NCBI GenBank assembly: GCA_022706765.1
Contig: JAKJBX010000003.1
Coordinates: 10,291-74,290, forward strand
Source: Bacillota bacterium
Lineage (GTDB): Bacteria; Bacillota; Clostridia; Monoglobales; Firm-18
DNA: 64,000 bases
Reading direction: 5' to 3'
In this document: in pieces, positions 1 through 64,000 of the stretch
Layout of the letters: the number at the start of each line of letters is the position of its first letter
Position numbering within the stretch: position 1 is the stretch's first letter
Notes under the pieces: generated by a model
The model's database searches: none
Told to the model about the DNA's origin: nothing
The model's input: only the letters and a program-made list of their open reading frames with translations
Made by a program: the position numbers and the translations under genes

Positions 1-1
1 C

Positions 2-532
2 ATGATGATGCAGGCGCTGTCGGCGCAGGTCATACGCCACAAGCGGGTGATGAGCGACAGGTGCGTCATCATCTGCCCATCGATTTGCAACGGCTTTTTC
101 CATGATGAGCTGTTCACGGGCTATCGCGAGGTGTTTGACATGTTCCAAAAGGACTATATGAACACCCTGCCCGATATGGACAGGTACGGCGAGCTTTTTG
201 CGACAAACGGGGAGTATATCAGAAACTACCGGTACGGCAACGGCTTTCATCCGTTCCATGCGTTCTCGATGATCAGCTGCGGTCACATAGCGGAGGAAAA
301 CACCGCCGCCATCTATATCACCGGTGCGGAAAAGACAGGGCTTGCACGTTCGATGGGGCTCAAAACCCGTACGACGATCGAAGAAGCCTTAGCGGACGCC
401 AAGAAAAAATATGTTGGTGAAAGCCCCAATATTTTAGCGCTTCCGCTGGCGTTTAAGACCACCGCCGTCCACCTGTGCATGAAAAACGACAGCAAGGAAT
501 ACGGCGTGGACTATTGCTGTCATGGAAAGTAG
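2..532 (+). CDS. 3' part of a gene entering from upstream; possibly LarA-family (DUF2088, lactate-racemase-like) C-terminal region
   Basis: ORF open to window edge and overlaps next gene by 11 nt (operon). Family call rests on weak recall of LarA-like C-terminal pattern (GNGFHPFHAF ... GLKTRTTIEEALADA); unverified. Confidence 0.4.
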   Translation: MMMQALSAQVIRHKRVMSDRCVIICPSICNGFFHDELFTGYREVFDMFQKDYMNTLPDMDRYGELFATNGEYIRNYRYGNGFHPFHAFSMISCGHIAEENTAAIYITGAEKTGLARSMGLKTRTTIEEALADAKKKYVGESPNILALPLAFKTTAVHLCMKNDSKEYGVDYCCHGK

Positions 533-1349
533 TCCTGTGTCACACTATACCATCACCAAAGGCAGCGTGAGGGGTATCGTTTCGTCAAAGGGCGGTGAGC
601 TGATCTCCCTGTCGGTCGGCGGCAGGGAAATGCTGTGGCATGGCGACGAAAAATATTGGGCGGGCAGGAATCCCACGCTGTTTCCGGTTATCGGCTGCCT
701 CAAAGGCGGAAAAACGTCCATCGGCGGCAGGGAATATGCCATCACCAAGCATGGCTTTGCACGGGATCTGACGTTTGAGGTTACAGATGTTCAACCTGAC
801 CAGGTCACTATGCTGCTCAAAGACGACCCATACACCCGAGCGATGTATCCGTATAGCTTTAACCTGGTGATCACGCACCGCATTCTTGAAAACGGATTTT
901 CGACGACTCTTTCAGTCGAAAACACCGATGACAGGGACATCTTTTTTGGCATCGGCGGGCATACGGGGTTTGTCTGCCCGATGTCCGGCGACGCATTTTC
1001 GGACTATGACATTGTGTTTAATAAACAGGAAACAAAGCATATCAGTCCGCTTTCCCTGGACCACGCACTGTTTAAGCATGATGTTATTATGTTTGATAAC
1101 ATGCGTTCAGACAGTGTAAAGCTCATAAACCGGCACACCGGCAGGGGCATTCGCTTTGACTTTGAGGGCTTTAACGTATTCGCTGTTTGGCAGCCCTATG
1201 GTCAGGATACGCCCTTTGTCTGCTTGGAGCCGTGGAGCATGCCGCCTGATTCCGAGGATTCTGACGTTGCATTGGAAAACAAACCCTATATTACAGCTTT
1301 AAAGCCGAATGAAACGCAAAGCTTTGCCTATTCGGCGGTGAATATTTAG
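522..1349 (+). CDS. aldose 1-epimerase (galactose mutarotase-like) family protein
   Basis: 275 aa; LFPVIGCLKGGKTSIGGREYAITKHGFARD and GGHTGF motifs typical of the YihR/LacX-type aldose epimerase fold. Confidence 0.8.
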   Translation: MESSPVSHYTITKGSVRGIVSSKGGELISLSVGGREMLWHGDEKYWAGRNPTLFPVIGCLKGGKTSIGGREYAITKHGFARDLTFEVTDVQPDQVTMLLKDDPYTRAMYPYSFNLVITHRILENGFSTTLSVENTDDRDIFFGIGGHTGFVCPMSGDAFSDYDIVFNKQETKHISPLSLDHALFKHDVIMFDNMRSDSVKLINRHTGRGIRFDFEGFNVFAVWQPYGQDTPFVCLEPWSMPPDSEDSDVALENKPYITALKPNETQSFAYSAVNI

Positions 1350-1351
1350 AA

Positions 1352-1542
1352 GGCGGTGTTCGTGTGAAAGAAGCTTTCACATGACCGTCTCTGACGGATG
1401 CACACGAAACGCGATAGGAAGGTGGCGTACGCCGCCCGCGTTTCGGTGCGGCAACCTCCTTTATTCCTCTGCTCCGCGAATAAAGGGAAACTTTCATATT
1501 TTATTTGTGCCGATGCGGAGCGGCGGAATGGAGGGTGATATG
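1352..1542 (+). repeat. Intercistronic repeat R3 copy 1, interrupted by a 117-nt insert (1380-1496)
   Basis: GGTGTTCGTGTGAAAGAAGCTTTCA ... TATTTTATTTGTGCCGATGCGGAGCGGCGGAATGGAGGGTGATATG matches 22831-22908 at roughly 85% by eye. Insert is flanked by AAGCTTTCA / AAACTTTCA. Confidence 0.7.
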
Positions 1543-2460
1543 GCGATCTATAAATTAAAGGAAAACAGGGTCTACCGCCCGTTTTTGGGCGGCAAGCTGT
1601 TGGATGAGTGGCAGGGTAGGCAGGATGCCGCAGACGGCAACTATCCTGAACGCTGGGTGGCGTCGACGGTTGTCGCCACGGATGGCACAGGGCTGTCACA
1701 AACCGAGGACGGCAGGCTGCTCAGAGATGTGATCCGCCGTGACCTCGACGTGCTGGTCAAAGTGCTCGATAGCTGCTCCCGCCTGATGATACAGACGCAC
1801 CCGACAGATGTGCAGTCCCAAAAATACTGCCGCTATCCCTATGGAAAAACTGAGTGCTGGTACATACTGGGCACCAGAAAGATCGGTGACGAAAACCCAT
1901 ATGTCCTATTAGGGTTTAAAGAGGGCATCACCAGGGAAAAGTGGATAGACCTTTTTAACAGGCAGGACATCAGCGCCATGATCGGCTGCCTGAACAAAAT
2001 AGAGGTGAAAAAGGGCGACTGTTTTTTTGTACCGGCGAATGTGCCGCATGCGATGGGCGGCGGCGTGTTCTTCGCGGAGGCGCAGCAGCCGACGGATATC
2101 ACGTTTCGGATGGAATATGTCACCCCTGCGGGCAAACGGCTCGAGGACAGGGACCTGCACGGCGGCGCAGGGTTTGACGCTATGTTTGACTGCTTTGCAT
2201 ACGTGCCGTCAAAGCCCGGGGACTACATGGTCATGCGGGAAAACGATACCGTGATTTCCAACGATTTTTTCAGCATCACTCAGGCAAAGGCGGGCAGCTT
2301 TAAGGTCGGCAGCTACGCGATCGTACTGATGATGGACGGCGAGGGCGAAATCAATGACGTGCCGGTCAAAAGAGCCGATGAGCTGTATATAGATGAGGAC
2401 TTTACGGTCACAGGTGATGCGGAAATCTTAATTTTCACAGGAAAGGATAAGATGAGATGA
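1540..2460 (+). CDS. class I mannose-6-phosphate isomerase-like cupin
   Basis: Start moved to ATG 1540 (GGAGGG SD 6 nt upstream). QTHP, ECWYIL and VPANVPHAMG motifs of type I PMI. Confidence 0.75.
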   Translation: MAIYKLKENRVYRPFLGGKLLDEWQGRQDAADGNYPERWVASTVVATDGTGLSQTEDGRLLRDVIRRDLDVLVKVLDSCSRLMIQTHPTDVQSQKYCRYPYGKTECWYILGTRKIGDENPYVLLGFKEGITREKWIDLFNRQDISAMIGCLNKIEVKKGDCFFVPANVPHAMGGGVFFAEAQQPTDITFRMEYVTPAGKRLEDRDLHGGAGFDAMFDCFAYVPSKPGDYMVMRENDTVISNDFFSITQAKAGSFKVGSYAIVLMMDGEGEINDVPVKRADELYIDEDFTVTGDAEILIFTGKDKMR

Positions 2461-3569
2461 GTATGGTATCAATGAAGCCGATATTAAAGGCGGCGGTTGA
2501 AGGTAAGTATGCGCACGGCGCATTCAATGTCAATGCAATATGCCAGATTGAAGCGGTCGTCAGGATGCACGAGATTTTGCGCAGCCCGCTGATTATTCAG
2601 GCGGCAGATTTGGCAAATGGATTTATGGGCGGCAACGCCGACTTTATGAAATCCACCATTGAGGACAAACGCAGGGGAGCAAAGCGCATCGGTGACAAAG
2701 TCAGGGCGCTGGCGGAAAGGTCGGTTATCCCGGTTTGCCTGCACCTTGACCACGGCAAGGATATGGACAGCATCCGGGCAGCAATCGACGGCGGCTTTAC
2801 GTCGGTCATGATCGACGGTTCACACCTGCCCTATGACGAAAACGTGGCAATCACCAAAAAGGTGGTGGATTATGCCAAGGGCTTCGGCGTGTCGGTCGAG
2901 GGTGAGCTGGGTGTTTTGGCGGGCGTGGAAGATGACGTGTTCAGCGAAAAGTCCACCTATACCAACCCCATGCTGGTCTGTGACTTTTTTGAAAAAACAG
3001 GGGTCGATTGCCTTGCCATCAGCTATGGCACCATGCACGGACCCGTCAAGGGCAAAAACGTCAGGCTGAGGAAAGAAATCGCCACGGCGTCTATGGAAAA
3101 TATGCGTCACTCCGGCATTGAGGGCGCACTGGTGTCGCACGGCAGTTCCATCGTTCCGCCCCAGTTGGTACAGGACATCATCAACAATGGCGGCGAGCTC
3201 AGCGACGCAGGCGGCATCCCGCTTGACCAATTGAAAGCGGTCATTCCCGAAGGCATCTGCAAAATCAACATAGACACCGATCTGCGACTTGCAGCAACAC
3301 GCAATGTCAGGGAATATTTCAACCGCAACCCGAAGCAGAAGGAAAACCTGAACCTTAAAGCGATTTGGGACATCATGCAAAGCAATCCCAAAATCGTCGA
3401 TCCGAGGGGCTGGCTGGTACCGATGATGGACACTGTCACCGCCGGCGTCATCCCCAACGACGACATTGCCGATATCGTCGGCTGCATCAAGGACGGCATC
3501 AGTGAAATCGTCGCCACCCTGATTGTCGAATTCGGCAGCAGCAATAAAATGCATTTGGTAAAAGCATAA
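2457..3569 (+). CDS. class II fructose/tagatose-bisphosphate aldolase family protein (long form, 370 aa)
   Basis: HLDHGKD, MIDGSHLPYDENV, EGELG motifs; ATGA overlap with upstream gene. Confidence 0.85.
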   Translation: MSMVSMKPILKAAVEGKYAHGAFNVNAICQIEAVVRMHEILRSPLIIQAADLANGFMGGNADFMKSTIEDKRRGAKRIGDKVRALAERSVIPVCLHLDHGKDMDSIRAAIDGGFTSVMIDGSHLPYDENVAITKKVVDYAKGFGVSVEGELGVLAGVEDDVFSEKSTYTNPMLVCDFFEKTGVDCLAISYGTMHGPVKGKNVRLRKEIATASMENMRHSGIEGALVSHGSSIVPPQLVQDIINNGGELSDAGGIPLDQLKAVIPEGICKINIDTDLRLAATRNVREYFNRNPKQKENLNLKAIWDIMQSNPKIVDPRGWLVPMMDTVTAGVIPNDDIADIVGCIKDGISEIVATLIVEFGSSNKMHLVKA

Positions 3570-3580
3570 GAACACCCTTT

Positions 3581-3620
3581 CCGTCCGGAGCGCAATGCGC
3601 TTCGGACGGTTTTGTTTTTT
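3581..3620 (+). terminator. rho-independent terminator of the sugar operon
   Basis: CCGTCCGGAGCGC-AAT-GCGCTTCGGACGG stem (one G.U) followed by TTTTGTTTTTT. Confidence 0.75.
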
Positions 3621-3689
3621 ATAGGAAATTACGCAAAATCGGCGTAATTTCCGCACTTCGGCGAAATGAATCCGCCTACGCTTAGGCAC
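3620..3689 (+). repeat. Intergenic repeat R2 copy 1
   Basis: TATAGGAAATTACGCAAAATCGGCGTAATTTCCGCACTTCGGCGAAATGAATCCGCCTACGCTTAGGCAC; 11-bp perfect hairpin GGAAATTACGC/GCGTAATTTCC. Recurs at 6592-6654 (inverted) and 52699-52765. Confidence 0.8.
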
Positions 3690-3756
3690 ATCATGCCGAT
3701 GCCGTCATACAATGACATTAGGAAACAAATTAAACATAATGAGGTTAGGGTAAGAC

Positions 3757-4017
3757 ATGAATATAGAAAGTACACTCAATGAATTAAATCAGGGGCAAAG
3801 CGCAACGGTCACAAGGCTGCTCTCACAGGGAGGTATCAGGCGCAGGCTCCAAGACATCGGGCTGGTCGTCGGCACGAGGGTGTCCTGCCTGCAAAAGAGT
3901 CCCTTGGGCGACCCTGTGGCATATCTCGTCAGGGGTGCGGTCATTGCCATCCGTTCAGAGGATTCGTCCAATATCATCGTATCCGGCGTGAGCGCAAGCG
4001 CCGCAGAATGGTTATGA
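3757..4017 (+). CDS. feoA: FeoA-family ferrous iron transport protein
   Basis: 86 aa SH3-like FeoA pattern (GLVVGTRVSCLQKSPLGDPVAYLVRGAVIAIR), directly upstream of feoB. Confidence 0.85.
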   Translation: MNIESTLNELNQGQSATVTRLLSQGGIRRRLQDIGLVVGTRVSCLQKSPLGDPVAYLVRGAVIAIRSEDSSNIIVSGVSASAAEWL

Positions 4018-6119
4018 AACAGCGGGATAGTCAGACGGAGACTGTAAAGGTAATTGCCTTGTCAGGCAATCCGAATGTGGGGAAAAGCACCGTCTTTAAC
4101 AGTCTGACGGGTATGAACCAGCATACGGGCAACTGGGCGGGCAAAACTGTGTCGAGCGCAAGCGGCAGGTTTAGCTTTTGCGGCACGGACTATACGCTTT
4201 TTGACATCCCGGGTACATACTCGCTGGTACCGCAGTCGGCAGAGGAGGAGGTCGCCCGCAATTTCATCTGTTTCGGCGAGCCGGACGCAGTGGTTGTCGT
4301 GTGCGACGCCACCTGCCTTGAACGCAATATGAACCTCGTGCTGCAAACCATCGAGCTGACTGGACGTGTGGTCTTGTGCGTCAACCTGTTGGATGAGGCG
4401 GAAAAGAAAAAAATCCGCATCGACTTTCCGGCGCTGTCCGAAAAGCTGGGCGTACCGGTCGTCGGTACCGCCGCACGGCAAAACCGCGGGCTTGATGACC
4501 TGATGCAGGCAGTGGACGGCGTCGCAAGCGGCAAAATCAAAAACAAACCGTTTACTGTCGCTTATGCCGAGAAAATCGAGCAAGCGATCAGCATGCTTTT
4601 GCCTGCCGCAGAGCAAATCAACCGCACAAAGCTGCCCGCACGTTGGATTTGCTTAAAGCTCTTAGAGGGTGACACAGCGCTGTTGGAAGAAATCAAGCGC
4701 CGCTTCGGCATTGATTTTCTTGCGGAGGAATCGGTCGGAGAACAATTAAAGGAAGCGCAGGCGCTGCTTCGTCAGGCGCATTTGAGCGGCGAGGCGCTAT
4801 GCGATAACATTGCCGGCAGCCTGGTCAGGTCGGCGGAGCACATCTGTAAGAACACCGTTTCTTTTGGGGATAAAGGCTACAACGACACGGACAGATACTT
4901 AGACCGCCTGCTGACCGGCAGAAAGATCGGCTTTCCTGTGATGATCATGCTGCTGCTTTTCATCCTGTGGCTTACCATCACCGGCGCAAACTATCCGTCA
5001 CAGCTTTTAGGGGATCTGCTGTTTAGCATCGAGGGCATGCTGGGAGAAGTTTTCCGGTTTTTCGGCGCACCCGAATGGCTGCAAAATATGCTGGTGCACG
5101 GCGTTTACCGTGTGCTCGCATGGGTGGTGTCGGTGATGCTGCCGCCGATGGCGATATTTTTCCCGCTGTTTACCCTGTTAGAGGATTTGGGGTATCTGCC
5201 GAGAGTGGCATTCAACTTGGATAAATACTTCAAAAGGTGCCATGCCTGCGGAAAACAGGCGCTCACGATGTGTATGGGTTTCGGCTGTAATGCAGCGGGC
5301 ATTGTCGGATGCAGGATCATCGACTCGCCCCGTGAACGTCTGATTGCCATGCTCACCAACAATTTTGTACCGTGCAACGGCAGATTCCCTACGATGATTG
5401 CCGTCATCGCCATGTTTTTCGTCACATCGGACGGAGTGCTTGGATCGCTGCTTTCCGCGGCTTTGCTGACGCTGGTGATACTGCTCGGCATAGGCATGAC
5501 CTTTTTGGTATCGCACATGCTTTCCAAAACGCTGCTACGGGGTAAGGCATCCTCCTTTACACTGGAACTGCCCCCCTACCGCCGGCCCCGGATAAAACAG
5601 GTAATCGTCCGTTCGATCGTTGACCGGACTCTGTTCGTTTTGGGAAGGGCGATCGCCGTCGCTGCGCCTGCGGGCCTGGTAATTTGGCTAATGGCGAATA
5701 TTTCAGTCGGCGACGGTACGCTGCTTATGTATTGCTCAGGACTTCTCGACCCCTTTGCACGCCTTTTAGGGATGGACGGCGTGATTTTGCTGGCGTTTAT
5801 TTTAGCGCTCCCCGCCAACGAGATTGTCGTGCCGGTCATCGTGATGTCTTATATGGCAAACGGCAGCCTAATCGAGATAGACAGTCTCGCCGGACTGCGC
5901 CTGCTGCTGACCGAGAACGGCTGGACCCCGGTCACTGCAGTCTGTACGGTGCTTTTTTCACTGATGCACTGGCCATGCTCAACCACCTGCCTGACCATTC
6001 GCAAGGAAACCTGCAGCCTGAAATGGATGGCAGCGGCATTTGTCATACCGACAGTGTTCGGCATGACCGTTTGTTTTGTTATTAACACCGCTTATACGAT
6101 TTTAGCGCGCTGCTTTTAG
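4008..6119 (+). CDS. feoB: ferrous iron transporter FeoB
   Basis: N-terminal G-domain GNPNVGKSTVFNSLTG, DIPG, then polytopic membrane domain; 703 aa. ATG 4014 is an alternative start. Confidence 0.95.
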   Translation: MVMKQRDSQTETVKVIALSGNPNVGKSTVFNSLTGMNQHTGNWAGKTVSSASGRFSFCGTDYTLFDIPGTYSLVPQSAEEEVARNFICFGEPDAVVVVCDATCLERNMNLVLQTIELTGRVVLCVNLLDEAEKKKIRIDFPALSEKLGVPVVGTAARQNRGLDDLMQAVDGVASGKIKNKPFTVAYAEKIEQAISMLLPAAEQINRTKLPARWICLKLLEGDTALLEEIKRRFGIDFLAEESVGEQLKEAQALLRQAHLSGEALCDNIAGSLVRSAEHICKNTVSFGDKGYNDTDRYLDRLLTGRKIGFPVMIMLLLFILWLTITGANYPSQLLGDLLFSIEGMLGEVFRFFGAPEWLQNMLVHGVYRVLAWVVSVMLPPMAIFFPLFTLLEDLGYLPRVAFNLDKYFKRCHACGKQALTMCMGFGCNAAGIVGCRIIDSPRERLIAMLTNNFVPCNGRFPTMIAVIAMFFVTSDGVLGSLLSAALLTLVILLGIGMTFLVSHMLSKTLLRGKASSFTLELPPYRRPRIKQVIVRSIVDRTLFVLGRAIAVAAPAGLVIWLMANISVGDGTLLMYCSGLLDPFARLLGMDGVILLAFILALPANEIVVPVIVMSYMANGSLIEIDSLAGLRLLLTENGWTPVTAVCTVLFSLMHWPCSTTCLTIRKETCSLKWMAAAFVIPTVFGMTVCFVINTAYTILARCF

Positions 6120-6532
6120 AAAGAACGCAAATGCGCTGCTCCTCTGAGAAGTAATAGGTCTGCTTTCGGTGATTATCACCAAAAATATGCATATTTTTAG
6201 GCGTAGGAAGCAGATTTTTTAGGCATTTTTACAATTTTACAAAAGATTTGCACATCAATATAAAAAAATGGGGATTTACTCTCGGTGAAAATTTCTCTAT
6301 AATAAATATTACGTCTTGCAAATACTTGCGGGTTCGTATGCAAAACGATCGGGGTGAGCGATGAGGTGATGGACGGGAGGATTGGCGTCATGCTTCGTAC
6401 GACTTCGGATTTGTGAGGCGGCGGTCACACAGACTGCCATGGAGCTTGCTTTATTTGGATGATTTCACAAAAAAATCACGGTTTTTTGTGAATATATCAA
6501 GTTTTGTTGATAAACAGAAAGAAATGTATATT

Positions 6533-6561
6533 TACGCAGTGTATCTAAAAAGGTATAATTT
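6533..6561 (+). promoter_or_regulatory. candidate sigma-A promoter for ABC permease operon
   Basis: TTTACG-17 nt-TATAAT. Confidence 0.35.
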
Positions 6562-6591
6562 AATTGTAGGTTTATGCGTAAAGAACAAAGC

Positions 6592-6654
6592 ATAGGCGAA
6601 TTCATTTCGCCGGAGCGCGGAAATTACGCCGATGTTGTGTAATTTCCTATAAAT
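6592..6654 (-). repeat. Intergenic repeat R2 copy 2 (inverted orientation)
   Basis: Reverse complement reads TATAGGAAATTACACAACATCGGCGTAATTTCCGCGCTCCGGCGAAATGAATTCGCCTATGC. Lies in the 5' leader of the permease operon. Confidence 0.8.
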
Positions 6655-6691
6655 AAATAAAACCATACATAGCGAAGGCGGTGCACAGGTA

Positions 6692-7666
6692 TTGAAAGTT
6701 ACGGAGTACAGCAAACAAACAACGAAAAGTACCATTGCGGTTGACAGGAAAAGGAGCCTTTGGTCGCAGATTAAAAGAGACAAATATTTATATTTGCTCT
6801 TGCTGCCGATGGTTGCATACTATATTCTTTTCAACTATAAGCCGATGTACGGCTTGCAGATTGCATTCAAGGAATTCAATCCGGCGCTCGGCATTACGGC
6901 CAGCTCTTGGATAGATCCATGGTACTATTATTTCCAACAGTTCTTTGGCGGTCCGTATTTTGTGCGTCTGCTTAAGAATACTCTGATCCTAAACGGTTAT
7001 ATGCTGCTGTTTGCATTCCCGCTGCCGATTATTTTGGCGTTGATGCTCAACGAGGTCAAAAGTCAAACCTACAAAAAACTTGCGCAGACCTTTGTTTACG
7101 TTCCGCATTTTATCTCTATGGTGGTTGTTGCGGGTTTGGTCACAAACTTCCTGTCGCCCGGAAGCGGTATCATCAACCTGATCATCGAGAAGTTCGGCGG
7201 CGAAAAGGTATACTTCCTGATAAAGCCTGAATATTTCCGGCCGATTTATGTTTTGATGCACATTTGGAAGGAAGTCGGTTTTAATTCTATTATTTACATA
7301 GCGGCCCTTGCGGCGGTTGATATGGAGCTTTATGAAGCAGCCAGGATCGACGGTGCTGGCAGATGGAAGCAGCTTTGGCACGTGACCCTTCCGGGGATCC
7401 TGCCGACAGTCATTATCATGCTGATTTTGAGGATCGGGCATCTTCTTGACATCGGCTATGAAGCCATCATTTTGCTCTATCAGCCAGTCACCTTTGCAAC
7501 TGCGGATGTTTTCAGTTCGTATGTCTATCGTGAAGCGGTTCTCAGCCCAACGCCGCAGTATTCGCTTGCCGCTGCTGTCGGGTTGTTTAACGGAGTGGTT
7601 GCGCTCATACTCGTTTTAATTTCCAACACAGTCAGCAAAAAAGTAACAGAAATCAGTTTATGGTAG
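6692..7666 (+). CDS. carbohydrate ABC transporter permease (LplB/YtcP-like, CUT1)
   Basis: LLLLPMVAYYILFNYKPMYGLQIAFKEF N-terminus and EAARIDGAGRWKQLWHVTLP EAA loop. TTG start is uncertain. Confidence 0.85.
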   Translation: MKVTEYSKQTTKSTIAVDRKRSLWSQIKRDKYLYLLLLPMVAYYILFNYKPMYGLQIAFKEFNPALGITASSWIDPWYYYFQQFFGGPYFVRLLKNTLILNGYMLLFAFPLPIILALMLNEVKSQTYKKLAQTFVYVPHFISMVVVAGLVTNFLSPGSGIINLIIEKFGGEKVYFLIKPEYFRPIYVLMHIWKEVGFNSIIYIAALAAVDMELYEAARIDGAGRWKQLWHVTLPGILPTVIIMLILRIGHLLDIGYEAIILLYQPVTFATADVFSSYVYREAVLSPTPQYSLAAAVGLFNGVVALILVLISNTVSKKVTEISLW

Positions 7667-7676
7667 GTGGTCGGAT

Positions 7677-8540
7677 ATGAAAAAGTCAACAGGTGAATGG
7701 ATTTTTACAATAATCAACTATACATTGATAACAGCCGGGGCGTTGCTTGCTATTTATCCGTTTGTGTACGTACTGGTTGCTTCGCTCAGCAGCGGCGATG
7801 CTGTGACGGCGGGCGAGGTTTGGCTGATCCCCAAGGGGTTTCAGCTCGGGGCATATGAGGAAGTTTTCCAACTGGACAGCATTTGGGTATCCTATGGTAA
7901 CGCCTTGTTCTACACCGTATTCGGTACGATGTTCAGCTTGGTCATTACGATTTGCGGTGCCTATACGCTTTCCAAAAAAAGGCTTGTCGGCAGAAGATTT
8001 TTCAACTATATGGTGCTGTTCACGATGTGGTTCAATCCCGGCATGGTTCCGCACTATCTGAACTTCAAAAGCCTTGGGCTGTACAATCAAAGGCTTGCCG
8101 TCATCGTTGCCTTTGCTGTGCTGGCGTTTTATGTCATTTTGATGCGGACGTATTTTGAGTCCATTCCCGACTCGCTTGAAGAAGCGGCGAGCATTGACGG
8201 CGCAAGTGATTTGTACATATTGTTCAAGGTTTATCTGCCCATGGCAATACCTGCCATAGCGACGATCAGTCTGTATTATGCGGTCATCCGCTGGAATGGG
8301 TTCTTATGGTCGATGATTTTGCTTAGAGATTCCAGCAAAGTGCCGTTACAGGTTTGGCTTAAAAAGCTGATTGTGGAAATGAACATGGAGGCGCAGGATG
8401 GCGTGGATATGGGTCAGTATAACCGAGAGGTCATGATTTATGCAACCATTGTTATTGCCGTGCTTCCGATGCTGGCGTTGTATCCGTTTATCCAAAGGTT
8501 CTTTATTAAGGGTATTATGGTTGGCGCAATCAAAGGTTAA
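7677..8540 (+). CDS. carbohydrate ABC transporter permease (LplC-like, CUT1)
   Basis: 6-TM MalG-type pattern; EAASIDGASDLYILFKVYLPMA EAA loop. Confidence 0.9.
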   Translation: MKKSTGEWIFTIINYTLITAGALLAIYPFVYVLVASLSSGDAVTAGEVWLIPKGFQLGAYEEVFQLDSIWVSYGNALFYTVFGTMFSLVITICGAYTLSKKRLVGRRFFNYMVLFTMWFNPGMVPHYLNFKSLGLYNQRLAVIVAFAVLAFYVILMRTYFESIPDSLEEAASIDGASDLYILFKVYLPMAIPAIATISLYYAVIRWNGFLWSMILLRDSSKVPLQVWLKKLIVEMNMEAQDGVDMGQYNREVMIYATIVIAVLPMLALYPFIQRFFIKGIMVGAIKG

Positions 8541-8817
8541 TCGGCGGTCGGTTCATATGATCAGGAGGCCGGTTCTGAAACAAATAAAGGTACAGATGAC
8601 TGGAATTTAACTGAGTAACACTGGCTCAGGCATTAGAAAGTTAAACTTATTCCCCCTGTCGCATGATTTTGGCGTATTTCGCCGTTGTCGTTCTTGCCCC
8701 GCATGGGCAAGGTTTCGTCCTCCGACGGCAAAACACACCAAAACTTCAAAGCCACAGGGGGTGTTTTGCAGTTTTGAACGGGCGGATTTTTGTCTTATTG
8801 AGAGGTCGTATCAAGAG

Positions 8818-8890
8818 GAATGACAGGAAATTTTTATTTCCTACTCATACAAAATAACATAAATGCGTTTTCCCGGCATGAAAAATGTAA
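8818..8890 (+). repeat. Degenerate copy of repeat R1 (hairpin module plus eroded core)
   Basis: AATGACAGGAAATTTTTATTTCCTACTCAT nearly identical to the 28601 hairpin. Followed by ..TTTTCCCGGCATGAAAAA resembling the TTCCTTGGCAAAGG core. Confidence 0.4.
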
Positions 8891-8922
8891 AGATTTGATG
8901 CGATTTGAAGGAGGAAGAATGT

Positions 8923-11900
8923 ATGGCGTGTATCACCCGTCACAAGATGAAAATGTTAAAACTGTTATTGTGTGTTTTTATGGCGGCGGTTGTTTTGCTG
9001 CAATCAATTGCTTGGGAAACGGGTGGCGCCGACAGCGCTCCGACGCTTGGCTTTACAGGCGGCAAAGCATTTGCCGCACCGACCGACGGCTACAAGGGTA
9101 CCTCTTTCCGTACCGATTTAATCGGCGTGCATCCGCGCGTCATTCTGGGTACGGACGTCTCTTTGGCGGAATTGAGCCGCAGGGGCAGCGACCCTGATTA
9201 TGCTGATTTTTACGATAAAGTAGTGACCACCGCAGCCAACTACAACAATAATGCCAATTGGATCACTTTAAATGCGAATGGCGAATATATAGACGGGCAG
9301 GACATGGAATGGCGGATTCCCAACCTTGCGCTTGCCCATTATTTTAACCCCAATAGCTCAAATGAAAACAGAAAATATTTTAATAAGATCAAAGCGTATG
9401 TGAATAAGGTCATCGGCTTTGAAAATTGGGGCTTGGCAAGAGAAAACTATGCGTCGTTGCAGACCGCGGCGACGATGATCGGCATCAGCTATGCCTATGA
9501 CTGGTGCTATGACAGTTTCAGCGCCGCGGAGCAAGCGAATATTCGCAACAAGCTGCTCAAAGAGGTGCGCCATTTGCGTGCAAACTTTACTCCCAGCACC
9601 TATTGGACGGCCGACTATATCCTAAACCACCGCCATATCAGAGTCGCCGGCTTGATGCTCACCGTCATGGCGATCATGGGCGACTTTGCCGACGACGCCA
9701 TCAACGCCGAGCTTGCCGAATATTACAGCTTTGCGGAAAGCGAATTAGAAAATATTATATACTGGACCGCACACGACGGCAGCAATCATGAAAGCACTTC
9801 GTATATGACCTTCGGGGGTTCGAGGGTTATCCCGCTTGTGACGGCGTATGAAGCCATTTCCGGTGTCAGCCTGTGGGAGGCGCATTTTAGAAATTCCGCA
9901 TATTTTAAGGCTTATCTTTATATGCCGGGACTGAAAAATCAGGTTCCTTTCGGCGATTACTTGAAAAACCCGCTCTCCAATGACCCGATGGTTTTTTTAA
10001 CAATTACTATTTTAAGATTGCGTCTAAGTTTAGGGATGGCAAGCTTCAACGGCTGTTTTTGGACGCCTATGCCGCAAAGTCCGAATCCTTTGTCCATTAC
10101 GCATGGCTGTTGATGTACTATGACGACACGCTGGCGCCTGAGGTATGGGAGGCGCCTGATTACGCCTATTTCCCCGACATCGAAATGGTGCATTTCAGAA
10201 CCGGTTGGGGAAATAACGACATTTCGCTGACCTTAAAGAGCGGTCCGCCGGGCGGCTACCGTTTGAATGAATGGATTGCGCTGACAGGCCGCGGCAATGT
10301 CGGGCACGACAAGCCCGATGCGCAAAACATCACGATTGGCTATAAGAGCAAGCGTTGGGGCGACTATCCGCCGTATGTTGAGGGGCAATCCGGAAATGTG
10401 GACGTGCGTCTGTCGAGGTACCACAACACCCTTATTGTTGACGGCAAGGGGCAAAACTTTGAAACAAACGGATGGGGCCAGCCCATTACTAATATGGCAA
10501 ATCAGGCAAGGGTCAGTGAGTTTTTCGGCACGGATAACTATGGTTTTACAACCGGTGACGCGAAGAATGCCTATCAAGTAAAGCTCAGCAAGTTCGACAG
10601 GGATATTTTCTATGTGGACGGCAGGTATTATGTGTCCTTCGACGACATCGCAAAGAATAGCGGCACGGGAAGCTTTGAGTATCTCTTCCACAACAGGGGC
10701 ACCTGGACGGGCAATTTGGATGACGGCTATGTGATTGATCAAGACGGCGACAAAATGTCACTCTACGTCAGGATGCCGGTTGCCGCGACCGCAACGCTGC
10801 TGCCGCCCGAATCGGCGTACGAATATGCGGTTTATCAGAGCCTCGGATCGGAACTTGCCGTAAAAAATACTGCCAATGCCAATTCCGCACAGTTTGCATC
10901 GGTCTATTTCCCGCAGGTCGGCGGTGAAACGCTTTTGTCCGCACCTGTTTTGACGCAGGATTCAGAGGGGCTTAAAATGACCGTCAACCGAGCAGCCAAA
11001 ACCGATTACTTTGCGGTTCGCAGCAATGTCGGCAACATCACCATGAATGACCTGTCCGCTAATGCCGAAACGGTCTTTTACACAAAGAGCGGCAGCGACA
11101 TTACCAACACTGTTATGATAAACGGCAATAGCCTGTACCAGACCGAAGGACTGCCGGTTTTTTCGAGCACAAATAACCTCAATTTGCGCTATCAGAGCCT
11201 GGCGTCCCCCAATACCTTTAAGTTTTATGCACAACGACCGAAGCTGTCTGACGCAACGGACACCGTTCTTAATATTTCGCAGCTTGTACCGAATACCCTC
11301 TATAACCTCAGTTGGGAAGGCGGTCAGACAGAGTTTGTGAAATCGGACGGAAACGGCTTGCTCTCTTTGACGATAGACGCTTCCCAAATGCATGAGGTCA
11401 CCGTAGCTCCGGTTTTCAGCATAGACACTAGCCTGACAATGGGTGACGAGGAGGCAATCGCCGGTATTAACGTCACCAGCAACCTTAAAGACTCGGAAAC
11501 CAGCAGCCTTGTTGCCATCCTTGGCCGTTATAAGGGTAAAAGGCTCATTGATGTCGTGACAAAACCTTATACCCTCACAGCTGCAAACCCGAGTGTGTCG
11601 GACAGCTTTTCGGTTCCCTTGCTGGAAGGCGAGTATGCACAGCTGTTTCTTTGGGATTCCACGGAGTACATGAAGCCTTTGATTGCATCTAAAAAGCTCA
11701 GTCATTCATATCTGTACGAGCTTTTGAACGCACAGGGTGAAGGGAGTATGACCGTCTACGGCACCACAGAAGCCGATGTGTACCTCACACTGGTCGTCCG
11801 GAATGACGAGGAAACCATTGTTTATCTCAATCAGACGCTTACCGGCAGCGACGGCAGCTTTGCATTTGAGTTTCCGCTTGAAGAATACGGCAGCTATGAA

Positions 11901-11972
11901 GCGGCAGTCGGAACGGCAACACGTGATGACGTAAGGATATTGGCGTTTGATTATTCGCCGCCTGCGGAATAA
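8923..11972 (+). pseudogene. secreted heparinase II/III-like polysaccharide lyase family protein, split by a frameshift in a T7 run
   Basis: ORFs 8905..10113 and 10059..11972 read as one protein across T7 at 9992-9998 (..NDPMVF|FNNYYFKIASKFRDGKLQRLFLDAYAAK..). Signal peptide MKMLKLLLCVFMAAVVLLQS; GHDKPDAQNITIGY and RYHNTLIVDGKGQ resemble the Hepar_II_III domain. ATG 8923 has a GAAGGAGG SD. Confidence 0.7.
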
Positions 11973-11992
11973 AATTTTATTGAAGTTTGGGT

Positions 11993-12027
11993 AAAAAGCC
12001 GGGGAGCATTCATGCTCCCCGGCTTTT
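11993..12027 (+). terminator. rho-independent terminator
   Basis: AAAAAGCCGGGGAGC-ATTCAT-GCTCCCCGGCTTTT. Confidence 0.85.
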
Positions 12028-12064
12028 GTCTGCTCAGTTTTTTGTGCGGAGGGATATATTTTGC

Positions 12065-12093
12065 TTGACATTTGCAGGTTGTTTCAATAAAAT
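12065..12093 (+). promoter_or_regulatory. candidate sigma-A promoter of aconitase-icd operon
   Basis: TTGACA-17 nt-TAAAAT. Confidence 0.45.
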
Positions 12094-12125
12094 ATTATGT
12101 AGGCTAAGAAATGGGGGTATATTAA

Positions 12126-14063
12126 ATGGGCTTAAACATTGCGCAGAAGATTATTGAAAAACACCTTGTGAGCGGCAAGATGCTTGCGGGAGAGGATATT
12201 TCAATCAAAATCGACCAAACGCTGACGCAGGACTCCACAGGTACAATGGCGTATCTGCAATTTGAGGCGATCGGCATCCCTCGTGTCAAGACCGAAAAAT
12301 CGGTTGCGTACATTGACCATAACACGCTGCAAACCGGGTTTGAAAATGCCGACGACCACAAGTATATACAAACAGTCGCCAAAAAACATGGCATATTTTT
12401 TTCCCGTCCCGGCAACGGCATCTGTCATCAGGTGCACCTTGAACGCTTCGGTATCCCGGGCAAAACCCTGCTCGGTTCAGACAGCCACACCCCGACGGGC
12501 GGCGGCATCGGCATGCTTGCCATCGGTGCGGGCGGCTTGGACGTGGCGGTTGCTATGGGCGGCGGTGCGTACCACCTGACCATGCCGAAGGTCAAAAGGG
12601 TGAACCTTACCGGCAGCTTAAAGCCGTGGGTCAGCGCAAAGGATATTATCTTGGAGGTGCTGCGTCTGATGTCCGTTAAGGGCGGCGTCGGCTATGTCAT
12701 CGAGTATGCGGGCGAGGGCGTCCGGACGCTGTCTGTGCCCGAGCGTGCGACCATCACCAATATGGGTGCGGAGCTTGGCGCGACCACGTCGGTTTTTCCG
12801 AGCGACGAGATCACAAAGGAATTTTTAAAAGCGCAAAAACGTGAGAGCGATTGGACAGCGCTTTTTGCTGACGCTGATGCGGCGTACGATGAAGAAATTA
12901 CCATAGACTTATCCGGACTGACGCCGTTGGTCGCGAAACCGCATATGCCCGACAACGTCGATACGGTGGAAAATACCGGCAAGATCAAGGTCGACCAGGT
13001 CTTTATCGGAAGCTGCACCAATTCTTCCTACCAGGACATGATGACGGTCGCCGCCGTTTTAAAGGGCAAGTCGGTACACCCCGATGTCAGCCTTGTCATC
13101 GGTCCGGGCTCAAAGCAGGTTTTGAATATGCTTGCCTTAAACGGCGCGCTTGCCGACATGATCGATGCGGGCGCAAGGATATTGGAAAGCGCCTGCGGAC
13201 CGTGTATCGGTATGGGTCAATCTCCCCGGACCGACGCCGTTTCCCTGCGCACAAACAACCGTAATTTTGAGGGCAGAAGCGGCACGACCTCCGCACAAAT
13301 CTATATCGTCAGCCCCGAGACTGCCGCCATCAGTGCGATTGCAGGCGTGCTGACTGACCCGAGAACGCTCGGCGAGGCGCCGGTTATCGCACTGCCGAAG
13401 GAATTTTTGATCAACGACAATATGGTGGACGCCCCTGCGGATAGCCATGCCGGCGTTGAGGTTGTCAGAGGTCCGAACATCAAGCCGTTCCCCGTGAATG
13501 TTCCGCTTGCCCCGGATGTTTCGGGCACGGCGCTCATCAAGGTCGGCGACAACATCACCACCGACCATATTATGCCCTCGAACGCCAAGCTGCTGCCGTA
13601 CCGTTCGAACATTCCGTTTCTTTCGGAGTTCTGTCTTGTGCCGTGCGACCCGCAGTTCCCCGCGCGTGCTAAGGAGCATGGGGGCGGCTTCATCATCGGC
13701 GGCGCAAACTATGGTCAGGGCTCGTCCCGTGAGCATGCGGCGCTTGTTCCGCTGTACCTCGGCGTCAAAGCGGTCATTGCCAAGTCCTTTGCGAGGATAC
13801 ATATGGCAAACCTGATCAATTCGGGTATCCTGCCGCTCACCTTTACAAACGAGAGCGACTACGACGCCATCGATACAGGCGACGCGCTGGCGCTGGATGA
13901 CATCAGGCAGACCATCGAAAATGGCGGCGAGATTATACTGAGCAACCGGACAAAGGGCACAAGTCTTCCGCTCAGCATCACCCTGTCGGCACGGCAGCGG
14001 GAGATGATCCTGGCTGGCGGACTTTTAAACTACACAAAATTACAGAGCGAGGGAAAGGAATAA
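12126..14063 (+). CDS. aconitate hydratase (short about 645-aa clostridial type)
   Basis: Aconitase family: DQTLTQDSTG, GSDSHT, IGSCTNSS, CGPCIGMG cluster-ligand motifs plus C-terminal swivel domain. Confidence 0.9.
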   Translation: MGLNIAQKIIEKHLVSGKMLAGEDISIKIDQTLTQDSTGTMAYLQFEAIGIPRVKTEKSVAYIDHNTLQTGFENADDHKYIQTVAKKHGIFFSRPGNGICHQVHLERFGIPGKTLLGSDSHTPTGGGIGMLAIGAGGLDVAVAMGGGAYHLTMPKVKRVNLTGSLKPWVSAKDIILEVLRLMSVKGGVGYVIEYAGEGVRTLSVPERATITNMGAELGATTSVFPSDEITKEFLKAQKRESDWTALFADADAAYDEEITIDLSGLTPLVAKPHMPDNVDTVENTGKIKVDQVFIGSCTNSSYQDMMTVAAVLKGKSVHPDVSLVIGPGSKQVLNMLALNGALADMIDAGARILESACGPCIGMGQSPRTDAVSLRTNNRNFEGRSGTTSAQIYIVSPETAAISAIAGVLTDPRTLGEAPVIALPKEFLINDNMVDAPADSHAGVEVVRGPNIKPFPVNVPLAPDVSGTALIKVGDNITTDHIMPSNAKLLPYRSNIPFLSEFCLVPCDPQFPARAKEHGGGFIIGGANYGQGSSREHAALVPLYLGVKAVIAKSFARIHMANLINSGILPLTFTNESDYDAIDTGDALALDDIRQTIENGGEIILSNRTKGTSLPLSITLSARQREMILAGGLLNYTKLQSEGKE

Positions 14064-14068
14064 GACGA

Positions 14069-15217
14069 ATGAATGAGATGATCAAAGCGGCACAGGAAAA
14101 GTTCGGCAAGCTGCTGGAAGAACAGCTGAGGCGTGTCGAGAAAATGAACGAGAACAAAGATTTTATCAAATATGACGCGTTGGACGCAATCATCGTCGGC
14201 GTTGTCGGCGGCGACGGCATCGGTCCCGCTATCACAAACGAGGCGCACAGGATTTTAGAATTCCTGCTCGAAGGCGAGAAGGTTGCGTTTAAGGTAATCG
14301 ACGGCTGCACCATCGAAAACCGTGCGGCGTGCAATAAAGCCATCCCGGACGACGTTTTGGCGGAGTTGAAAAAATGCCACGTCATTTTAAAAGGTCCCAC
14401 CACTACGCCGAGAGCGGGCGACCCGTGGCCAAACATCGAGAGCGCAAACGTCGCCATGCGCAAGGAGCTTGACCTCTTTGCCAACGTGCGGCCGGTCAAG
14501 GTGCCCTCTGAGGGCATCGACTGGACTTTTTACCGTGAAAACACCGAGGGCTCGTATGCGGTCGGTTCAAAGGGCATCCATGTGACGGACGAGCTGGCGG
14601 TAGACTTTTGCGTCACCACCACCGAGGGCAGCGAACGTATCGCCAGGGCGGCATTCGACTATGCCAAAAAGGCGGGCAAGACCAAGGTGACCTGCGTTAC
14701 CAAGGCAAATGTCGTCAAGACCACCGACGGCAAATTCCTCGACATCTGCAAAAGGGTCTCCGAGGACTATCCCGGCATCGAGCTTGACGACTGGTACATC
14801 GACATCATGACCGCCAAGTTGGTCGATCCCAAGCGCAGGACACAGTTCCAGGTCATGGTGCTGCCCAACCTGTACGGCGACATTTTGACCGACGAGGCGG
14901 CGGAATTCCAGGGCGGTGTCGGCACGGCGGGCAGCGCAAACATCGGCAAGCGTTATGCGATGTTCGAGGCGATCCACGGAAGCGCTCCCCGAATGGTCGC
15001 TGAAGGCAGGGACAAATACGCCGACCCGTGCAGCATCATCAGGGCGGCGGTCATGCTGCTCGAACACATCGGACATGCCGACAAGGCAAAAAAGCTCGAA
15101 AAAGCGCTTGACATCTGCATGTATGAGGAAAAGAAGCTTGTCATTACAGGGCGTGATACGGGCGCAACCGGTGCGGAATTTGCCGACTATGTGATGGAAA
15201 CGATTAAAAAGCTGTGA
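14069..15217 (+). CDS. icd: isocitrate/isopropylmalate dehydrogenase family, probably NAD(P)-isocitrate dehydrogenase
   Basis: GDGIGPAI, NLYGDILTDEAA, GTAGSANIG motifs; adjacent to aconitase. Confidence 0.75.
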   Translation: MNEMIKAAQEKFGKLLEEQLRRVEKMNENKDFIKYDALDAIIVGVVGGDGIGPAITNEAHRILEFLLEGEKVAFKVIDGCTIENRAACNKAIPDDVLAELKKCHVILKGPTTTPRAGDPWPNIESANVAMRKELDLFANVRPVKVPSEGIDWTFYRENTEGSYAVGSKGIHVTDELAVDFCVTTTEGSERIARAAFDYAKKAGKTKVTCVTKANVVKTTDGKFLDICKRVSEDYPGIELDDWYIDIMTAKLVDPKRRTQFQVMVLPNLYGDILTDEAAEFQGGVGTAGSANIGKRYAMFEAIHGSAPRMVAEGRDKYADPCSIIRAAVMLLEHIGHADKAKKLEKALDICMYEEKKLVITGRDTGATGAEFADYVMETIKKL

Positions 15218-15245
15218 AATAGTATCGATCTATAAAGGAAAGCAT

Positions 15246-18200
15246 ATGAGACTTGAAGGGTTATCCAAAACGCTCGCCGAACTCGACGGGTTCGGCGAGT
15301 TGACCAATTGTATAGCGCATGGGCAAACGCCCGTCAATGTCATCGGGGTGTCCGGACTATCATCCGCACACCTTATTTTTTGTGCGTGTCGAAATTTATC
15401 GAAAAAGGCAATCGTCGTCACGCCCGACGGCGTGGCGGCAAACAAGCTGCTTGCCGATTTGCAGGCTTTTTACGGCGACGGCGCCATGCTGCTGCCGGAG
15501 CGTGAGCTGATTTTCTATGACATTGACGCACAGGCGAAGGACGTCCTGTCCCACAGGTTGACGACGCTCCAAAGGCTGTATGAGAACGATGCGCCGATCG
15601 TCGTGACGACCATTTCGGCGCTTTTGGGCTTTTGTGCGCCAAGGGAGGCGTTTGACGCAGCGCTGCGCTTTGAGGACGGCGGTCGGGTCAGCCTGCCGAC
15701 GCTGGCAGACAGTTTTGTCATGCTTGGCTACGTCAGGGAGGACATCGTCGAGGGCAGGGGTCAGTTCGCCATCAGGGGCGGCATCGTCGATTTCTTCCCT
15801 CATACGGCGCAAAATCCCGTCAGGGTCGAGCTGTTTGACGATGAAATCGACTCCATTCGTGAGTTTGATGTCATTTCGCAGCGTTCATTGGGCAAGCTCA
15901 CCCGTGCGTCGGCGACGCCGTCGGACGAGATTTTCATCAGCAATGAGCGCCGCGGGGAATTGGTCGGTTTCCTCGAAGCCGAGGCATATAAGCGTGAGGG
16001 CGCCGTCGGCGATACGTTGCGGCGTGACGCCGAACGGTTAGAAAACCGGATACGCTTCCCCTCAATGGACCGGTATATCCCGTTTGTTTTTGAGCGTATT
16101 CCCACGGTTTTGGACTACGCGGGCGACGACACGCTCTTTTTTATTTGCGAGCCGGGCAATATTTCGCAAAGCGCCGAGGCGAGCGGTGTCCAGCTTGCGG
16201 AGCAGGTTGCCGCCTTTGCGGAAAAGGGTATGGTTATCCAGTCGAAGAAACAGTGGTGCAATGATTATCATGACGCCCTTCGGGTCCTGTCAAAAAATCT
16301 GATCGGATTGTCGGGCATTGCCCACACCTGCCCTGACTACCGTCCCCGGCAGGTGATCGCCATTTCCGCCAAGAGCCAGACGGGCTTTCACGGCAAGCTC
16401 GATTTGTTCTACGATGCGATGCGCTTTTACCGCAATAGTGGCTATGCCGTGGTCATCTTAGGGGGCAGTGAGGGCAAGGCAAAAAATATCGCAAGGGCGC
16501 TCGAAGATGAGGAAATCTTTGCGGTCTACCGGGAAACGGTCACGGAGCCGCCGGAGCCAAAACAGATTATCGTCACGCACGGTGAGATTTCGCAGGGTGC
16601 GGAGTACCCTGCCATCAAGCTTGCCATCATCGGCGACAAGGAGGTTTTCGGTCACGACCGCAAGCCCAGAAGGCAGCCGAGAAGAAAAGCCGGTGAGCGG
16701 CTTGACAGCTTCACCGACCTTAGCGTAGGCGACTATGTCGTCCACCAAGACCACGGCATCGGTCAGTTCACCGGTATCAAGGAGATGTCGATAGACGGCG
16801 CGACCGCTGATTACCTGCACATACAGTTTCGGGGCAAGGACTCGCTCTATGTGCCGACGAACCAGCTTGATTTGGTCTATAAATACATCGGCAAGGAGTC
16901 GGAAACCGTTAAACTGAGCAAGCTTGGCGGTACGCAGTGGCAGACGACCAAGCAAAAGGTGCGCCAAAGTGCAGTGGATATGGCGCGCCAGTTGATCGAG
17001 CTTTATGCGGTCAGGGAGAATGTAAAGGGTCACGCCTTTACACCTGACGGCGACTGGCACGCTGGCTTTGCGGCGACCTTCCCCTATGAGGAGACCGACG
17101 ACCAGCTCACCAGCATCGACGAGGTGCGCCGTGACATGGAAAAGGACCGCCCGATGGACCGATTGCTTTGCGGTGACGTGGGTTACGGCAAGACCGAGAT
17201 TGCGCTGAGGGCGGCTTTCAAGGCGGTCATGGACGGCTTTCAGGTGGCATACCTCGTGCCGACGACGATTTTGGCAAGCCAGCATTATACCACCTTTGCC
17301 GAGCGGATGAAGGAGTTTCCCGTCAAGGTAGAGATGTTGTCGCGCTTCCGCACCGCAAAGCAGCAGCAGGAAACCATCAAGCGCGCCAAGGCGGGCGAGG
17401 TGGACATCATCATCGGTACTCATAGGATCATCCAAAAGGATTTGAACTTTAAAAACCTCGGGCTGCTCATCATCGACGAGGAGCAGCGCTTCGGGGTCGC
17501 GCATAAGGAGCAGCTTAAACAGATACGGCAGCATGTCGACGTGCTGACCCTCACCGCCACGCCCATCCCGAGGACGCTGCACATGAGCATGACCGGCATC
17601 AGGGACATCAGCGTGCTCGAAAACCCGCCTAAGGACCGATACCCCGTCAGCACCTATGTGCTTGAATACAATGACGAGATCATCAGGGAAGGCATCATGC
17701 GTGAGGTTGCCAGGGGCGGTCAGGTCTATTACCTGCACAACCGTGTCCAGACGATCGACAAGGTTGCCGCCCGCATTTCGGCGCTCTCTCCGGACTTGCG
17801 TGTCGTGGTTGCACATGGGCAGATGAGCGTCCACGAGCTTGAAGACATCATGCAGCAGGTCATCGACAGGCAGGTCGATGTATTGGTCTGCACCACGATC
17901 ATCGAAACGGGTCTCGACATCCCGAACGTCAACACCATCATCGTGGAGGAAGCCGATCAAATGGGGCTGGCGCAGCTCTATCAGCTGAGGGGGCGTGTCG
18001 GACGCTCCAACAGGCTTGCGTATGCGTACCTGACGTACCGGCGTGACCGGGTGCTTTCCGAGACGGCGCAAAAGCGTTTAAAGGCGATCCGTGAGTTTAC
18101 CGAGTTTGGCAGCGGCTTTAAAATTGCGCTGCGTGACTTGGAAATCCGCGGTGCGGGCAACGTCATCGGCACGCAGCAGCACGGGCATATGGAGGCGGTC

Positions 18201-18719
18201 GGCTATGATATGTACTGCAAGCTTTTGGCGGAGGCGGTATTATTGCTCAAAGGTCAGGAGCTGCCGACGCAGGTGCAGACGAGCGTCACGCTGAGCGTCG
18301 ACGCCTTTATCCCCAAGGACTATATCAAGGGTGAGAATTACCGCATCGAAATCTACAAACGCATTGCGTCGATTGAAAACGCCCAAGATGCGCTCGATGT
18401 TTATGACGAGATACAGGACAGGTATGGCGACCTGCCCCAAACCGTCGCCAACCTTTTGGACATCTCGCTCATCAGAAGCCTCGCCATGTCGCTGGACATC
18501 GAAGAGGTAAAAAGCACCGGCACCGGTGTGGTGTTCGTGTTCGCCCGGGGCGGCGAGCCGGACTTTCGGGTCGTGTCGGACTTGATGAAGCAATACGACA
18601 ACAGGCTGCTGTATTCGGCAGGCGCAAAGCCCTACCTCACCCTGCGCTGCCAAGGCAAGGATTTGCTGGCGAATGTTAAGAATGTGTTACAGGACTATAA
18701 ACAATTGAAAAATCCTTGA
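15246..18719 (+). CDS. mfd: transcription-repair coupling factor
   Basis: 1157 aa; CarD-like domain, DEAD-box helicase motifs ([16 protein letters not shown]), TRCF C-terminal domain. Confidence 0.95.
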
Positions 18720-18810
18720 AATTATTGTATAATAAAAAGTATGTAAAGTGCGTGCGCAGACGGGATTCACTTGTGCCGTGGTACAAAAATTCAAGAAAAG
18801 AGGTAGGGTT

Positions 18811-19815
18811 ATGTCAAGATATATGAAGGTTGCCGCGCTGTTTTTGGTCGTGGCTTTGACTGTGGGGCTGTCCGCATGCACGCTGTCCGGTAAGGCGGTC
18901 GTCGCAACGGTCAACGGTGAGAGCATCACAAAACAGGAGTTTATGTATTTCTTTTCACAAATTAAGTCAAGCATTGAAGCGCAGCAAGGTACAGACCTGA
19001 CTGCGGATTTGTGGGAATCCGAGATTGACGGCAAGAAAACCATCGACATCGTCAAGGAAGGGGCTTTGGAGAAAGCGATCACCGCCAAGCTCATCACAAA
19101 AATGGCAATGGATGAAGGCATCAAACTCACCGTCGAGCAGCTGTCGGATATCGACAGCAAGGTCGGTCAGTACATCACCAAATACGGCGAAAACGGTGCG
19201 GACGACTATTTCGGTCAGTTCGGATACAGCACCGCGGTTTACAGAAAAGCATGGGAGGACAGTTATTACAGCAGAAACCTGGCTGAGAAACTGACCGCCG
19301 ACGTTGACGAGGTTGTGGCAAAGCGTTTCTTCGACGAAAAGATATTTCGGGTCAAGCACATCCTGCTTTTAACGATTGACGAGACGACCAGGGAGTCGCT
19401 GCCTGCCGAAACGGTTGAGGCGGCAAAGGCACGGGCTGACGAACTGCTCGTCAGGGCAAGGAACGGTGCGGATTTTGACAAGCTGGTCGCAGAATTTTCA
19501 CAGGACCCCGGTTCAAAGGAGATTCCGGACGGCTACTACCTCGGTAAGGGCTTTGCGCTTGGCGGCGGGGCGATGGACAATATTTTTGAAAATGCGTCCT
19601 TAGAGCTTGAGGTAGGCGGCGTTTCCGATGTTGTGGAAACGGACTACGGCTATCATATTATCAAGCGCTACCAAAACGACCCCAAAGAGTTTGACGCCAA
19701 TGTGGAGGAAATTTTGGATCTGGCAAAAAGCGATAGGTACACAAAGCTTATTGAAAGCTGGCGGAGCGCTGCGACGGTCGAGAAGAATGACAAGGAATAC
19801 GACGCTATTAAATAG
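18811..19815 (+). CDS. prsA: PrsA/SurA-like peptidyl-prolyl isomerase lipoprotein (parvulin)
   Basis: Start moved to ATG 18811 (AGAGGTAGGG SD). Lipobox LSAC; parvulin region FRVKHILL...DGYYLGKGF...GYHIIKR. Confidence 0.8.
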   Translation: MSRYMKVAALFLVVALTVGLSACTLSGKAVVATVNGESITKQEFMYFFSQIKSSIEAQQGTDLTADLWESEIDGKKTIDIVKEGALEKAITAKLITKMAMDEGIKLTVEQLSDIDSKVGQYITKYGENGADDYFGQFGYSTAVYRKAWEDSYYSRNLAEKLTADVDEVVAKRFFDEKIFRVKHILLLTIDETTRESLPAETVEAAKARADELLVRARNGADFDKLVAEFSQDPGSKEIPDGYYLGKGFALGGGAMDNIFENASLELEVGGVSDVVETDYGYHIIKRYQNDPKEFDANVEEILDLAKSDRYTKLIESWRSAATVEKNDKEYDAIK

Positions 19816-19820
19816 TTTTC

Positions 19821-19852
19821 AAACAGACAGCTGCCCGCAGCTGTCTGTTTTT
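19821..19852 (+). terminator. rho-independent terminator
   Basis: ACAGACAGCTG-CCCG-CAGCTGTCTGT followed by TTTTT. Confidence 0.85.
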
Positions 19853-19945
19853 AATAGGGTGGGAAATCAGAATTTCCCACCCTATTAAAAACATTTAATT
19901 CATTCCTTGGTAAAGGGTCGCGTCAGCGCACCTTAAAAGCGACAT
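19853..19945 (+). repeat. Repeat R1 copy A
   Basis: Perfect 15-bp hairpin AATAGGGTGGGAAAT-CAGA-ATTTCCCACCCTATT, then core AAAAACATTTAATTCATTCCTTGGTAAAGGGTCGCGTCAGCGCACCTTAAAAG. The 3' hairpin is eroded. Confidence 0.7.
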
Positions 19946-20046
19946 GAAGGCGGGGCAATTTTTACAAAGATTTAAGGGAATGATGATGGGAACTTTTTTC
20001 CGTATTTGTCCGTCATAACGGTAAAGGTATGAAAGGGGATAATGGT

Positions 20047-22317
20047 ATGAAAAGATATTTTGCGGTATTTGCGGTCTTGGCAATAATATTTACGCTGTTT
20101 TCGCTGCCCCCAGTCGTTGCCGGCGGCGGCACGGAAAACGCTGTGGTGATGTACGTCGACAGCAGCAGTGCGCTGGTGTTCGGCGAGGCGCGCTACATAG
20201 ATGATGACAACCGGGCGGTCATGCCGGTCGTTGAGCATTCACGCACCCTTGTGCCCGTGCGGTTCGTCGCCGAAAGCTTCGGCATGACTGTCACCTATGA
20301 CGATGCCGCCGCAAAGGTCGGCATCAAAAACGACCAATACAATATCAACTTCACCATCGGCAGCAATATGATAACGGTGGGCGGCAGCAGCCGGCAGATC
20401 GACGCCGGCAATCCGGAAGTGGTTGCCAAGGTAGAAAACGGGCGCACGCTAATCCCGCTGCGTTCACTTGCGGAAACCATTGGCAAGCAGGTGTTTTATG
20501 ATCGTGGGCTGATCGTCATCAGCGACCGTGCGGAGACCTTAAACCCCGTGAGCGACAAGGCGGAGCTTGACAGGCTGATTGCGCAGGTCAATGTGCTGCC
20601 GGCCGTCGGGACGGTGGAGTATATGGAAAAGCTGGTGGCGTCGCAAAAAGACACGAATATTTTGTATTTCCGAAAAGAAATGGCGCTTACCGGCGCAGTG
20701 CCGGTACCTACCGCAGCCGCGCAGAATGACAAGGCAAAGGCGGATTACTCCGAAACCAACGTACAGGTACAGGGCGTCGACGAGGCGGACATCGTCAAAA
20801 CCGACGGCGACTATCTGTATCAGGTCAGCGGTGAGCGCATCGTCATCACGAAAATCAATCCGGCGTCCGAGATGAAGATCGTCAGCACGATCGAAAGGGC
20901 AGGCGGGCAGTTTTTCCCGATCGAGTTTTTTGTGGATGGCGGCAGGCTGACGGTCATTGCCAATGTGCATAAACCCTCTGACCCCGTCGTCTATGACAGT
21001 GCAAAATCTTCGCTTATCGCACCGAGATACAGCGGCAATGTCTTCACACAGGTCACGGTCTACAACATCGCCGACAGGTCAAAGCCCGTTTTGGAGCGCA
21101 CCTTAGAGCTCGAAGGCAATTACCTCTCGTCCCGGAAAATCGGCGGCATCGTGTACCTTGTGGCAAACCAATACTTCTACTATTATGAAAGGATTCCGGC
21201 AGTTCCCGTTACCTACACCGACAACGAGACCGGCGTCAACATCGGCTATGATAAGGTACGGTATATCCCCGGATCAGAGACCTCGAATTACCTGATCATC
21301 GCTTCCATCGACACTGACAAGCCCAAGCAGGCGGCAAAAGTCGAAACGCTGCTTGGCGGCGGTCAGAACATTTATGTGTCGCAGGACCACCTGTATGTGG
21401 CGTCGCCCGTTTATAAAAGCGGTTTTGCCGAAACGGCTGTCTACAAATTCTCGCTGACGGACGGGCAGATCACCTACCTCAAAAAGGGCAGCGTGAACGG
21501 CAACATTCTAAACCAATTCTCGATGGACGAATATAACGGTAGCCTCCGTATTGCGACGACGTCCTACGACAAGCAGGAGTCCAATAACCTGTATGTTTTA
21601 GACGACACTATGACGCTCAGCGGTAGTATTGAGGGCATTGCGCCGAATGAGCGCATCTATTCGGCACGCTTTGTAGGCGATCGGGGCTATATGGTGACGT
21701 TCCGCCAGGTTGACCCGCTGTTCGTCATCGACCTTTCCGACCCCAAGGCGCCCAAGATACTCGGCAACCTCAAAATTCCCGGTTACAGCGACTACATTCA
21801 CCCCGTTGATGAAAACCACATCTTAGGCTTCGGCAAGGACGCGACCGACAAGGGCTTTTATCAGGGCATGAAAATGGCGCTCTTTGACGTGACGGACGTC
21901 GAGAACCCCAAGCAGAAGTTCTCGGAGATCATCGGCGACAGGGGAACAGAATCGCCGCTTTTGCAAAACCACAAAGCGCTGCTGTACCTGCCGGACAAAG
22001 CGCTGCTCGCTTTCCCCGTGACCGTCCGTGAGGTCCCGAAAGACGACACCACCCAGACCGCATACGGTCAGCTCACATTCAGCGGCGCATACGTCTACCG
22101 TTTCAATACACAGGACGGCTTTTCGCTCAAAGGCAAGATCAGCCACCTCTCAAAGGAGGATATGTTAAAGCTCGGCAACTACGTCGGGACCGGTAAGGAA
22201 ATCAAGCGCATACTCTATGCCTCGGGCAACCTCATTACCGCATCGGATGAAAAAGTACAGGCGCATTCCGCTATGGACATCACCCTCACCGGCAGCGTAG
22301 ATATTCCTACTAAATAA
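20047..22317 (+). CDS. secreted protein: copper-amine-oxidase-N-like stalk domain plus beta-propeller domain (PF09826-like)
   Basis: Signal peptide MKRYFAVFAVLAIIFTLF; LVPVRFVAESFGMTVTYDD stalk repeats; large C-terminal propeller region. Start at ATG 20047 preferred. Confidence 0.65.
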   Translation: MKRYFAVFAVLAIIFTLFSLPPVVAGGGTENAVVMYVDSSSALVFGEARYIDDDNRAVMPVVEHSRTLVPVRFVAESFGMTVTYDDAAAKVGIKNDQYNINFTIGSNMITVGGSSRQIDAGNPEVVAKVENGRTLIPLRSLAETIGKQVFYDRGLIVISDRAETLNPVSDKAELDRLIAQVNVLPAVGTVEYMEKLVASQKDTNILYFRKEMALTGAVPVPTAAAQNDKAKADYSETNVQVQGVDEADIVKTDGDYLYQVSGERIVITKINPASEMKIVSTIERAGGQFFPIEFFVDGGRLTVIANVHKPSDPVVYDSAKSSLIAPRYSGNVFTQVTVYNIADRSKPVLERTLELEGNYLSSRKIGGIVYLVANQYFYYYERIPAVPVTYTDNETGVNIGYDKVRYIPGSETSNYLIIASIDTDKPKQAAKVETLLGGGQNIYVSQDHLYVASPVYKSGFAETAVYKFSLTDGQITYLKKGSVNGNILNQFSMDEYNGSLRIATTSYDKQESNNLYVLDDTMTLSGSIEGIAPNERIYSARFVGDRGYMVTFRQVDPLFVIDLSDPKAPKILGNLKIPGYSDYIHPVDENHILGFGKDATDKGFYQGMKMALFDVTDVENPKQKFSEIIGDRGTESPLLQNHKALLYLPDKALLAFPVTVREVPKDDTTQTAYGQLTFSGAYVYRFNTQDGFSLKGKISHLSKEDMLKLGNYVGTGKEIKRILYASGNLITASDEKVQAHSAMDITLTGSVDIPTK

Positions 22318-22328
22318 CAAAATTTTAT

Positions 22329-22385
22329 TGACCTCCCTGCCTATTTCTGTTACTATTACAGTAACAGAAATAGGCAGGGAGGTCA
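22329..22385 (+). promoter_or_regulatory. 26-bp perfect palindrome (5-nt loop): terminator-like hairpin whose left arm carries a promoter-like sequence and whose right arm carries the SD of the FHA gene
   Basis: TGACCTCCCTGCCTATTTCTGTTACT-ATTAC-AGTAACAGAAATAGGCAGGGAGGTCA. TTGACC(22328)-17 nt-TACTAT(22351); GGGAGG at 22377-22382, 8 nt before ATG 22391. Confidence 0.6.
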
Positions 22386-22390
22386 TTTGT

Positions 22391-22843
22391 ATGTTTTCGA
22401 TTTATTCACTGCTTGCGACCGTTTTAAAATACGTGTTCATCACAATCATATACCTGTTCATCTTCGGTATCATCCGCATGATCACCCTCGACATCCGCAA
22501 AATGAACGCGCCCCGCCCGAAGGGCATTGCCAAGGGCACGCCGTATTTGCAGCTTTTGACCGACCGCAAATCGCTGTATTTCGACGTCAAGCAGGGCTAT
22601 CCGCTCGACCGGGAAGTGATCGTCATCGGCAGGGGCTCGGGCTGTGACATCACCATCGACGACTTGTATATGTCGACCAAGCACCTCCAACTGTGGTATG
22701 AGGAGGGTGAGTGGTACATCGCCGATCTCGGCAGCTCCAACGGCACGTTTATCAACGGCAAGCGTATGTCGGACGAGCCGCTGATTTTAGACGCGGGCGA
22801 CAAGATCAAAATCGGACAGCTTGAATTTCTGGTGGTCGTGTGA
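22391..22843 (+). CDS. FHA-domain protein with N-terminal TM helix
   Basis: Start moved to ATG 22391. VIVIGRGSGCDITIDDLYMSTKHLQL...GSSNGTFINGKR FHA signature. Confidence 0.8.
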   Translation: MFSIYSLLATVLKYVFITIIYLFIFGIIRMITLDIRKMNAPRPKGIAKGTPYLQLLTDRKSLYFDVKQGYPLDREVIVIGRGSGCDITIDDLYMSTKHLQLWYEEGEWYIADLGSSNGTFINGKRMSDEPLILDAGDKIKIGQLEFLVVV

Positions 22844-22908
22844 AAGGAAAGCTTTAATATCTTATTTTGTGCCGGCGCGGAGCGGCGGAACGGAGGTTGA
22901 TACAGATG
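22831..22908 (+). repeat. Intercistronic repeat R3 copy 2 (uninterrupted)
   Basis: GGTGGTCGTGTGAAAGGAAAGCTTTAATATCTTATTTTGTGCCGGCGCGGAGCGGCGGAACGGAGGTTGATACAGATG. Spans the FHA stop codon through the rodA start codon. Confidence 0.7.
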
Positions 22909-24129
22909 AAGGTTTCCATGCTGAAACGACCGGTCATCATGCTGGTGCTTGTCAACGTGCTGGCGTTTGTTTTGCTCTATTCCTACCGTATGCCGCCAAG
23001 CGCCAACACGCTTTTGATCGGCGCATCCATTCTGACGCTCAGCGCTGCGACCTACCTGATGATTTCCCGAAACCACCTCGGCGACGAATATCTGTTCCTC
23101 ATTGTTTCTATGCTGGTCACCATCGGCGTGGCGATGCTCTGCCGCATCAAATATGCCCTTGGCATCGCACAGGTCGGTTGGTATCTCATCGGCATTTGCG
23201 TGTTCTATGCCGCCTATGCGGCGATGCGCTATGTCGGTCTGTGGAGGCGCCTGAAATGGGCTTATGCCGGCATGTCGGCGCTTCTTTTTGCCGCAACACT
23301 GGCTTTCGGCGTCACCATCAACGGCTCACGCAACTGGATCATCCTCGGCGGACACTCCTTTCAGCCGTCGGAGGTCATCAAGATCCTCTTTGTGTTCTTT
23401 ATCGCCTGCTGCTACGGGCAGCCCAAGACCGAGCGGCGCGGCAAGATTTCCGTCAAATATATCGTTACGGGCGTCACCTATGTGTTCATGCTGTTTCTGA
23501 TCATGCAGCGTGAGTGGGGCATGACATTGCTCTTTTTTGCGACCTACCTGGTTTTGACCTATATTTACGAAAACGACAAACTGCTGCTGCTTGGCAATGT
23601 GCTGTTGACGTCCGTTGTGGGGCTTGTTGGCTACCACGCGCTGTGGCACATCCGTATCCGCATCGCCAGCTGGATAAACCCCTGGGCGGACATTTCAAAC
23701 ACCGGCTATCAGATCACCCAGTCACTGTTTGCGATCGCCTCCGGCGGCTTTTTCGGCAAGGGTATCGGGCTCGGCAATCCCGAGTTTATCCCAGAGGTGC
23801 ATTCTGACTTTATTTTTTCCGCCATCTGTGAAGAAATGGGCATCCTCGGCGGCGTGGCGGTTATCCTTTTGTATTTTATCTTTGTATATAGGGGCGTCAA
23901 GATCGCGCTGATGCTGCCGGAGGGGTTTGAAAAGTGTGTGGCGGTGGGATTGACCGTGCTGTTTGGTATCCAGACCTTCATGATCCTTGGCGGGGTTGTA
24001 AAGCTTATCCCCTTGACAGGCATCACGCTGCCGTTCGTCAGCTATGGCGGCAGCTCGCTGGTAACCAGCTTTGTTTCGCTGGGCATATTACAGGCAATCT
24101 CGGCAAAAAGGAGGCTTGCGGGTGATTAA
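22906..24129 (+). CDS. rodA: FtsW/RodA/SpoVE-family peptidoglycan polymerase
   Basis: Start moved to ATG 22906. 10-TM SEDS pattern, PEVHSDFIFSAICEEMG and LPFVSYGGSS motifs; followed by class B PBP. Confidence 0.85.
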   Translation: MKVSMLKRPVIMLVLVNVLAFVLLYSYRMPPSANTLLIGASILTLSAATYLMISRNHLGDEYLFLIVSMLVTIGVAMLCRIKYALGIAQVGWYLIGICVFYAAYAAMRYVGLWRRLKWAYAGMSALLFAATLAFGVTINGSRNWIILGGHSFQPSEVIKILFVFFIACCYGQPKTERRGKISVKYIVTGVTYVFMLFLIMQREWGMTLLFFATYLVLTYIYENDKLLLLGNVLLTSVVGLVGYHALWHIRIRIASWINPWADISNTGYQITQSLFAIASGGFFGKGIGLGNPEFIPEVHSDFIFSAICEEMGILGGVAVILLYFIFVYRGVKIALMLPEGFEKCVAVGLTVLFGIQTFMILGGVVKLIPLTGITLPFVSYGGSSLVTSFVSLGILQAISAKRRLAGD

Positions 24130-25510
24130 CAAACGGATAATCCGGGTGCTGACCCTTATCAGCTTTCTCTTCGTTTCGCTCATCGGCTATCTGACCTATT
24201 TTCAGCTTACCAGGGGCGAGGATATTTTGCAAAGCCCCTACAACAAGCGGCAGTGGGAGTATGACGACACCGTCAAACGGGGGTCTTTTTTGGACCGCAA
24301 CGGCAAGGTGCTCGCCTACTCACAGGACGGCAAGCGGTTTTACAGCTTCGGTGCGCTGTACAGCCACGTGATCGGCTACAACTCCAATATCTACGGACGC
24401 ACGATGCTGGAAGCGCGCTTTAACAAGCTGCTTTTGGGCAGGCGTGAGCTGACCGAGGTCTTTAACCTGAACATCGACAGCAAGACGGGCTATGATCTTA
24501 CGCTGACTGTCGACCATGCATTGCAAAGCTATGCGGCTAACCGTTTAGGCGGCAAAAACGGCTCGGTCGTTGCGATCAACCCCAAAACCGGAGAGGTGCT
24601 TGCGCTGGTCAGTAAACCGGATTTTGATCCCAACGAGGACGCGCTGATCAAAAACTGGAACGACCTGACCGAGGATGAGCAGTCGCCGTTGCTGGCGCGC
24701 GCCACGAGCGGGCTGTATCCCCCTGGCTCGACCTTTAAGATCATCACCACGACCGCCGCATTGGAAAACGGTTTAGCAGCCGAAACCTTTGACGACATCG
24801 GCAGCGTAACTATTGGTGGCGCAGTTTTTGAAAATTTCGGTAAAAAAGCCAACGGCGTCATCGACCTTAAAAAAGCCTTCGCCCTGTCAAGTAATTTCGC
24901 CTACTGCACACTGGGAGCAAAGCTGGGCAGCGGACGTATGGGTTCGGCGGCGGAGCGGTTTGGGTTTAACAAGTCCTTTGACTTTGATATTGATATGAAT
25001 CAAAGCAAATTCCCGATGAACGATACCGACGAAGCGGGCAGCGCAGCGCTCGCCATCGGTCAGGGGAAGCTGCTTGCGACACCGGTGCATATGGCGCTTG
25101 CCGCTTGCGCTGTGGCGAATGACGGCGTCATTATGAAGCCGTACCTCGTCGCCTACGCGACGAATGCGTCGGGCGGCAGGGTCTATGAAGTCCGGCAGCA
25201 GCAACTGTACAGGGCGATGTCGGCGGAAAATGCCGCAAAAATCAAGGATATGATGGTCGAAACCGTCAAAAGCGGCACGGCAACGGCGTCCGTTATACGC
25301 GGCGTCACCGTCGCGGGAAAGACGGGCACCTCTGAAAACGAGCTGCTAAACCAAATGAAGGACAAGGAGCATGCGTGGTACGTATGCTTTGCGCCTGCTG
25401 AGGATCCGCAGATCGCCGTCGCAGTGATGCTTGAATATAGCGGCGGCAGCGGCGGCGGACTTTGCGCCCCGATTGCACGGGATATTTTGCGCCAATATTT
25501 TAAAAAATGA
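24122..25510 (+). CDS. class B penicillin-binding protein (PBP2-type transpeptidase)
   Basis: GTG 24122 with AAGGAGG SD, overlaps rodA stop. STFK, SSN, KTGT active-site motifs. Confidence 0.9.
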   Translation: MINKRIIRVLTLISFLFVSLIGYLTYFQLTRGEDILQSPYNKRQWEYDDTVKRGSFLDRNGKVLAYSQDGKRFYSFGALYSHVIGYNSNIYGRTMLEARFNKLLLGRRELTEVFNLNIDSKTGYDLTLTVDHALQSYAANRLGGKNGSVVAINPKTGEVLALVSKPDFDPNEDALIKNWNDLTEDEQSPLLARATSGLYPPGSTFKIITTTAALENGLAAETFDDIGSVTIGGAVFENFGKKANGVIDLKKAFALSSNFAYCTLGAKLGSGRMGSAAERFGFNKSFDFDIDMNQSKFPMNDTDEAGSAALAIGQGKLLATPVHMALAACAVANDGVIMKPYLVAYATNASGGRVYEVRQQQLYRAMSAENAAKIKDMMVETVKSGTATASVIRGVTVAGKTGTSENELLNQMKDKEHAWYVCFAPAEDPQIAVAVMLEYSGGSGGGLCAPIARDILRQYFKK

Positions 25511-25541
25511 AAATTTTATTAAAAATTTTGCAAATGCTGTG

Positions 25542-25570
25542 TTGCAAAATTTCATTTTTTAATATATAAT
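25542..25570 (+). promoter_or_regulatory. near-consensus sigma-A promoter
   Basis: TTGCAA-17 nt-TATAAT. The -35 lies in inverted repeat ATTTTGCAA-N8-TTGCAAAAT (25526-25551). Confidence 0.5.
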
Positions 25571-25605
25571 AATACCTCTACTATGTTTTCAAGGGGTGTA
25601 AAGAA

Positions 25606-26451
25606 ATGTTTCGCATAGCGAAGAAAAGGGCGCTCAATCCGCAGGTCACGCTGATGGAAATTGAGGCGCCGAGAATTGCCAAGAAGGTCAAACCCGGGCA
25701 ATTCATCATGCTGAGAATAGATGAATTCGGTGAGCGTATCCCGTTGACGGTTGCTGATTTTGACGTGGGTGCCGGCACTGTCACGATCATATTTCAAAAG
25801 GTCGGAAAGACGACCATGGCACTCGGCGAGCTTTCGGAGGGCAGCTTTATTTTGGACTTTGCGGGACCGCTTGGCGTTCCGACCCATCTTAAAGGCTACA
25901 AGCATGCCGCTGTGATCGGCGGCGGGCTCGGCACGGCGATCGCCTATCCGCAGGCAAAGGCGCTGCACCGCATGGGTGCAAGCGTTGACGTGGTCGCCGG
26001 CTTTCGCAGCAAGGACCTCATCATATTAGAGGACGAGGTCAGGGCGATCAGCGACCATACATATATCACAACGGACGACGGCTCAAACGGCAGCAAGGGC
26101 TTTGTCACCGATGTGCTGAAAAGCCTGATCGAGCAGGGCAATCACTACGATGTGGTGATCGCCATCGGTCCGCTGGTGATGATGCGCGCCGTGTCGAACC
26201 TGACGAAGGCGTACGGCATCAAGACCATCGTGAGCCTCAATACCACGATGATCGACGGCACGGGGATGTGCGGCGGCTGCCGTGTGACGGTCGGTGGCGA
26301 GATAAAATTTGCGTGTGTTGACGGTCCCGATTTTGACGGGCACCTGGTGGATTTTGACGAGGCGATCATGCGTTCGCAGATGTACAAGGCAAGCGAGCGC
26401 GAGGCGCTGGACAGACATCAATGCAGGTTGGAGGGTAAGCAGGATGCCTAA
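25606..26451 (+). CDS. nfnA: ferredoxin-NADP reductase-like FAD/NAD-binding subunit (NfnA / sulfide dehydrogenase SudB-like)
   Basis: 281 aa PyrK-like; C-terminal CGGCRV...FACVDGPDF 2Fe-2S motif; translationally coupled to the GltD-like subunit. Confidence 0.7.
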   Translation: MFRIAKKRALNPQVTLMEIEAPRIAKKVKPGQFIMLRIDEFGERIPLTVADFDVGAGTVTIIFQKVGKTTMALGELSEGSFILDFAGPLGVPTHLKGYKHAAVIGGGLGTAIAYPQAKALHRMGASVDVVAGFRSKDLIILEDEVRAISDHTYITTDDGSNGSKGFVTDVLKSLIEQGNHYDVVIAIGPLVMMRAVSNLTKAYGIKTIVSLNTTMIDGTGMCGGCRVTVGGEIKFACVDGPDFDGHLVDFDEAIMRSQMYKASEREALDRHQCRLEGKQDA

Positions 26452-27838
26452 TATGAACCCTAAAAAGATACCGATGCCGCAGCAGGCGCCGGATGTTCGG
26501 AATAAAAATTTTGAAGAGGTCGAACAGGGCTATACAAACGACATGGCGGTCGAGGAGGCGAAAAGGTGCCTAGATTGCAAGCACAAGCCCTGTGTTTCAG
26601 GTTGTCCCGTCAACGTGCGGATACCTGAATTCATCGGTGAGATCGTCAAGGGCAATTTTGAAAACGCCTATCAGATCATCAAGGATACCAATGCCCTGCC
26701 CGCCGTTTGCGGCAGGGTGTGTCCGCAGGAAAACCAGTGTGAAAAGCTGTGCGTCCGAGGTTTCAAGGGTGAGAGCGTGGCGATCGGGCGTTTGGAGCGT
26801 TTTGCGGCGGACTATCATATGGCAAACAGCGACGAGGTCATCGAAAAGCCGGCGTCAAACGGCATTAAGGTGGCGGTCATCGGATCGGGTCCTGCCGGTC
26901 TTACCTGTGCGGGCGACCTGGCAAAGCTGGGTTATGACGTCACGGTTTTTGAAGCGTTCCATGTGGCGGGCGGCGTGTTGATGTACGGCATCCCGCAGTT
27001 TCGTCTGCCTAAGGAAATCGTACAAAGAGAGATCGACAGCCTGAAAGTCCTTGGCGTCAGGATCGAAACCAATTCCGTCGTCGGCAAGCTCGTGTCAGTC
27101 GACGAGCTGATGCGGGAGGAAGGCTTTAAGGCGGTCTTTATCGGCAGCGGCGCGGGGCTGCCGGCGTTTATGGGGATCGAGGGAGAAAACCTCTGCGGCG
27201 TCTATTCCTCGAATGAATTTCTGACCAGGATCAATCTGATGAAGGCATACCGGTTCCCCGACTATGAAACGCCGATCAGGGTCGGTAAGCGTGTGGCGGT
27301 GGTCGGCGGCGGCAATGTCGCCATGGATGCGGCGCGCTGCGCCAAGCGTCTCGGCGCCGAGGAGGTCTATATCATATACCGGCGCTCGGAGGAGGAAATG
27401 CCCGCCCGTCGTGAGGAAGTCCACCACGCCAAGGAGGAGGGCATCGTCTTTAAGCTGCTGACCAACCCGACACGTATACTCGGCAAGGACGGTTGGGTAA
27501 ACGGCATCGAATGCGTTGAGATGACCCTCGGTGAGCCGGACGAGTCGGGCAGACGCCGTCCGCAGGAAAAGGCGGGCAGCGAGCATGTGCTTGATGTCGA
27601 AACGGTCATCATCGCCATTGGGCAGACGCCCAATCCGCTGATCAAGGACACCACGCCCGAGCTTGAAGTGAACCGGCGGGGCGGTCTTGTCGTGGATGAA
27701 AAGACGGGTCTGACCAGCAAAGCCGGCGTATATGCCGGGGGGGACGCCGTGACGGGTGCGGCAACTGTTATTCTGGCAATGGGGGCGGGCAAAACCGCCG
27801 CTGCGGCAATTGACCAATATTTAAAAGAAAACTATTGA
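26444..27838 (+). CDS. nfnB: NADPH-dependent glutamate synthase beta-chain-like oxidoreductase (NfnB/GltD-like)
   Basis: Start moved to ATG 26444 (GGAGGG SD). CLDCKHKPC and CGRVCPQENQCE Fe-S motifs; two GxGxxG dinucleotide folds. Confidence 0.75.
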   Translation: MPNMNPKKIPMPQQAPDVRNKNFEEVEQGYTNDMAVEEAKRCLDCKHKPCVSGCPVNVRIPEFIGEIVKGNFENAYQIIKDTNALPAVCGRVCPQENQCEKLCVRGFKGESVAIGRLERFAADYHMANSDEVIEKPASNGIKVAVIGSGPAGLTCAGDLAKLGYDVTVFEAFHVAGGVLMYGIPQFRLPKEIVQREIDSLKVLGVRIETNSVVGKLVSVDELMREEGFKAVFIGSGAGLPAFMGIEGENLCGVYSSNEFLTRINLMKAYRFPDYETPIRVGKRVAVVGGGNVAMDAARCAKRLGAEEVYIIYRRSEEEMPARREEVHHAKEEGIVFKLLTNPTRILGKDGWVNGIECVEMTLGEPDESGRRRPQEKAGSEHVLDVETVIIAIGQTPNPLIKDTTPELEVNRRGGLVVDEKTGLTSKAGVYAGGDAVTGAATVILAMGAGKTAAAAIDQYLKENY

Positions 27839-27863
27839 CAATAGTGGCAGTTTGTGTTACTAT
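27835..27863 (+). promoter_or_regulatory. candidate promoter of rplU-rpmA-obg
   Basis: TTGACA (overlaps nfnB stop)-17 nt-TACTAT; leaves an about 85-nt leader. Confidence 0.4.
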
Positions 27864-27949
27864 AACTTGGTATCCGCACAAAAGAGGTTTGCAAATACGG
27901 CTCCGCCGTATACCTTCATTGGCGAGTTTTTAATTACGGAGGTGCGTAA

Positions 27950-28261
27950 ATGTACGCAATAATTGAAACAGGCGGAAAGCAGTACAAGGTTTCCGAGGGC
28001 GATGTAATTTATGTTGAAAAGCTCGACTTGGAGGACGGTGCCGGCGTTTCGTTTGACAAGGTTTTGGCTGTCGGGGAAGGCAGCAGCATCAATTTTGGCT
28101 CACCCGTCGTTGTGGGTGCGGTCGTCAGCGGCAGCGTCGTCAAAAGCGGCAGAGGCAAGAAGGTCGTTGTTTATAAGATGAAGCCCAAAAAAGGTTATCG
28201 CAAAAAACAGGGTCACAGACAGGCTTACACAAAGGTTCAAATCAGCAGCATCAAGGCTTAA
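27950..28261 (+). CDS. rplU: 50S ribosomal protein L21
   Basis: [25 protein letters not shown] canonical N-terminus. Confidence 0.95.
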
Positions 28262-28294
28262 AAAATTTCGATATGATGGTTAGGAGTGACATAT

Positions 28295-28555
28295 ATGGCT
28301 CATAAAAAAGGTGTGGGAAGCACCAAAAACGGCAGAGATTCCGAGTCCAAACGTCTCGGCGCAAAGAGGGCTGACGGTCAGTTCGTTCTCGCCGGCAACA
28401 TTTTGGTTCGCCAGAGGGGCACAAAAATTCACCCCGGTATCGGCGTTTCAAAGGGCAGTGACGATACGCTTTTTGCACTCGTCGACGGCAAAGTGAAATT
28501 TGAAAGAGTAGGCAAAGATAAAAAGAGGGTCAGCGTCTACGAATTGGTTCAATAA
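28295..28555 (+). CDS. rpmA: 50S ribosomal protein L27 (no N-terminal pro-peptide)
   Basis: [25 protein letters not shown] 28295 is 8 nt after AGGAG; the GTG at 28286 overlaps the SD. Confidence 0.95.
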
Positions 28556-28574
28556 TCGGTATACGCAATGTAGG

Positions 28575-28600
28575 GGGTAGGCTGAGCGCTTACCCTTTTT
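28575..28600 (+). terminator. rho-independent terminator after rpmA
   Basis: GGGTAGGC-TGAGC-GCTTACCC then TTTTT. Confidence 0.7.
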
Positions 28601-28704
28601 CATATGACAGGAAATTTTTATTTCCTGTCATATGAAAACAATTCATTCATTCCTTGGCAAAGGCTTCCGTCAGCGCACTTAAAAAGTGCCTTTCGGCACT
28701 TTTT
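28601..28704 (+). repeat. Repeat R1 copy B (most complete)
   Basis: CATATGACAGGAAAT-TTTT-ATTTCCTGTCATATG, then AAAACAATTCATTCATTCCTTGGCAAAGGCTTCCGTCAGCGCACTT, then AAAAAGTGCC-TTTC-GGCACTTTTT. Confidence 0.85.
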
Positions 28705-28751
28705 ATATTCATACGAATTTAAATTACGGTTTGGAGAAAGATGAGGGTATT

Positions 28752-30011
28752 ATGTTTGTTGATATAGCAAATATCACGGTCAAGGCGGGTAACGGCGGTA
28801 ACGGCTGCGTCAGCTTTCACCGTGAAAAGTACGTCGCCGCGGGCGGTCCGGACGGCGGCGACGGCGGCAACGGCGGCAGCGTCGTTTTGGTGACTGACGA
28901 CAATATGTCAACGCTAATGGACTTTCGCTATAAAAGAAAATACAGCGCGCAAAACGGCGAGGATGGCAAGGCGGCAAGAATGTCCGGTAAAAAGGGTGAG
29001 GACCTCATCATCCGTGTTCCGACCGGCACGCTTGTGCGTGATGCGCAAACGGGCAGCATCATCGCCGACCTGTCGGAAAAAGACGGCAGGTTTGTGGTCG
29101 CAAAGGGCGGCAGCGGCGGCTGGGGCAATGCACGGTTTGCAACTGCGACCCGTCAAGCGCCCAATTTTTCCAAAAGCGGACTGCTGGGCAAAAGCAGGGA
29201 AATCATATTGGAGCTTAAACTGATTGCGGACGTCGGGCTGATCGGTTTTCCGAACGTCGGCAAGTCGACGCTGCTTTCGGTGGTGAGCGACGCCCGCCCC
29301 AAGATTGCGAACTATCACTTTACGACCCTGGTGCCAAACCTCGGCGTCGCATCCGTAGACGACAAAAGCATGGTGCTTGCCGACATCCCCGGCATCATTG
29401 AAGGGGCGCATGAGGGAGTCGGGCTGGGGATTGACTTTCTGCGCCATGTCGAGCGCACAAGGCTGTTGATACATGTGGTCGACGTATCCGGCAGTGAGGG
29501 TCGTGACCCTGTACAAGATTTTGACCTCATCAATCAGGAGCTTCAACGATACAGCCCGGTATTGGCAGAGAAAATACAGATCATCGCAGCGAATAAAACC
29601 GACATTTCCGTGGAAATATTATCCGGTTTCACCGAAGAGATGGAGCGAAGGGGATATCGGGTCTTCCCGATTTCGGCGGCGACGCAAAAGGGCGTCAGGG
29701 AGCTGATAAACTATGCGTATACGGTGCTGCAAACCATTCCACCTGTGGCGTTTGAAGTCATCGAAATGCCGGATGACATTGATGTAAAGGATAACAGCAT
29801 TACAGTTGAGGTCGAGAACGATGTCTACTATGTGACGGGCGAGGCGGCATATAACCTCGTTAATTCGACGAATTTCGACGATGTGGACTCCTTCAACTAC
29901 TTCCAGCGCACAATAAGGCGCATGGGCATTGTCGATGAGCTTGAAAGGCTTGGAATAAACGAGGGCGATACAGTGAATATGTACGATTTTGAGTTTGAAT
30001 ATAACCGATAA
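28752..30011 (+). CDS. obg: GTPase Obg/CgtA
   Basis: Start moved to ATG 28752. MFVDIANITVKAGNGGNGCVSFHREKY, GFPNVGKST, C-terminal OCT domain. Confidence 0.95.
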   Translation: MFVDIANITVKAGNGGNGCVSFHREKYVAAGGPDGGDGGNGGSVVLVTDDNMSTLMDFRYKRKYSAQNGEDGKAARMSGKKGEDLIIRVPTGTLVRDAQTGSIIADLSEKDGRFVVAKGGSGGWGNARFATATRQAPNFSKSGLLGKSREIILELKLIADVGLIGFPNVGKSTLLSVVSDARPKIANYHFTTLVPNLGVASVDDKSMVLADIPGIIEGAHEGVGLGIDFLRHVERTRLLIHVVDVSGSEGRDPVQDFDLINQELQRYSPVLAEKIQIIAANKTDISVEILSGFTEEMERRGYRVFPISAATQKGVRELINYAYTVLQTIPPVAFEVIEMPDDIDVKDNSITVEVENDVYYVTGEAAYNLVNSTNFDDVDSFNYFQRTIRRMGIVDELERLGINEGDTVNMYDFEFEYNR

Positions 30012-30085
30012 TAAAAGCGCGCCGCCAAAGGTTGGGTTTTGCTTCCAAGATTTGGGGCGCACTTCGTTTTAAATCCCTTGATTTG

Positions 30086-30223
30086 TTACACGTCGTTGTT
30101 ATCGACGGATTGCCTCTTGGCATTCTTGTTTTTTTGTTTGTTCTCGGTCGCTATGGTAGTATTGCTGTTATTGCTCTTTTTCTTGCGTGCATTTTTGTTG
30201 TCGACCTGACTGTCCTTTGCCAA
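30086..30223 (-). CDS. possible 45-aa N/K-rich small protein (TTG start)
   Basis: Below ORF-track cutoff. GAAAGGAG 9 nt before TTG; reads (M)AKDSQVDNKNARKKKSNNSNTTIATENKQKNKNAKRQSVDNNDV. No ATG and low complexity. Confidence 0.2.
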   Translation of the reverse strand: MAKDSQVDNKNARKKKSNNSNTTIATENKQKNKNAKRQSVDNNDV

Positions 30224-30250
30224 TTCTTTCAACTCCTTTCAGCTCCTTGC

Positions 30251-30406
30251 CTATGTTGGGTTCGCTTTATTGTGCCCTCTTTTTGCTTTGCCCTGTATTT
30301 CGCTCACGGGCTTGGCATCGTTTTTAGGCGTCTTCATTTTCTTGTTGCTTTCCGTGCCGTGAGGCTCGCTCGGGCTGGGGCGGCGCATGCCTGCTTTTGC
30401 CATCAT
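30251..30406 (-). CDS. possible 51-aa basic hydrophilic small protein (minor-SASP-like composition)
   Basis: Below ORF-track cutoff. GGAAAGGGTGAT SD then ATGATG; MMAKAGMRRPSPSEPHGTESNKKMKTPKNDAKPVSEIQGKAKRGHNKANPT. Confidence 0.4.
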   Translation of the reverse strand: MMAKAGMRRPSPSEPHGTESNKKMKTPKNDAKPVSEIQGKAKRGHNKANPT

Positions 30407-30589
30407 ATCACCCTTTCCATCCATAGTGTTTCACAAAATACGCATCCTATGCAAATCGTACTGTGATTTTATCACAGAAATGTTGTTACGCAGCGGTTAT
30501 AATTTCGATATTGATAAAACCGCAATGAGATGATATGATGATATCAAGCGGCTGTTTGATGGACGCAAAAATACAGAGGAGGGGTGCGT

Positions 30590-31264
30590 ATGGATTACTT
30601 AACGGCTTTTTTGGGCGGCATCATCACGTTTGTTTCACCATGTCTGCTGCCGATGCTGCCTGTGTACATTTCGTTCTTTGCGGGCGGCGATGCGGAGGAT
30701 TCCGCAAAGCGGCCTGCATTTAAAAATTCCGTCAGCTTTGTCATAGGGTTTTCTGTGGTGTTTGTCATCATGGGCGCCTTTGCCGGCACATTAGGGGGGC
30801 TGCTTTCCCGATACAGCAGCGCTGTCAATATAGTGTTCGGTGTTGTGGTCATTCTCTTCGGGCTCAGCTATCTCGGTGCGTTTCGTTTGCCCTTTTTCAG
30901 CGGTCTCGGCGGGCTGAACCGTCAACCGCAAGGCAGCGGCGTTTTGTCCGCATTTTTATTCGGCGTTGTCTTTTCGTTCGGGTGGACGCCCTGCGTCAGC
31001 ACGATACTCGGCACGGCGCTGATGCTGGCGGCGCAGAGCGGCAGTGTTGCAAAGGGCGTGATGATGCTGCTCCTGTATTCCGTGGGGCTTGGCATACCCT
31101 TTATCATCAGCGCAGTCTTGATCGAACGGCTGAAATCGACCTTTGACTTTATCAAAAAGCACTACCGCACCATCAATATGGTTTCGGGCATATTGCTGAT
31201 TGTGGTCGGCGTCCTTATGGCGACCGGCAACATCGGCTACTATCTTTCCCTATTGACTTTTTAA
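30590..31264 (+). CDS. ccdA: cytochrome c biogenesis protein CcdA (DsbD-family thiol-disulfide transporter)
   Basis: Start ATG 30590 after GAGGAGGG. FVSPCLLPMLPVYISFFAG and GWTPC motifs. Confidence 0.9.
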   Translation: MDYLTAFLGGIITFVSPCLLPMLPVYISFFAGGDAEDSAKRPAFKNSVSFVIGFSVVFVIMGAFAGTLGGLLSRYSSAVNIVFGVVVILFGLSYLGAFRLPFFSGLGGLNRQPQGSGVLSAFLFGVVFSFGWTPCVSTILGTALMLAAQSGSVAKGVMMLLLYSVGLGIPFIISAVLIERLKSTFDFIKKHYRTINMVSGILLIVVGVLMATGNIGYYLSLLTF

Positions 31265-31275
31265 GGAGAATGGCT

Positions 31276-31839
31276 ATGAACAGCAAACTCAAATTGGCGG
31301 CATATGCCGCCGCACTGGCGGTATTTATCATTGCCGCATATTTTTTGTATCACTATCTGACGGAATATGCCCCCCAATCCCAAGTGCCGCAGGCATCGCC
31401 CGCCGCAACGGGCAGCGTCAAAAATACGGCGAAGGACTTTACGGTTTTAGACAGCGGTGGCAAAGAAGTGAAGCTGTCGGATTTCTTCGGTCAGCCGATT
31501 GTGCTGAACTTTTGGGCAAGCTGGTGCCCGCCATGCCGCAGCGAGATGCCGCATTTTGAAACAGCTTATCAAACCTATGGGGACAGGGTCGTGTTCCTGA
31601 TGGTCGACCTCACGGACGGACAGCGTGAAACGGCTGCCGGCGCCCGGAGCTTTGTTGAGCAAAATGGCTACACCTTCCCGATATACTTTGACACGACGCA
31701 GGATGCTGCAAGTATATACAAGGTTTCGTCCATACCAACGACCGTTTTGATCGGCAGGGACGGCAGTATCGTCAAGCGTTACACGGGTGCGATGGATAAA
31801 AATGCGCTTGATGCGGCAATAAATATGATTACTCAATGA
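31276..31839 (+). CDS. TlpA/ResA-like membrane-anchored thioredoxin-fold thiol-disulfide oxidoreductase
   Basis: FWASWCPPCRSEMP active site; N-terminal TM anchor; paired with ccdA. Confidence 0.85.
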   Translation: MNSKLKLAAYAAALAVFIIAAYFLYHYLTEYAPQSQVPQASPAATGSVKNTAKDFTVLDSGGKEVKLSDFFGQPIVLNFWASWCPPCRSEMPHFETAYQTYGDRVVFLMVDLTDGQRETAAGARSFVEQNGYTFPIYFDTTQDAASIYKVSSIPTTVLIGRDGSIVKRYTGAMDKNALDAAINMITQ

Positions 31840-31900
31840 CGTCGCCGCATGGCGCTTTTCGATGCGCCGCCGTAAACTTTTTTCAGGGAATGGAACAATC

Positions 31901-31925
31901 AAAGGCGTGCTTTGGCACGCCTTTT
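31901..31925 (+). terminator. rho-independent terminator
   Basis: AAAGGCGTGC-TTTG-GCACGCCTTTT. Confidence 0.8.
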
Positions 31926-31957
31926 GAATATTATAGGGACTTTTTTATAAAATGCTA

Positions 31958-31986
31958 TTGACATATTGTGCAAAAAGTGGTATCGT
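31958..31986 (+). promoter_or_regulatory. sigma-A promoter of hrcA operon
   Basis: TTGACA-17 nt-TATCGT with upstream TG; CIRCE starts 11 nt downstream. Confidence 0.55.
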
Positions 31987-31996
31987 AATAGTAGTG

Positions 31997-32023
31997 TTAG
32001 CACTCGATGGATTAGAGTGCTAA
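31997..32023 (+). promoter_or_regulatory. CIRCE operator (HrcA binding site)
   Basis: TTAGCACTC-GATGGATTA-GAGTGCTAA, a perfect match to TTAGCACTC-N9-GAGTGCTAA. Confidence 0.95.
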
Positions 32024-32046
32024 CAGCCAAAGCGGAGGTGTCTCGC

Positions 32047-33087
32047 ATGGAGCTTGACGAAAGAAAAAAGCTGATATTGGGCGCAATCATCGAGAGCTAT
32101 ATTGAAACCGCCGAGCCTGTCGGTTCACGCACCATTGCCAAAAAGCATGATTTGAACGTCAGTCCGGCAACCATCCGCAACGAGATGTCAGACTTGGAGG
32201 AGATGGGGCTGTTAGAACAGCCGCATACCTCGGCGGGACGCATACCGTCGCATTTGGGGTACCGCATGTATGTTGACCGCCTGATGAAACGCTATGAGCT
32301 GACGGCAAACGAAATCACACGTATGTGCTCGCTGATGGAATTGAAGATTGCCGAACTGGATACGCTGATCAAAGAGATCGCCAACATCTATTCGCGCATC
32401 ACCAACTATACCGTCATCGGCACGATGCCGGAGGTGTCGAAGGCGTCCATCAAGCATTTTCAGGTGATGCCGATCGACGACAAGACGCTGATGCTCATTA
32501 TTGTCACCAACACCAACATCGTGCGTGACACGAAAATCAGCATCGGCAGACCGATCGACCTGCACACGGCGGCGCGCATTTCGAGCGTCCTTAACGAGCG
32601 GCTTTCGGGACTTAGCTGCGGCGATATTGACATGGAGAAAATCACCCTGCTCCAAGCGGAGCTTACCGATAACGAAGACCTCATCCAGCCGATCCTGCAT
32701 TTTATATACGAGTGCGTCGAGGCGACGGAAAATTCCGAGGTGTTCACCGGCGGCATCAGCAACCTTTTGAGCTTCCCCGAGTACAACAATATACAGCGTG
32801 CCAAGGAGCTGATCGGGTTTTTAGACGACAAGTCCAACCTGCACAGGGCAATGGCTGTGCGTGAGCATGAGCATGTGCGCATCGTCATCGGCAGCGAAAA
32901 CAGAGCGATTGAGCTGAAAGACTGCTCGATTGTCGTGTCATCCTATAACATCGACGGCAAGGTCGTCGGCACCATCGGACTGATCGGACCGACCCGGATG
33001 AATTATTCCAAGGCGGTGTCTAATTTAGAATTTTTGGCAAATCAATTAAACAGGCTGACGTCAAAGCCCGGCAATAAGCAGGAATGA
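32047..33087 (+). CDS. hrcA: heat-inducible transcription repressor HrcA
   Basis: Start moved to ATG 32047. MELDERKKLILGAIIESYIETAEPVGSRTI; operon context. Confidence 0.95.
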   Translation: MELDERKKLILGAIIESYIETAEPVGSRTIAKKHDLNVSPATIRNEMSDLEEMGLLEQPHTSAGRIPSHLGYRMYVDRLMKRYELTANEITRMCSLMELKIAELDTLIKEIANIYSRITNYTVIGTMPEVSKASIKHFQVMPIDDKTLMLIIVTNTNIVRDTKISIGRPIDLHTAARISSVLNERLSGLSCGDIDMEKITLLQAELTDNEDLIQPILHFIYECVEATENSEVFTGGISNLLSFPEYNNIQRAKELIGFLDDKSNLHRAMAVREHEHVRIVIGSENRAIELKDCSIVVSSYNIDGKVVGTIGLIGPTRMNYSKAVSNLEFLANQLNRLTSKPGNKQE

Positions 33088-33129
33088 TAGAGCGTCCCAC
33101 AACTATGTGAAAGGAATGAATGAGAAGCG

Positions 33130-33612
33130 ATGTGTGAAGAAGAAAAGGCATTGGAAATCATAGAAGAAGGTGAAAGTGAACAGGCTGCGCCGCCCGGGCA
33201 GGAGGCAGATAAGTTCTCGGAGCTAAACGACAAATACCTGCGGCTGCTTGCCGAGTACGACAACTTCAAAAAGCGCACGCAAAAAGAAAAGACGGACATT
33301 TACACCAATGCGGCGGCGGATGTGATTGCCGCCATATTGCCTGTTTTGGACGCCGTTTCCCGTGCGGTCGAGCTTGAAAAGGACAGCGAGGGCTTGAAGC
33401 TGCTCAAAAAGCAGCTTGACGACGCGTTACAGGCGATCGGCGTGGAGGAAATCTGCGCACAGGGGCAGAGCTTTGACCCTGCGCTGCATAACGCCGTGAT
33501 GCACATAGACGACGATTCGCAAGGCAGCAGCGCCATCATTGAGGAATTTGCAAAGGGCTACAAATATAAAAACAAGGTGATCAGACATTCCATGGTCAAG
33601 GTCGCTAATTAA
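33130..33612 (+). CDS. grpE: nucleotide exchange factor GrpE
   Basis: [18 protein letters not shown] and [11 protein letters not shown] motifs. Confidence 0.9.
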
Positions 33613-33649
33613 CAATATTTTATCTATTATGAAAGGACAGGTGTTCAAT

Positions 33650-35473
<1,824 letters not shown>

Positions 35474-35491
35474 CATTTAAGGGGAGTAACC

Positions 35492-36634
35492 GTGGCAGAT
35501 AAGAGAGATTACTATGAGGTTCTCGGCGTGCAAAAGGGCGCAACCGACGACGAGATCAAGAAGGCATACAGAAAGCTGGCGAAGAAGTATCATCCGGATC
35601 TCAATCCGGATGATAAGTCCGCCGAAGCCAGGTTCAAGGAAGCGAACGAGGCGTATGCCGTGCTGTCCGATTCCGAAAAGAAGGCGCGCTATGACCAGTT
35701 CGGTCACGCAGGCACGGACGAGAGCTATGGCGCCGGAGGCGGCTACAATCCCTTTGGCGGCGGCGCCGGTTTTGACGTTGACTTGGGCGATATTTTCGGC
35801 TCGTTCTTCGGCGGCGGCGCAGCGCGCCAGACCCGCAGCGGTCCGATGCGCGGGCGCAACCTCCATGAGTCCGTCACCATCACGTTTGAGGAGGCGGCAA
35901 TGGGCGTTGAAAAGACAATCAACATCAGCCGGTATGAAAAGTGTGACACCTGCGCCGGCAGCGGCGCCAAAAAAGGTACCCAGCCCAAAACCTGCCCGAC
36001 CTGTCACGGCAGCGGTCAGGTGCGCAGCGTGCAGCGAACCATCCTCGGCTCCTTTGCCAGCGTGACGACCTGTACTGTCTGCGGCGGCGAGGGATCGGTC
36101 ATTGACGACCCGTGCACTGACTGCGGCGGCAACGGGCTTGTGCGCAAACAGCGCAAAATCACTGTTAAAATTCCCGCAGGCATCGACAACGGTCAGACCA
36201 TCACCCTGCGGGGTGAGGGCGACCATGGCAAAAAGGGCGGACCGGCAGGTGATGTGTTGCTGCTTGTCAATGTCAAAAAACATGCGATTTTTAGGCGCAA
36301 CGGCTATGACGTGTATATGGAGCTGCCCATCAGCTATGTTGAGGCGGCGCTTGGCGCGGAGATCGATGTACCCACGCTGTATGGCGAAGTCAAGCTCAAA
36401 GTCCCCGAGGGCACCCAAAGCGCCACCAGCTTCCGTATCAAGGGCAAAGGCATCAACCGTCTCGGCGGAGGCGGGCAGGGCGACCAATATGTCAAGGCGA
36501 TTGTTGAGGTGCCCAAGCACTTAAACGACAAGCAAAGGGAATTGCTTAAAAGCTTTGGCGAAACGCTGGGCATCCGTAGTTTCAGTGAGCGCAAAAGCTT
36601 CTTTGAAAAGGTTAAGGACAATTTCGGGAGATGA
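35492..36634 (+). CDS. dnaJ: co-chaperone DnaJ
   Basis: J-domain [11 protein letters not shown] region, four CxxCxGxG zinc motifs; GTG start. Confidence 0.95.
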
Positions 36635-36637
36635 TAA

Positions 36638-36757
36638 AAAAAGTGCCATACGGCACTTTTTTATATGGATAGGAAATAATTTAATTGATTCCTTGGCAAA
36701 GGCTTGCGTCAGCGCACCAAAAAGTGCCATATGGCACTTTTTTATATGGATAGGAAA
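36638..36757 (+). repeat. Repeat R1 copy C, bracketed by a 39-nt direct repeat (81-bp period); first hairpin doubles as the dnaJ terminator
   Basis: AAAAAGTGCCATAyGGCACTTTTTTATATGGATAGGAAA at 36638-36676 and 36719-36757. Core TAATTTAATTGATTCCTTGGCAAAGGCTTGCGTCAGCGCACC lies between them. Confidence 0.85.
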
Positions 36758-36766
36758 CCTTTTATC

Positions 36767-36795
36767 TTGACGTTAACAAGGTGATGCTATATAAT
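36767..36795 (+). promoter_or_regulatory. sigma-A promoter of the two-component operon
   Basis: TTGACG-17 nt-TATAAT. Confidence 0.5.
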
Positions 36796-36813
36796 AAAAA
36801 TTGAGGTGATTGT

Positions 36814-37515
36814 ATGGCAGGTAAGCGTATTTTTGTGGTGGATGACGAGCCGCACATCTGTGAGCTGGTCAAGTATAATTTAGAAAAAAGCGGGTATGCG
36901 GTCGATGCCTTTTACAGTGCAGAGGATATGTTCAGCGCACTGCCGGTGCAAAAGCCGGATATGATCATTCTTGATTTGATGCTCCCTGAGATGGACGGGC
37001 TTGCCGCCACGCAAAAGCTGCGCAATAACCCTGCGACCGAAAAAATCCCGATTATCATGCTGACCGCAAAAAACGAGGAGCTCGACCGGGTCATCGGGCT
37101 TGAAATAGGCGCCAACGACTATATGTCAAAGCCGTTTAGCGTTCGTGAGCTGCTCGCCAGGATGAAGGTCATCTTCCGATGGGCAAAAACCGTCGAGGAA
37201 TTCGACAACAGCGATGTGATCTATGCGCAGGACCTCATCATCAACAATGCCAAGCATATGATCATGCGGGGCAGCGAGGTCTTTAAGCTCACCTTAAAGG
37301 AATATGAACTGATCAAGACACTCGCCCAAAACAAGGGCAACGTCATGTCACGGGATGTACTGCTTGACCGTGTCTGGGGGTATGACTACTTCGGCGAAAC
37401 ACGCACCGTGGACGTCCACATCAGGCACATCCGCAAGATACTGGGTGACGAAAATGAAAAATACATAGAAACTGTCAGAGGCGTCGGCTATCGTTTCAGG
37501 GAACAGCCTGTGTGA
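36814..37515 (+). CDS. OmpR/PhoB-family response regulator
   Basis: Receiver (DLMLPEMDG, K at MSKPF) plus winged-helix (RTVDVHIRHIRKIL..IETVRGVGYRF). Confidence 0.9.
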   Translation: MAGKRIFVVDDEPHICELVKYNLEKSGYAVDAFYSAEDMFSALPVQKPDMIILDLMLPEMDGLAATQKLRNNPATEKIPIIMLTAKNEELDRVIGLEIGANDYMSKPFSVRELLARMKVIFRWAKTVEEFDNSDVIYAQDLIINNAKHMIMRGSEVFKLTLKEYELIKTLAQNKGNVMSRDVLLDRVWGYDYFGETRTVDVHIRHIRKILGDENEKYIETVRGVGYRFREQPV

Positions 37516-37542
37516 CAAATAACGCAATAATGGGGTAACGCT

Positions 37543-38808
37543 ATGCACGAGGGTCGCTTTAATCTGCAACGCAAAATGATTACGGGCTATGTGCTTATTA
37601 TGCTGGTGGGGGCGCTGTTTGCAGGGCTTTTGTTTTTTTTGCGCTTTCAGATACAGACTGATGACAACATCGAAGCACAGATGCGCCTGACCGCACGACT
37701 GTTTGGCGCTGAGCTTGACAAATACGGCATTGAGGACGCCGCCGGCATTGTCGACACCGTCGAAAAAATATCAGGTATGCGTGCGACGGTCATCGCATTT
37801 GACGGAAGCGTTGCGGCGGATTCACAGGACTCGCTGCAAAATCACCGTGACCGACCGGAGGTGAGCGGCGCCTTTAAGTTTGGAGAAGCCATCGCTACCC
37901 GCAAGAGCGATACAACCGCGCATTACTATAAATATTTTGCCGGCGCGCTTCAAATTGACGGCGAGGACTATGTCATCCGCATCGCCAAGGAGCTGCACCC
38001 GCTCAATCAGGTCGGTACAAGGCTGTTCTTTTTGGGCTTGCTGATCGCCGTTGCCATCAGCCTGGTCTTTGCCTGGATCTCGGTCGTCAAAAATATTTCA
38101 AATATTCGCCGCTTGCAGCAAATCCGCAGCGAGTTTGTGTCGAACGTCACGCACGAGCTGAAAACGCCGCTGACCTCTATCAAGGGCTTTGTGGACACGT
38201 TGAAGCAGGGGGCGATCGGCGACGAAGCCGTTGCGGAGCACTTTTTGGACATCATCGACATAGAGGCGGACAGGCTGACCGCACTGATCAACGACATCAT
38301 GGAGCTGTCGGAAATCGAAACTATGCGGGGCGACAAGGGCATTTCGGACTATATCATCGACGACATCATCGGTGACGTCGTCAGCATCATCACGCCGGGC
38401 GCCGAGAAGAACGGTATCAAACTGACGGTACGGAAAAGCCCCGCTGTGTCGATTGTGCGTATAAACCGTGACCGGTTAAAGCAGCTTTTGATCAATCTTT
38501 TGGATAATTCTATCAAATACTCCAACCCCGGGGGCAGCGTGATCTTAGACTGCGAGCTTTCGGGCAACAACGTGATTTTCACCGTGTCAGACGACGGCAT
38601 CGGCATCGCCGCGGAGCATCTCGCCCGCATCTTTGAGCGGTTTTACCGGGTCGACAAGGGGCGTTCGAGAAAGCGCGGCGGCACAGGTCTCGGGCTTTCG
38701 ATCGTCAAGCATATTGTAGAGCTTTACAGGGGGGACATCAGCGTAAAAAGCGTCGAAGGACAGGGGACGACCTTTGTCGCAACACTGCCCATCGCCGTGC
38801 AAATGTAA
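37543..38808 (+). CDS. membrane sensor histidine kinase (PhoR-like HisKA + HATPase_c)
   Basis: Two TM segments; H-box SEFVSNVTHELKTPLTSI; N, G1 (DDGIGI) and G2 (GGTGLGLSI) boxes. Confidence 0.85.
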   Translation: MHEGRFNLQRKMITGYVLIMLVGALFAGLLFFLRFQIQTDDNIEAQMRLTARLFGAELDKYGIEDAAGIVDTVEKISGMRATVIAFDGSVAADSQDSLQNHRDRPEVSGAFKFGEAIATRKSDTTAHYYKYFAGALQIDGEDYVIRIAKELHPLNQVGTRLFFLGLLIAVAISLVFAWISVVKNISNIRRLQQIRSEFVSNVTHELKTPLTSIKGFVDTLKQGAIGDEAVAEHFLDIIDIEADRLTALINDIMELSEIETMRGDKGISDYIIDDIIGDVVSIITPGAEKNGIKLTVRKSPAVSIVRINRDRLKQLLINLLDNSIKYSNPGGSVILDCELSGNNVIFTVSDDGIGIAAEHLARIFERFYRVDKGRSRKRGGTGLGLSIVKHIVELYRGDISVKSVEGQGTTFVATLPIAVQM

Positions 38809-39024
38809 CTCGTAGAAAAGATGTCCTCCGCTTCTATAACATAGGTGCAAGCCACGCCTTGTTGAAACGCATTATGGTGTGAAAATTTTTCTGCAAACGA
38901 AAATTTTTCAGTCCGTTTACGTTATAGATATTTGTAGGAAATAGCTATAAATTCCCCGAAAGATTGTACATTTTTTTTGTTTATTCTAACAGGAAACCGA
39001 CAACTTGTATAGAATATAATTATT

Positions 39025-39122
39025 TATATGGTGGAAAAATTATGTTTTTCACCATATAAATGCAATGGATGGCTTCCCTGGCAAAGGTTTTGGATGTGCG
39101 CCTAAAACGTCGGAGACGTTTT
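39025..39122 (+). repeat. Repeat R1 copy D
   Basis: TATATGGTGGAAAAA-TTATG-TTTTTCACCATATA (one bulge), then AATGCAATGGATGGCTTCCCTGGCAAAGGTTTTGGATGTGCGCCT, then AAAACGTC-GGA-GACGTTTT. The last stem differs in sequence from other copies but still pairs. Confidence 0.7.
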
Positions 39123-39182
39123 GATATAGAAGTGCTGCGTCTGCGCTTTTAGAGTACTAATCTTTGAGGAGGATTGATAGGT

Positions 39183-41240
39183 ATGAGGCAATTTACCATG
39201 GACAGGATCAGGAATGTGTGCCTGTTGGGGCACGGCGGCTCGGGTAAAACTTCTCTTGCTGAGGCGATGCTGAAATTCGTCGGTGTGACCGACCGTTTGG
39301 GAAAAGTGGCGGATGGCACGACGGTAACGGATTTTGATCCCGAGGAAATCAAGCGTTCCATCTCGGTTAATACTGCAATAGCATCCTTTGAGTGGCAAAA
39401 CAGCAAATACAATATCATTGACACGCCGGGATATTTCGACTTTGTGGGCGAAGTCATCGAAGGCGTCCGTGTCGCAGATGCGGCGGTAATCGTTTTGAGC
39501 GGAAAATCAGGTCTTTCGGTCGGTGCGGAAAAGGCATGGGATTATTGCCTGGCGCGCAAGCTTCCGAGGATCATGTTCGTAAATAAAATTGATGATGAAC
39601 GGGCAAATTTTCAAAAGGTCATCGACGACCTGCGAAATAAATACGGAAAAATCGTTGCACCGTTTCAGGTGCCTGTTATAAAAGACGACAAGATTATCGG
39701 GTTTGTGGACGTGATCGAAATGCGTGCCAAACTGTTTCAGGACGGACCGCTGCTCGACGCCGACATCCCCGACGATATGCAGGATGACGTTGCATCTGTG
39801 CGTGAGATGATTTTGGAATCGGTTGCCGAAACCGACGAGGCGCTGATGGAAAAATATTTTGCGGGCGAGGAATTCACGCTCCAAGAAATTCATAAGGCGC
39901 TGCGTGCAGGCATCGAGAACAATGAGATCGTGCCCGTGCTTTGCGGAAGCGCGGCAGGCAACAAGGGCATCGGTGTGCTGCTCGAAGCCATCGCCGAATA
40001 CCTGCCGTCACCCGATGAAATGCCGGATGAAATCTCGGCAAAGGGAGACAAAATCAAGCCTGATGCCGCAGGTCCGCTTGCCGCATTGGTGTTTAAGACG
40101 GTCGCCGACCCCTATGTCGGTAAGCTGTCGTATTTCCGTGTCTATTCGGGCGAGTTAAAGCCCGACGTGACCGTGACAAATTCAAGGACCGGCGCCACCG
40201 AGAAAATCGGCAAGGTGTATTACTTATTCGGTAAAAAGCAAATCGAAACGGATAAGGTATCGGCGGGTGACATCGGCGCCGTGCCGAAGCTCAGCGGTAC
40301 CGTTACGGGCGATACGCTGTGTAAGCAGGGGGCGGACATTTCGCTAACCGGTATGGACTTCCCCAAGCCGAACCTGACGCTTGCCATCACCCCGACGGCA
40401 AAGGGCGACGAAGAAAAAATCAATTCCGGTCTGCAAAGACTGAACGAAGAAGATCCGACCTTTAAAATCGGCAGCAACCACGAAACACACCAAATGCTCA
40501 TCAGCGGGCTTGGCGAGCTGCATATAGACGTCATCACCAGCAAACTGAAAGCAAAATTCGGTGTTTCGGTCGACCTCATCGAGCCGAAGGTGCCGTATCG
40601 TGAAACTATCCGCAAAAAAGTACGGGTAGAGGGTAAGCATAAAAAGCAGTCCGGCGGACACGGACAGTACGGGCACGTTTGGATCGAGTTTGAGCCGGGC
40701 GAGAACGAGGGGCTGACCTTTGAAGAAAAGGTCGTCGGCGGCGTCGTGCCGAAGAATTACTTCCCCGCTGTTGAAAAGGGTTTGCAGGAATGTATCCTGC
40801 ACGGCGTACTTGCGGGCTATCCCGTGGTGAACCTCAAAGCTACGCTGGTGGACGGCTCATACCATCCCGTCGATTCTTCCGAAATGGCGTTCAAGGTGGC
40901 GGCGTCGCTTGCCTACAAAAAGGGCATGGAGGATGCGACCTCCATACTGCTTGAACCCATCGGACGGCTGGAAGTGACGGTGCCGTCGTCGAATATGGGC
41001 GACATCATCGGAGACATCAACAAACGCCGTGGCAGGGTATTGGGTATGAACCCCGTCGGCGGGGGCTTGGAACAGGTCGTTGCCGAGGTACCGATGGCAG
41101 AGATACATAAGTACGCCACGGATTTGCGTTCGATGACCCAGGCAAGGGGCAGCTTTACGGCAGAATTCGTACGCTATGAGGAGGCGCCTCCTAACGTGGC
41201 GCAAAAGGTCATTGAGGAAGCCAAAAAAGAAGAAAAATAA
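39183..41240 (+). CDS. elongation factor G paralog (EF-G2-like translational GTPase)
   Basis: G1 GHGGSGKT (as in Thermus EF-G2 GHAGSGKT), DTPGYFDF, NKIDD; domains II-V present. ATG 39183 is 10 nt after GAGGAGG. Confidence 0.85.
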   Translation: MRQFTMDRIRNVCLLGHGGSGKTSLAEAMLKFVGVTDRLGKVADGTTVTDFDPEEIKRSISVNTAIASFEWQNSKYNIIDTPGYFDFVGEVIEGVRVADAAVIVLSGKSGLSVGAEKAWDYCLARKLPRIMFVNKIDDERANFQKVIDDLRNKYGKIVAPFQVPVIKDDKIIGFVDVIEMRAKLFQDGPLLDADIPDDMQDDVASVREMILESVAETDEALMEKYFAGEEFTLQEIHKALRAGIENNEIVPVLCGSAAGNKGIGVLLEAIAEYLPSPDEMPDEISAKGDKIKPDAAGPLAALVFKTVADPYVGKLSYFRVYSGELKPDVTVTNSRTGATEKIGKVYYLFGKKQIETDKVSAGDIGAVPKLSGTVTGDTLCKQGADISLTGMDFPKPNLTLAITPTAKGDEEKINSGLQRLNEEDPTFKIGSNHETHQMLISGLGELHIDVITSKLKAKFGVSVDLIEPKVPYRETIRKKVRVEGKHKKQSGGHGQYGHVWIEFEPGENEGLTFEEKVVGGVVPKNYFPAVEKGLQECILHGVLAGYPVVNLKATLVDGSYHPVDSSEMAFKVAASLAYKKGMEDATSILLEPIGRLEVTVPSSNMGDIIGDINKRRGRVLGMNPVGGGLEQVVAEVPMAEIHKYATDLRSMTQARGSFTAEFVRYEEAPPNVAQKVIEEAKKEEK

Positions 41241-41250
41241 AAAACGTTGC

Positions 41251-41280
41251 GGGCATCCTTCATCCGAAGGATGCCCGTTT
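41251..41280 (+). terminator. rho-independent terminator
   Basis: GGGCATCCTTC-ATCC-GAAGGATGCCC then GTTTG. Confidence 0.7.
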
Positions 41281-41303
41281 GAAAATAGAAGGGAAGGATA
41301 CAA

Positions 41304-41840
41304 ATGAAGTATATTGCGCTGCTTAGGGGAATTAATGTCGGCGGCAAAAACAAGGTGCCAATGAGGGACTTAAAGACATGCTTTGAACAGGCTGGCTTTG
41401 AGAATGTATCCACATACATCAACAGCGGCAACGTTTTGTTTGACACGGCGCAACCGGACACAGATGCAATTGCCGCTTTGTGTGAGAAAATCGTTGAGCA
41501 GTGGTTCGGCTTTCCTGTTCGCACAGCAGTGATTAGCGCAGAGGAATTAAAAGACACGCTGGAAAACGCCCCTGAGTGGTGGGGGATGGTGCCGGACGTC
41601 AAACACAATGCGCTTTTTTGTCTTGCGCCGTATTCTTCTGCCGAAATTATGGCGGAGGTAGGAGTAACTAAGCCGGAGTATGAGCAGGTCGCCGCATATG
41701 GCAGCGTGATATTTTGGTCGGCGCCCGTTAAGACTTTTTCACAGACAAGATGGTCAAAAATCGTCGGCACTAAGGTCTACCGACATGTCACCATACGCAA
41801 CGCCAATACAGCTATGCGGCTGCTTGAGCTTTCCGGGTAA
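41304..41840 (+). CDS. DUF1697 domain protein
   Basis: MKYIALLRGINVGGKNKVPMRDLK is the characteristic DUF1697 N-terminus. Confidence 0.75.
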   Translation: MKYIALLRGINVGGKNKVPMRDLKTCFEQAGFENVSTYINSGNVLFDTAQPDTDAIAALCEKIVEQWFGFPVRTAVISAEELKDTLENAPEWWGMVPDVKHNALFCLAPYSSAEIMAEVGVTKPEYEQVAAYGSVIFWSAPVKTFSQTRWSKIVGTKVYRHVTIRNANTAMRLLELSG

Positions 41841-41867
41841 AATACAAAGGTTCGCTTTATTACTATA

Positions 41868-42878
41868 TTAATCCGCATAGTCTAAACAGAAAAAAACATC
41901 TGCAGCTTGAAGCTCTTGGGTTCCGTTCACAATTGCAGTAACGTCTTTTATTTTAAACCACCCTGTTTGTCCGTCTGATAGCGTGACCTGTATCCATTCT
42001 ATGTCATCCAAAGCTGTAAAACGCACGATGGTACCTTTTTGCATTATTATTGTCGAACTTTTATCATCTCTTTGCAAATACAGCGGTATTTCGTTAAGGA
42101 CAAACACCTTATAATCAACTTTGAATATCTCCGGCTCAACCTGTAATAAATGCCCCTCCGTAAGCTTATATTTTATAGAATACCACCATGTTTGCAATAT
42201 TGACGCACGCTGTTTTGCCGTTATGATTCCGCTGCCATTGCATTCTATATACGAAAACAATCCTCCGATTTTATCGTCGTTCCATGGCTTCATGACCTCG
42301 GATACAGGACGGTTTTGATTCGCTCCTTCGTTCATGAAAACGATTTTCTTGCCGTCATAATGGTAATAGATCGTATAATCATCATTGCTTGGACCATAAT
42401 CACTAATGGCAACTTCTTTATATTTGTCATTTGTATCAATGTCAACAATAGCAAAATGATCAACCAAATTTGTAAACCCGCTATATTCAGTCTCTAAATC
42501 ATTGATTCTTAGCTTGACGCCTGATTCGGTAGTGGTTACCATGATGGTTTCCAAACGGTCATCGCCGTCTAAATCAGCCTCTATTTTTTGATTGAGGGGA
42601 TATTGCGCATAGTTAGGCACAGCGATTGGGGTGTTGTTAACGACCGTATGTTTTTCGATATAATAATCCAGTAATGTTGCGTTATACTTCTCATTCGGAA
42701 GTATTTCGGAAAGGGTTTTGCCGCTGTATAGTTCTTCCCGTAAGCTTTCCAACCGGTCCATATCCATATCATAGAGTGATTTTTCATCTAAAAGAAGAAC
42801 ATCTTCCGTTTTATTTAATGAACATGCCGTAACCATGAAGATGCATACAATAATCAATATTAAAAATAACTTTCTCAT
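41868..42878 (-). CDS. hypothetical lipoprotein, low-GC gene; possible C-terminal SH3-like domain
   Basis: Signal/lipobox MRKLFLILIIVCIFMVTAC. Visibly AT-rich compared with neighbours. DLDGDDRLETI and WIQVTLSDGQTGWFKIKD segments. Confidence 0.6.
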   Translation of the reverse strand: MRKLFLILIIVCIFMVTACSLNKTEDVLLLDEKSLYDMDMDRLESLREELYSGKTLSEILPNEKYNATLLDYYIEKHTVVNNTPIAVPNYAQYPLNQKIEADLDGDDRLETIMVTTTESGVKLRINDLETEYSGFTNLVDHFAIVDIDTNDKYKEVAISDYGPSNDDYTIYYHYDGKKIVFMNEGANQNRPVSEVMKPWNDDKIGGLFSYIECNGSGIITAKQRASILQTWWYSIKYKLTEGHLLQVEPEIFKVDYKVFVLNEIPLYLQRDDKSSTIIMQKGTIVRFTALDDIEWIQVTLSDGQTGWFKIKDVTAIVNGTQELQAADVFFCLDYAD

Positions 42879-43165
42879 ATCCTCACCCCGCCCTCATTAT
42901 AGCAAAATATTGTTATAAAATCAAGCCGAGGTTTTACGACACATAAAGAGCCTGTGTTCACAAAGGCTTAGTGAATGCGAATGTGCCTTTGCGCGGAAAA
43001 GGAGGATCAAGGCAGCGGGTGGATGTTTTTGTGCAACGAAAACGAAGCAAAGCGAACTTTGCTCCGAAGTGGTGTGAATACTTATAAGGGGCATAATCAT
43101 TTTGTTTCGGGTAATAAAAATCGCCCATAGAAGAAACTATGAGCGAAAGAGACGGACCATGTCCG

Positions 43166-43250
43166 TGGTACCGGTGGTCGGACTCGAACCGACATGGGTC
43201 GCCCCGACGGATTTTGAATCCGTTGCGTCTGCCAATTTCACCACACCGGC
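43166..43250 (-). tRNA. tRNA-Leu (anticodon CAA), CCA encoded
   Basis: Reverse complement GCCGGTGTGGTGAAATTGGCAGACGCAACGGATTCAAAATCCGTCGGGGCGACCCATGTCGGTTCGAGTCCGACCACCGGTACCA. Anticodon stem ACGGA/TCCGT with loop TTCAAAA, long variable arm, GTTCGAGTC T-loop; G1.U72 wobble noted. Confidence 0.9.
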
Positions 43251-43339
43251 ATAAACAGTGACAAGCGATATTATAATACAGATCCGAAAAAAAAGCAATA
43301 CCTTAATGTCAAAATATTTTAGGAATTTGTCCGCCGTGT

Positions 43340-43368
43340 TTGACGTATCGGATGCTTGGTGCTATAAT
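43340..43368 (+). promoter_or_regulatory. sigma-A promoter of lipBA
   Basis: TTGACG-17 nt-TATAAT. Confidence 0.5.
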
Positions 43369-43400
43369 GTTGTTATCGATCACAAACGGGAGATTTTGCA

Positions 43401-44093
43401 ATGAACATTATAAAGCTTGGGTTAATGGACTATGAAAAAGCGCTGTCGATACAGGAGCGCCTGCTTGCGCTGCGCCAGCAGGATAAGATTTCCGATACCC
43501 TGCTGATCATAGAGCATCCGCCAGTCCTGACCGTCGGAAGAAGCGGCAGCTATGACAATATCTTAGCATCAAAACAGTTCTTTGCCGATAACGGCATTGC
43601 GGTCTATGACGTCAGCAGGGGCGGCGACGTAACCTATCACGGACCGGGGCAGATCGTCGGCTATCCCATCATGGACCTCAAAAACCGCGGCAGCGACGTT
43701 CATCAGTTTGTCGTGAATATTCAGGAGACCATCATCCGCCTGCTGCAAACGGAATACGGCGTTCCCGCCTGCCGTGAGCACAAGAAATACACCGGCGTGT
43801 GGGTCGGGGATGAGAAGATCACTGCCATCGGCATCTCCGTCAAAAGGGGCGTGACGATGCACGGCTTTGCGTTTAACGTCAACACCGACCTATCCCATTA
43901 TGGCTGGATAAACCCCTGCGGCATCACCGACAAGGGGGTCACCTCCCTACAAAAGGTGTTGGGGAAGCCGCTGGATTTTGATAGGGTCGCCGATTTGGTC
44001 GTCCGGTATTTTTGTGAGGTGTTTGATGAAACGCCGGAGCCAAAACAACTTAGTGAACTGATAAGGGAGGATGACCATGCAACGCAAGCCTGA
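43401..44093 (+). CDS. lipB: lipoyl(octanoyl) transferase
   Basis: 230 aa; [30 protein letters not shown], and [22 protein letters not shown] motifs. Confidence 0.9.
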
Positions 44094-44937
44094 ATGGCTC
44101 AAAGTCAAGACGTCGGCAAGCGAAAAGCGTCAGGCAGTGGAAACGCTGCTGCAAAAGCTGACACTCAGCACCGTGTGCAGCGAGGCAAGCTGCCCGAATA
44201 TCTGTGAGTGTTTCGGCAGGGGCACGGCGACCTTTATGATTTTGGGGCGGGAATGCACCAGAAACTGTACCTTTTGCTGTGTCGGGCGGGAAACGCCCCG
44301 ACCACTTGACCCTGACGAGCCTAAGAATGTCGCAAAAGCCACAGCCGAGCTCGGTCTGCGGCATGTGGTGGTGACCTCCGTTACCCGGGACGACCTGCCT
44401 GACGGCGGCGCCGGGCACTTTGCCGAAACCATCCGGCAAATCCGCTCAGCATGTCCCGATACCGTCGTCGAGGTGCTGATCCCCGACTTTAAGGGCGACG
44501 GCGCTGCGCTGCGCACCGTCACGGATGCTGCGCCCGACATTGTCAACCATAACGTCGAAACGGTCAAAAGGCTGTACCCTGAGGTGCGCCCCATGGCGGT
44601 GTATGAGCGATCGCTTGACCTTTTGGCGCATGTCAAAAAAAATGCGCCCAATATCTATACCAAATCGGGCGTCATGGTCGGTTTGGGCGAAACGGAGGAG
44701 GAAGTGGTTGAGGTGATGCGTGATCTGCGCAGCGTCGGCTGCGACATCCTGACCGTCGGTCAATACCTTGCGCCGTCCAAACAGCACCATCCCGTGGTCG
44801 AATATGTACACCCTGATGTGTTTGCCAGCTATAAAGAAACAGCCGAGCGGCTGGGTTTTTCCTATGTGGCGTCCGCCCCGCTTGTGCGAAGCTCCTATAA
44901 CGCCGACCGGGCAAATGCCGCATTGCGTATATTATAG
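44077..44937 (+). CDS. lipA: lipoyl synthase (radical SAM)
   Basis: ATG 44077 is 7 nt after [18 protein letters not shown] and CTRNCTFC cluster motifs; overlaps lipB end. Confidence 0.95.
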
Positions 44938-44950
44938 GGGAGGGGTATGA

Positions 44951-45733
44951 ATGTTCAATAAACACTCGCAATACCTGTTCTTTCTCATAACGGTCATGCT
45001 TGCGCTGACAGGGTGCGCCGCGACAAAAACGGCTCAACCGTCGACTGTAACCTATGATTTGGAATGGGCAAAGGCACAATTTGCACTAAGCGGCTTTGAA
45101 CCGACTGAGATCAAGCCGATCCTGTACACGGAAAAAAGACCAATCCTCATTGACATGAATGCATTTGAATTCACGCTGCATGGGTACAGCGGCATAGAGG
45201 ACACCGGCAAATCGAACAGCTATCTGCCGGAATTCAATATGATTTACGCCATGGAGATCAAAGAAATCGGCGGCGATTATTATCAGAAAATCGACGTGTT
45301 GTCCACGATGGTCAACGCCTACCGTGCAGGCTATGGGCTGATTTTTGAGGACTGGAATAAAGACGGTTTTACCGATATACAGCTGCACAAATATGAAGGC
45401 GGTTCGATGGGAAACGCACCGTCGCTGTTTTGGCTTTGGGACGCCGGAAAGAAGATGTTTGTTGGGAATAAGCAATTGGAAGAAATCAGCGAATATTCTT
45501 CTGTGTATATTAAACGGGAAGAAAACAATCTTGTCAGAAGCTTTACGAAAACAGGCGCCGATGGATACTGTTTGGTATACTATAACTATATAGGCGGCGA
45601 GTTTGTTATGGTGGAGAAGGAGGAGCAGTATGCCGAAGGTATTGGGGATGTCACATACATCATCCATAGAGTATCTAAGCTGATTGACGGCGAAATGAAG
45701 GTCGTCAGTGAAACAAAAACAAAAGCTGAATAA
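44951..45733 (+). CDS. hypothetical lipoprotein
   Basis: Lipobox LALTGC; NKDGFTD FG-GAP/VCBS-like segment; no family recognised. Confidence 0.6.
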   Translation: MFNKHSQYLFFLITVMLALTGCAATKTAQPSTVTYDLEWAKAQFALSGFEPTEIKPILYTEKRPILIDMNAFEFTLHGYSGIEDTGKSNSYLPEFNMIYAMEIKEIGGDYYQKIDVLSTMVNAYRAGYGLIFEDWNKDGFTDIQLHKYEGGSMGNAPSLFWLWDAGKKMFVGNKQLEEISEYSSVYIKREENNLVRSFTKTGADGYCLVYYNYIGGEFVMVEKEEQYAEGIGDVTYIIHRVSKLIDGEMKVVSETKTKAE

Positions 45734-45770
45734 CCCCTATATAAAGGTATTTACCTTTATATAGGGGTTA
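45731..45770. terminator. 19-bp perfect palindrome between convergent genes (bidirectional terminator candidate)
   Basis: TAACCCCTATATAAAGGTA-TT-TACCTTTATATAGGGGTTA. Left arm begins with the TAA stop of the + gene; no U-tract. Confidence 0.55.
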
Positions 45771-45777
45771 AGTACAT

Positions 45778-47019
45778 CTATTTGATTTTTCTCGCCTCAA
45801 GGTAAAAACGTTTGTCGGCAGCCTCACCCATTGAGAAGGTCTTTCTCGGCAGCACGCCGTCCGACACCACTGAGGGGAAAAGCTCCGATTTTTGCATCGC
45901 CGGCAGGAAGAACCCCATATTGCCCGCTTCGGCTGACAGCGCCTCGACGACGTCGTCACCGTGTATGTAGTCGATTTTACAACTCTTTTTGGCGACGTAG
46001 TCATCAAGGAAGTGTTGCAGCGTGCCGAGCGGCAGGGTATATGGCGGATTTTTCACGAACACCTCGCCCTGTTTGCCGCCGAATGTATAGGTGATGCGCT
46101 GACCCTCGCTATCGGATACGTTATAGAAATTCGCAAGCGCATCCAAGACATCCTTAGGGTCGACGCCGAACAGCACCCTGTGGATCGGCTCGAATTCGAG
46201 CGATTCGTCATGGATGTTGACCATTTCGGCAAGGGCGTAGCGTGCGGGATGCGACTTGATTTCATTTGGTGACAGCTGTTTTTTTGTCAGCTCCCAGCAT
46301 TCCTTGGCGGTCGCCAGCGAGTGGTTGCCGTCGCCGACCGCAAACAGCAGATCGCTCTTTGCGCGCAGCTTTTCAAGACCCTTTGCGATCCCGTCCGCGT
46401 CTGATTTTGGAACGAGATAGCCTTTGATGTGTCCGCCGCCCTGCATCAGCTCAAAGTCGTAAACTGCTTCGAGCTGCGCTTTTTTGTCCGCATACGGCTC
46501 GATGGCGCTTTGTTCGGGGTCATCGATCAGTAGCATGATGTGCGGCAGCTCGACGGGTGCGTCAATGCGTACCTTGATGCGCGGCGGGATGCGCTCGACA
46601 ACGGTCTTTTCCGTCGCCCGAACCAACGATTTGGCGGCGCTGGTATAATCGTACGCTTCGAGGTCCACCATGCCGATGACGCCCTTTCTGACCTTGCCGT
46701 TTGCCAGCGTGCGTTCGACATAGACAAAGGCATCCTTTTGCGTTCGGAAAATACCGCTTTCTAAATACGCAGCCATTGTTTGGTTGATTTTCAAAATCCG
46801 TACGTGGTAGTCGTCGTCCTCTAAGTAAATCTCGGGGAACACAACGCCCAGCGACGACGGCGCATCCCCAACAAATGCTTCGACCTGTTTCCAGTACTGA
46901 GGCTGCGAGGTGTACTGGTCGCAGGCGACGACGCTCCATTTGGTCATATCAAGCCCTTCGGGGATCAAAATATCGGCGGGCAAAAAGGCGGTCTTTTCAA
47001 AGCTGCTCAACATATTCAC
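45778..47019 (-). CDS. DUF1015 family protein
   Basis: 413 aa; GDGNHSLATAKECW and overall layout recalled from DUF1015; TAGGAGTG SD. Confidence 0.7.
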   Translation of the reverse strand: MNMLSSFEKTAFLPADILIPEGLDMTKWSVVACDQYTSQPQYWKQVEAFVGDAPSSLGVVFPEIYLEDDDYHVRILKINQTMAAYLESGIFRTQKDAFVYVERTLANGKVRKGVIGMVDLEAYDYTSAAKSLVRATEKTVVERIPPRIKVRIDAPVELPHIMLLIDDPEQSAIEPYADKKAQLEAVYDFELMQGGGHIKGYLVPKSDADGIAKGLEKLRAKSDLLFAVGDGNHSLATAKECWELTKKQLSPNEIKSHPARYALAEMVNIHDESLEFEPIHRVLFGVDPKDVLDALANFYNVSDSEGQRITYTFGGKQGEVFVKNPPYTLPLGTLQHFLDDYVAKKSCKIDYIHGDDVVEALSAEAGNMGFFLPAMQKSELFPSVVSDGVLPRKTFSMGEAADKRFYLEARKIK

Positions 47020-47156
47020 TCCTAATTTTTAAAGTTGTATTTTATTATATCACATAAAATTTTGATTTCAATTATTTTATTAAAATAAGGGGTTTATTTT
47101 TTCGCCAATCTGCTGTATAATGTAAATTGAGTAAAATTGTGCATAGGAGATATAAC

Positions 47157-47567
47157 ATGACGCGACGTGAAGCAAGGGATACCGCATTTAAACTGCTGTA
47201 TCAGATTGAGATGCAAAAGGAAACAGCCGAGCATATATTCGAAATATTCTATATGGAAAGCACACTTCCCGACAAGGTCAAAGCATATGTCGAGGACGTG
47301 GTTTTCGGTGTGTTCGCCAACAAGGCGGACATCGACGCCATCATCGCCAAGCTGCTCGAAGGCTGGAAGCTCTCCCGTATTTCCAAAATCTCGCTGAGCC
47401 TTCTTCGGCTGTCACTCTATGAGATGAAATTTCGCACCGACATCCCCGAAAGCGTCTCCATCAACGAAGCCGTGTCCTTTGCCAAGGCGTATGAAAGCGC
47501 TGAGGCGGCAAGCTTTGTCAACGGTGTGCTGGCGTCCTTCGTCAAATTTAAAGAGGCGCAAAAGTAA
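47157..47567 (+). CDS. nusB: transcription antitermination factor NusB
   Basis: MTRREARDTAFKLLYQ...INEAVSFAKAYES..FVNGVL. Start moved to ATG 47157. Confidence 0.9.
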   Translation: MTRREARDTAFKLLYQIEMQKETAEHIFEIFYMESTLPDKVKAYVEDVVFGVFANKADIDAIIAKLLEGWKLSRISKISLSLLRLSLYEMKFRTDIPESVSINEAVSFAKAYESAEAASFVNGVLASFVKFKEAQK

Positions 47568-48451
47568 TGCATATCGGTATTGATACAAGCTGCTACACAA
47601 CCTCTGTCGCAGCGGTCAGCGGCAGCAAAATCGTGTTCGACAAGCGGATCATGCTGGACGTGCCGGACGGCGCCCGAGGACTTCGGCAAAGCGACGCCGT
47701 ATTTTTGCACACACGCAATCTTGCCGAGATTTTTTCTCAAATCGACGTTTCACAGTGCACAGCCGTCGGCGTATCGTCAAAGCCGAGGGATGTCGAAGGC
47801 TCATATATGCCGGTGTTTTTGCCGGGTGTCGCCGCCGCAAGGGCGGTATCCTCCGCAAGGGGCTGTCCGCTGTATGAATTTTCTCACCAGCAGGGGCATA
47901 TCATGGCGGGTCTGTATTCCGCAAATGTTCCGCACTGGCGGGATGTGCCGTTTTTGTCGCTGCATATATCCGGCGGCACAACCGAGCTTTTGTATACCGA
48001 CTGCGGACAGACCCGCATCGTCGGCAAAACGCTTGACATCGCGGCCGGACAGTTAATTGACCGCGTCGGCGTGGCGCTGGGATTGGGTTTCCCTTGCGGC
48101 AAGGCGCTTGAAGCCCTTGCGGACGGCAAGACGGAGGATATTAGGCTGCCCGTCAGCGTCAAGGGGTGCGACGTCAATTTTTCCGGTGCGGAGACCAAGG
48201 CGCAAAGCCAAAGCACATCCCCCGAGAACCTTGCGGCTGCGGTGCTCGGCTGTGTCGCCGAAAGCCTGTACCGGATGATTGGCAATGCTGTCAACCGGTT
48301 CGGGACGGACAGGGTGCTCATCGTCGGCGGCGTTGCCGCCAACAAACAGATAAGGCAAAGGATAGGCGGTATGGCGGTGTTTGCAAGCCCCGAACTGTCT
48401 ACGGACAATGCGGTGGGGACCGCGCTGCTTGCCGCTGAAAGGAACGGATAA
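47567..48451 (+). CDS. short Kae1/TsaD-like (glycoprotease/ASKHA) family protein
   Basis: MHIGIDTSCYTTSVA, SHQQGHI (compare HMEGH of TsaD), VGGVAAN; 294 aa; TAATG coupling to nusB. Confidence 0.5.
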   Translation: MHIGIDTSCYTTSVAAVSGSKIVFDKRIMLDVPDGARGLRQSDAVFLHTRNLAEIFSQIDVSQCTAVGVSSKPRDVEGSYMPVFLPGVAAARAVSSARGCPLYEFSHQQGHIMAGLYSANVPHWRDVPFLSLHISGGTTELLYTDCGQTRIVGKTLDIAAGQLIDRVGVALGLGFPCGKALEALADGKTEDIRLPVSVKGCDVNFSGAETKAQSQSTSPENLAAAVLGCVAESLYRMIGNAVNRFGTDRVLIVGGVAANKQIRQRIGGMAVFASPELSTDNAVGTALLAAERNG

Positions 48452-48452
48452 T

Positions 48453-49625
48453 ATGACCATCACCGTTACCCAGCTCAACAGATACATCAAATCCATTATC
48501 GAGCGTGACGTCCACCTGTCAAACGTTGCGGTAAAGGGTGAGCTGTCGAATTTTAAGCTGCACACCTCCGGGCATTGCTATATGACCTTAAAGGACGAAA
48601 CCTCCACCATCCGCGCGGTGATGTTCAAAAGCGCCGCCGAAAAGCTGCGCTTTATGCCGGAAAACGGCATGAAGGTCATCACGGTCGGCAAAATCTCGGT
48701 CTATGAGCGTGACGGTCAGTACCAGCTTTATATCAATTCCATGCAGCCCGACGGCGTCGGCGACCTGCATGTTGCCTATGAACAGCTAAAACAACGCCTG
48801 GCTGCGGAGGGGCTCTTTGAAGAGAGCCGTAAGAAGCTGCTGCCGAGGTTTCCCCAAACGGTCGGGGTCGTGACCTCGCCCACAGGGGCGGCGGTGCGTG
48901 ACATCGTAAACGTCATCACTCGGCGTTACCCGCTCGCGGAAATACGCATCATGCCCGTACTGGTGCAGGGCGAGGGCGCAGCGGTGCAGATCGCTGCCGC
49001 CATCGGCTATTTTAATGCGAACAACGCCGCCGACGTGCTGATTGTCGGCAGAGGCGGCGGTTCGATAGAGGAGCTTTGGGCGTTCAACGAGGAGCCTGTG
49101 GCGCGTGCCATCGCAGGGTCGAGAATCCCCGTGATTTCAGCAGTCGGTCATGAAACCGATTTCACCATCGCCGACTTTGTCGCCGACCTGCGTGCGCCGA
49201 CGCCCTCCGCGGCGGCGGAGCTTGCCGTGCCGTCGGCGATTGAGCTGACAGCGGTCATCCGGCGCAACTATTCCGCAATGCTGAGCGCGCTTGTCAGGAC
49301 CATTCAAAGCAGGCGTCAGATCCTTAACCGGTTTGCGCTTAAAAATCCAATGGACAGCATAAACCAAAGCCGTATCCGTGTCGATAATTCCGTTAAGCAC
49401 CTGTCAAGCGCGACCGCTGCACTGCTTGTGGCAAAGTCAAAACGCTTATCGGTGGAGGCGGCAAGGCTTGATGCGCTCAGTCCGCTCGGTGTGCTGACGC
49501 GGGGATATAGCGTGGTGCAAAAGGAAGGCGAGGTCATACGCTCCGTCAAACAGGTCAAAGCCGGCGACGATCTGGCTGTCCGCGTGACGGACGGCAGGAT
49601 ATTATGCAGTGTGAAGGAAGGGTGA
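48453..49625 (+). CDS. xseA: exodeoxyribonuclease VII large subunit
   Basis: Start moved to ATG 48453. OB-fold N-terminus (VKGELSNFKLHTSGHCYMTLKD), GRGGGSIEELWAFN. Confidence 0.9.
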   Translation: MTITVTQLNRYIKSIIERDVHLSNVAVKGELSNFKLHTSGHCYMTLKDETSTIRAVMFKSAAEKLRFMPENGMKVITVGKISVYERDGQYQLYINSMQPDGVGDLHVAYEQLKQRLAAEGLFEESRKKLLPRFPQTVGVVTSPTGAAVRDIVNVITRRYPLAEIRIMPVLVQGEGAAVQIAAAIGYFNANNAADVLIVGRGGGSIEELWAFNEEPVARAIAGSRIPVISAVGHETDFTIADFVADLRAPTPSAAAELAVPSAIELTAVIRRNYSAMLSALVRTIQSRRQILNRFALKNPMDSINQSRIRVDNSVKHLSSATAALLVAKSKRLSVEAARLDALSPLGVLTRGYSVVQKEGEVIRSVKQVKAGDDLAVRVTDGRILCSVKEG

Positions 49626-49630
49626 AGAAA

Positions 49631-49861
49631 ATGCCGGAGAACAGCTTTGAAAAATCGATCGAGGCGCTTGACGCCATTGTTAAGGCGCTTGAAAAGGGCG
49701 ACGTTCCCCTTGACGATATGCTGAAGCTTTTTGAGCAGGGGATTGCGCTTTCCCGCACCTGCAACGAGATGCTCGATGCGGCGGAAAAAAAGGTCAACCT
49801 GTTGATCAAAAAAGACGACGGCTTTGAAAAACAGCCGTTTAATCCTACCGAAGGGGTGTAA
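49631..49861 (+). CDS. xseB: exodeoxyribonuclease VII small subunit
   Basis: FEKSIEALDAIVKALEKGDVPLDDMLKLFEQG. Start moved to ATG 49631. Confidence 0.85.
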   Translation: MPENSFEKSIEALDAIVKALEKGDVPLDDMLKLFEQGIALSRTCNEMLDAAEKKVNLLIKKDDGFEKQPFNPTEGV

Positions 49862-49863
49862 AG

Positions 49864-50739
49864 GTGATACACTTGACAGAAGAATTGCAGCGGAAGACCA
49901 CCGTTGTAAACCGTTGGATAACCGACCTTGCCCCTGTGGGCGGCGGCTATCACGGCAGCATCTTCGAGGCGGTCAACTATTCCGTCAAAGCTGGCGGCAA
50001 AAGGATCCGTCCGGTACTGTCGCTTGCTGTTTGCGAAATGCTCGGCGGCAGCGAGGAGGATGTGATGCCCTTTGCCTGTGCGATCGAGTTTATCCATACC
50101 TATTCGCTGATCCACGATGATCTGCCCTGTATGGACGATGACGATTTGCGGCGAGGGCTGCCCACGAGCCACAAGAAGTTCGGCGAGGCGCTGGCGTTGC
50201 TTGCGGGCGACGCGCTGCTAAACCATGCGTTTGAGGTGATGTCAAATGCGCATGTGCCGTCCGGCATCGCCGTTGAGATGATAAAGACCGTGTCCCATGC
50301 CGGCGGCATTTGGGGGATGATCGGCGGTCAGGTTATAGACATGAAGGGCGCCGATACCTACGAGGAGCTTGTTACGCTGTACCGTATGAAAACCGGCGCG
50401 CTGATCACGGCGGCGGGGCAGATCGGCGTTATTGCCGCCAAAAGTAAGGATGAATCGGTGTTTTCTGCCGTGTCGGCCTATACGGATAACCTTGGTATCG
50501 CCTTTCAAATCCGGGACGACCTGCTTGACGTTCTGGGGGACGAACAGCTTTTGGGCAAAAGGGTGGGGCACGACGAGGCGACCGGCAAGCGGACCTTTGT
50601 CAGCTCGCTTGGCATAGACGGCGCGAGGATGGCGCTTGAAGAGTATACGCAAAACGCAAAGAAATCACTTTCGGTTTTCGGTGAAAGGGCGGCGTTTTTA
50701 TCCGCACTTGCCGACTATCTTTTGCAAAGAGAACATTAG
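49864..50739 (+). CDS. ispA: polyprenyl (farnesyl/geranylgeranyl) diphosphate synthase
   Basis: IHDDLPCMDDDDLRRG and FQIRDDLLD aspartate-rich motifs; GTG start. Confidence 0.85.
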   Translation: MIHLTEELQRKTTVVNRWITDLAPVGGGYHGSIFEAVNYSVKAGGKRIRPVLSLAVCEMLGGSEEDVMPFACAIEFIHTYSLIHDDLPCMDDDDLRRGLPTSHKKFGEALALLAGDALLNHAFEVMSNAHVPSGIAVEMIKTVSHAGGIWGMIGGQVIDMKGADTYEELVTLYRMKTGALITAAGQIGVIAAKSKDESVFSAVSAYTDNLGIAFQIRDDLLDVLGDEQLLGKRVGHDEATGKRTFVSSLGIDGARMALEEYTQNAKKSLSVFGERAAFLSALADYLLQREH

Positions 50740-50752
50740 AGGGGTGTCGGGG

Positions 50753-51202
50753 TTGGAGCTGCTGGACTTGGTTACTTCAAATCAAATTATCAATATCACC
50801 ATTATCTCATGGTTCATCACGCAGGTCATCAAGGTCATCCTGGTGATGCTGACAGAGCGGCGGGTCGTGCTTGAACGGTTCGTCGGCGCAGGGGGTATGC
50901 CCAGCTCACATTCGGCGACGGTTTGTACGCTGACGATTTGCATCGGGCGTGTTTTGGGCTTTTCCTCGCCGGAATTTGCCCTGGCGTTTGTCATTTCGCT
51001 CATCATCATGTACGATGCGGCGGGTGTGCGCCGCGCGGCGGGTCAGCAGGCGTCCGTCCTCAATAAAATGCTCGACGACTGGCATACGGCAAATCAGGAG
51101 TTTACGCAGATCGAGCTCAAAGAGCTTTTGGGACATACACCGCTGCAAGTCGCCGTCGGTGCGTTTATCGGCATCCTAATTGGCAGCTTTGTGGCGATAT
51201 AA
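50753..51202 (+). CDS. divergent PAP2 / DUF212 membrane protein
   Basis: GGMPSSHSATV and YDAAGVRR motifs. The ORF-track N-terminus overlaps ispA; TTG 50753 (or GTG 50744) after GAGGGG preferred. Confidence 0.75.
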   Translation: MELLDLVTSNQIINITIISWFITQVIKVILVMLTERRVVLERFVGAGGMPSSHSATVCTLTICIGRVLGFSSPEFALAFVISLIIMYDAAGVRRAAGQQASVLNKMLDDWHTANQEFTQIELKELLGHTPLQVAVGAFIGILIGSFVAI

Positions 51203-51315
51203 AGAGGAAGAAGAAGGCGTTCCGGCAGAAAGGTCGGCTTTGGCGACGGCGACCGTGCTGGTCAGCTGTGTACCGAGGAGAAATCAGGCCGTCTTTGAAA
51301 CAGAATTTAGTCATC

Positions 51316-51342
51316 AAAAAAGCGCCGTTTCGGCGCTTTTTT
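51316..51342. terminator. bidirectional rho-independent terminator
   Basis: AAAAAA-GCGCCG-TTT-CGGCGC-TTTTTT between convergent genes. Confidence 0.8.
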
Positions 51343-51447
51343 ATCTTATTGGGAGATTTGAGAAATTTCCTATGAGATAAAAACAATTAATTCATTCTTT
51401 GGCAAAGGCTTTTGGCTGTGTACCTAAAAAGCGTCGAAAGCGTTTTG
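51343..51447 (+). repeat. Repeat R1 copy E
   Basis: Eroded GGAGATTT..AAATTTCC hairpin, then AAAAACAATTAATTCATTCTTTGGCAAAGGCTTTTGGCTGTGTACCT, then AAAAAGCGTCGAAAGCGTTTT (pairs only with G.U wobbles on the + strand). Confidence 0.65.
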
Positions 51448-51470
51448 TTACATGGTATCCAACGGGCAAT

Positions 51471-52475
51471 TTAAAGATTCAGGTTCTTTTTTTGCCAGCG
51501 CCATGCGTCCTCGCACATCTGCTTCAAATCACGCTCGGCAGCCCAGCCCAGCTCTTTTTGCGCTTTGCCCGGGTCCGCATAGCACGCCGCAATGTCGCCG
51601 CTTCTCGGCGGTGCTATTTTGTACGGTATGGTATGTCCGCACGCCGCCTCCATCGCCCGAAGCACTTCAAGCACGGAGTATCCCGTGCCGGTGCCGAGGT
51701 TATAAATATGCACGCCGGTGGTATCGGCGTTTTTTTCCAATGCTTTCAAATGTCCGATCGCAAGGTCGACCACGTGGATATAATCCCTTATACCGGTGCC
51801 GTCACGGGTCGGATAGCGGTCGCCGAACACGTTTAATGCTTCCAACTGCCCTGCCGCAACCTTTGCGATATAAGGCATCAGGTTGTTCGGAATGCCTTTG
51901 GGGTTTTCGCCGATCTCTCCGCTCTCATGTGCGCCGACGGGGTTGAAGTAGCGCAGTATCGAAATGGAAACCCCGGAGTTTGCCGCGTAAAAATCCTTTA
52001 AAATCTGCTCGATCATCAGCTTTGTGGAGCCATACGGGTTTGTCGTGCCTAAGGGGAAATCTTCGGTGATCGGCAAAGACGCCGGGTCGCCGTAGACGGT
52101 TGCGGAGGAGGAAAAGACAAAGCTTTTGACATGATATTCTTCGATGAGCGACAGCAGGTTCAGCGTCCCCGTGATGTTGTTGTGATAGTATTTGAGCGGC
52201 AGTTGAACAGATTCGCCGACCGCCTTTAACCCCGCAAAGTGGATGACGGCGTCAAAGGTGTTCTCCTCGAAAATCACCCTGAGCGCATCCATATCCAGCA
52301 TATCCGCCAAATAGAATTTAAAGGGCTTTCCGGTGATCCTGACGACGGCGTCATTGACCTTTTCCTCGGAATTGGACAGGTTGTCGAAGGTGACGACGCT
52401 ATGCCCCGCATTTAAAAGCTCTGTACAGGTATGGCTGCCTATATAGCCGGTTCCGCCGGACAGAAGAATGTTCAT
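51471..52475 (-). CDS. galE: UDP-glucose 4-epimerase
   Basis: GGTGYIGSH, YGSTK catalytic motif; 334 aa. Confidence 0.9.
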   Translation of the reverse strand: MNILLSGGTGYIGSHTCTELLNAGHSVVTFDNLSNSEEKVNDAVVRITGKPFKFYLADMLDMDALRVIFEENTFDAVIHFAGLKAVGESVQLPLKYYHNNITGTLNLLSLIEEYHVKSFVFSSSATVYGDPASLPITEDFPLGTTNPYGSTKLMIEQILKDFYAANSGVSISILRYFNPVGAHESGEIGENPKGIPNNLMPYIAKVAAGQLEALNVFGDRYPTRDGTGIRDYIHVVDLAIGHLKALEKNADTTGVHIYNLGTGTGYSVLEVLRAMEAACGHTIPYKIAPPRSGDIAACYADPGKAQKELGWAAERDLKQMCEDAWRWQKKNLNL

Positions 52476-52631
52476 GGCAATACTCCGTTCCGCCGCCCTG
52501 CTCCGGCGCTGGATTGACGACCGAACAACCCTTGTCAGCAGGGGAAAAAGAGTGCGCAGGACGCAAAAGTCCGGTCAGCACTAATATCTTATACCCAAGC
52601 CGCCTGTTTGTCAAGTTCAAGCGACTGTTTT

Positions 52632-52693
52632 CAATTCATGCCTTGGCAAAGGGTTATGTCAGCGCACCTAAAAAGTGCCTGCCGACACTTTTT
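52632..52693 (+). repeat. Repeat R1 copy F (core plus 3' hairpin)
   Basis: CAATTCATGCCTTGGCAAAGGGTTATGTCAGCGCACCTAAAAAGTGCCTGCCGACACTTTTT. Confidence 0.75.
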
Positions 52694-52698
52694 GATTT

Positions 52699-52765
52699 TA
52701 GTAGAAAGTTACGAAAAATCGGCGTAATTTCCACGTTTCGGCAAAAATGCATTTCGCCTTCGCAT
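52699..52765 (+). repeat. Intergenic repeat R2 copy 3 (diverged), directly abutting R1 copy F
   Basis: TAGTAGAAAGTTACGAAAAATCGGCGTAATTTCCACGTTTCGGCAAAAATGCATTTCGCC. Followed by nested hairpin CGCCTTC-GCATCCGCT..AGCGGATGC..GAAGGCG (52755-52801). Confidence 0.65.
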
Positions 52766-52851
52766 CCGCTTGCGCGGTGAGCGGATGCGTTCGGGAAGGC
52801 GCTGCGCACCTAAACGCTTTTTTCATATTTCAAGAAAATTGCAATTTTTAC

Positions 52852-52880
52852 TTGCATTTTGTTGCAGTATTATATATAAT
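52852..52880 (+). promoter_or_regulatory. sigma-A promoter of LytTR two-component operon
   Basis: TTGCAT-17 nt-TATAAT. Confidence 0.45.
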
Positions 52881-52939
52881 TTAATATATATGTACGTTTG
52901 GTGTCTTTCGCATAACTAAACTTGTCGGGAGAAGAGACT

Positions 52940-53656
52940 ATGAAAATTGCGATATGTGATGATGACGTTTTTTATGCCAAACAATTAAAGCAGACCGTTG
53001 GGAATTGTGTCCGGTGCGGCACGATCAGCGGGATCACCCTTTACAACTGCGCCGAGGACCTTCTTGACGCCTATGAGAAGCAGGGACTGCGCTACGACAT
53101 CCTGTTCCTTGACATAAAGCTCAAAAAGCTCAGCGGGCTTGATGCCGCAAAGGTGATCAACAATCTTGACAACAATGTTCTAATCTTTTTGGTTACGGCG
53201 TATGCAGATTATGTTTTTGAAGGATATGAGGTCAGGGCATTCCGCTACATAGTCAAGCCGTTCACGCCGGAGCAAATCGGTAAGGACATGCGCATGGCGC
53301 TGAAACATCTGTATTCATTCGACCGCAAGTATACCATCCAAACGAAATCCAGCATCATGACCTTCAACGTCGACGATATTTTATTCCTTGAAAGCATCAA
53401 GCGCCAGGTCAGCATCGTATCCACAAAGGGGCGGACTTCGTTTTACTCCAAGCTGTCTACCGAGGAGGAAAAGCTGTCCCAGTACGGCTTTGTACGGGTG
53501 CATCAGGGCTATCTGGTCAACATGGCGCAGATCAAGACGATTATCGAAAACAATATTTATCTGACGGACAACACCATCATCCCCATCAGCAAGAGCCAAA
53601 AAAAGGCGCTGCTGACAAGATACACAAAATATTTGACCGAATATGAAGGTATCTGA
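52940..53656 (+). CDS. LytR/AlgR (LytTR) family response regulator
   Basis: Start moved to ATG 52940. MKIAICDDD receiver; C-terminal LytTR (FVRVHQGYLVNM). Confidence 0.9.
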   Translation: MKIAICDDDVFYAKQLKQTVGNCVRCGTISGITLYNCAEDLLDAYEKQGLRYDILFLDIKLKKLSGLDAAKVINNLDNNVLIFLVTAYADYVFEGYEVRAFRYIVKPFTPEQIGKDMRMALKHLYSFDRKYTIQTKSSIMTFNVDDILFLESIKRQVSIVSTKGRTSFYSKLSTEEEKLSQYGFVRVHQGYLVNMAQIKTIIENNIYLTDNTIIPISKSQKKALLTRYTKYLTEYEGI

Positions 53657-54436
53657 ATGAAGAACACAGTAAAAAGTTATGTTTTTTCAGCCCTTTTGTC
53701 TGCTTTGACCGGGCTGATATTGTTTTATTGCACGGCTGATGTATGGCTTTCCCTTATCGTCAGCCTTGTATTTTTATGCAGCCTTTTTATGCTGGCATGG
53801 CGCACCGGCGACCTGCGGAAGAAAATGCGGGAAATGGAAAAGCTGATAGACATGCAAAACGCCCAATATACTGCGTTGGAAGTGTTTCGGGATATATTCA
53901 GATCGGCGTGGCACGACTTCAAAAACCACACCACCTGTATCCTCGGCTTCATGGAAAGCGGCGATACGGACTCGGCAAAAAAATATGTCTCCAGCATTGC
54001 GGACAGCGTCGGTGCGGTGCCGCAGTGCATGACGGGGAATTTAGCGTTTGACTGTATTCTTTCGGCGAAAATACGCAAGGCGCAGGAAATGGGGATTGGT
54101 TTTTCATACCGCTTGAATTTGCCGTCGCACATTGGTATAACGCCTGTCGACCTGACGGTCATCCTGTCCAATGTCCTTGACAACGCCATCGAAGCGTGCG
54201 AACGTCTCGGCAGCGCCGATAAGATCATCACCCTTGATGTCGGGCAAAAAAGCGATATGCTGTTTTTAAGGGTTGCAAACACCGCCGATTTGTCAGCCGG
54301 CGCAAGAAAACAAGGAGTCTTTCACGGGATGGGGCTTAAAAATGTGGAGGCGGCGCTTGCGAAATATCACGGTCATATGGAGGCTGAAACAAGCGTCGGG
54401 GAATATGTTCTCCGTATTTTGATAAAATATAAATAA
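53657..54436 (+). CDS. GHKL sensor histidine kinase, AgrC/HPK10-like, only two TM helices
   Basis: H-box FRSAWHDFKNHTT; N-box LSNVLDNAIEA; G-box GMGLKNV; partner of the LytTR regulator. Confidence 0.75.
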   Translation: MKNTVKSYVFSALLSALTGLILFYCTADVWLSLIVSLVFLCSLFMLAWRTGDLRKKMREMEKLIDMQNAQYTALEVFRDIFRSAWHDFKNHTTCILGFMESGDTDSAKKYVSSIADSVGAVPQCMTGNLAFDCILSAKIRKAQEMGIGFSYRLNLPSHIGITPVDLTVILSNVLDNAIEACERLGSADKIITLDVGQKSDMLFLRVANTADLSAGARKQGVFHGMGLKNVEAALAKYHGHMEAETSVGEYVLRILIKYK

Positions 54437-54587
54437 TTGTGACATTTCAAAGTCCAAATATTACATTCTGCTGTCTTTTTATATGGTGTTATAATATAAT
54501 TTATAACAGGAATAGAATGGGCAAATAATATATACAGTGGCAGAATTTCAAATTTTTATTTATGGTTGTCTTCGGGGTGAACAGAGT

Positions 54588-56432
54588 ATGCAGACATTGA
54601 TTACCACAACCGTTTTTGGACTGAAAAAGGGCGATGTTGACGCTTATATTGCAAAGCTCACCCATTCCTTCAAGGATAAGCTGAGTGAGCTGATCAAAGA
54701 AAAGAAGCTGCTTGAGCGTGCCAAGCAGAAGCTTTTGGTTGAGCTCAATTCCATAGAACCGGGCGCTGTCGTCTATGAAGATGTCGAGGAGCCTGTAAGC
54801 GCTGAAAATACCGGAAAAGCGGTTGATGCCGAAGACGCCCAAAAAACCATCGTTTTGATCAACGAGCTTGCGGAGCAAAAAATCGAGCAGATGATTGACA
54901 AGGCAAAGACCCAGGTTGCCGAATATGACGTGGTTTTGGAAAACCTCAACGAGGAAATGGAAGAAAACAAACGCCAGATCGAGCAGTTGTTGTCTGACGT
55001 GATCACGCTTTTGCAGACCAACATCAGCGAGGTGTTCGACGGACAGCCCCAAAAGTCTTCGGGCGTTGCCGGCAATCCTGACCGTGAAAAGGTCATTGAT
55101 TTGTTCGACAAAAAGAGCCAGTCCGAAAGCAAAGCGGTATCTGCCGTGCCGAAGGACATCGAAGACAAGATGATGAATACGCTGAGGTCATATAACGACA
55201 TCAAGTCCAGCCTGCTCATGCGCATCGACAACATCATCGCCGACAACCCCTATGCCAAGGGTGCGGTTTTGCTGGTTGAGATCAGCAACCTGCTTTTGGC
55301 GAGCTATTTCAGTAAATCGCACGCGGAGGACGAACTCATCGACCTCGTCGTCAAGGGCATAAGCGAGTTGAGCTATAAATTACAGCCGGTCAGGCTTTCG
55401 TATGACCAAATCGCCATTTTGCTCGAAGACGTCAATGAAGCGGCGTCCGTTTCGCTGCTTGCGGACGGGATATTGCGGCAGATCGAGGGCATCGGCAGCA
55501 AGAGCAAGGCGTCGGCAGACATCTCCGCCAACATCGGTATTGCGCTGTATCCGCAAAATGCGACCGACAGCGAAACGATTATGAATTGCGCCGCTATTGC
55601 GCTGTTTAAGTCCAAGGAAAACGGTAAGGGCAACTACGAATTTATCAACGACGACCTGATTCGTGAAATCAAGCTTTCGGGTGAATTCAAGCAGGATTTG
55701 TATGACGCCGTCGAAAAGGATGAGCTGGCGCTGTTCTATCAGCCGCAGTTTTCCGCCGAGGGCAATACGCTGTTCGGCTTTGAAGCGTTGCTGCGGTGGC
55801 AAAATGAAAAATACTTCAAGGTGCCGATCCTTCAAGTCATCCAGGCTGCCGAGAAGGATGACTTGATTTCCAAAATCGGTACGATGGTGTTCAGAAAGGC
55901 GTGTATCTTTGCTAAAAAAATCAATACCGACAGGCAGCGTGACTTGATCGTTTCCGTCAATTTTTCAAATGTCCAGATTTCAAAGAGCGACTTTGTCGAA
56001 ACCGTTCAGAGTGTGCTGCTTGAAACCGGCGTTGATCCGAAACACATCGGCTTTGAGATTACCGAATCCTGCTTTATGGAGTGTTTCGGTGACAATTGCA
56101 GCAAAATCCAGCGCATCAAGGACTTGGGCGTCACCATATTGATCGACGATTTCGGCACGGGCTATTCAACGCTGTCCTATCTGATCAACCTGCCCGTGTC
56201 CATTGTCAAAATCGACAAGACGTTTTTAGACAGCATGGCGACCAACGAACGCAATGCGAACTTTGTCAGTTCGATCATTGATATATCCCATGATTTGGGC
56301 TTGAAGGTTATCGCAGAGGGCATCGAAACGGAGCGTCAGCGGGAAATGTTATCGGCAATGGGGTGCGATGTCTTGCAGGGCTATTTGCTGTCTAAACCGG
56401 CGCCCGAGGATGATGCGTGCAAATTTTTATAA
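54588..56432 (+). CDS. c-di-GMP phosphodiesterase: DivIVA-like N-terminal coiled-coil module + degenerate GGDEF + EAL
   Basis: Start moved to ATG 54588. GGDEF position reads RLSYDQIAILL. EAL residues intact (FEALLRW, NFS, EITES, DDFGTGYS, KIDKTF, EGIET, QGYLLSKP). Confidence 0.85.
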   Translation: MQTLITTTVFGLKKGDVDAYIAKLTHSFKDKLSELIKEKKLLERAKQKLLVELNSIEPGAVVYEDVEEPVSAENTGKAVDAEDAQKTIVLINELAEQKIEQMIDKAKTQVAEYDVVLENLNEEMEENKRQIEQLLSDVITLLQTNISEVFDGQPQKSSGVAGNPDREKVIDLFDKKSQSESKAVSAVPKDIEDKMMNTLRSYNDIKSSLLMRIDNIIADNPYAKGAVLLVEISNLLLASYFSKSHAEDELIDLVVKGISELSYKLQPVRLSYDQIAILLEDVNEAASVSLLADGILRQIEGIGSKSKASADISANIGIALYPQNATDSETIMNCAAIALFKSKENGKGNYEFINDDLIREIKLSGEFKQDLYDAVEKDELALFYQPQFSAEGNTLFGFEALLRWQNEKYFKVPILQVIQAAEKDDLISKIGTMVFRKACIFAKKINTDRQRDLIVSVNFSNVQISKSDFVETVQSVLLETGVDPKHIGFEITESCFMECFGDNCSKIQRIKDLGVTILIDDFGTGYSTLSYLINLPVSIVKIDKTFLDSMATNERNANFVSSIIDISHDLGLKVIAEGIETERQREMLSAMGCDVLQGYLLSKPAPEDDACKFL

Positions 56433-56445
56433 GGGTATGATATTT

Positions 56446-57747
56446 ATGAGGTTTTTCTATTCAATGCGTTATATTAAGACGGCCGTTTTGATGCTGCTGC
56501 TGACAGCGCTTGTGCTTGTGGGTCCGGCGTATGCGGCAAGCAGCTACTACGAACAGGCGAGGGTTCTTTACAATCTCAACCTTTACAAAGGAACGAGTGC
56601 GACCTATTTTGAGCCGGATTTGGAGTCTTATGTTGACCGGGAAACCGCAATCGTTTTGGTTTTGCGTCTATTCGGCAAGACCTCCGACGTCGAAAATTAT
56701 TATGATTACCGTGTACAAAGCATCCTCAGCGCATACAGCGACGGCGGCGACGTCTCGTCGTGGGCAAGGAAATATGTCGCTTATGCGATCAACAACCAGC
56801 TGTTTCCGGGTGAGCTCCAAGGGTCTGTTTTGCCGAAGCGTTATATCGACGGCAAGACGTTTATCGGTCTTATGCTGAACTGCATGGGCTATAAGCTCTA
56901 CGGCGACCAGTGGACGATAGCCGCCTATATCAATTCCTACCTCGGCGGGGTTTCTGCGGACGATGCGCGGTATGTCAACGACAAGATCATTTCCAAAAAC
57001 GATATGGTCGCCATCATATGGGAGTCGCTCGATATGCCGACGAAGGATTACGCGACGCTGCTTAACATGATCGTGGATTACAACAGCATCAGCTCTTCGA
57101 AGCTGACGCAATTGGGCTTTATTCGGGTGAACGGCAAGCTGATCCCTCCGGCGTTCTACTCCACCGGACTGGCGACCGCCACCGATTACTCGGTCGGATA
57201 CACGATGTCAGACGGCTCTAAATATGCGGGCGGCACCTCCGGCGGCGTGCCGGACGGGTTTGGTGTCGTCACCTATGAGGACGGCAGCGTCTATGAGGGA
57301 TATGTTTCCGCGGGCAAGCGGCACGGCGAAGGCAAATTATTAAGAAGCGACGGCTTTGTTTATGTCGGCGGCTGGCAAAATGACATGATGAATGGCAAGG
57401 GCGCCATGACCTGGGCAAACGGCGACAGATACTCCGGTGATGTGGTCAACGGCTCTTTCCAGGGCACCGGCACCATGACCTGGGCAAGCGGTAACGAGTA
57501 CACAGGTCAGTGGTGGGCAGGGAATTTCCACGGCAAGGGGAAATTCAAATGGAACAACGGCGACTATTACGACGGCGAATGGAATATGGGCGTTTTTAAC
57601 GGCTACGGCACGATGATGCGCTCAAACGGCGAGATGTACGAGGGCTATTGGGAAAATGGCAAAAGACACGGCTACGGTAAATGCATACTCGCTGACAAGA
57701 CTGTTTTGATCGGCAGATGGGAAAATGACGAGTACGTTGGGTCGTAA
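56446..57747 (+). CDS. secreted MORN-repeat protein with SLH-like N-terminal region
   Basis: Signal peptide MRFFYSMRYIKTAVLMLLLTALVLVGPAYA; about 8 MORN repeats (YEGYVSAGKRHGEGK, YVGGWQNDMMNGKG ...). Confidence 0.75.
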   Translation: MRFFYSMRYIKTAVLMLLLTALVLVGPAYAASSYYEQARVLYNLNLYKGTSATYFEPDLESYVDRETAIVLVLRLFGKTSDVENYYDYRVQSILSAYSDGGDVSSWARKYVAYAINNQLFPGELQGSVLPKRYIDGKTFIGLMLNCMGYKLYGDQWTIAAYINSYLGGVSADDARYVNDKIISKNDMVAIIWESLDMPTKDYATLLNMIVDYNSISSSKLTQLGFIRVNGKLIPPAFYSTGLATATDYSVGYTMSDGSKYAGGTSGGVPDGFGVVTYEDGSVYEGYVSAGKRHGEGKLLRSDGFVYVGGWQNDMMNGKGAMTWANGDRYSGDVVNGSFQGTGTMTWASGNEYTGQWWAGNFHGKGKFKWNNGDYYDGEWNMGVFNGYGTMMRSNGEMYEGYWENGKRHGYGKCILADKTVLIGRWENDEYVGS

Positions 57748-57760
57748 ATGAAGAAATCTA

Positions 57761-58477
57761 ATGACAAAGGATTTGACACAGCGTATGAAAAAGCTGATAA
57801 TTATCCCGGTTTTTAACGAAGAGGCAAACATCAGCATTGTGCTGAGTGAGCTGAAAAGTAAATGTCCGGATACGGATATTCTGATCATCGACGACGGCTC
57901 CACCGATGCGTCGTATAAGGTGTGTGTGGATACCCGGGCGTGCGAGATCATCAGGCTGCCCATGAACCTCGGCATCGGCGGCGCACGGCAGACAGGATTT
58001 AAGTATGCGCTGAACATGGAATATGATGTCGTCATTCAAATGGACGGCGACGGACAGCATGATCCGGCTGACATCAATGCGATGGTTGCGGAAATCGAAA
58101 ACGGCACGGACCTGTGCATCGGTTCCCGTTTTATCAAATACGAGGGCTTTCAGTCCTCATTTACCAGAAGACTCGGTATTTCCGTCATTTATAATTTGAT
58201 CAAAATGATCACAGGCAAGCGCATCACTGACCCGACATCGGGATACAGGGCTTGCAGCAGGGCGGCGATCGCATTGTTTGCCCGGGAGTATCCGCATGAT
58301 TATCCCGAGCCGGAGTCGATCATCACCGCCGCAAAAAACAAATTGGTCATCAAGGAAATCCCCGTGACCATGAATGCAAGGATCAACGGCAAGTCAACCA
58401 TCGGCGGTTCTGATTCGGTTTACTTTATGATAAAAATCACCTTGGCGATTTTAATCGACGCTATGTCGAAAAAATGA
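57761..58477 (+). CDS. family 2 glycosyltransferase (polyprenol-phosphate sugar transferase, GtrB/DPM1-like)
   Basis: IIIPVFNEEANI, IIDDGSTD, QMDGDGQHDP motifs. ATG 57785 is an alternative start. Confidence 0.85.
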   Translation: MTKDLTQRMKKLIIIPVFNEEANISIVLSELKSKCPDTDILIIDDGSTDASYKVCVDTRACEIIRLPMNLGIGGARQTGFKYALNMEYDVVIQMDGDGQHDPADINAMVAEIENGTDLCIGSRFIKYEGFQSSFTRRLGISVIYNLIKMITGKRITDPTSGYRACSRAAIALFAREYPHDYPEPESIITAAKNKLVIKEIPVTMNARINGKSTIGGSDSVYFMIKITLAILIDAMSKK

Positions 58478-58505
58478 CCGCATTGCCATTTAGGGAGGGT
58501 TGTTT

Positions 58506-58865
58506 ATGCTTGATTACCGGCTGCAAATCGTGTTGCTTTCCGCGACATTATCGTTTTTGATTTATATCATCGACATGGTCAGGAATAAGCGCTTGGAGCT
58601 GCACTATATCATCATTTGGCTGTTTTCGGCGATCGCTTTGATCGTGATCACCATCCTGCCCGGTGCGCTTCATTTGATTTCACAGCTTTTGCATATTCAG
58701 GAGCCTGTAAACACCCTGTTTATGTCGCTGATTTTCTTTTTGATTATGATCATTTTTTCGCTGACCAAGATTTTATCTAAGAACTTTGTTCGTGTCAGTA
58801 CGCTGGCACAGGAGCTCGGCATCGTCAAGCTTGAGATCGAGCAGCTTAAAAGACAGATGAAATAA
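58506..58865 (+). CDS. DUF2304 small membrane protein (usual GT2 partner)
   Basis: ATG 58506 is 6 nt after GGGAGGG. Three TM helices; VRNKRLELHYIIIWL motif; coiled C-terminus. Confidence 0.65.
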   Translation: MLDYRLQIVLLSATLSFLIYIIDMVRNKRLELHYIIIWLFSAIALIVITILPGALHLISQLLHIQEPVNTLFMSLIFFLIMIIFSLTKILSKNFVRVSTLAQELGIVKLEIEQLKRQMK

Positions 58866-58896
58866 CCCGGCACTTTTGTTATGGGAGGCAGACCGT

Positions 58897-60618
58897 TTGG
58901 ATAAGAAAATTAAGGTAATGCTGTCAACGGAGGGGACGTATCCTTTTCATCAGGGCGGTGTCAGCACATGGTGCGACATCCTTGTCAATCAGCTTGAAAA
59001 TGTTGATTACACCGTGTACAGCCTGATGATGAATCCGTTTATATCGCAAATATTCGATTTGCCAAGCTCGGCAGAGCTTGTTAAAGTGCCGCTTTGGGGA
59101 ACGGAAGAACCGAGCGAATACCTTGATGTGCCGTTTTCAAAGGTCTACATATCCAAGCGCCGCACCACGGATTCGGTGATCCGTGAAAAATTCATCCCGC
59201 TTTTTCGCCAAATGATCAGTGAAATGCTGAGCCTTGAAAAAAAGCCGAGAAAGCTCGGCGAAGTGCTGCATAGCATGTACCTGTATTTTCAGGAATATGA
59301 ATATAAGAAGAGCTTCAAGTCCGGCATCGTGTGGGACGAATACAAATCTATCGTATACAGCTTTGCGGCGGTACCGGACAATGACATTGATATGCCCAGC
59401 GTCTACGACCTCATCCAAAGCCTCGGCTGGCTGTACCGCTTTATGGTGACGCTCAATACGCCCATCCCGAAAGCGGACGTCACCCATTCGGCGGCGGCAG
59501 CGTTTTGCGGCATCCCGTGCGTGCTCGCCAAAATCGAGAACAACACGCCCTATATGCTGACGGAACACGGCGTCTATATCAGGGAACAGTATCTGTCGCT
59601 GTCAAAGCGCGGTTACCCGTCCTACCTGAACACCTTTTTCATCAGGATGGTCAACTCTGTCATCAGTCTCAACTACGAGTACGCCGATGTGGTCGCGCCC
59701 GTCTGCCGGTATAACGTCAGGTGGGAGTCGCATTTCGGCGTGGAGGACGATAAGATCAACGTCATCTACAACGGCGTTGACACCGACCGCTTTGCGCCGA
59801 TGGAAAGCAAAAGAAAATACCGGCAGCCGACCGTGGTTTCGATCGCAAGGATAGACCCTTTAAAAGACATCATTTCGCTGATTGAGGCGACGGATCTTGT
59901 GCGCAGGGAGATTCCCGACATCAAGGTGTCGCTGTACGGCTCCGTTTCGGTCGAGGATTACTATGAGGAATGTCAAAAACGTGTCAGGGACCTTGGGCTG
60001 GAAGACCACTTCATCTTTGAGGGGCACACCAACAACGCCCCCGAGGCGTATAATTCCGGCGATATTGTCGCACTGTCAAGCATTTCCGAAGCCTTTCCCT
60101 ATTCCGTCGTCGAAGCGATGATGAGCGGGAAGCCGGTTGTGTCGACGGACGTCGGCGGTATTGCGGAGGCGCTTGGCGACTGCGGCGTTTTGGTGACGCC
60201 CCGTGCACCGGAGGAGCTTGCGCAGGGGATCATCACCTTCTTGAAAAACCCCGAAATGATCAAAGAAAAGGGCGAAAAGGCAAGAAAACGCGCCGTCGAA
60301 TATTTTTCTATTGAAAAAGTGCTGGAAAACCATTATAATTCATATATGAGGCTTGTGACCTCCGAACGTGAAATCAAAAAGGTGCTTCCGATTTCACTGC
60401 TGCAAAAGCAAAAGTTTTACGCCGAAAAGGGATATACGCTGCTTAATATGGGCTATGTCCGCGAGGCGATCGAGCAGTTCAGAGAGGCGGTTAACGCCTC
60501 GCCTGCCTCGCCGTCCGCACCCATACTGGTACTGGAAATCGCCAATTCCTACCGCAAGCTCGGCGAACACGACAAGGCGGAGCTTGAAATCTTGAAAAGC
60601 AGCGCTTTGACAGGCTGA
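58897..60618 (+). CDS. PelF-like family 4 glycosyltransferase (DUF3492 + Glycos_transf_1) with C-terminal TPR-like extension
   Basis: MLSTEGTYPFHQGGVSTWCDILVNQL compares with PelF LLLEGTWPYVRGGVSSWINQLI (recalled). GT4 EAFPYSVVEAMMSGKPVV; last about 80 aa TPR-like. TTG 58897 is 8 nt after GGGAGG. Confidence 0.75.
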   Translation: MDKKIKVMLSTEGTYPFHQGGVSTWCDILVNQLENVDYTVYSLMMNPFISQIFDLPSSAELVKVPLWGTEEPSEYLDVPFSKVYISKRRTTDSVIREKFIPLFRQMISEMLSLEKKPRKLGEVLHSMYLYFQEYEYKKSFKSGIVWDEYKSIVYSFAAVPDNDIDMPSVYDLIQSLGWLYRFMVTLNTPIPKADVTHSAAAAFCGIPCVLAKIENNTPYMLTEHGVYIREQYLSLSKRGYPSYLNTFFIRMVNSVISLNYEYADVVAPVCRYNVRWESHFGVEDDKINVIYNGVDTDRFAPMESKRKYRQPTVVSIARIDPLKDIISLIEATDLVRREIPDIKVSLYGSVSVEDYYEECQKRVRDLGLEDHFIFEGHTNNAPEAYNSGDIVALSSISEAFPYSVVEAMMSGKPVVSTDVGGIAEALGDCGVLVTPRAPEELAQGIITFLKNPEMIKEKGEKARKRAVEYFSIEKVLENHYNSYMRLVTSEREIKKVLPISLLQKQKFYAEKGYTLLNMGYVREAIEQFREAVNASPASPSAPILVLEIANSYRKLGEHDKAELEILKSSALTG

Positions 60619-60718
60619 TGATTTAAACCGACATGAGCGGATGGCTTTACAAAATTCCGACGGCAGGGGCTGTGTGTGTTCGACTCCCCTATGCCTACAT
60701 GAGAGAGGTGACACGTGA

Positions 60719-61150
60719 ATGCCTATTACAGACCGAATTACGCTTTTTGGTTACAGTGCTTTGGAGGTCGAGCAATACGTCCGGACCTTAGAGCAGGAGT
60801 ATGACACAAAGAAGAAGGAGCTCGAAGACACCATTGCCGCGCTTCAACAGGAGATCGAGGAGCTGAAAGAGCAGATCGAATTTCAGCGTGCCAACAAAAA
60901 GGTCGTCGTGAAAAAGCGTACCGTCAAGGCGCCTTCGTCCGACAGCAAGGAGGATAAAGCGATCATGCAGTCGCTTTATGATGCGCACATCAAGGCGACG
61001 GAAAAGGTGGCAAAGGTGCAGAAGAACATTTCCATGACGCTTGAAAAGCGCAAATCGCTGATTTTGCTTAGGGAAAAGAAGGCGAGTGAAATGAAAGCGG
61101 ATCTGCAAAACCTGATTGACTATATCGATTCTTTGGCTAAGGACTATTAG
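60719..61150 (+). CDS. DivIVA-like coiled-coil protein
   Basis: N-terminal LFGYSALEVEQYVRTL resembles the DivIVA FRGYDEDEVNEFL motif; remainder is heptad-rich. Confidence 0.55.
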   Translation: MPITDRITLFGYSALEVEQYVRTLEQEYDTKKKELEDTIAALQQEIEELKEQIEFQRANKKVVVKKRTVKAPSSDSKEDKAIMQSLYDAHIKATEKVAKVQKNISMTLEKRKSLILLREKKASEMKADLQNLIDYIDSLAKDY

Positions 61151-61165
61151 AAAGAGGCTATGCGT

Positions 61166-62233
61166 ATGAATAGAATCAATATCCCGACACGGCTGTTTGG
61201 TCTGAACAAACAAGACGTCTCCGAGCATATCGACAATCTTTCCAAAGACAGTCAGAAAAGCCTTGACGAGCTTGGCAGAGAGCTTGCCCGTTTGCAGAAA
61301 GAAAAAAGCAAACTGGAAACCGAGCTTTCGCAGGTCCAAAAGGAAGAGATTAAGTATGAGGATGAGATAGTCGAGTCGCCGGCGCAGCCGTCGGACAACA
61401 AGACGCTTGACGAAGCATACAAGCGCCTGGAAAAAACCGTTGCGCTTATCAATATGGTTGCGGATGAGGAATCGTCGCAGCTTGTTTCCAGTGCCAATAA
61501 AAAGATCGAAGAATACGACCGGATGATTCAGGGCTTGCAGGACGACATCGACGAGAAGAAAAAGCGCATCGAAGCGCTTTTGTCCAATGTTTTAGGCATC
61601 TTGAAGGCAAATGTCGACAACGTCACCTCTAAGATCAAAGATAAGGAAAAGCTTGGCAAGACCTTGGCTGATCCGGAGTCCCTGCGTGAAAAATTATCGC
61701 AATACATAGACGAAGACGTTGCGAAGGATGATGAGCTGCCGGTCACGAAAAAAGCCGCCATTACCGCCGACGGCACGTCGCTTTCGGGACTGCCCAAGCT
61801 TTTGATGTTCCAGAACAAGTATGGCATCAAACCCCGTGAAGGCAAAAAGACGGCGGAAGAGGAGCAGCTTTTGCCGGCTGATGAGCTGGAAGATTTCACT
61901 CGCAACCACGACGTGGATTTGGGAAGCGACCCCGCCGCGGGTCTTGATAAATGGTACGACGACATCCCCGACGAGTTTGGCGAGGTCTTGCAGCAAGCCG
62001 AGCAGCAGGCTGCCGTGCAGTCCGCTCCCGCCGCGTCCGAAGAGGAAGGACACGACATCAAAAAGATGCGTGACACGCTGATTATCGGCAAGGTCGCGGG
62101 CGAAAATATATTTGACGGTGAGAATAATATTATCATACCCAAAGGAAAGGTGCTTACCGAGGAGGATGTCGCTGTCGCCGAGAGAGAATCGAAGCTCGCG
62201 GAACTCATCATCAACATGTCGCTTCCGAAGTAA
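61166..62233 (+). CDS. DivIVA-like coiled-coil protein with acidic linker and small C-terminal module
   Basis: LFGLNKQDVSEHIDNL. Residues about 85-150 are paralogous to the N-terminal module of the EAL protein. ATG 61166 is 8 nt after AAAGAGG (ORF track 61160). Confidence 0.55.
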   Translation: MNRINIPTRLFGLNKQDVSEHIDNLSKDSQKSLDELGRELARLQKEKSKLETELSQVQKEEIKYEDEIVESPAQPSDNKTLDEAYKRLEKTVALINMVADEESSQLVSSANKKIEEYDRMIQGLQDDIDEKKKRIEALLSNVLGILKANVDNVTSKIKDKEKLGKTLADPESLREKLSQYIDEDVAKDDELPVTKKAAITADGTSLSGLPKLLMFQNKYGIKPREGKKTAEEEQLLPADELEDFTRNHDVDLGSDPAAGLDKWYDDIPDEFGEVLQQAEQQAAVQSAPAASEEEGHDIKKMRDTLIIGKVAGENIFDGENNIIIPKGKVLTEEDVAVAERESKLAELIINMSLPK

Positions 62234-62245
62234 GAGGTTATTGAT

Positions 62246-63853
62246 ATGACAGACAAACCGAATTACGAAATCATAGCAGAAGAGAGCATATTCAACAGCC
62301 TGATCAGCGACATTACGGAACGGCAGCCGTATCCCGAGAACTATTACGAAGTGGCGGCTGTTTTGGAGTCCATCGGCTGGAACGATGCGCGGGCGAACGC
62401 AACGTTTGGTATGGCGGATATTTTTGAGCTTGCTTCCGAGGTGTATAACGTCATCACCGAGGACGTCAGTTTTTCGACCTTTGAAGAAAAAAAGCAGCAC
62501 ACGCTGCCCCACAAAATTAACATCATTTTCAAGAGCTTTATTCGCGGCATGGTGTTTGCACTGCCGATGGCGATTTCAGTTTTTGCGATGCTGACGCTGC
62601 GGTTTTCGCTTTGGTCATATGAATTTTCATCGGTCGAGGTGGCGACCTGCATTGCTATCGGTACGATTTTTAGTTTTTTGACCGTCGGCGGATTTATGCA
62701 GGCGATCGCCCGACGTGGCTTTTTGTACCTACGCCAGGGCTATTACAACCTTGCGCGCAAAATCACGGTGTATTTTATCCGTTTAGGCTATGTGCTGACC
62801 GCCGTGATCCTTTTGTCGTTTCTGCTGTTTAATTTGGTGTTTGAGGCGTTCCCCATTGATATGGTCATGATCATCGTGCTGTACTACCTCTTTTTGTGCG
62901 CGATTTGGTTTTCCGTCACGGTCATGTATATATTGGAGCGTGAATTCACCTTCACGGCGCTGATCGTTGCAGGTATCGGCATCGTGTACCTTTTGTTCAA
63001 GGTGTTCGGGTTTGAAATCATCATTTCACAGATCATCGCACTGCTGATCGTGTCGGTAGCGGGCCTGCTGTTGATTTTTTACTTCTTTCACAAGGAAGAG
63101 AAGAAGATGGATAAAGGCATCGAGCCGTCGCTGCCGAAAAAGTCCATCACGCTATACACCACCTTTCCGTATTTTGCCTACGGGTTTTTATATTTTGCCT
63201 TTTTGTTTATGGACAGGATCATCGGCTGGTCGACCAACCAGTCGTATATGCCATACATCATTTGGTTCAGGGGCGCATACGAGCTTGGCTTGGACTTTGC
63301 GCTGCTGATGCTGATCGTTCCGATGGGCGCCTGCGAGGTCGTTGTCAGCAAGCTGATGGACGAGCTTGACGAGGGTCAGAAAAACGCTTTCGGTACGGAC
63401 TCCGTTGTTATCGGCAAGCAGTTTCAAAGGATTTATTTTAAAAGACTTTTGCTGGTTGCGGGCGTTGCGGTGCTGAGCGCACTGGTGACCTATTCCGTCG
63501 TGTGGTACTTTGAGATGCACCCACCGACCGACAACTTTCGCACAGGCTTTTTGAGCAACTATGTCACGCATTTCGTGCTGATCATCGGGCTTGTAAGCTA
63601 TGCGATCATCAGCTGCGCACTGATGAACTGCGTCACGCTGTTTTCGCTGTCACAACCCGAGATGGCGGGCAGGACGGTCCTGATCTCGCTGATCGTCAAT
63701 ATCGTGGTCGGCTTTTTGCTCAGCCGTTGGATCGACTATTACTATGCCGTTTTCGGACTGCTTGTCGGTTCGATCGTCTTTTTGATACTCAGCTCACGAA
63801 AAATTTTGCAGCTTTTCAAAAAACTGGACTATTACCTGTACTTCCAGGCATAA
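62246..63853 (+). CDS. 12-TM polytopic membrane protein with about 95-aa cytoplasmic N-terminal extension; possibly PelG-like/MOP-type exporter
   Basis: 12 hydrophobic segments counted by eye; position after a PelF-like gene. No sequence motif recognised, so the PelG call is contextual only. Confidence 0.45.
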   Translation: MTDKPNYEIIAEESIFNSLISDITERQPYPENYYEVAAVLESIGWNDARANATFGMADIFELASEVYNVITEDVSFSTFEEKKQHTLPHKINIIFKSFIRGMVFALPMAISVFAMLTLRFSLWSYEFSSVEVATCIAIGTIFSFLTVGGFMQAIARRGFLYLRQGYYNLARKITVYFIRLGYVLTAVILLSFLLFNLVFEAFPIDMVMIIVLYYLFLCAIWFSVTVMYILEREFTFTALIVAGIGIVYLLFKVFGFEIIISQIIALLIVSVAGLLLIFYFFHKEEKKMDKGIEPSLPKKSITLYTTFPYFAYGFLYFAFLFMDRIIGWSTNQSYMPYIIWFRGAYELGLDFALLMLIVPMGACEVVVSKLMDELDEGQKNAFGTDSVVIGKQFQRIYFKRLLLVAGVAVLSALVTYSVVWYFEMHPPTDNFRTGFLSNYVTHFVLIIGLVSYAIISCALMNCVTLFSLSQPEMAGRTVLISLIVNIVVGFLLSRWIDYYYAVFGLLVGSIVFLILSSRKILQLFKKLDYYLYFQA

Positions 63854-63874
63854 TGACGGGATGGAGGACGACTG

Positions 63875-64000
63875 ATGGGTGAGCTTTTGGCGGATAGCGC
63901 CGTATATTTGGTCAAGTGCCTGACGGCGTTTTTGGTTTTGTTCCTGCTGATTCCCCGTGTGATTTTCACCGAGGACGGCGAGGACGTGACCAAAGGCATT
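63875..64000 (+). CDS. 5' end of a further membrane protein gene (runs off window)
   Basis: GGAGG 7 nt before ATG 63875; MGELLADSAVYLVKCLTAFLVLFLLIPRVIF... hydrophobic N-terminus. Confidence 0.45.
   Translation, partial: MGELLADSAVYLVKCLTAFLVLFLLIPRVIFTEDGEDVTKGI

Follow-up and report, generated by a model that had tools for sequence, protein, structure and literature searches.

R1, a modular intergenic hairpin repeat in a housekeeping region of an uncultured Clostridia-like genome

What kind of element is the structured sequence that lies between rpmA and obg at 28601-28704, and why should one like it stand beside so many unrelated genes? We studied it as one copy of a modular intergenic repeat of about 100 bases, here termed R1, throughout the 64 kb stretch of DNA that was analysed (the window). 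The reading to which we give about an even chance is that R1 is a lineage-specific, non-autonomous dispersed element of REP/MITE-like character, co-transcribed by read-through, whose hairpin and terminator would act on RNA. The evidence for this reading and for its rivals is given below.

Copies of R1 and their genomic setting

A sequence-only reading had placed an intergenic repeat family here. The sequence at 28601-28704 is present as described, and the family is confirmed as real and far above chance expectation: when up to 3 mismatches are allowed, the core 19-mer CATTCCTTGGCAAAGGCTT is found 5 times in the window but never in 100 dinucleotide-preserving shuffles, and nhmmer, run with a profile of the core and the 3′ hairpin, returns six + strand copies with E values of 1e-14 to 1e-21. 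A three-helix covariance model (CM) scores the same six copies at 71-126 bits, values that hold by construction because the model was built from those copies; with filters off it gave no further convincing + strand copy in the window. In total, the 64 kb hold eight copies or remnants, comprising six clear copies and one eroded copy on the + strand and one diverged inverted copy on the − strand. They are listed here with their parts.

8818..8890, + strand, eroded R1 copy (nhmmer not significant; CM sees the hairpin alone, E 3.5)
19846..19969, + strand, R1 copy after the terminator (19821-19850) of a PPIase gene (nhmmer E 1.2e-18; CM 96 bits)
19846-19893, + strand, its 5′ hairpin, 22 bp, perfect
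19939-69, + strand, its 3′ hairpin, degenerate, just the A/T runs retained
28597..28710, + strand, R1 reference copy between rpmA and obg (nhmmer E 1.5e-21; CM 126 bits)
28597-28638, + strand, its 5′ hairpin, 19 bp, perfect, loop TTTT, taking in the T-tail of the rpmA terminator
28635-28680, + strand, its core
28680-28705, + strand, its bidirectional terminator-like hairpin, AAAAAGTGCC-TTTC-GGCACTTTTT
31844..31924, − strand, diverged inverted R1 copy (nhmmer E 5.5e-6; CM 23.7 bits, E 0.003)
36638..36661, + strand, R1-type terminator hairpin with AAAAAGTGCC-ATAC-GGCACTTTTTT, beginning 3 nt past the dnaJ stop codon
36657..36748, + strand, R1 copy with the left hairpin arm only (nhmmer E 2.8e-20; CM 81.7 bits)
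36662-36677, + strand, its left arm, joined straight to the core
36719-36742, + strand, its 3′ hairpin, intact
36743..36757, + strand, second copy of the left half-arm TATATGGATAGGAAA, 3′ of the 36719-36742 hairpin
39022..39128, + strand, R1 copy in the probable 5′ UTR of an EF-G paralogue (nhmmer E 3.3e-14; CM 93.5 bits)
39022-39061, + strand, its 5′ hairpin, 17 bp with one G·U pair
39104-39122, + strand, its 3′ hairpin, a short AAAACGTC/GACGTTTT stem, weaker variant
51338..51454, + strand, R1 copy between convergent genes (nhmmer E 1.3e-18; CM 96 bits)
51338-83, + strand, its 5′ hairpin, imperfect, with 3 G·U pairs and a bulge
51427-51447, + strand, its 3′ hairpin with 2 G·U pairs, weaker variant
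52598..52699, + strand, R1 copy without the 5′ hairpin, in a divergent promoter region (nhmmer E 1.3e-20; CM 71.5 bits)
52670-93, + strand, its 3′ hairpin with one C·A mismatch

The copies proposed by the sequence-only reading include these six clear ones and the eroded one at 8818, but its possible relic at 42958-42992 was detected by neither nhmmer nor the covariance model, and the inverted copy at 31844-31924 had been missed. The main support for the 8818 copy is a run of 23 nt through the left arm, the loop and the start of the right arm that is identical to 28604-28626; beyond this run the right arm is broken, the decayed core has lost about 20 nt, and the terminator is absent. The inverted copy lies between a thioredoxin-like gene and hrcA and consists of the core and a GCGCC/GGCG hairpin; a GC-rich hairpin at 31901-31924 adjoins them. 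Next to dnaJ, the hairpin at 36638..36661 is the first member of a direct repeat with a spacing of 81 nt; the segments 36719-36742 and 36743-36757 together repeat 36638-36676 with 91% identity over 46 nt, and this is a recent local duplication.

The window is a housekeeping region of an uncultured Clostridia-like genome (51.5% GC) whose genes include rplU-rpmA-obg, hrcA-grpE-dnaK-dnaJ, mfd and nusB, and R1 or a remnant of it occupies about 8 of the approximately 18 intergenic gaps longer than 100 nt. The genes that flank R1 encode Obg, an OmpR-type regulator, an EF-G paralogue, a beta-propeller protein, a LytTR regulator and an epimerase; neighbours so diverse and functionally unrelated imply that R1 is not the leader of one regulon. 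Four copies (19853, 28601, 36662 and 51343) begin exactly at the T-tail of the upstream gene's terminator, the one at 51338 lying directly 3′ of a bidirectional terminator (51316-51342), and only these four directly follow a terminator, which corrects the claim that R1 usually sits just 3′ of one; the copies at 39022 and 52598 lie in promoter-proximal settings. Upstream of the EF-G paralogue, the 39022 copy separates the GAGGAGG ribosome-binding site of that gene from a conserved promoter-like block, TATAGAATAT, so its hairpin would probably be at or near the 5′ end of that gene's mRNA.

Seven of the eight copies are on the + strand, and the strict co-orientation claimed for the family does not survive the − strand copy at 31844-31924. 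Because nearly all genes of the window are also on the + strand and GC skew is positive throughout, the orientation of R1 is confounded between transcription and replication.

Modules of R1 and compensatory change in the 5′ hairpin

Three modules make up R1, namely a 17-22 bp hairpin, a core of about 45 nt and an A-run/GC-stem/T-run hairpin, and a full copy follows the order T-run, variable stem, loop, variable stem, A-run and core, A-run, GC stem, loop, GC stem, T-run. The 5′ hairpin is real and paired as first described, but the original figure of about 15 bp was too short because the upstream terminator's T-tail also takes part in the stem, where its partner is the AAAA at the start of the core; moreover, the 36657 copy has one arm only and the 52598 copy has none. 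Conservation among the copies is uneven, with 87% identity in the core block ATTCATTCCTTGGCAAAGG (19 nt), 85-87% in the A- and T-runs, 74% in GTCAGCGCAC, about 53% in the linkers and 20-37% in the loops, which are effectively random.

The arms of the 5′ hairpin can be aligned among copies and are just 57-64% identical, yet they are complementary. Both sides have changed in 9 of 18 pairs, and 97% of cells are paired versus 52-59% when the partner columns are slid, values that were reached in 0 of 500 shuffles. Stem covariation, which the sequence-only reading had taken as a sign of a selected structure, is upheld by these counts, and they support the conclusion that the structure of the 5′ hairpin is selected or maintained. 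The stem cells that are not Watson-Crick pairs are six of G·U type versus one or two of A·C type (p about 0.06), a weak hint that the + strand is the one that folds. For the reference copy (28597..28710) the minimum free energy (MFE) is -42.3 kcal/mol, with a z of -10.2.

The 3′ hairpin reads AAAAAGTGCC-loop-GGCACTTTTT at 28680-28705, 36719-42 and 52670-93, GTGCC/GGCAC being the stem in these three copies, where the module is a textbook intrinsic terminator for both directions; the hairpin after dnaJ (36638-61) is another of this type. The differing stems reported at 39104-39122 and 51427-51447 were correctly seen, but the 19853 copy has no intact 3′ hairpin. Where an intrinsic (Rho-independent) terminator is taken as a GC-containing stem of at least 5 bp and a short loop followed by a U-run, 3-4 copies carry one in this module. 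The possibility that the 3′ hairpin copies the local upstream terminator was rejected, given that GTGCC/GGCAC is common to three copies regardless of site. Rejected likewise was a small ORF within R1: MKTIHSFLGKGFRQRT occurs in one copy alone, no start is conserved, and the frame has a stop in one copy and a frameshift in another.

The state of the hairpin is independent of decay in the core and terminator, as seen in the 19853 copy, which joins a perfect 22-bp stem to a broken 3′ hairpin. Both there and at 39022, which carries the most diverged core of all, the 5′ hairpin stays perfect despite a drifted core or terminator, and in the one copy located in a 5′ UTR the terminator has been remodelled. 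Perfect hairpins in drifting copies, together with the remodelled 5′-UTR terminator, suggest local selection on single modules, and it is chiefly on this suggested selection that the case for some role in the host, as opposed to pure junk, rests.

One rival reading makes R1 a transcription attenuator or riboswitch-like leader, acting on downstream genes through the core and terminator. Core and terminator do lie upstream of + strand genes, and the MFE folds of the 39022 and 51338 copies pair the core with the 3′ arm of the terminator in an antiterminator-like manner; in neither fold is the helix followed by a U-run, and at 39022 it displaces the short 3′ hairpin. Such alternative pairings are nevertheless out of register among copies, R1 matches no cis-regulatory family of Rfam, and the gene contexts largely refute the reading: the downstream genes are unrelated in function, in four copies the terminator of the preceding gene is directly adjacent and no promoter intervenes, convergent genes enclose one copy, and a further one is inverted. 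We regard an attenuator as highly improbable.

Another reading, unlikely in our estimate, takes the copies as paralogous host RNA modules, which would work in trans as a multicopy small RNA built of a 5′ stem-loop, a conserved single-stranded seed of 19 nt and an intrinsic terminator, or else in cis as a UTR element for read-through and mRNA stability, with spread as a side issue. It would account for the contrast between the 19-mer and the loops in conservation, and for compensatory changes whose exceptions are mostly G·U rather than A·C. The layout of hairpin, unpaired core and terminator is that of many Firmicute small RNAs, and at 39022 the mRNA of the EF-G paralogue would begin with the hairpin, as is classic for a 5′ stabiliser. 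A stretch of 13 nt in the core of the 28601 copy pairs without mismatch with the grpE ribosome-binding region (33111-33123), but this match is found in one copy only and may be due to chance. More generally, pairing of the core with 46 translation-initiation regions is no better than that of random natural 25-mers of the genome (means of -9.3 to -12.8 versus -10.7 ± 1.8 kcal/mol). Neither in nor before the element is there a sigma-70-like promoter on either strand, and three copies would have no space for one, their hairpin being contiguous with the upstream terminator; two copies are without the hairpin, one is without the terminator and one is inverted. R1 has no Rfam match and is missing from the relatives' loci that were examined, and the small-RNA option of the sequence-only reading finds support neither in promoters nor in target pairing.

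Several candidate signals were considered along the way and set aside. An anti-Shine-Dalgarno seed beats mononucleotide shuffles but not the natural 25-mers of the genome, and was rejected as evidence. No sigma-70 promoter is present on the + strand of R1; on the − strand, TTGCCA-17-TTTnAT is without the key A at position 2 of the -10 element and is lost, on inspection, in copies that have no right hairpin arm. A sigma-54 site would have a GG-to-GC spacing one base short, with TTGC in one copy only, and the consensus sequences of ECF, SigH, SigE and SigK showed no fit in R1 by inspection.

Distribution beyond the window and the case for a mobile element

The closest retrievable relatives used for comparison were as follows.

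GCA_036820785.1, Obg 80% (locus L013)
ENA/Logan lineage, 40% GC, Obg 75% (locus L006)
ADurb.Bin193-like genomes, 47% GC, DnaK 91% (loci L014 and L015)

Over 66 kb of these loci the covariance model returned nothing under E 0.85. Conservation in relatives, for which the sequence-only reading had proposed a comparison of orthologous intergenic regions, did not emerge, R1 being absent at three sites. Between rpmA and obg, the terminator of the L27 gene is conserved in three genomes (the window, L006 and L013), and only in the window does R1 start, immediately after its T-run. At the junction of the PPIase and beta-propeller genes R1 is absent from the orthologous intergenic region of L006, and at the EF-G paralogue L015 shares the blocks on either side of the element, but the window is about 140 nt longer, 98 nt of which are R1, here too lying directly 3′ of a T-run. 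The lack of R1 at these three orthologous sites points to multiplication within this lineage; the presumed insertions are inferred from absence in relatives that are distant (Obg 75-80%, DnaK 91%).

Searches of public collections likewise gave no second host. In Rfam 15 no match to R1 was found at the gathering or E-value threshold, in line with the original statement that it belongs to no known family, and at E up to 5 only generic long-hairpin (miRNA precursor) models match the 5′ stem. A degenerate 30-nt core pattern had 5 matches in 185,579 species genomes (one per species), 2 in JGI metagenome contigs and 0 in IMG/VR; the seven matches are ascribed to chance because they cover only the pattern itself and lie in unrelated organisms, and such scans demand an exact match to one pattern, so that diverged relatives of R1 may escape them. 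BLAST against plasmids and phages yielded no R1 match, translated frames of R1 (spurious ORFs across copies) had no scoring candidates among 5.8 billion proteins, and a literature search with the core sequence retrieved unrelated primers only. R1 is a new family, apparently private to its lineage, in a familiar class of genome features.

The window also holds three copies of a second repeat family, R2. All of these lie 3′ of a T-run, one of them immediately 3′ of the R1 copy at 52598..52699, and R2 shares with R1 the left end 'T-run + ATAGG..GGAAAT'. In R1 itself, 5 of 5 copies with an intact left end follow a T-run (TTTT(T) or TTATTT), which may equally be part of the element's own stem. Among the R1 copies are eroded, truncated, inverted and locally duplicated ones, as is usual in a family with birth and death of copies; these states, the dispersed copies, the restriction to one lineage, the T-run junctions and the sister family R2 lead us to a small non-autonomous element of the REP/MITE kind.

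Under this mobile-element reading, R1 would have spread through the genome by landing immediately 3′ of T-runs, which belong to terminator tails or to AT-rich DNA near promoters, and would bring its own A-run/GC-stem/T-run hairpin, able to stop transcription from either side. Read-through from the gene before it would then transcribe an inserted copy, except at 39022, where transcription would start at the promoter of the gene that follows. In the + strand RNA, the 19-22 bp hairpin could form a barrier to nucleases or a site of double-strand processing, and the 3′ hairpin could act as an insulator or back up the existing terminator, while local selection would retain the hairpin and remodel the terminator where termination is harmful. 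The mobiliser may be a hairpin-recognising single-strand DNA enzyme encoded elsewhere in the genome.

Against mobility stand the dissimilar end hairpins, the lack of terminal inverted repeats and of a clear target duplication, and the lack of a transposase: no transposase, TnpA, RAYT or IS200-type (Y1_Tnp) gene was found among the approximately 50 main ORFs of the 64 kb window scanned against Pfam, a set that comprised all main ORFs but 22867-24129, 24071-25510 and grpE. The first two of these three are FtsW- and PBP-like by synteny. Furthermore, the copies are old and unevenly conserved and their hairpin integrity is decoupled from decay, which suggests that each copy is maintained in place, and such maintenance fits a host function better than a purely selfish element.

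R1 among described repeats

The REP, BIME and REPIN elements of Proteobacteria (RAYT/TnpA-REP) resemble R1 in being short, abundant, extragenic hairpin repeats that lie mostly downstream of genes and are probably transcribed. BIMEs also join different palindromic units by a conserved linker, and in REP and BIME elements, as in R1, hairpins are kept while the sequence drifts and families are species-specific. The 5′ hairpins of R1, 38-48 nt in four or five copies, correspond to REP palindromes, which are imperfect, 20-40 nt long and repeated extragenically. Two REP superfamilies are defined by an unpaired GTAG or CGTC tag abutting the stem (PMC3733652). No such tag abuts the R1 stem, where the flanking T-run and A-run pair with each other; in R1, CGTC is confined to the core of 3 of the 6 copies, where it lies about 11 nt short of the 3′ stem. 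R1 further differs from REP in its AT-rich hairpin with T-run and A-run flanks, in carrying its own A-run/stem/T-run terminator, and in its Clostridia-like Firmicute host, neither Firmicutes nor Clostridia being mentioned in PMC3733652.

The terminal inverted repeats of classical MITEs are absent from R1, its left end (C/T)ATATG.. and right end ..GGCACTTTTT not being reverse complements. T-runs flank the element, the right one being the terminator tail and the left one pairing with the element's A-run, and no other target duplication is visible. In having no terminal inverted repeats and no clear target duplication, and a hairpin at each end, R1 is like the IS200/IS605-derived palindrome-associated transposable elements (PATE), which are mobilised as single-stranded DNA. 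Those elements insert 3′ of a fixed tetra- or pentanucleotide, and R1 may do likewise with a T-run. The end hairpins and the apparent preference for a short 5′ flank recall single-strand DNA (IS200/IS605, REP-type) biology. In IS200/IS605, one TnpA binds similar hairpins at both ends, whereas the left hairpin of R1 is AT-rich, 17-22 bp and variable by copy, and is unrelated to the GTGCC/GGCAC hairpin on the right. For IS608 and ISDra2, PMC6006769 reports the lagging-strand template as the active strand. The pairing-competent strand of R1 would similarly be the lagging-strand template, but gene orientation is identical and the bias is thus confounded.

Correia/NEMIS elements of Neisseria and ERIC elements of enterobacteria are about 100-150 bp long, gene-adjacent and co-transcribed, and their long RNA hairpins are nuclease substrates that alter mRNA stability or termination. 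Their hairpin arises from terminal inverted repeats over the whole element, and a TA duplication is made; R1 differs in its local 5′ hairpin, non-palindromic core and separate terminator. The pneumococcal BOX, RUP and SPRITE repeats and bcr1 of the Bacillus cereus group are lineage-restricted modular intergenic repeats with stable predicted RNA and T-rich insertion sites. R1 shares these traits, but its module order differs and no sequence similarity is detectable (no Rfam match); to our knowledge none of these four has been described as hairpin, core and bidirectional terminator. R1 works like REP/BIME, Correia/ERIC or BOX/RUP, yet it fails the testable defining features of each. 'REP/BIME- or MITE-like', one of the labels first offered, is still the best as the description of a dispersed element, and it describes a working mode rather than membership of families whose GTAG/CGTC tag or terminal inverted repeats R1 does not carry.

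If the mobile-element reading is true, R1 would join the few known structured intergenic repeats that influence where operons begin and end, as an example from a Gram-positive, uncultured lineage, and would supply housekeeping genes at their ends (rpmA, dnaJ, the leader of the EF-G paralogue) with a long RNA hairpin and a terminator that works both ways. R1 would also be a clean case in which to ask whether repeat hairpins are maintained copy by copy, through host selection or intrapalindrome correction, or in active source copies only. The 19-mer and the self-maintaining hairpin may reflect either a host function or the needs of a putative mobilising enzyme. As a kind of genome feature R1 is ordinary; it would be no surprise to a specialist and opens no long-standing question, while for the annotation of metagenome-assembled genomes such repeats matter in that they break assemblies and mimic small-RNA genes.

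A bolder version would make R1 and R2 an undescribed, hairpin-guided mobile 'terminator cassette' of Clostridia that inserts specifically at the U-tract end of intrinsic terminators already in place, is kept by the host as a read-through insulator or RNA-processing module, and has its 19-nt core recognised by a protein or RNA partner; a variant would be a mobile multicopy small-RNA family. We hold this to be unlikely. Still more doubtful, and quite improbable in our view, is that a chromosome-organising or regulatory protein has its DNA site in the 19-mer ATTCATTCCTTGGCAAAGG, alone or together with the GGAAAT..ATTTCC palindrome, the hairpins being incidental or aiding extrusion. Such a site leaves unexplained the perfect 19-22 bp complementarity of arms that vary in sequence and covary; the 19-mer is non-palindromic and by inspection fits no recognised consensus, and the spacing of GGAAAT and ATTTCC is 4 nt in R1 versus 17 nt in R2. 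What speaks for a protein site is that the copies are polar relative to replication, with GC skew positive throughout, and that the most invariant bases form a short block, TTGGCAAAGG, amid variable sequence; the GGAAAT/ATTTCC inverted repeat is found in R2 as well, and the (G)TAGGAAAT motif recurs in the intergenic DNA of the relatives.

A second intergenic repeat family

Alongside the ~100-nt R1 repeats (5′ hairpin, core and terminator-like 3′ hairpin), the window carries a second family of intergenic repeats, here termed R2, with a unit of ~75–90 nt and three copies detected in the window by nhmmer (E-values 1e-25 to 1e-28):

3607-3698, + strand, R2 copy
6576-6665, - strand, R2 copy
52688-52779, + strand, R2 copy adjoining the R1 copy at 52598-52699

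Each R2 unit is laid out as a T-run and ATAGGAAATTACGC-loop-GCGTAATTTCC followed by GCACTTCGGCGAAATGAATCCGCC, and its left end, “T-run + ATAGG..GGAAAT,” is common to R1. R2 was not found in relatives, where the sole trace is a weak GTAGGAAATTGCGCAAAAT motif at L014 and L015, two loci of ADurb.Bin193-like genomes.

R1 and the neighboring genes

The R1 copy between rpmA and obg places two terminators in tandem ahead of obg. At the corresponding locus of a relative with an Obg similarity of 80% (GCA_036820785.1, L013 1-112), a good sigma-70-like obg promoter, TTGGCA-17-TATTAT, lies 3′ of the terminator that follows rpmA; in the window, the stretch separating obg from the R1 terminator (28705-28751) shows no promoter comparable to this one. 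Upstream in the same gene cluster, 27862-27939 (+) holds a sub-threshold match to RF00559, the ribosomal protein L21 leader (26.7 bits vs. a gathering score of 36), immediately upstream of rplU, the position expected of such a leader.

In the window, a pair of genes for an OmpR-type response regulator and a histidine kinase (36814-38808) separates dnaJ from an EF-G paralogue and is flanked by two R1 copies in the same orientation (36657-36748 and 39022-39128). The ADurb.Bin193-like relatives (L014/L015 13107-13518) have that EF-G gene directly after dnaJ, without this extra pair in between, and the placement of the R1 copies could reflect an R1-mediated rearrangement or a coincidence. The dnaJ to EF-G spacer of these relatives (L014/L015 13193-13290) has a different intergenic repeat of their own, made of GTCATTCTGAGGC..GCCGAAGAATC hairpin units, and it seems that each lineage holds its own private small repeats.

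The ribosome-binding region of grpE contains AAGGAATGAATGA (33111-33123, +), a perfect 13-nt complement of the R1 core at 28643-28655. The window would contain ~0.2 such matches by chance when up to one mismatch is allowed, and this one may be accidental or a piece of an inverted R1. A canonical CIRCE operator, TTAGCACTC-N9-GAGTGCTAA (31995-32025), precedes hrcA-grpE-dnaK-dnaJ, with a promoter, TTGACA-17-TATCGT, upstream of it.

Other hairpins and repeats

The strongest hairpin of the window, unrelated in sequence to R1, is a perfect 26-bp stem with an ATTAC loop (22329-22385) in the spacer between a beta-propeller gene and an FHA-domain gene. Because its right arm contains GGGAGG, likely the ribosome-binding site of the FHA gene, the hairpin could sequester that site. 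An AT-rich perfect 19-bp palindrome, TAACCCCTATATAAAGGTA-TT-TACCTTTATATAGGGGTTA (45731-45770), lies between convergent genes and has a T-run on neither side. The four tandem 69-nt units at 57394-57645 are an ordinary coding repeat: they lie within a gene and correspond to MORN repeats (Pfam PF02493) in its product.

What the first reader, a model, noticed from the sequence alone, without database searches (positions are those of the whole stretch)
54588..62233. Three paralogous DivIVA-like modules in one operon: one fused to the phosphodiesterase, two stand-alone between the PelF-like and 12-TM genes
The N-termini align: MQTLITTTVFGLKKGDVDAYIAKL (54588), MPITDRITLFGYSALEVEQYVRTL (60719) and MNRINIPTRLFGLNKQDVSEHIDNL (61166). 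A second block is also shared. The phosphodiesterase has AQKTIVLINELAEQKIEQMIDKAKTQVAEYDVVLENLNEEMEENKRQIEQLLSDVITLLQTNISEV. The 61166 protein has LEKTVALINMVADEESSQLVSSANKKIEEYDRMIQGLQDDIDEKKKRIEALLSNVLGILKANVDNV. Shared coiled-coil modules within one operon suggest hetero-oligomerisation. That could tether a c-di-GMP hydrolase to a scaffold next to the polysaccharide synthase/exporter. I do not know of this architecture being described for Pel or other EPS systems.
Basis: partly seen in the sequence, partly recalled or inferred. Interest (0 to 1): 0.7.

Follow-up and report, generated by a model that had tools for sequence, protein, structure and literature searches.

The report
DivIVA-like subunits in Pel-type polysaccharide locus
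Three related DivIVA-type coiled-coil modules sit in one polysaccharide operon: two are conserved stand-alone subunits found between PelF and PelG across many Firmicutes, and the third is a clade-specific copy fused to a c-di-GMP-degrading enzyme, probably to place it at the same machine.

Summary
The N-terminal ~150 aa of the EAL phosphodiesterase (54588-55037) and of the 355-aa protein (61166-61624) are clear paralogues: 34% identity, BLASTP E=2e-22, shuffle z=24, profile-profile E=5e-41. The 143-aa protein is only marginally similar inside the window. At family level it is homologous over the whole module (hhalign 98%, E=6e-14).

All three belong to the DivIVA/GpsB superfamily. The window proteins score below Pfam's threshold, but their relatives hit DivIVA and GpsB models and structures.

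The small and large proteins are core genes of a PelF – small – large – PelG-like cluster. It turned up in 49 genomes, nearly all labelled Firmicutes, and it lacks PelD, PelE and the PelA deacetylase. The large protein also ends in a conserved ~60-aa domain whose fold resembles the RNA polymerase BBM2 module.

The phosphodiesterase fusion is confined to one narrow clostridial clade and arose by a single duplication of the large protein's module. Its EAL site is intact and its GGDEF is degenerate.

Tethering a local c-di-GMP sink to the synthase scaffold is plausible but untested. I found no description of this architecture in the held paper library.

The parts
54588..56432 (+). 614-aa c-di-GMP phosphodiesterase: DivIVA-like module, then degenerate GGDEF, then EAL. 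An alternative GTG start lies at 54537.
   Evidence: Pfam EAL 215 bits and GGDEF 34 bits over a partial profile; DivIVA 18.4 bits, below threshold. An RBS-like GGGGTG lies upstream of the ATG at 54588.
54588..55037 (+). DivIVA-like module of the phosphodiesterase (residues 1-150): N-terminal VFGLKKGDVDAYI motif and two coiled-coil segments.
   Evidence: BLASTP E=2e-22 against the 355-aa protein; hhalign E=4.8e-41; shuffle z=23.7. In the NJ tree it is sister to the large-protein modules of the same clade.
55389..55631 (+). Degenerate GGDEF domain (residues 268-348). The GG[DE]EF site reads SYDQI and there is no RxxD I-site.
   Evidence: Pfam GGDEF matches profile positions 77-160 only. The motif alignment of six orthologues shows [SA]YDQ[ILV].
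55692..56399 (+). EAL domain (residues 369-604) with its catalytic motifs intact.
   Evidence: E[ASG]LLR, N, ExTE, DDFGTGYS, KIDK, EG[IV]E and QG are conserved in all six orthologues.
56443..57747 (+). MORN-repeat protein with one N-terminal TM or signal segment and a weak SLH match. The start codon is uncertain.
   Evidence: Pfam MORN E=1.8e-32 in 6 stretches; SLH E=0.029. TM scan. Conserved in syntenic loci.
57761..58477 (+). GT2 glycosyltransferase. Its best NCBIfam matches, all far below the curated cut-offs, are polyprenyl-phosphate sugar synthases (AglJ, PpgS).
   Evidence: Pfam Glycos_transf_2 E=2.4e-24. NCBIfam AglJ and PpgS matches at 84 and 79 bits against cut-offs of 325 and 370.
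58500..58865 (+). DUF2304 small membrane protein, paired with the GT2.
   Evidence: Pfam DUF2304 E=3.8e-21. The GT2-DUF2304 pair recurs in many related loci.
58876..60618 (+). PelF (GT4 with DUF3492) carrying a C-terminal TPR extension.
   Evidence: NCBIfam PelF NF038011 152 bits against a cut-off of 100. Pfam DUF3492, Glycos_transf_1 and TPR_8 at residues 514-544.
60719..61150 (+). Small (143-aa) stand-alone DivIVA-like protein.
   Evidence: Family A8 hits GpsB 9pv2 at E=3.5e-5 and DivIVA 2wuj at E=4.9e-4. 14 of 35 members hit Pfam DivIVA. hhalign to the large family gives 98.2%, E=6e-14. It lies immediately upstream of the large gene in at least 40 of 49 loci.
61166..62233 (+). Large (355-aa) protein: DivIVA-like module (61166-61624), variable acidic linker, conserved C-terminal domain. 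An alternative ATG lies at 61160.
   Evidence: Family A3 and A6. The AF2 model has helices 15-59 and 78-163 with block-mean pLDDT mostly above 85.
62051..62230 (+). C-terminal ~60-aa domain (consensus R.KY.GK.AGEDL.D..G..II.K...IT......AE.EGKL.ELI.NM) with a BBM2-like fold.
   Evidence: Present in 87 of 146 module-profile hits. AF2 pLDDT 85.5. All top-50 Foldseek PDB hits are RNA polymerase beta or beta' (probability mostly 0.7-0.98; rmsd 1.0-1.6 Å over 36-41 residues for the best local matches; E=0.13-0.5), and they include the E. coli beta lobe.
62246..63853 (+). 535-aa polytopic membrane protein, a divergent PelG with a conserved ~95-aa cytoplasmic N-terminal extension.
   Evidence: It has no Pfam or NCBIfam hit itself, but 8 of 15 family members hit Pfam PelG (best E=6.9e-8). 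At least 10 TM segments, the first near residue 98. Many invariant residues in positions 19-62.
52922..54436 (+). LytTR response regulator (52922-53656) and GHKL histidine kinase (53657-54436), directly upstream and co-oriented.
   Evidence: Pfam Response_reg plus LytTR, and HATPase_c_5. The response regulator is conserved upstream in all syntenic loci of the narrow clade.
51471..52475 (-). UDP-glucose 4-epimerase GalE, divergently transcribed from the cluster.
   Evidence: TIGR01179 452 bits against a cut-off of 262. Divergent galE genes flank Gram-positive pel operons according to PMC7112168.

Best explanation
SHOWN
- The three modules are homologous, full-length DivIVA/GpsB-type units. Each has an N-terminal hydrophobic-G-[LY]-x3-[DE]-V-x2-[YH]-[IV] loop/helix motif followed by two coiled-coil segments.
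- The small (143-aa) protein and the large (355-aa) protein are core, syntenic genes of a PelF – small – large – PelG-like cluster. The large protein is module + linker + BBM2-like C-terminal domain.
- The cluster has no PelD, PelE or PelA deacetylase.
- It usually continues with one or two ~650-700-aa polytopic membrane proteins, a GT2/DUF2304 pair, a mostly degenerate HD-GYP protein and a GH114 (PelA-hydrolase-like) enzyme.
- In the narrow clostridial clade that holds this window, the module of the large protein was duplicated once. The copy was fused to a degenerate-GGDEF / catalytically intact EAL phosphodiesterase. It has since co-diverged with its parent.

INFERRED
- The small and large proteins form a membrane-proximal coiled-coil adaptor. 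It couples cytosolic PelF to the PelG-like exporter, as GpsB and DivIVA dock the cytoplasmic parts of membrane enzymes.
- In this role they fill the place that PelD and PelE hold in canonical Pel systems.
- The copied module brings the phosphodiesterase to the same site. It could do this by heteromeric coiled-coil assembly or by binding the same partner or membrane patch.
- c-di-GMP would then be hydrolysed locally at the synthase, under control of the adjacent LytTR two-component system.
For: Homology:
- Pairwise and profile comparisons.
- Link to DivIVA/GpsB.

Synteny:
- Identical gene order in the 5 distinct syntenic loci with full contexts examined.
- Of 49 loci from a scan of species-representative genomes, PelF lies upstream in 40 and the PelG-like gene lies immediately downstream in 44. 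Most misses are contig ends.
- The small gene is detected in 37 loci by HMM, plus 3 divergent copies, plus 3 fusions.

Link between the small and large proteins:
- They are fused into one ORF in L021, L040 and L049, from three different lineages.

Origin of the PDE fusion:
- It is rare. Only one EAL-containing representative appears among 138 module hits in 1.84 billion proteins, and only 4 of 49 loci carry it.
- PDE modules form a clade sister to the large-protein modules of the same genomes, with congruent branching.

Enzymology:
- EAL catalytic motifs are conserved and the GGDEF is degenerate.

Precedents:
- GpsB N-domains with bound PBP peptides are among the PDB hits (6gp7, 6gpz).
- Streptomyces DivIVA is reported to interact with the cellulose-synthase-like CslA (bioRxiv 10.1101/2024.08.02.606377, citing Xu 2008).
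- The pairing of PA0290 with PelD is an example of local c-di-GMP signalling at Pel (PMC13609476, abstract seen).
Against: - There is no direct evidence for any protein-protein contact.
- At 34% identity the PDE module may have become homo-specific rather than hetero-oligomerising.
- The window's own proteins fall below the curated DivIVA thresholds.
- The window's 143-aa protein shows no significant similarity to the PDE module on its own.
- Four loci (L016, L025, L058, L059) carry the large gene without PelF or PelG nearby, three of them with the small gene too. The pair is therefore not strictly dedicated to Pel.
- No c-di-GMP receptor has been identified in the cluster. The link between c-di-GMP level and synthase activity is assumed by analogy with Pel.
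- The polymer made is unknown.
Confidence: 0.55

Rival explanations
1. The phosphodiesterase's N-terminal module is only a homodimerisation or membrane-association device, since EAL enzymes work as dimers. It was recruited from a handy neighbouring gene and the PDE does not join the small/large scaffold.
For: The module is mostly long helices (AF2 model of the paralogue). It has diverged to 34% identity from its parent. Its N-terminal loop varies more (VFGL, AIGL, LLGL, IIGL) than that of the large protein (invariant FGL).
Against: The full module has been kept across all six orthologues, including positions also invariant in the large family: the FGL.K..V motif, LI, Q, Y and V. The fusion is found only inside this cluster.
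Confidence: 0.25
2. The DivIVA-like proteins are positional markers. Like DivIVA, they would sense curvature at a pole or septum and so fix where the polysaccharide machine and its phosphodiesterase sit. They would not be structural stand-ins for PelD and PelE.
For: They belong to the DivIVA/GpsB superfamily and have hydrophobic or aromatic residues at the loop equivalent to DivIVA F17/R18 (alignments). Streptomyces DivIVA is reported to recruit CslA to hyphal tips.
Against: They are strictly encoded between PelF and PelG and are sometimes fused to each other, which looks more like dedicated subunits. Nothing here addresses localisation. This reading is compatible with the best explanation and does not exclude it.
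Confidence: 0.3
3. The large protein is the regulatory receptor of the system. Its conserved C-terminal BBM2-like domain would bind c-di-GMP or another ligand or partner, and the DivIVA-like part would only oligomerise it.
For: The C-terminal domain is the most conserved part of the family. The cluster lacks PelD. Genes for c-di-GMP enzymes are linked to it.
Against: The domain matches no family in Pfam, which includes the known c-di-GMP-binding domains; only chance-level hits appeared. BBM2 modules in RNA polymerase are not known as nucleotide sensors. The degenerate HD-GYP protein is at least as good a receptor candidate.
Confidence: 0.12
4. The similarity is coiled-coil composition bias and the three genes are unrelated.
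For: In the window alone, the PDE and the 143-aa protein are not significantly similar over their full length (z=1.7, 70 of 1000 shuffles reach the score).
Against: The PDE versus large-protein comparison gives z=19.6 even with local composition preserved. hhalign gives E=4.8e-41 and 6e-14. All three share the same non-coiled-coil N-terminal motif.
Confidence: 0.02

Closest known systems
DivIVA / GpsB family (Pfam PF05103, TIGR03544; structures 2wuj, 4ug3, 6gp7, 8e2c)
   Same: The N-terminal motif (hydrophobic-x-G-[YL]-x3-[DE]-V-x2-[FYL]) is followed by a coiled coil. The matches to the Pfam DivIVA model span nearly all of it, at sub-threshold score. Size is about 150 aa. The family role as cytosolic adaptors for membrane-bound envelope enzymes fits.
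   Different: These proteins are encoded inside a polysaccharide locus, not with cell-division genes. They score below the curated thresholds. The large form carries an extra BBM2-like C-terminal domain and the PDE form carries GGDEF-EAL. Neither architecture turned up in my literature searches.
Gram-positive Pel system pelDEA(DA)FG (Bacillus cereus; Whitfield 2020, PMC7112168)
   Same: PelF passes the NCBIfam cut-off. There is a PelG relative, a divergent galE next door, a GH114 PelA-hydrolase-like gene in the syntenic extension, and linkage to c-di-GMP enzymes.
   Different: PelD, PelE and the PelA deacetylase are not detectable. Two DivIVA-like genes lie between pelF and pelG. PelF carries its own TPR tail and PelG has a ~95-aa N-terminal extension. 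Extra polytopic membrane proteins and a GT2/DUF2304 pair are present. [quoted passage not shown]
Local c-di-GMP signalling modules tethered to exopolysaccharide synthases (for example PA0290 with PelD, PMC13609476; E. coli PdeK/DgcC at cellulose synthase, from my own knowledge)
   Same: A c-di-GMP-turnover enzyme is encoded or positioned with the polysaccharide machine it is thought to control.
   Different: Here the proposed tether is a duplicated copy of a scaffold subunit's own oligomerisation module. The interaction is untested.
Streptomyces DivIVA-CslA interaction
   Same: A DivIVA-type coiled-coil protein partners with a polysaccharide synthase.
   Different: There the housekeeping polarity protein DivIVA is used. 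Here dedicated, operon-encoded paralogues occur with a different (Pel-type) synthase.
BBM2 (beta-beta' module 2) of bacterial RNA polymerase (Iyer 2004, cited in PMC2939025)
   Same: The C-terminal domain model superposes on small modules of the beta and beta' subunits (rmsd 1.0-1.6 Å over 36-41 residues).
   Different: The context is entirely different. Foldseek E-values are only 0.1-0.5 because the domain is tiny. Homology is not established.

Membership tests
DivIVA/GpsB superfamily | N-terminal domain motif (hydrophobic-x-G-Y/L-x3-D/E-V-x2-F/Y/L-hydrophobic) at the extreme N-terminus | tested here: met
   VFGLKKGDVDAYI, LFGYSALEVEQYV and LFGLNKQDVSEHI. These align in register with GpsB and DivIVA crystal constructs.
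DivIVA/GpsB superfamily | Score above the curated family threshold (Pfam PF05103 gathering score 28 bits) | tested here: not met
   The PDE scores 18.4 bits and the 355-aa protein 18.0 bits. The 143-aa protein has no DivIVA hit. Relatives do pass at E-values down to 7e-29 and 4e-11, so membership is at superfamily level by transitivity.
DivIVA/GpsB superfamily | Long helix or coiled coil directly after the N-terminal loop | tested here: met
   The AF2 model of the 355-aa protein has a short helix at 9-11, a loop, then helices 15-59 and 78-163 with block-mean pLDDT mostly above 85. The other two proteins were not modelled.
DivIVA/GpsB superfamily | Oligomerisation (dimer or tetramer) and binding to membrane or to cytoplasmic tails of partner enzymes | not testable with these tools
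   Needs biochemistry or multimer modelling.
Pel exopolysaccharide system | PelF GT4 glycosyltransferase | tested here: met
   NF038011 152.4 bits against a cut-off of 100; Pfam DUF3492 plus Glycos_transf_1.
Pel exopolysaccharide system | PelG polytopic exporter | tested here: inconclusive
   The window protein has no Pfam or NCBIfam hit. 8 of 15 close family members hit PF16933 with a best E of 6.9e-8.
Pel exopolysaccharide system | PelD c-di-GMP receptor (TM-GAF-degenerate GGDEF) and PelE (TM-TPR) | tested here: not met
   Pfam lists no GAF or GGDEF domain outside the phosphodiesterase, in the window or in syntenic loci. The only TPR is fused to PelF.
Pel exopolysaccharide system | PelA deacetylase | tested here: not met
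   No deacetylase domain appears in the window or in syntenic loci. Only a GH114 hydrolase-like gene lies downstream.
EAL c-di-GMP phosphodiesterase | EAL domain with its catalytic and metal-binding residues | tested here: met
   Pfam EAL E=1.1e-63. EALLR, N, ExTE, DDFGTGYS, KIDK, EGIE and QG are conserved in six orthologues.
Diguanylate cyclase (GGDEF) | GG[DE]EF active site | tested here: not met
   The site reads SYDQI in the window and [SA]YDQ[ILV] in orthologues. The Pfam match is partial.
BBM2 module | Fold match to the RNA polymerase beta/beta' module | tested here: inconclusive
   All top-50 Foldseek hits are RNA polymerase beta or beta' with high probability, but E-values are 0.13-0.5. 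There is no sequence-level match.

The most novel reading that the evidence does not exclude
A Firmicutes-wide, undescribed Pel-type synthase uses a dedicated pair of DivIVA-like proteins, in place of PelD and PelE, as a cytoskeleton-like scaffold that assembles and positions PelF and PelG. The membrane-anchored degenerate 'SN-GYP' protein serves as its c-di-GMP receptor. In one clade the scaffold's own oligomerisation module was copied onto an EAL phosphodiesterase, so that the enzyme co-assembles with the scaffold and forms a spatially confined c-di-GMP sink.
Probability: 0.25. Interest if true: 0.8.

Novelty: new variant of a known kind. Interest (0 to 1): 0.62.

Why it matters
Canonical Pel needs PelD and PelE to bring the cytosolic glycosyltransferase PelF to PelG and to sense c-di-GMP. 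An earlier survey noted Gram-positive loci in which only pelF and pelG were identified, and left open how such loci work.

This analysis shows that such loci in many Firmicutes carry two conserved DivIVA-type proteins exactly between pelF and pelG. They include Paenibacillus, several Bacillales genera, Peptococcaceae and various Clostridia. That gives concrete candidates for the missing scaffold.

The clade-specific fusion of the scaffold module to an EAL phosphodiesterase is a clean natural test case for local c-di-GMP signalling. The proposed address tag is a recognisable, swappable ~150-aa module.

It would also extend DivIVA/GpsB adaptors from cell-wall synthesis and division to exopolysaccharide secretion.

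Tried and rejected
- A word-indexed homologue search with the PDE N-terminus alone returned one truncated hit and told me little.
- Foldseek of the full-length 355-aa model against the PDB gave nothing significant, because the model is long helices plus a low-confidence tail. Only the separately modelled C-terminal domain was informative.
- Pfam on C-terminal domain sequences gave only chance-level hits such as SAF and Arg_repressor_C. The PRC-barrel hits seen in 5 of 83 relatives were not followed up.
- The family alignment of the ~650/700-aa membrane proteins found no solved relative and only weak DUF6541 and PMT_2 hits. 'GT-C-like' remains a guess.
- An Rfam scan of 50000-64000 found no riboswitch. 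I had looked for c-di-GMP riboswitches, including in the 100-nt PelF-small intergenic gap.
- An exact look-up of the window's own 355-aa protein found no record, so the window's downstream genes had to be inferred from syntenic loci.
- The composition-bias explanation was rejected by shuffles.
- I considered that the small and large proteins might be divergent PelE and PelD. I rejected this because they have no TM segments, no TPR, no GAF and no GGDEF.

Full report
**Gene layout.** From 52922 to the window end, one co-oriented gene string runs on the + strand.
- LytTR response regulator and GHKL histidine kinase.
- A 614-aa protein with an EAL domain (215 bits), a partial GGDEF and a ~200-aa helical N-terminus.
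- A MORN-repeat protein.
- A GT2 whose best, sub-threshold NCBIfam matches are polyprenyl-phosphate sugar synthases, followed by DUF2304.
- PelF (NF038011 152 bits, cut-off 100) with a C-terminal TPR.
- A 143-aa protein, then a 355-aa protein.
- A 535-aa polytopic membrane protein with no family hit.

GalE lies just upstream on the other strand.

**Is the similarity real?**
- PDE N-terminus versus the 355-aa protein: yes, beyond doubt. BLASTP gives 34% identity over 149 aa, E=2e-22, and covers both the N-terminal motif and the quoted second block.
- The Smith-Waterman score is 24 SD above shuffles. It is still 20 SD above them when composition is kept in 20-aa windows.
- Profiles built from six PDE orthologues and sixteen large-protein orthologues align over 184 columns with E=4.8e-41.
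- The 143-aa protein is much weaker in the window. BLASTP gives E=0.011 and 0.24. Against the PDE, z=1.7 for the full length. The first 30 residues stand out (z about 5).
- With 35 members of the small family taken from related loci, hhalign to the large family gives 98.2% probability, E=6e-14 over 140 columns. That is the whole module.

All three are therefore homologous. The small-large split is old and the PDE-large split is recent.

**Are they DivIVA-like?**
- The window proteins score 18 bits against Pfam DivIVA (threshold 28), although the two matches cover most of the model, profile positions 11-128 of 131 between them.
- A profile of the shared module, searched against 1.84 billion representative proteins, found 138 hits.
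- Of the 83 hits scanned, 26 hit Pfam DivIVA (best 7e-29), 19 hit NCBIfam GpsB (best 2e-13) and 7 hit the TIGR03544 DivIVA domain.
- 14 of 35 small-family members hit Pfam DivIVA (best 4e-11).
- The small-family profile hits GpsB and DivIVA N-domain crystal constructs in register (E=3.5e-5 and 4.9e-4).
- The AF2 model of the 355-aa protein has the expected layout: a short helix, a loop, then long helices.

I file them as divergent members of the DivIVA/GpsB superfamily, not of the curated Pfam family.

- 87 of the 146 proteins recovered share the architecture of the 355-aa protein: module, variable linker, then a highly conserved C-terminal ~60-aa domain.
- The domain's consensus is R.KY.GK.AGEDL.D..G..II.K...IT......AE.EGKL.ELI.NM.
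- Modelled alone with 55 sequences, it folds with pLDDT 85.5.
- All top-50 Foldseek PDB hits are RNA polymerase beta or beta' subunits. Probabilities are mostly 0.7-0.98, and the best local matches superpose at rmsd 1.0-1.6 Å over 36-41 residues. They include the E. coli beta lobe fragment that contains the BBM2 repeats.
- E-values are only 0.13-0.5 because the domain is small, so I call it BBM2-like and no more.

**Genomic context.**
- The full-length loci around five large-protein homologues (P0004, P0007, P0015, P0013, P0009), taken from assemblies and metagenomes, show the same order. It runs response regulator, (kinase), DivIVA-GGDEF*-EAL, MORN, (GT2 or EamA), DUF2304, PelF, small, large, PelG-like.
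- Beyond the window's end the order continues with two ~650-700-aa polytopic proteins, an HD-GYP-type protein and GH114.
- A scan of species-representative genomes with the family alignment returned 49 loci. By record title they include Oscillospiraceae and Eubacteriales MAGs, Clostridium, Desulfosporosinus, Peptococcaceae, Pelotomaculum, Dethiobacter, Herbinix, Paenibacillus, Cohnella, Psychrobacillus, Paenisporosarcina and Ectobacillus.
- I scanned their six-frame ORFs with HMMs I built from the syntenic loci.
- PelF lies within two genes upstream in 40 loci. The PelG-like gene is the next gene downstream in 44. The small gene is immediately upstream in 37.
- Five of the nine PelF misses are contig ends.
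- Three further loci have a divergent small gene. In three others (L021, L040, L049) the small and large units are fused in one ORF, with two tandem N-terminal motifs and one C-terminal domain.
- Four loci (L016, L025, L058, L059) have no PelF or PelG within the fetched flanks.
- The PelG-like family hits Pfam PelG in 8 of 15 members. It has a conserved ~95-aa cytoplasmic N-terminal extension.

**The phosphodiesterase fusion.**
- Only 4 of the 49 loci carry the DivIVA-module/EAL gene, in addition to the window and one metagenome locus.
- Only one EAL protein appears among the module hits in the representative library.
- In a neighbour-joining tree the PDE modules form one clade. It is sister to the large-protein modules of the same genomes, and the branching is congruent. 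This indicates a single duplication at the base of this clade followed by co-divergence.
- All EAL catalytic motifs are conserved. The GGDEF site is [SA]YDQ[ILV] and has no I-site.
- The protein is therefore predicted to be an active phosphodiesterase and not a cyclase.

**Mechanism.**
- Shown: homology, superfamily assignment, core synteny with PelF and PelG, absence of PelD, PelE and the PelA deacetylase, a single-origin fusion, and an intact EAL site.
- Inferred: the small and large proteins act as a membrane-proximal adaptor linking PelF to PelG, by analogy with GpsB and DivIVA docking membrane enzymes and with the reported DivIVA-CslA interaction in Streptomyces.
- Inferred: the copied module delivers the phosphodiesterase to the same assembly, giving local c-di-GMP control.
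- The small-large fusions support an association between those two proteins, not with the PDE.
- Which component senses c-di-GMP is open.
- The cluster's HD-GYP protein is degenerate in most loci. HDIGK becomes LSNIG and a later D becomes Q, while HHE..DG.GYP is kept. That makes it a receptor candidate.

**Literature.**
- Full-text searches found no paper combining PelF, PelG and DivIVA.
- None combined DivIVA, c-di-GMP, exopolysaccharide and coiled-coil.
- The search for DivIVA together with the EAL domain returned one unrelated review.
- The Gram-positive Pel papers describe pelDEA(DA)FG. They mention loci with only pelF and pelG identified, and do not characterise the other genes.
- The library is incomplete, so earlier description elsewhere cannot be excluded.

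**Verdict.** I rate it a new variant of a known kind. It is a Pel-type locus with DivIVA-like core subunits, plus a new DivIVA-module/GGDEF*/EAL architecture. Interest 0.62.

Noticed in passing
L011:15767-17599 and the equivalent genes in about 20 other loci (beyond the window's 3' end): The cluster's HD-GYP-type protein (one TM, ~610 aa, Cys-rich tail) is degenerate in most loci. HDIGK reads LSNIG and a later metal-binding D reads Q, while HHE..DG.GYP is kept. Only L038, L046 and L055 keep the canonical HD. It may be a non-catalytic c-di-GMP sensor.
   Followed up: partly
L049:7930-9177, L021:7879-9228, L040:8027-9079: The small and large DivIVA-like genes are fused into one ORF, with two tandem N-terminal motifs and one C-terminal domain, in three different lineages. 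L040 also looks frameshifted. Assembly error is not excluded.
   Followed up: partly
window 62246-62530: The PelG-like protein has a ~95-aa cytoplasmic N-terminal extension before its first TM. It contains many invariant residues (consensus PED.YEVAA.LESMGWND...FG..DVF.LA) and is a candidate docking site for the DivIVA-like proteins.
   Followed up: partly
window 60415-60618: PelF carries a C-terminal TPR extension (Pfam TPR_8 at residues 514-544). In canonical Pel systems the TPR protein is the separate PelE.
   Followed up: no
window 57761-58865; L011:11718-15770: A GT2 whose best, sub-threshold matches are polyprenyl-phosphate sugar synthases is paired with DUF2304. With the two paralogous ~650/700-aa polytopic proteins downstream (weak DUF6541 and PMT_2 hits), this suggests extracytoplasmic glycosyl modification of the polymer through a lipid-linked donor.
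   Followed up: partly
window 51471-52475 (-): A bona fide GalE is transcribed divergently from the cluster. The same arrangement is reported next to Gram-positive pel operons.
   Followed up: yes
window 61700-61830 (residues ~197-220 of the 355-aa protein): A conserved mid-linker motif, ITADGTSL..I.KLL.FQKKY, occurs in the narrow clade. An FW motif occupies a comparable linker position in the wider family. Function unknown.
   Followed up: no
L016, L025, L058, L059: The large gene occurs without PelF or PelG in the fetched flanks, and with the small gene in L016, L025 and L059. In L025 (Candidatus Formimonas) it is followed directly by an HD-GYP-type gene. In L016 (Clostridium magnum) a short EAL-like ORF follows.
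   Followed up: no
L033:4926-5393: Ectobacillus polymachus has an extra stand-alone 155-aa ORF upstream of PelF that matches the module profile. This would be a third DivIVA-like gene, not fused to a phosphodiesterase.
   Followed up: no
window 60619-60718: A 100-nt intergenic gap separates PelF from the small gene. All other gaps from the PDE gene to the PelG-like gene are under 35 nt. No Rfam match was found.
   Followed up: partly
window 56443-57747: A conserved MORN-repeat protein with an N-terminal membrane or signal segment and a weak SLH-like match sits between the phosphodiesterase and the glycosyltransferases. A second MORN/Big_2 protein ends the cluster in L001.
   Followed up: no

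Follow-up and report, generated by a model that had tools for sequence, protein, structure and literature searches.

Few biofilm polysaccharides are common to Gram-negative and Gram-positive bacteria. Pel is among them, and to our knowledge the way in which PelF and PelG polymerize and export the chain is still unsolved. A gene cluster from a Bacillota bacterium (Clostridia; Monoglobales; Firm-18) is related to the Pel system and differs in its parts from the Pel operons described so far. The cluster lies at the end of a 64,000-nt stretch of DNA, hereafter the window (GCA_022706765.1, contig JAKJBX010000003.1, positions 10,291-74,290 of the forward strand). The initial annotation, made from sequence, had described it as a Pel-like exopolysaccharide locus of atypical composition, perhaps a variant or new synthase-dependent system.

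The gene order and close spacing on one strand given in that annotation were recovered in full. From 57761 to 64000, the plus strand encodes a GT2, a DUF2304 protein, a PelF-type DUF3492-GT4 with tetratricopeptide repeats (TPRs), two coiled-coil proteins, a 535-aa protein with 12 helices and the start of a further membrane protein, with intergenic gaps of 10-100 nt (Table 1). No convincing terminator was found between the genes of the locus. The best reading is that this region forms the middle of a single long operon that ends approximately 6 kb past the window, its downstream extent being read from orthologous loci. The locus starts upstream of 57761, by 54537 and possibly at 52922. Gene content past 64000 was taken from loci that are 74-79% identical, with the exception of the 641-aa GT-C protein, which comes from the window's own genome.

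Table 1 Features of the locus and its upstream flank, in window coordinates.
Feature	Coordinates	Strand	Evidence
galE-type UDP-hexose/HexNAc 4-epimerase	51471..52475	-	PF01370 203 bits; divergent from locus
LytTR-type response regulator	52922..53656	+	Response_reg and LytTR
Small membrane GHKL kinase	53657..54436	+	SpoOB-type helix PF14689; HATPase_c_5 PF14501 67.8 bits
c-di-GMP phosphodiesterase, degenerate GGDEF and EAL	54537..56432	+	EAL 215 bits; partial GGDEF 33.9 bits
Secreted MORN-repeat protein	~56437..57747	+	MORN 109 bits, 6 repeats; SLH 17.6 bits, below cutoff
GT2 polyprenyl-phosphate-sugar synthase, GacI/PpgS/AglJ type (predicted)	57761..58477	+	PF00535 86.6 bits
DUF2304 small membrane protein, GacJ/Rv3632 type	58500..58865	+	PF10066 75.8 bits
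PelF-type cytoplasmic GT4 (DUF3492, GT1 domains and two TPRs)	58876..60618	+	PF11997 132.5 bits; PF00534 108 bits; NF038011 152.4 bits
Small coiled-coil protein ccA	60719..61150	+	DivIVA-like N-terminal motif; weak DivIVA/GpsB-type matches
Larger coiled-coil protein ccB, 357 aa	61160..62233	+	DivIVA 18 bits, weak
Divergent PelG-like MOP-superfamily membrane protein, 535 aa	62246..63853	+	PelG matches of relatives in Pfam; predicted MOP fold
GT-C-fold glycosyltransferase, first 42 codons of 641 aa	63875..64000 (ATG 63875)	+	Full protein P0123 from the same genome; predicted fold

The cluster is a member of a widespread Bacillota cluster family, and the same layout is found in at least 80 Bacillota species. 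Co-occurrence was counted in those 46 related Bacillota loci whose 10-kb flanks are complete. PelF, the PelG-like protein and the large membrane protein (the GT-C) are each present in 100%, GT2 in 91%, an HD-GYP-like protein in 80% and a GH114-like protein in 61%. The first three thus occur together in 46 of 46 loci, and the arrangement is not due to chance. We found no published description of such an architecture in the literature.

The product of 58876..60618 is, from its profile matches, a PelF-family GT4 with an N-terminal DUF3492 domain. With the NCBIfam PelF model (NF038011) it reaches 152.4 bits, above the cutoff of 100, with residues 14-486 aligned to profile positions 2-485 of 489, which upholds the earlier PelF-like label. 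A C-terminal extension (residues ~510-580) matches TPR_8 and TPR_2 and is conserved in 60 family members. In the 25 plasmid-borne PelF matches listed, the match to the query stops at approximately residue 495, so that the TPR extension is uncovered. A separate gene for PelE, a small membrane TPR protein, is absent; two TPRs are fused to PelF instead.

The 535-aa protein, whose gene is set apart from pelF by the two coiled-coil genes, is more divergent. The PelG signature that the initial annotation had looked to (Pfam PF16933) did not appear in the window copy, which has no direct Pfam or NCBIfam match by profile search, but did appear in 20 of 29 family members, where it is the sole recurrent Pfam match. 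Ten of these matches were inspected and all align end to end (profile positions 27/32-452); the best scores 43.3 bits (3.1e-11), and against the cutoff of 29 bits one of the ten is clearly above and one at the cutoff. The family architecture consists of a specific cytoplasmic N-terminal domain of approximately 100 residues followed by 12 long helices. An hhalign comparison to five canonical PelG proteins was in register with an E-value of 0.065. The AlphaFold2 (AF2) model (pLDDT 79.4) gave MATE, MurJ and WzxE as its top Foldseek matches. Since the window copy lacks a PelG match and the hhalign E-value is only 0.065, the assignment rests on relatives, fold and position, which support a divergent member of a PelG-like family with a predicted MOP-transporter fold. 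Better scores of the 12-helix protein or the GT4 to Wzx, O-antigen or teichoic-acid families, which the initial annotation had named as evidence against a Pel-like locus, were not seen: a Pfam search of the 12-helix family returned no match to Wzx, O-antigen, teichoic-acid or Polysacc_synt models.

The genes that lie between these two proteins are conserved in position and appear to be DivIVA-like. An equivalent of ccA, an ORF of 95-170 residues between PelF and the PelG-like gene, is present in 45 loci, and the C-terminal motif of ccB, in the same interval, in 61 loci. DivIVA (PF05103) is the commonest Pfam match among ccA/ccB proteins (18 of 87, best 1.3e-7); in the window proteins the DivIVA score is 18 bits, below the cutoff of 28; three family members have PRC-barrel matches. 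Both proteins share an N-terminal motif, (F/W/L)-G-(Y/L), followed after three to four residues by V. In ccB, a DivIVA-like N-terminus is joined through an acidic linker to a conserved C-terminal domain with the end motif ...EGKL.ELI(I/V)NM.(I/L)P, and its C-terminus is 47% identical to that of a Clostridium swellfunianum protein.

A related N-terminus is found upstream. The c-di-GMP phosphodiesterase, the secreted MORN/SLH-like protein and galE that had been placed before the GT2 are all present. The EAL protein begins with a DivIVA-like coiled coil that aligns over residues 22-166 with the ccB N-terminus at 34% identity (E 1.85e-18), indicating that the two N-termini are paralogous. Direct reading of its translation reveals intact EAL catalytic motifs (EALLR, N, EITE, DDFGTG, KIDK, EGIE and QGY). 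The MORN protein has a signal peptide, a weak SLH-like segment (17.6 bits, sub-threshold) and candidate starts at 56368, 56437 and 56464; it is a clade-specific accessory, as MORN genes are limited to the window's clade among the related loci compared. The LytTR gene is syntenic in loci L001, L003 and L005-L007 and, on this basis, encodes a clade-specific upstream regulator, with the GHKL kinase as its predicted partner. galE, a possible supplier of UDP-GalNAc, has a homolog no more than 10 kb away in 48% of the 46 full-flank loci.

The GT2 and DUF2304 genes are not part of described Gram-positive Pel operons, in which pelD, pelE and pelA precede pelF, as in pelDEA(DA)FG of Bacillus cereus ATCC 10987 (Whitfield et al. 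2020, PMC7112168). Against NCBIfam, the GT2 (238 aa) scores highest to AglJ (84 bits), followed by PpgS (79 bits) and PgfS (58 bits), and none of these scores comes near its equivalog cutoff; an ortholog from the common cluster type has PpgS as its best match (111 bits). The DUF2304 protein (PF10066, 75.8 bits; cutoff 25.5) starts 22 nt past the GT2 stop, and in 44 of 56 loci the GT2 gene is followed by a small multi-TM ORF. Members of DUF2304, the GacJ/Rv3632 family, activate Und-P-GlcNAc and Pol-P-GalNAc synthases, and in the Gac system the sugar is transferred by GacL, a GT-C (10.1101/180810, bioRxiv). The size of the GT2 and its DUF2304 pairing fit the polyprenyl-phosphate-sugar synthase type. 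Together these comparisons support a predicted GacI/GacJ (PpgS/Rv3632)-type polyprenyl-phosphate-HexNAc synthase pair, for which we infer the identity of the sugar.

The last, cut-off gene of the window encodes, according to structure prediction, a GT-C glycosyltransferase. P0123 begins with the same residues as the window ORF at 63875, and its AF2 model (pLDDT 94.6, pTM 0.93) was compared with the PDB by Foldseek. The top 18 matches were all GT-C enzymes (probability 0.99-1.00, TM up to 0.50), among them STT3, PglB, AglB, DPY19, AftA, ArnT, ALG12, Emb and Pmt4. The first outer loop opens with a conserved acidic residue (Asp in >90% of members, Glu175 in P0123), and the family has an extra N-terminal extension of three helices. 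No sequence match to Pfam, NCBIfam or PDB entries was found for this family. Two GT-C paralogs are present in 21 of 46 loci.

Alternatively, the acceptor for the GT-C proteins may be a protein or some unrelated wall polymer. The locus would then make or decorate a wall glycopolymer, with GT2, DUF2304 and GT-C acting as in the Group A carbohydrate or in teichoic-acid glycosylation, or would glycosylate surface proteins such as the MORN/SLH-like protein, rather than produce a secreted matrix. GacI/J/L, PpgS/Rv3632/Rv3779 and CsbB/YfhO-type modules all decorate wall polymers. The best structural matches of the GT-C protein by E-value are the oligosaccharyltransferases STT3 and PglB, the best NCBIfam match of the GT2 is AglJ, and secreted MORN proteins flank the locus in the window's clade. 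However, MORN genes are confined to that clade, whereas the GT-C genes are always linked to PelF and the PelG-like gene; no LCP ligase was seen in the loci, and the PelA-hydrolase-like and c-di-GMP proteins are typical of matrix polysaccharide systems. We therefore judge a wall or protein target improbable.

The same proteins could also serve a lipid-linked, Wzx/Wzy-like pathway, in which the PelF-like GT4 builds an undecaprenyl-linked oligosaccharide, the PelG-like protein acts as its Wzx- or MurJ-like flippase, and the GT-C enzymes polymerize or ligate it outside; or the GT-C enzymes might polymerize a polyprenyl-phosphate-monosaccharide directly, as mycobacterial Emb/Aft do. This is consistent with the resemblance of the PelG-like model to MurJ and WzxE as well as to MATE, with the arabinosyltransferases AftA and EmbA/B among the GT-C matches, with the MurJ-like gene in 76% of related loci and with the paired GT-C paralogs. 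It is nevertheless unlikely in our view, because the GT4 is specifically of the PelF type with DUF3492, the matches of the MOP protein's family are to PelG, with none to a Wzx/Polysacc_synt model, and the called genes of the fully annotated loci L001 and L002 include no initiating phosphoglycosyltransferase, Wzy or chain-length regulator.

The window stops inside the locus and its PelF passes the NCBI model, so that an ordinary pelDEA(DA)FG operon might be completed just beyond it. No PelD, PelA-like deacetylase or separate PelE was found in the window, as first noted, and the suggestion that they might lie downstream did not hold: they are absent from the five closest orthologous loci, and the next gene in the window's own genome is the GT-C. 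In the closest orthologous loci, which share the upstream synteny, two GT-C genes, a degenerate HD-GYP gene, a GH114-like gene and a MORN gene come next in this order, and no canonical pelD, pelE or pelA(DA) was found in the window or in L001 and L003-L007. As GT2 and DUF2304 also occupy the position before pelF that pelD, pelE and pelA hold in described Gram-positive operons (PMC7112168), an ordinary operon is hardly credible. With both Wzx/O-antigen/teichoic-acid matches and downstream canonical pelDEA absent, the reading as an atypical, variant synthase-dependent exopolysaccharide system stands, in a refined form.

In the orthologous loci, the region past the window's end lacks, like the window itself, a PelD-type gene for a membrane GAF and degenerate GGDEF protein (window, L001 and L003-L007). 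It encodes a protein with TM segments, a weakly GAF-like N-terminal region and a degenerate HD-GYP domain. Its family has HD replaced by SN, a later metal-binding Asp replaced by Gln and an upstream His lost, while HHExxDGxGYP is kept; the LSNIG positions hold the majority residue in 80-95% of 44 sequences. By these substitutions, the membrane-anchored protein has lost its HD metal ligands. The GH114-like TIM barrel, found in orthologous loci only, matches Pfam GH114 at 30 bits, and the best PDB match of its profile is PelA (9cgy, 2.7e-20; 5tcb, 2e-18). No signal peptide is visible in these proteins and, in contrast to PelA or Ega3, they appear to be cytoplasmic, which makes trimming of an exported polymer doubtful. 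A PelA deacetylase is absent from the window and the five closest loci; a TIGR03006 XrtA-type CE4 deacetylase is present in 72% of more distant loci.

Taken together, the cluster probably encodes a divergent Pel-type, c-di-GMP-linked polysaccharide machine with a glycosylation module acting outside the membrane, a reading in which we infer the c-di-GMP binding, the sugar, the acceptor and the scaffolding. The PelF-type GT4 would polymerize UDP-HexNAc in the cytoplasm, probably UDP-GalNAc provided via GalE, with its C-terminal TPRs replacing the missing PelE as a docking element. The PelG-like MOP-fold protein would carry the chain over the membrane. DivIVA-like ccA and ccB may scaffold or position the synthase complex, and the EAL phosphodiesterase may be recruited to the same assembly through its paralogous coiled-coil N-terminus, giving local control of c-di-GMP. 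At the inner leaflet, GT2 and DUF2304 would produce polyprenyl-phosphate-HexNAc, like GacI/GacJ and PpgS/Rv3632; after flipping, the two GT-C paralogs would add this sugar to the exported polymer as a side chain or modification. The degenerate HD-GYP protein of the orthologous loci may be a c-di-GMP receptor rather than a hydrolase, and a functional analog of PelD, and the PelA-hydrolase-like TIM barrel may trim the polymer. The window's clade has neither a CE4 deacetylase nor a MurJ-like flippase within the locus. This counts against the reading, since a cationic Pel-like polymer should call for the former and the flipping of a polyprenyl-phosphate-sugar for the latter. More tentatively, and with the balance in our opinion tilted against it, this could be a third, Bacillota-wide Pel-like machinery. 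It would be the first synthase-type exopolysaccharide system to combine branching or modification of the polymer outside the cell by dedicated GT-C enzymes with a polyprenyl-phosphate-HexNAc donor, a catalytically dead HD-GYP c-di-GMP receptor that switches the synthase on (in place of a degenerate GGDEF or PilZ), and DivIVA-like siting of synthase and EAL phosphodiesterase at the pole or septum for local c-di-GMP control.

The family retains only PelF, the PelG-like protein and the PelA-hydrolase-like protein, with all else replaced, and so defines a minimal conserved core. The TPRs fused to PelF and the degenerate HD-GYP protein in PelD's place are natural experiments on the roles of PelE and PelD. 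The reading would add an uncharacterized GT-C family of ~1,000 sequence clusters and a candidate new class of c-di-GMP receptor in Gram-positives, where such signaling is poorly understood, and would link DivIVA-type positioning proteins to matrix synthesis. Culturable strains of Paenibacillus, Clostridium, Desulfosporosinus, Psychrobacillus and Tumebacillus are among the carriers, for example Paenibacillus alginolyticus DSM 5050, Desulfosporosinus acididurans M1 and Psychrobacillus insolitus DSM 5, which makes these hypotheses testable.

Among known systems, plasmid clusters of Deinococcus, Thermus and Streptomyces contain pelF, hypothetical proteins and an annotated endo-alpha-1,4-polygalactosaminidase. 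They hold the closest PelF among the plasmid-collection matches listed (29-34% identity) and share GH114 genes with the family, and a neighboring gene in Deinococcus aquaticus has the N-terminal domain of the PelG-like family (hhalign E 7.7e-5). Two large hypothetical proteins from these clusters have no homology to the GT-C family. Unlike the window locus, the plasmid clusters hold sugar-nucleotide modification genes and lack the TPR extension, the coiled-coil genes, the GT2/DUF2304 pair and the HD-GYP gene.

The locus resembles the B. cereus Pel system (PMC7112168) in the succession of a PelF-type DUF3492-GT4 and a putatively PelG-type 12-helix protein, a nearby galE, a PelA-hydrolase-like gene tied to the locus, linked c-di-GMP enzymes (the EAL protein here, CdgE/CdgF in B. 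cereus) and a Gram-positive host without outer-membrane export parts. Its accessory and signaling parts differ from those of any described Pel operon. PelD (GAF and degenerate GGDEF) gives way to the TM/GAF-like/degenerate HD-GYP protein of orthologous loci, the TPRs of PelE are carried by PelF, and the hydrolase-like protein appears cytoplasmic. The PelA-type deacetylase is missing from the window's clade, while other clades of the family have the XrtA-type CE4. The PelG-like protein is highly divergent with an extra N-terminal domain, and two DivIVA-like coiled-coil genes, GT2 with DUF2304 and one or two GT-C genes are added.

In these additions the locus resembles GacI/GacJ/GacK/GacL of the Streptococcus pyogenes Group A carbohydrate and PpgS/Rv3632/Rv3779 of Mycobacterium tuberculosis, with which it shares a (here predicted) GT2 polyprenyl-phosphate-HexNAc synthase, a DUF2304 activator immediately downstream of it, a polytopic GT-C in the same locus and, in most related loci, a MOP-family (MurJ-like) flippase. 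In contrast to both, the clade's locus has no dedicated flippase gene, its GT-C has the three-helix N-terminal extension and no Pfam, NCBIfam or PDB sequence match, and its presumed acceptor is a PelF-made polymer rather than polyrhamnose or arabinogalactan.

The gene run at the end of the window comprises a GT2 gene, a DUF2304 gene, a PelF-type GT4 gene, two coiled-coil genes, a polytopic membrane protein gene and a further membrane protein gene, all on the plus strand. This is the order that the initial annotation had read from the sequence, and its close spacing was borne out by intergenic gaps of 10–100 nt. The upstream c-di-GMP phosphodiesterase, secreted MORN protein and galE that it listed were also located. 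A terminator scan of 52.9–64 kb found none convincing between the genes, and an Rfam search near the locus returned neither a riboswitch nor any other family. The G+C content is ~0.45–0.49 at the front of the locus (regulators to the 5' end of pelF; 52000–59500), 0.49–0.52 over the remainder (60–64 kb) and 0.55–0.58 in the adjoining upstream housekeeping genes (xseA, xseB, ispA-like; 47500–50500). The lower values could reflect horizontal acquisition, or merely membrane-protein composition.

Features of the locus, with selected features of related loci in other genomes (L numbers)
Feature	Position	Strand	Match or remark
galE	51471-52475	divergent from locus	
LytTR response regulator, small GHKL kinase, degenerate-GGDEF/EAL protein, secreted MORN protein	upstream of 57761	+	
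Paralogous N-terminal coiled-coil stretch, GGDEF/EAL protein	54600-55034		
GT2	57761-58477	+	PF00535, 86.6 bits
DUF2304 protein	58500-58865	+	75.8 bits
580-aa PelF-type protein	58876-60618	+	DUF3492, GT4/GT1 and C-terminal TPR matches
First coiled-coil ORF	60719-61150	+	
Second coiled-coil ORF (357 aa)	61160-62233	+	
Paralogous N-terminal coiled-coil stretch, 357-aa protein	61181-61624		
535-aa polytopic protein	62246-63853	+	no direct family match
Further membrane protein ORF	from ATG 63875, past window end	+	
HD-GYP-like protein with Cys-rich tail	L001 15696-17528		
HD-GYP-like protein with Cys-rich tail	L002 18359-20200		
TM/GAF-like/GH114 fusion, HD-GYP domain missing	L047 18173-19594		
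TM/GAF-like/GH114 fusion, HD-GYP domain missing	L052 20158-21552		
TM/GAF-like/GH114 fusion, HD-GYP domain missing	L058 20127-21437		
TM/GAF-like/GH114 fusion, HD-GYP domain missing	L063 18156-19559		

The GT4 protein scored 152.4 bits against the NCBI PelF model NF038011 (cutoff 100), with nearly the whole profile aligned, which upholds its designation as PelF-like. Its final ~70 residues form two TPRs, and this C-terminal extension is kept in 60 homologues. Among the 25 plasmid PelF matches listed, from Proteobacteria, Deinococcota and Actinomycetota, the alignments leave this extension out, stopping near residue 495. These searches also turned up a second set of uncharacterised PelF clusters on large plasmids, namely Deinococcus aquaticus pDATS01 (L084), a Streptomyces californicus plasmid (L085) and Thermus brockianus pTB1 (L086). 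In these clusters pelF is accompanied by a gene for a hypothetical membrane protein, by sugar-nucleotide enzyme genes and by GH114, and the Streptomyces cluster also carries a spherulin-4-like gene.

The 535-aa protein gave no match in a direct family search, and its more than 400 homologues are all annotated as hypothetical. Pfam matches were compared across 29 representative members. The Pfam PelG family (PF16933) was matched by 20 of the 29, with a top score of 43.3 bits (3.1e-11; cutoff 29), no Wzx, MATE or MurJ model recurred, and assignment to these three families by sequence was rejected. In ten inspected members, PelG profile positions 27/32–452 aligned to protein residues ~100–533. 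AlphaFold2 modelled the window protein (pLDDT 79.4) as an N-terminal cytoplasmic domain of four helices plus twelve long helices; the closest structures in the PDB are MATE, MurJ and WzxE, members of the MOP superfamily. NCBIfam has no usable PelG model, and a canonical PelG is likewise unmatched there. Profile comparison by hhalign was uninformative with a single canonical PelG; with five annotated PelG proteins it was in register but weak (E 0.065), and we therefore use the name PelG-like only. The profile matches of its relatives and the predicted fold make it a candidate PelG, although membership is not fully proven. The N-terminal domain of this family also occurs in a membrane protein of Deinococcus aquaticus pDATS01 (E 7.7e-5).

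The last ORF of the window corresponds to a 641-aa product of the same genome (P0123), whose N-terminus is identical. Searches of its family against Pfam, NCBIfam and PDB sequences gave no match. As word-indexed searches with P0123 returned only 3–5 homologues, an exhaustive representative search was used instead, yielding 1,047 cluster representatives at E ≤ 0.001. The fold was revealed by structure prediction only: P0123 was modelled with AlphaFold2 from a 98-sequence alignment (pLDDT 94.6, pTM 0.93), and every one of the first 18 PDB structures ranked by Foldseek was a GT-C glycosyltransferase (STT3/OST, PglB, AglB, DPY19, AftA, ArnT, ALG12, EmbA/B and Pmt4). The first outer loop begins with a conserved acidic residue (Asp in >90% of members, E175 in P0123). 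On this modelling, the large membrane proteins of the locus are predicted GT-C enzymes. The family consensus has no visible WWDxG-type motif, and an oligosaccharyltransferase was rejected. Before the canonical GT-C core lies an extra block (P0123 residues 1–140) of three TM and two cytoplasmic helices, opening with a Pro conserved in >90% of the family (P27 in P0123). Two large hypothetical proteins of the Deinococcus and Streptomyces PelF clusters were tested as GT-C relatives, and neither was related.

DUF2304 includes GacJ and Rv3632, small membrane proteins that bind a GT2 partner and stimulate it (GacI, an Und-P-GlcNAc synthase, and PpgS, a polyprenyl-P-GalNAc synthase, respectively); the GT-C enzyme GacL then transfers the sugar outside the membrane, with flipping proposed via the Wzx-like GacK (bioRxiv 10.1101/180810). 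The best curated matches of the window GT2, AglJ, PpgS and PgfS, each fell below cutoff; its pairing with DUF2304 fits the earlier description as a polyprenol-P sugar transferase. The GT2 of the commoner cluster type matches PpgS best (111 bits). Of 56 loci, 44 have a small multi-TM ORF after the GT2. Thus, with DUF2304, GT2 and GT-C in one locus, a putative three-part glycosylation module is recognisable. Such parts could also serve wall-polymer or surface-protein glycosylation, a reading we consider unlikely.

In nearly all loci, PelF and the PelG-like gene are separated by two ORFs. The first (95–170 aa) carries a DivIVA/GpsB-like N-terminal motif. The second (mostly 300–450 aa) shares this motif, and its C-terminal end is strongly conserved, reading ...EGKL.ELI(I/V)NM.(I/L)P in 61 loci. 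DivIVA was the commonest Pfam match of these proteins (18 of 87, best 1.3e-7), and three of the 87 matched PRC-barrel. Residues 22–166 of the upstream EAL protein, in which translation shows intact EAL catalytic motifs and a lost GGDEF motif, are paralogous to the N-terminal part of the 357-aa coiled-coil protein (E 1.85e-18, 34% identity over 149 aa). The relationship suggests that the enzyme belongs to that coiled-coil assembly, anchored to the synthase scaffold.

Content beyond the window, except for the 641-aa GT-C, was taken from orthologous loci. The closest has the same upstream synteny and a PelG-like protein 79% identical, followed by 644-aa and 701-aa membrane proteins, a 610-aa HD-GYP protein, a 252-aa GH114-like protein and a Big_2/MORN protein. 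The initial annotation had noted an atypical composition, with no PelD, separate PelE or PelA deacetylase visible inside the window. These are absent downstream as well from all five closest loci, and a continuation into an ordinary pel operon was therefore rejected. A scan of one genome per species found at least 80 loci, nearly all in Bacillota: Paenibacillus, Cohnella, Clostridium, Desulfosporosinus, Peptococcaceae, Psychrobacillus, Priestia abyssalis, Tumebacillus, Alicyclobacillus and many MAGs. Strains in culture that carry the cluster include Paenibacillus alginolyticus DSM 5050, Clostridium algoriphilum DSM 16153, Desulfosporosinus acididurans M1, Psychrobacillus insolitus DSM 5 and Tumebacillus flagellatus GST4. 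Two clusters come from short contigs assigned to MAGs of Verrucomicrobiota (L015, Candidatus Udaeobacter) and Desulfobacterota (L067, Smithella) and most likely represent mis-binning rather than true occurrence. Typically the genes run in the order PelF, one or two coiled-coil genes, PelG-like, GT-C with or without a paralogue, ATP-grasp, XrtA-type CE4 deacetylase, MurJ-like, GT2 with DUF2304, HD-GYP-like and GH114-like. Over the 46 loci with full flanks, PelF and GT-C each occur in 100%, GT2 in 91%, HD-GYP-like in 80%, MurJ-like in 76%, ATP-grasp and CE4 deacetylase each in 72%, GH114-like in 61% and galE in 48%. In the small clade of the window, made up of Oscillospiraceae/Eubacteriales-type MAGs, GT2-DUF2304 is shifted ahead of PelF, LytTR, kinase, EAL and MORN genes are gained, and ATP-grasp, CE4 and MurJ are missing from the locus. 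That this clade lacks a deacetylase and a flippase is a weak point of the Pel-type reading. A lipid-linked Wzx/Wzy-like or Emb-like pathway is another candidate and seems improbable.

The HD-GYP-like and GH114-like genes are known from the orthologous loci only. Mapping of the HD-GYP-like family (44 members) on the active enzymes 5z7c and 4mcw shows SN in place of the HD dyad (consensus LSNIG), Gln in place of a later metal-binding Asp and loss of an upstream His, with HHExxDGxGYP kept. These proteins also have a single TM helix at the N-terminus, a region weakly similar to GAF (3ci6, E 1.8e-4) and a conserved Cys-rich tail. PelD has a similar layout of membrane anchor, GAF and dead c-di-GMP domain, and by this analogy the HD-GYP-like protein is a putative c-di-GMP receptor. 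The tail (consensus CWEM.C..S.IC..CPAY.....NCWE...NNC.AHGK.C.TCFVYTE) matched no known domain and may be a metal- or redox-sensing module. The GH114-like profile had PelA as its best PDB match (9cgy 2.7e-20, 5tcb 2e-18), and no signal peptide was found in these proteins. In Psychrobacillus, Paenisporosarcina and Priestia abyssalis, a TM and GAF-like N-terminal region is fused straight to the GH114 domain. This fusion indicates that the HD-GYP-like and GH114-like proteins are functionally linked and that the GH114 domain faces the cytoplasm; the PelA-like hydrolase is thus apparently cytoplasmic, another weak point of the Pel-type reading.

In Gram-positive bacteria, the pel operons described so far have the layout pelDEA(DA)FG, and their accessory genes are galE/pelA(H) or cotH/PPP/DUF4956/DUF4832 (PMC7112168). 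Of the genera with this cluster, those checked (Desulfosporosinus, Cohnella, Psychrobacillus and Alicyclobacillus) do not figure in that paper's organism table, and its listed entries for Paenibacillus and Clostridium belong to different species (P. mucilaginosus, P. sp. BD3526, C. botulinum). Gram-positive loci in which pelF and pelG alone were identified appear in the companion paper, which does not analyse them further (PMC7112194). Our literature search on PelF/PelG, DUF3492, HD-GYP/GH114, GT-C, Clostridia and Paenibacillus found no account of this architecture. The locus family departs from Pel in PelD, PelE and PelA(DA), but shares PelF, galE and the c-di-GMP linkage, along with proteins that resemble PelG and the PelA hydrolase. 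This supports the proposal of a variant synthase-dependent exopolysaccharide system, with a Pel-type synthase core and different putative scaffolding, signaling and modification parts. The window-type locus likewise has a GT2, DUF2304 and GT-C trio resembling GacI/GacJ/GacL, and the sequence and model evidence supports a Pel-type core joined to a putative GacIJL-like GT-C glycosylation module.
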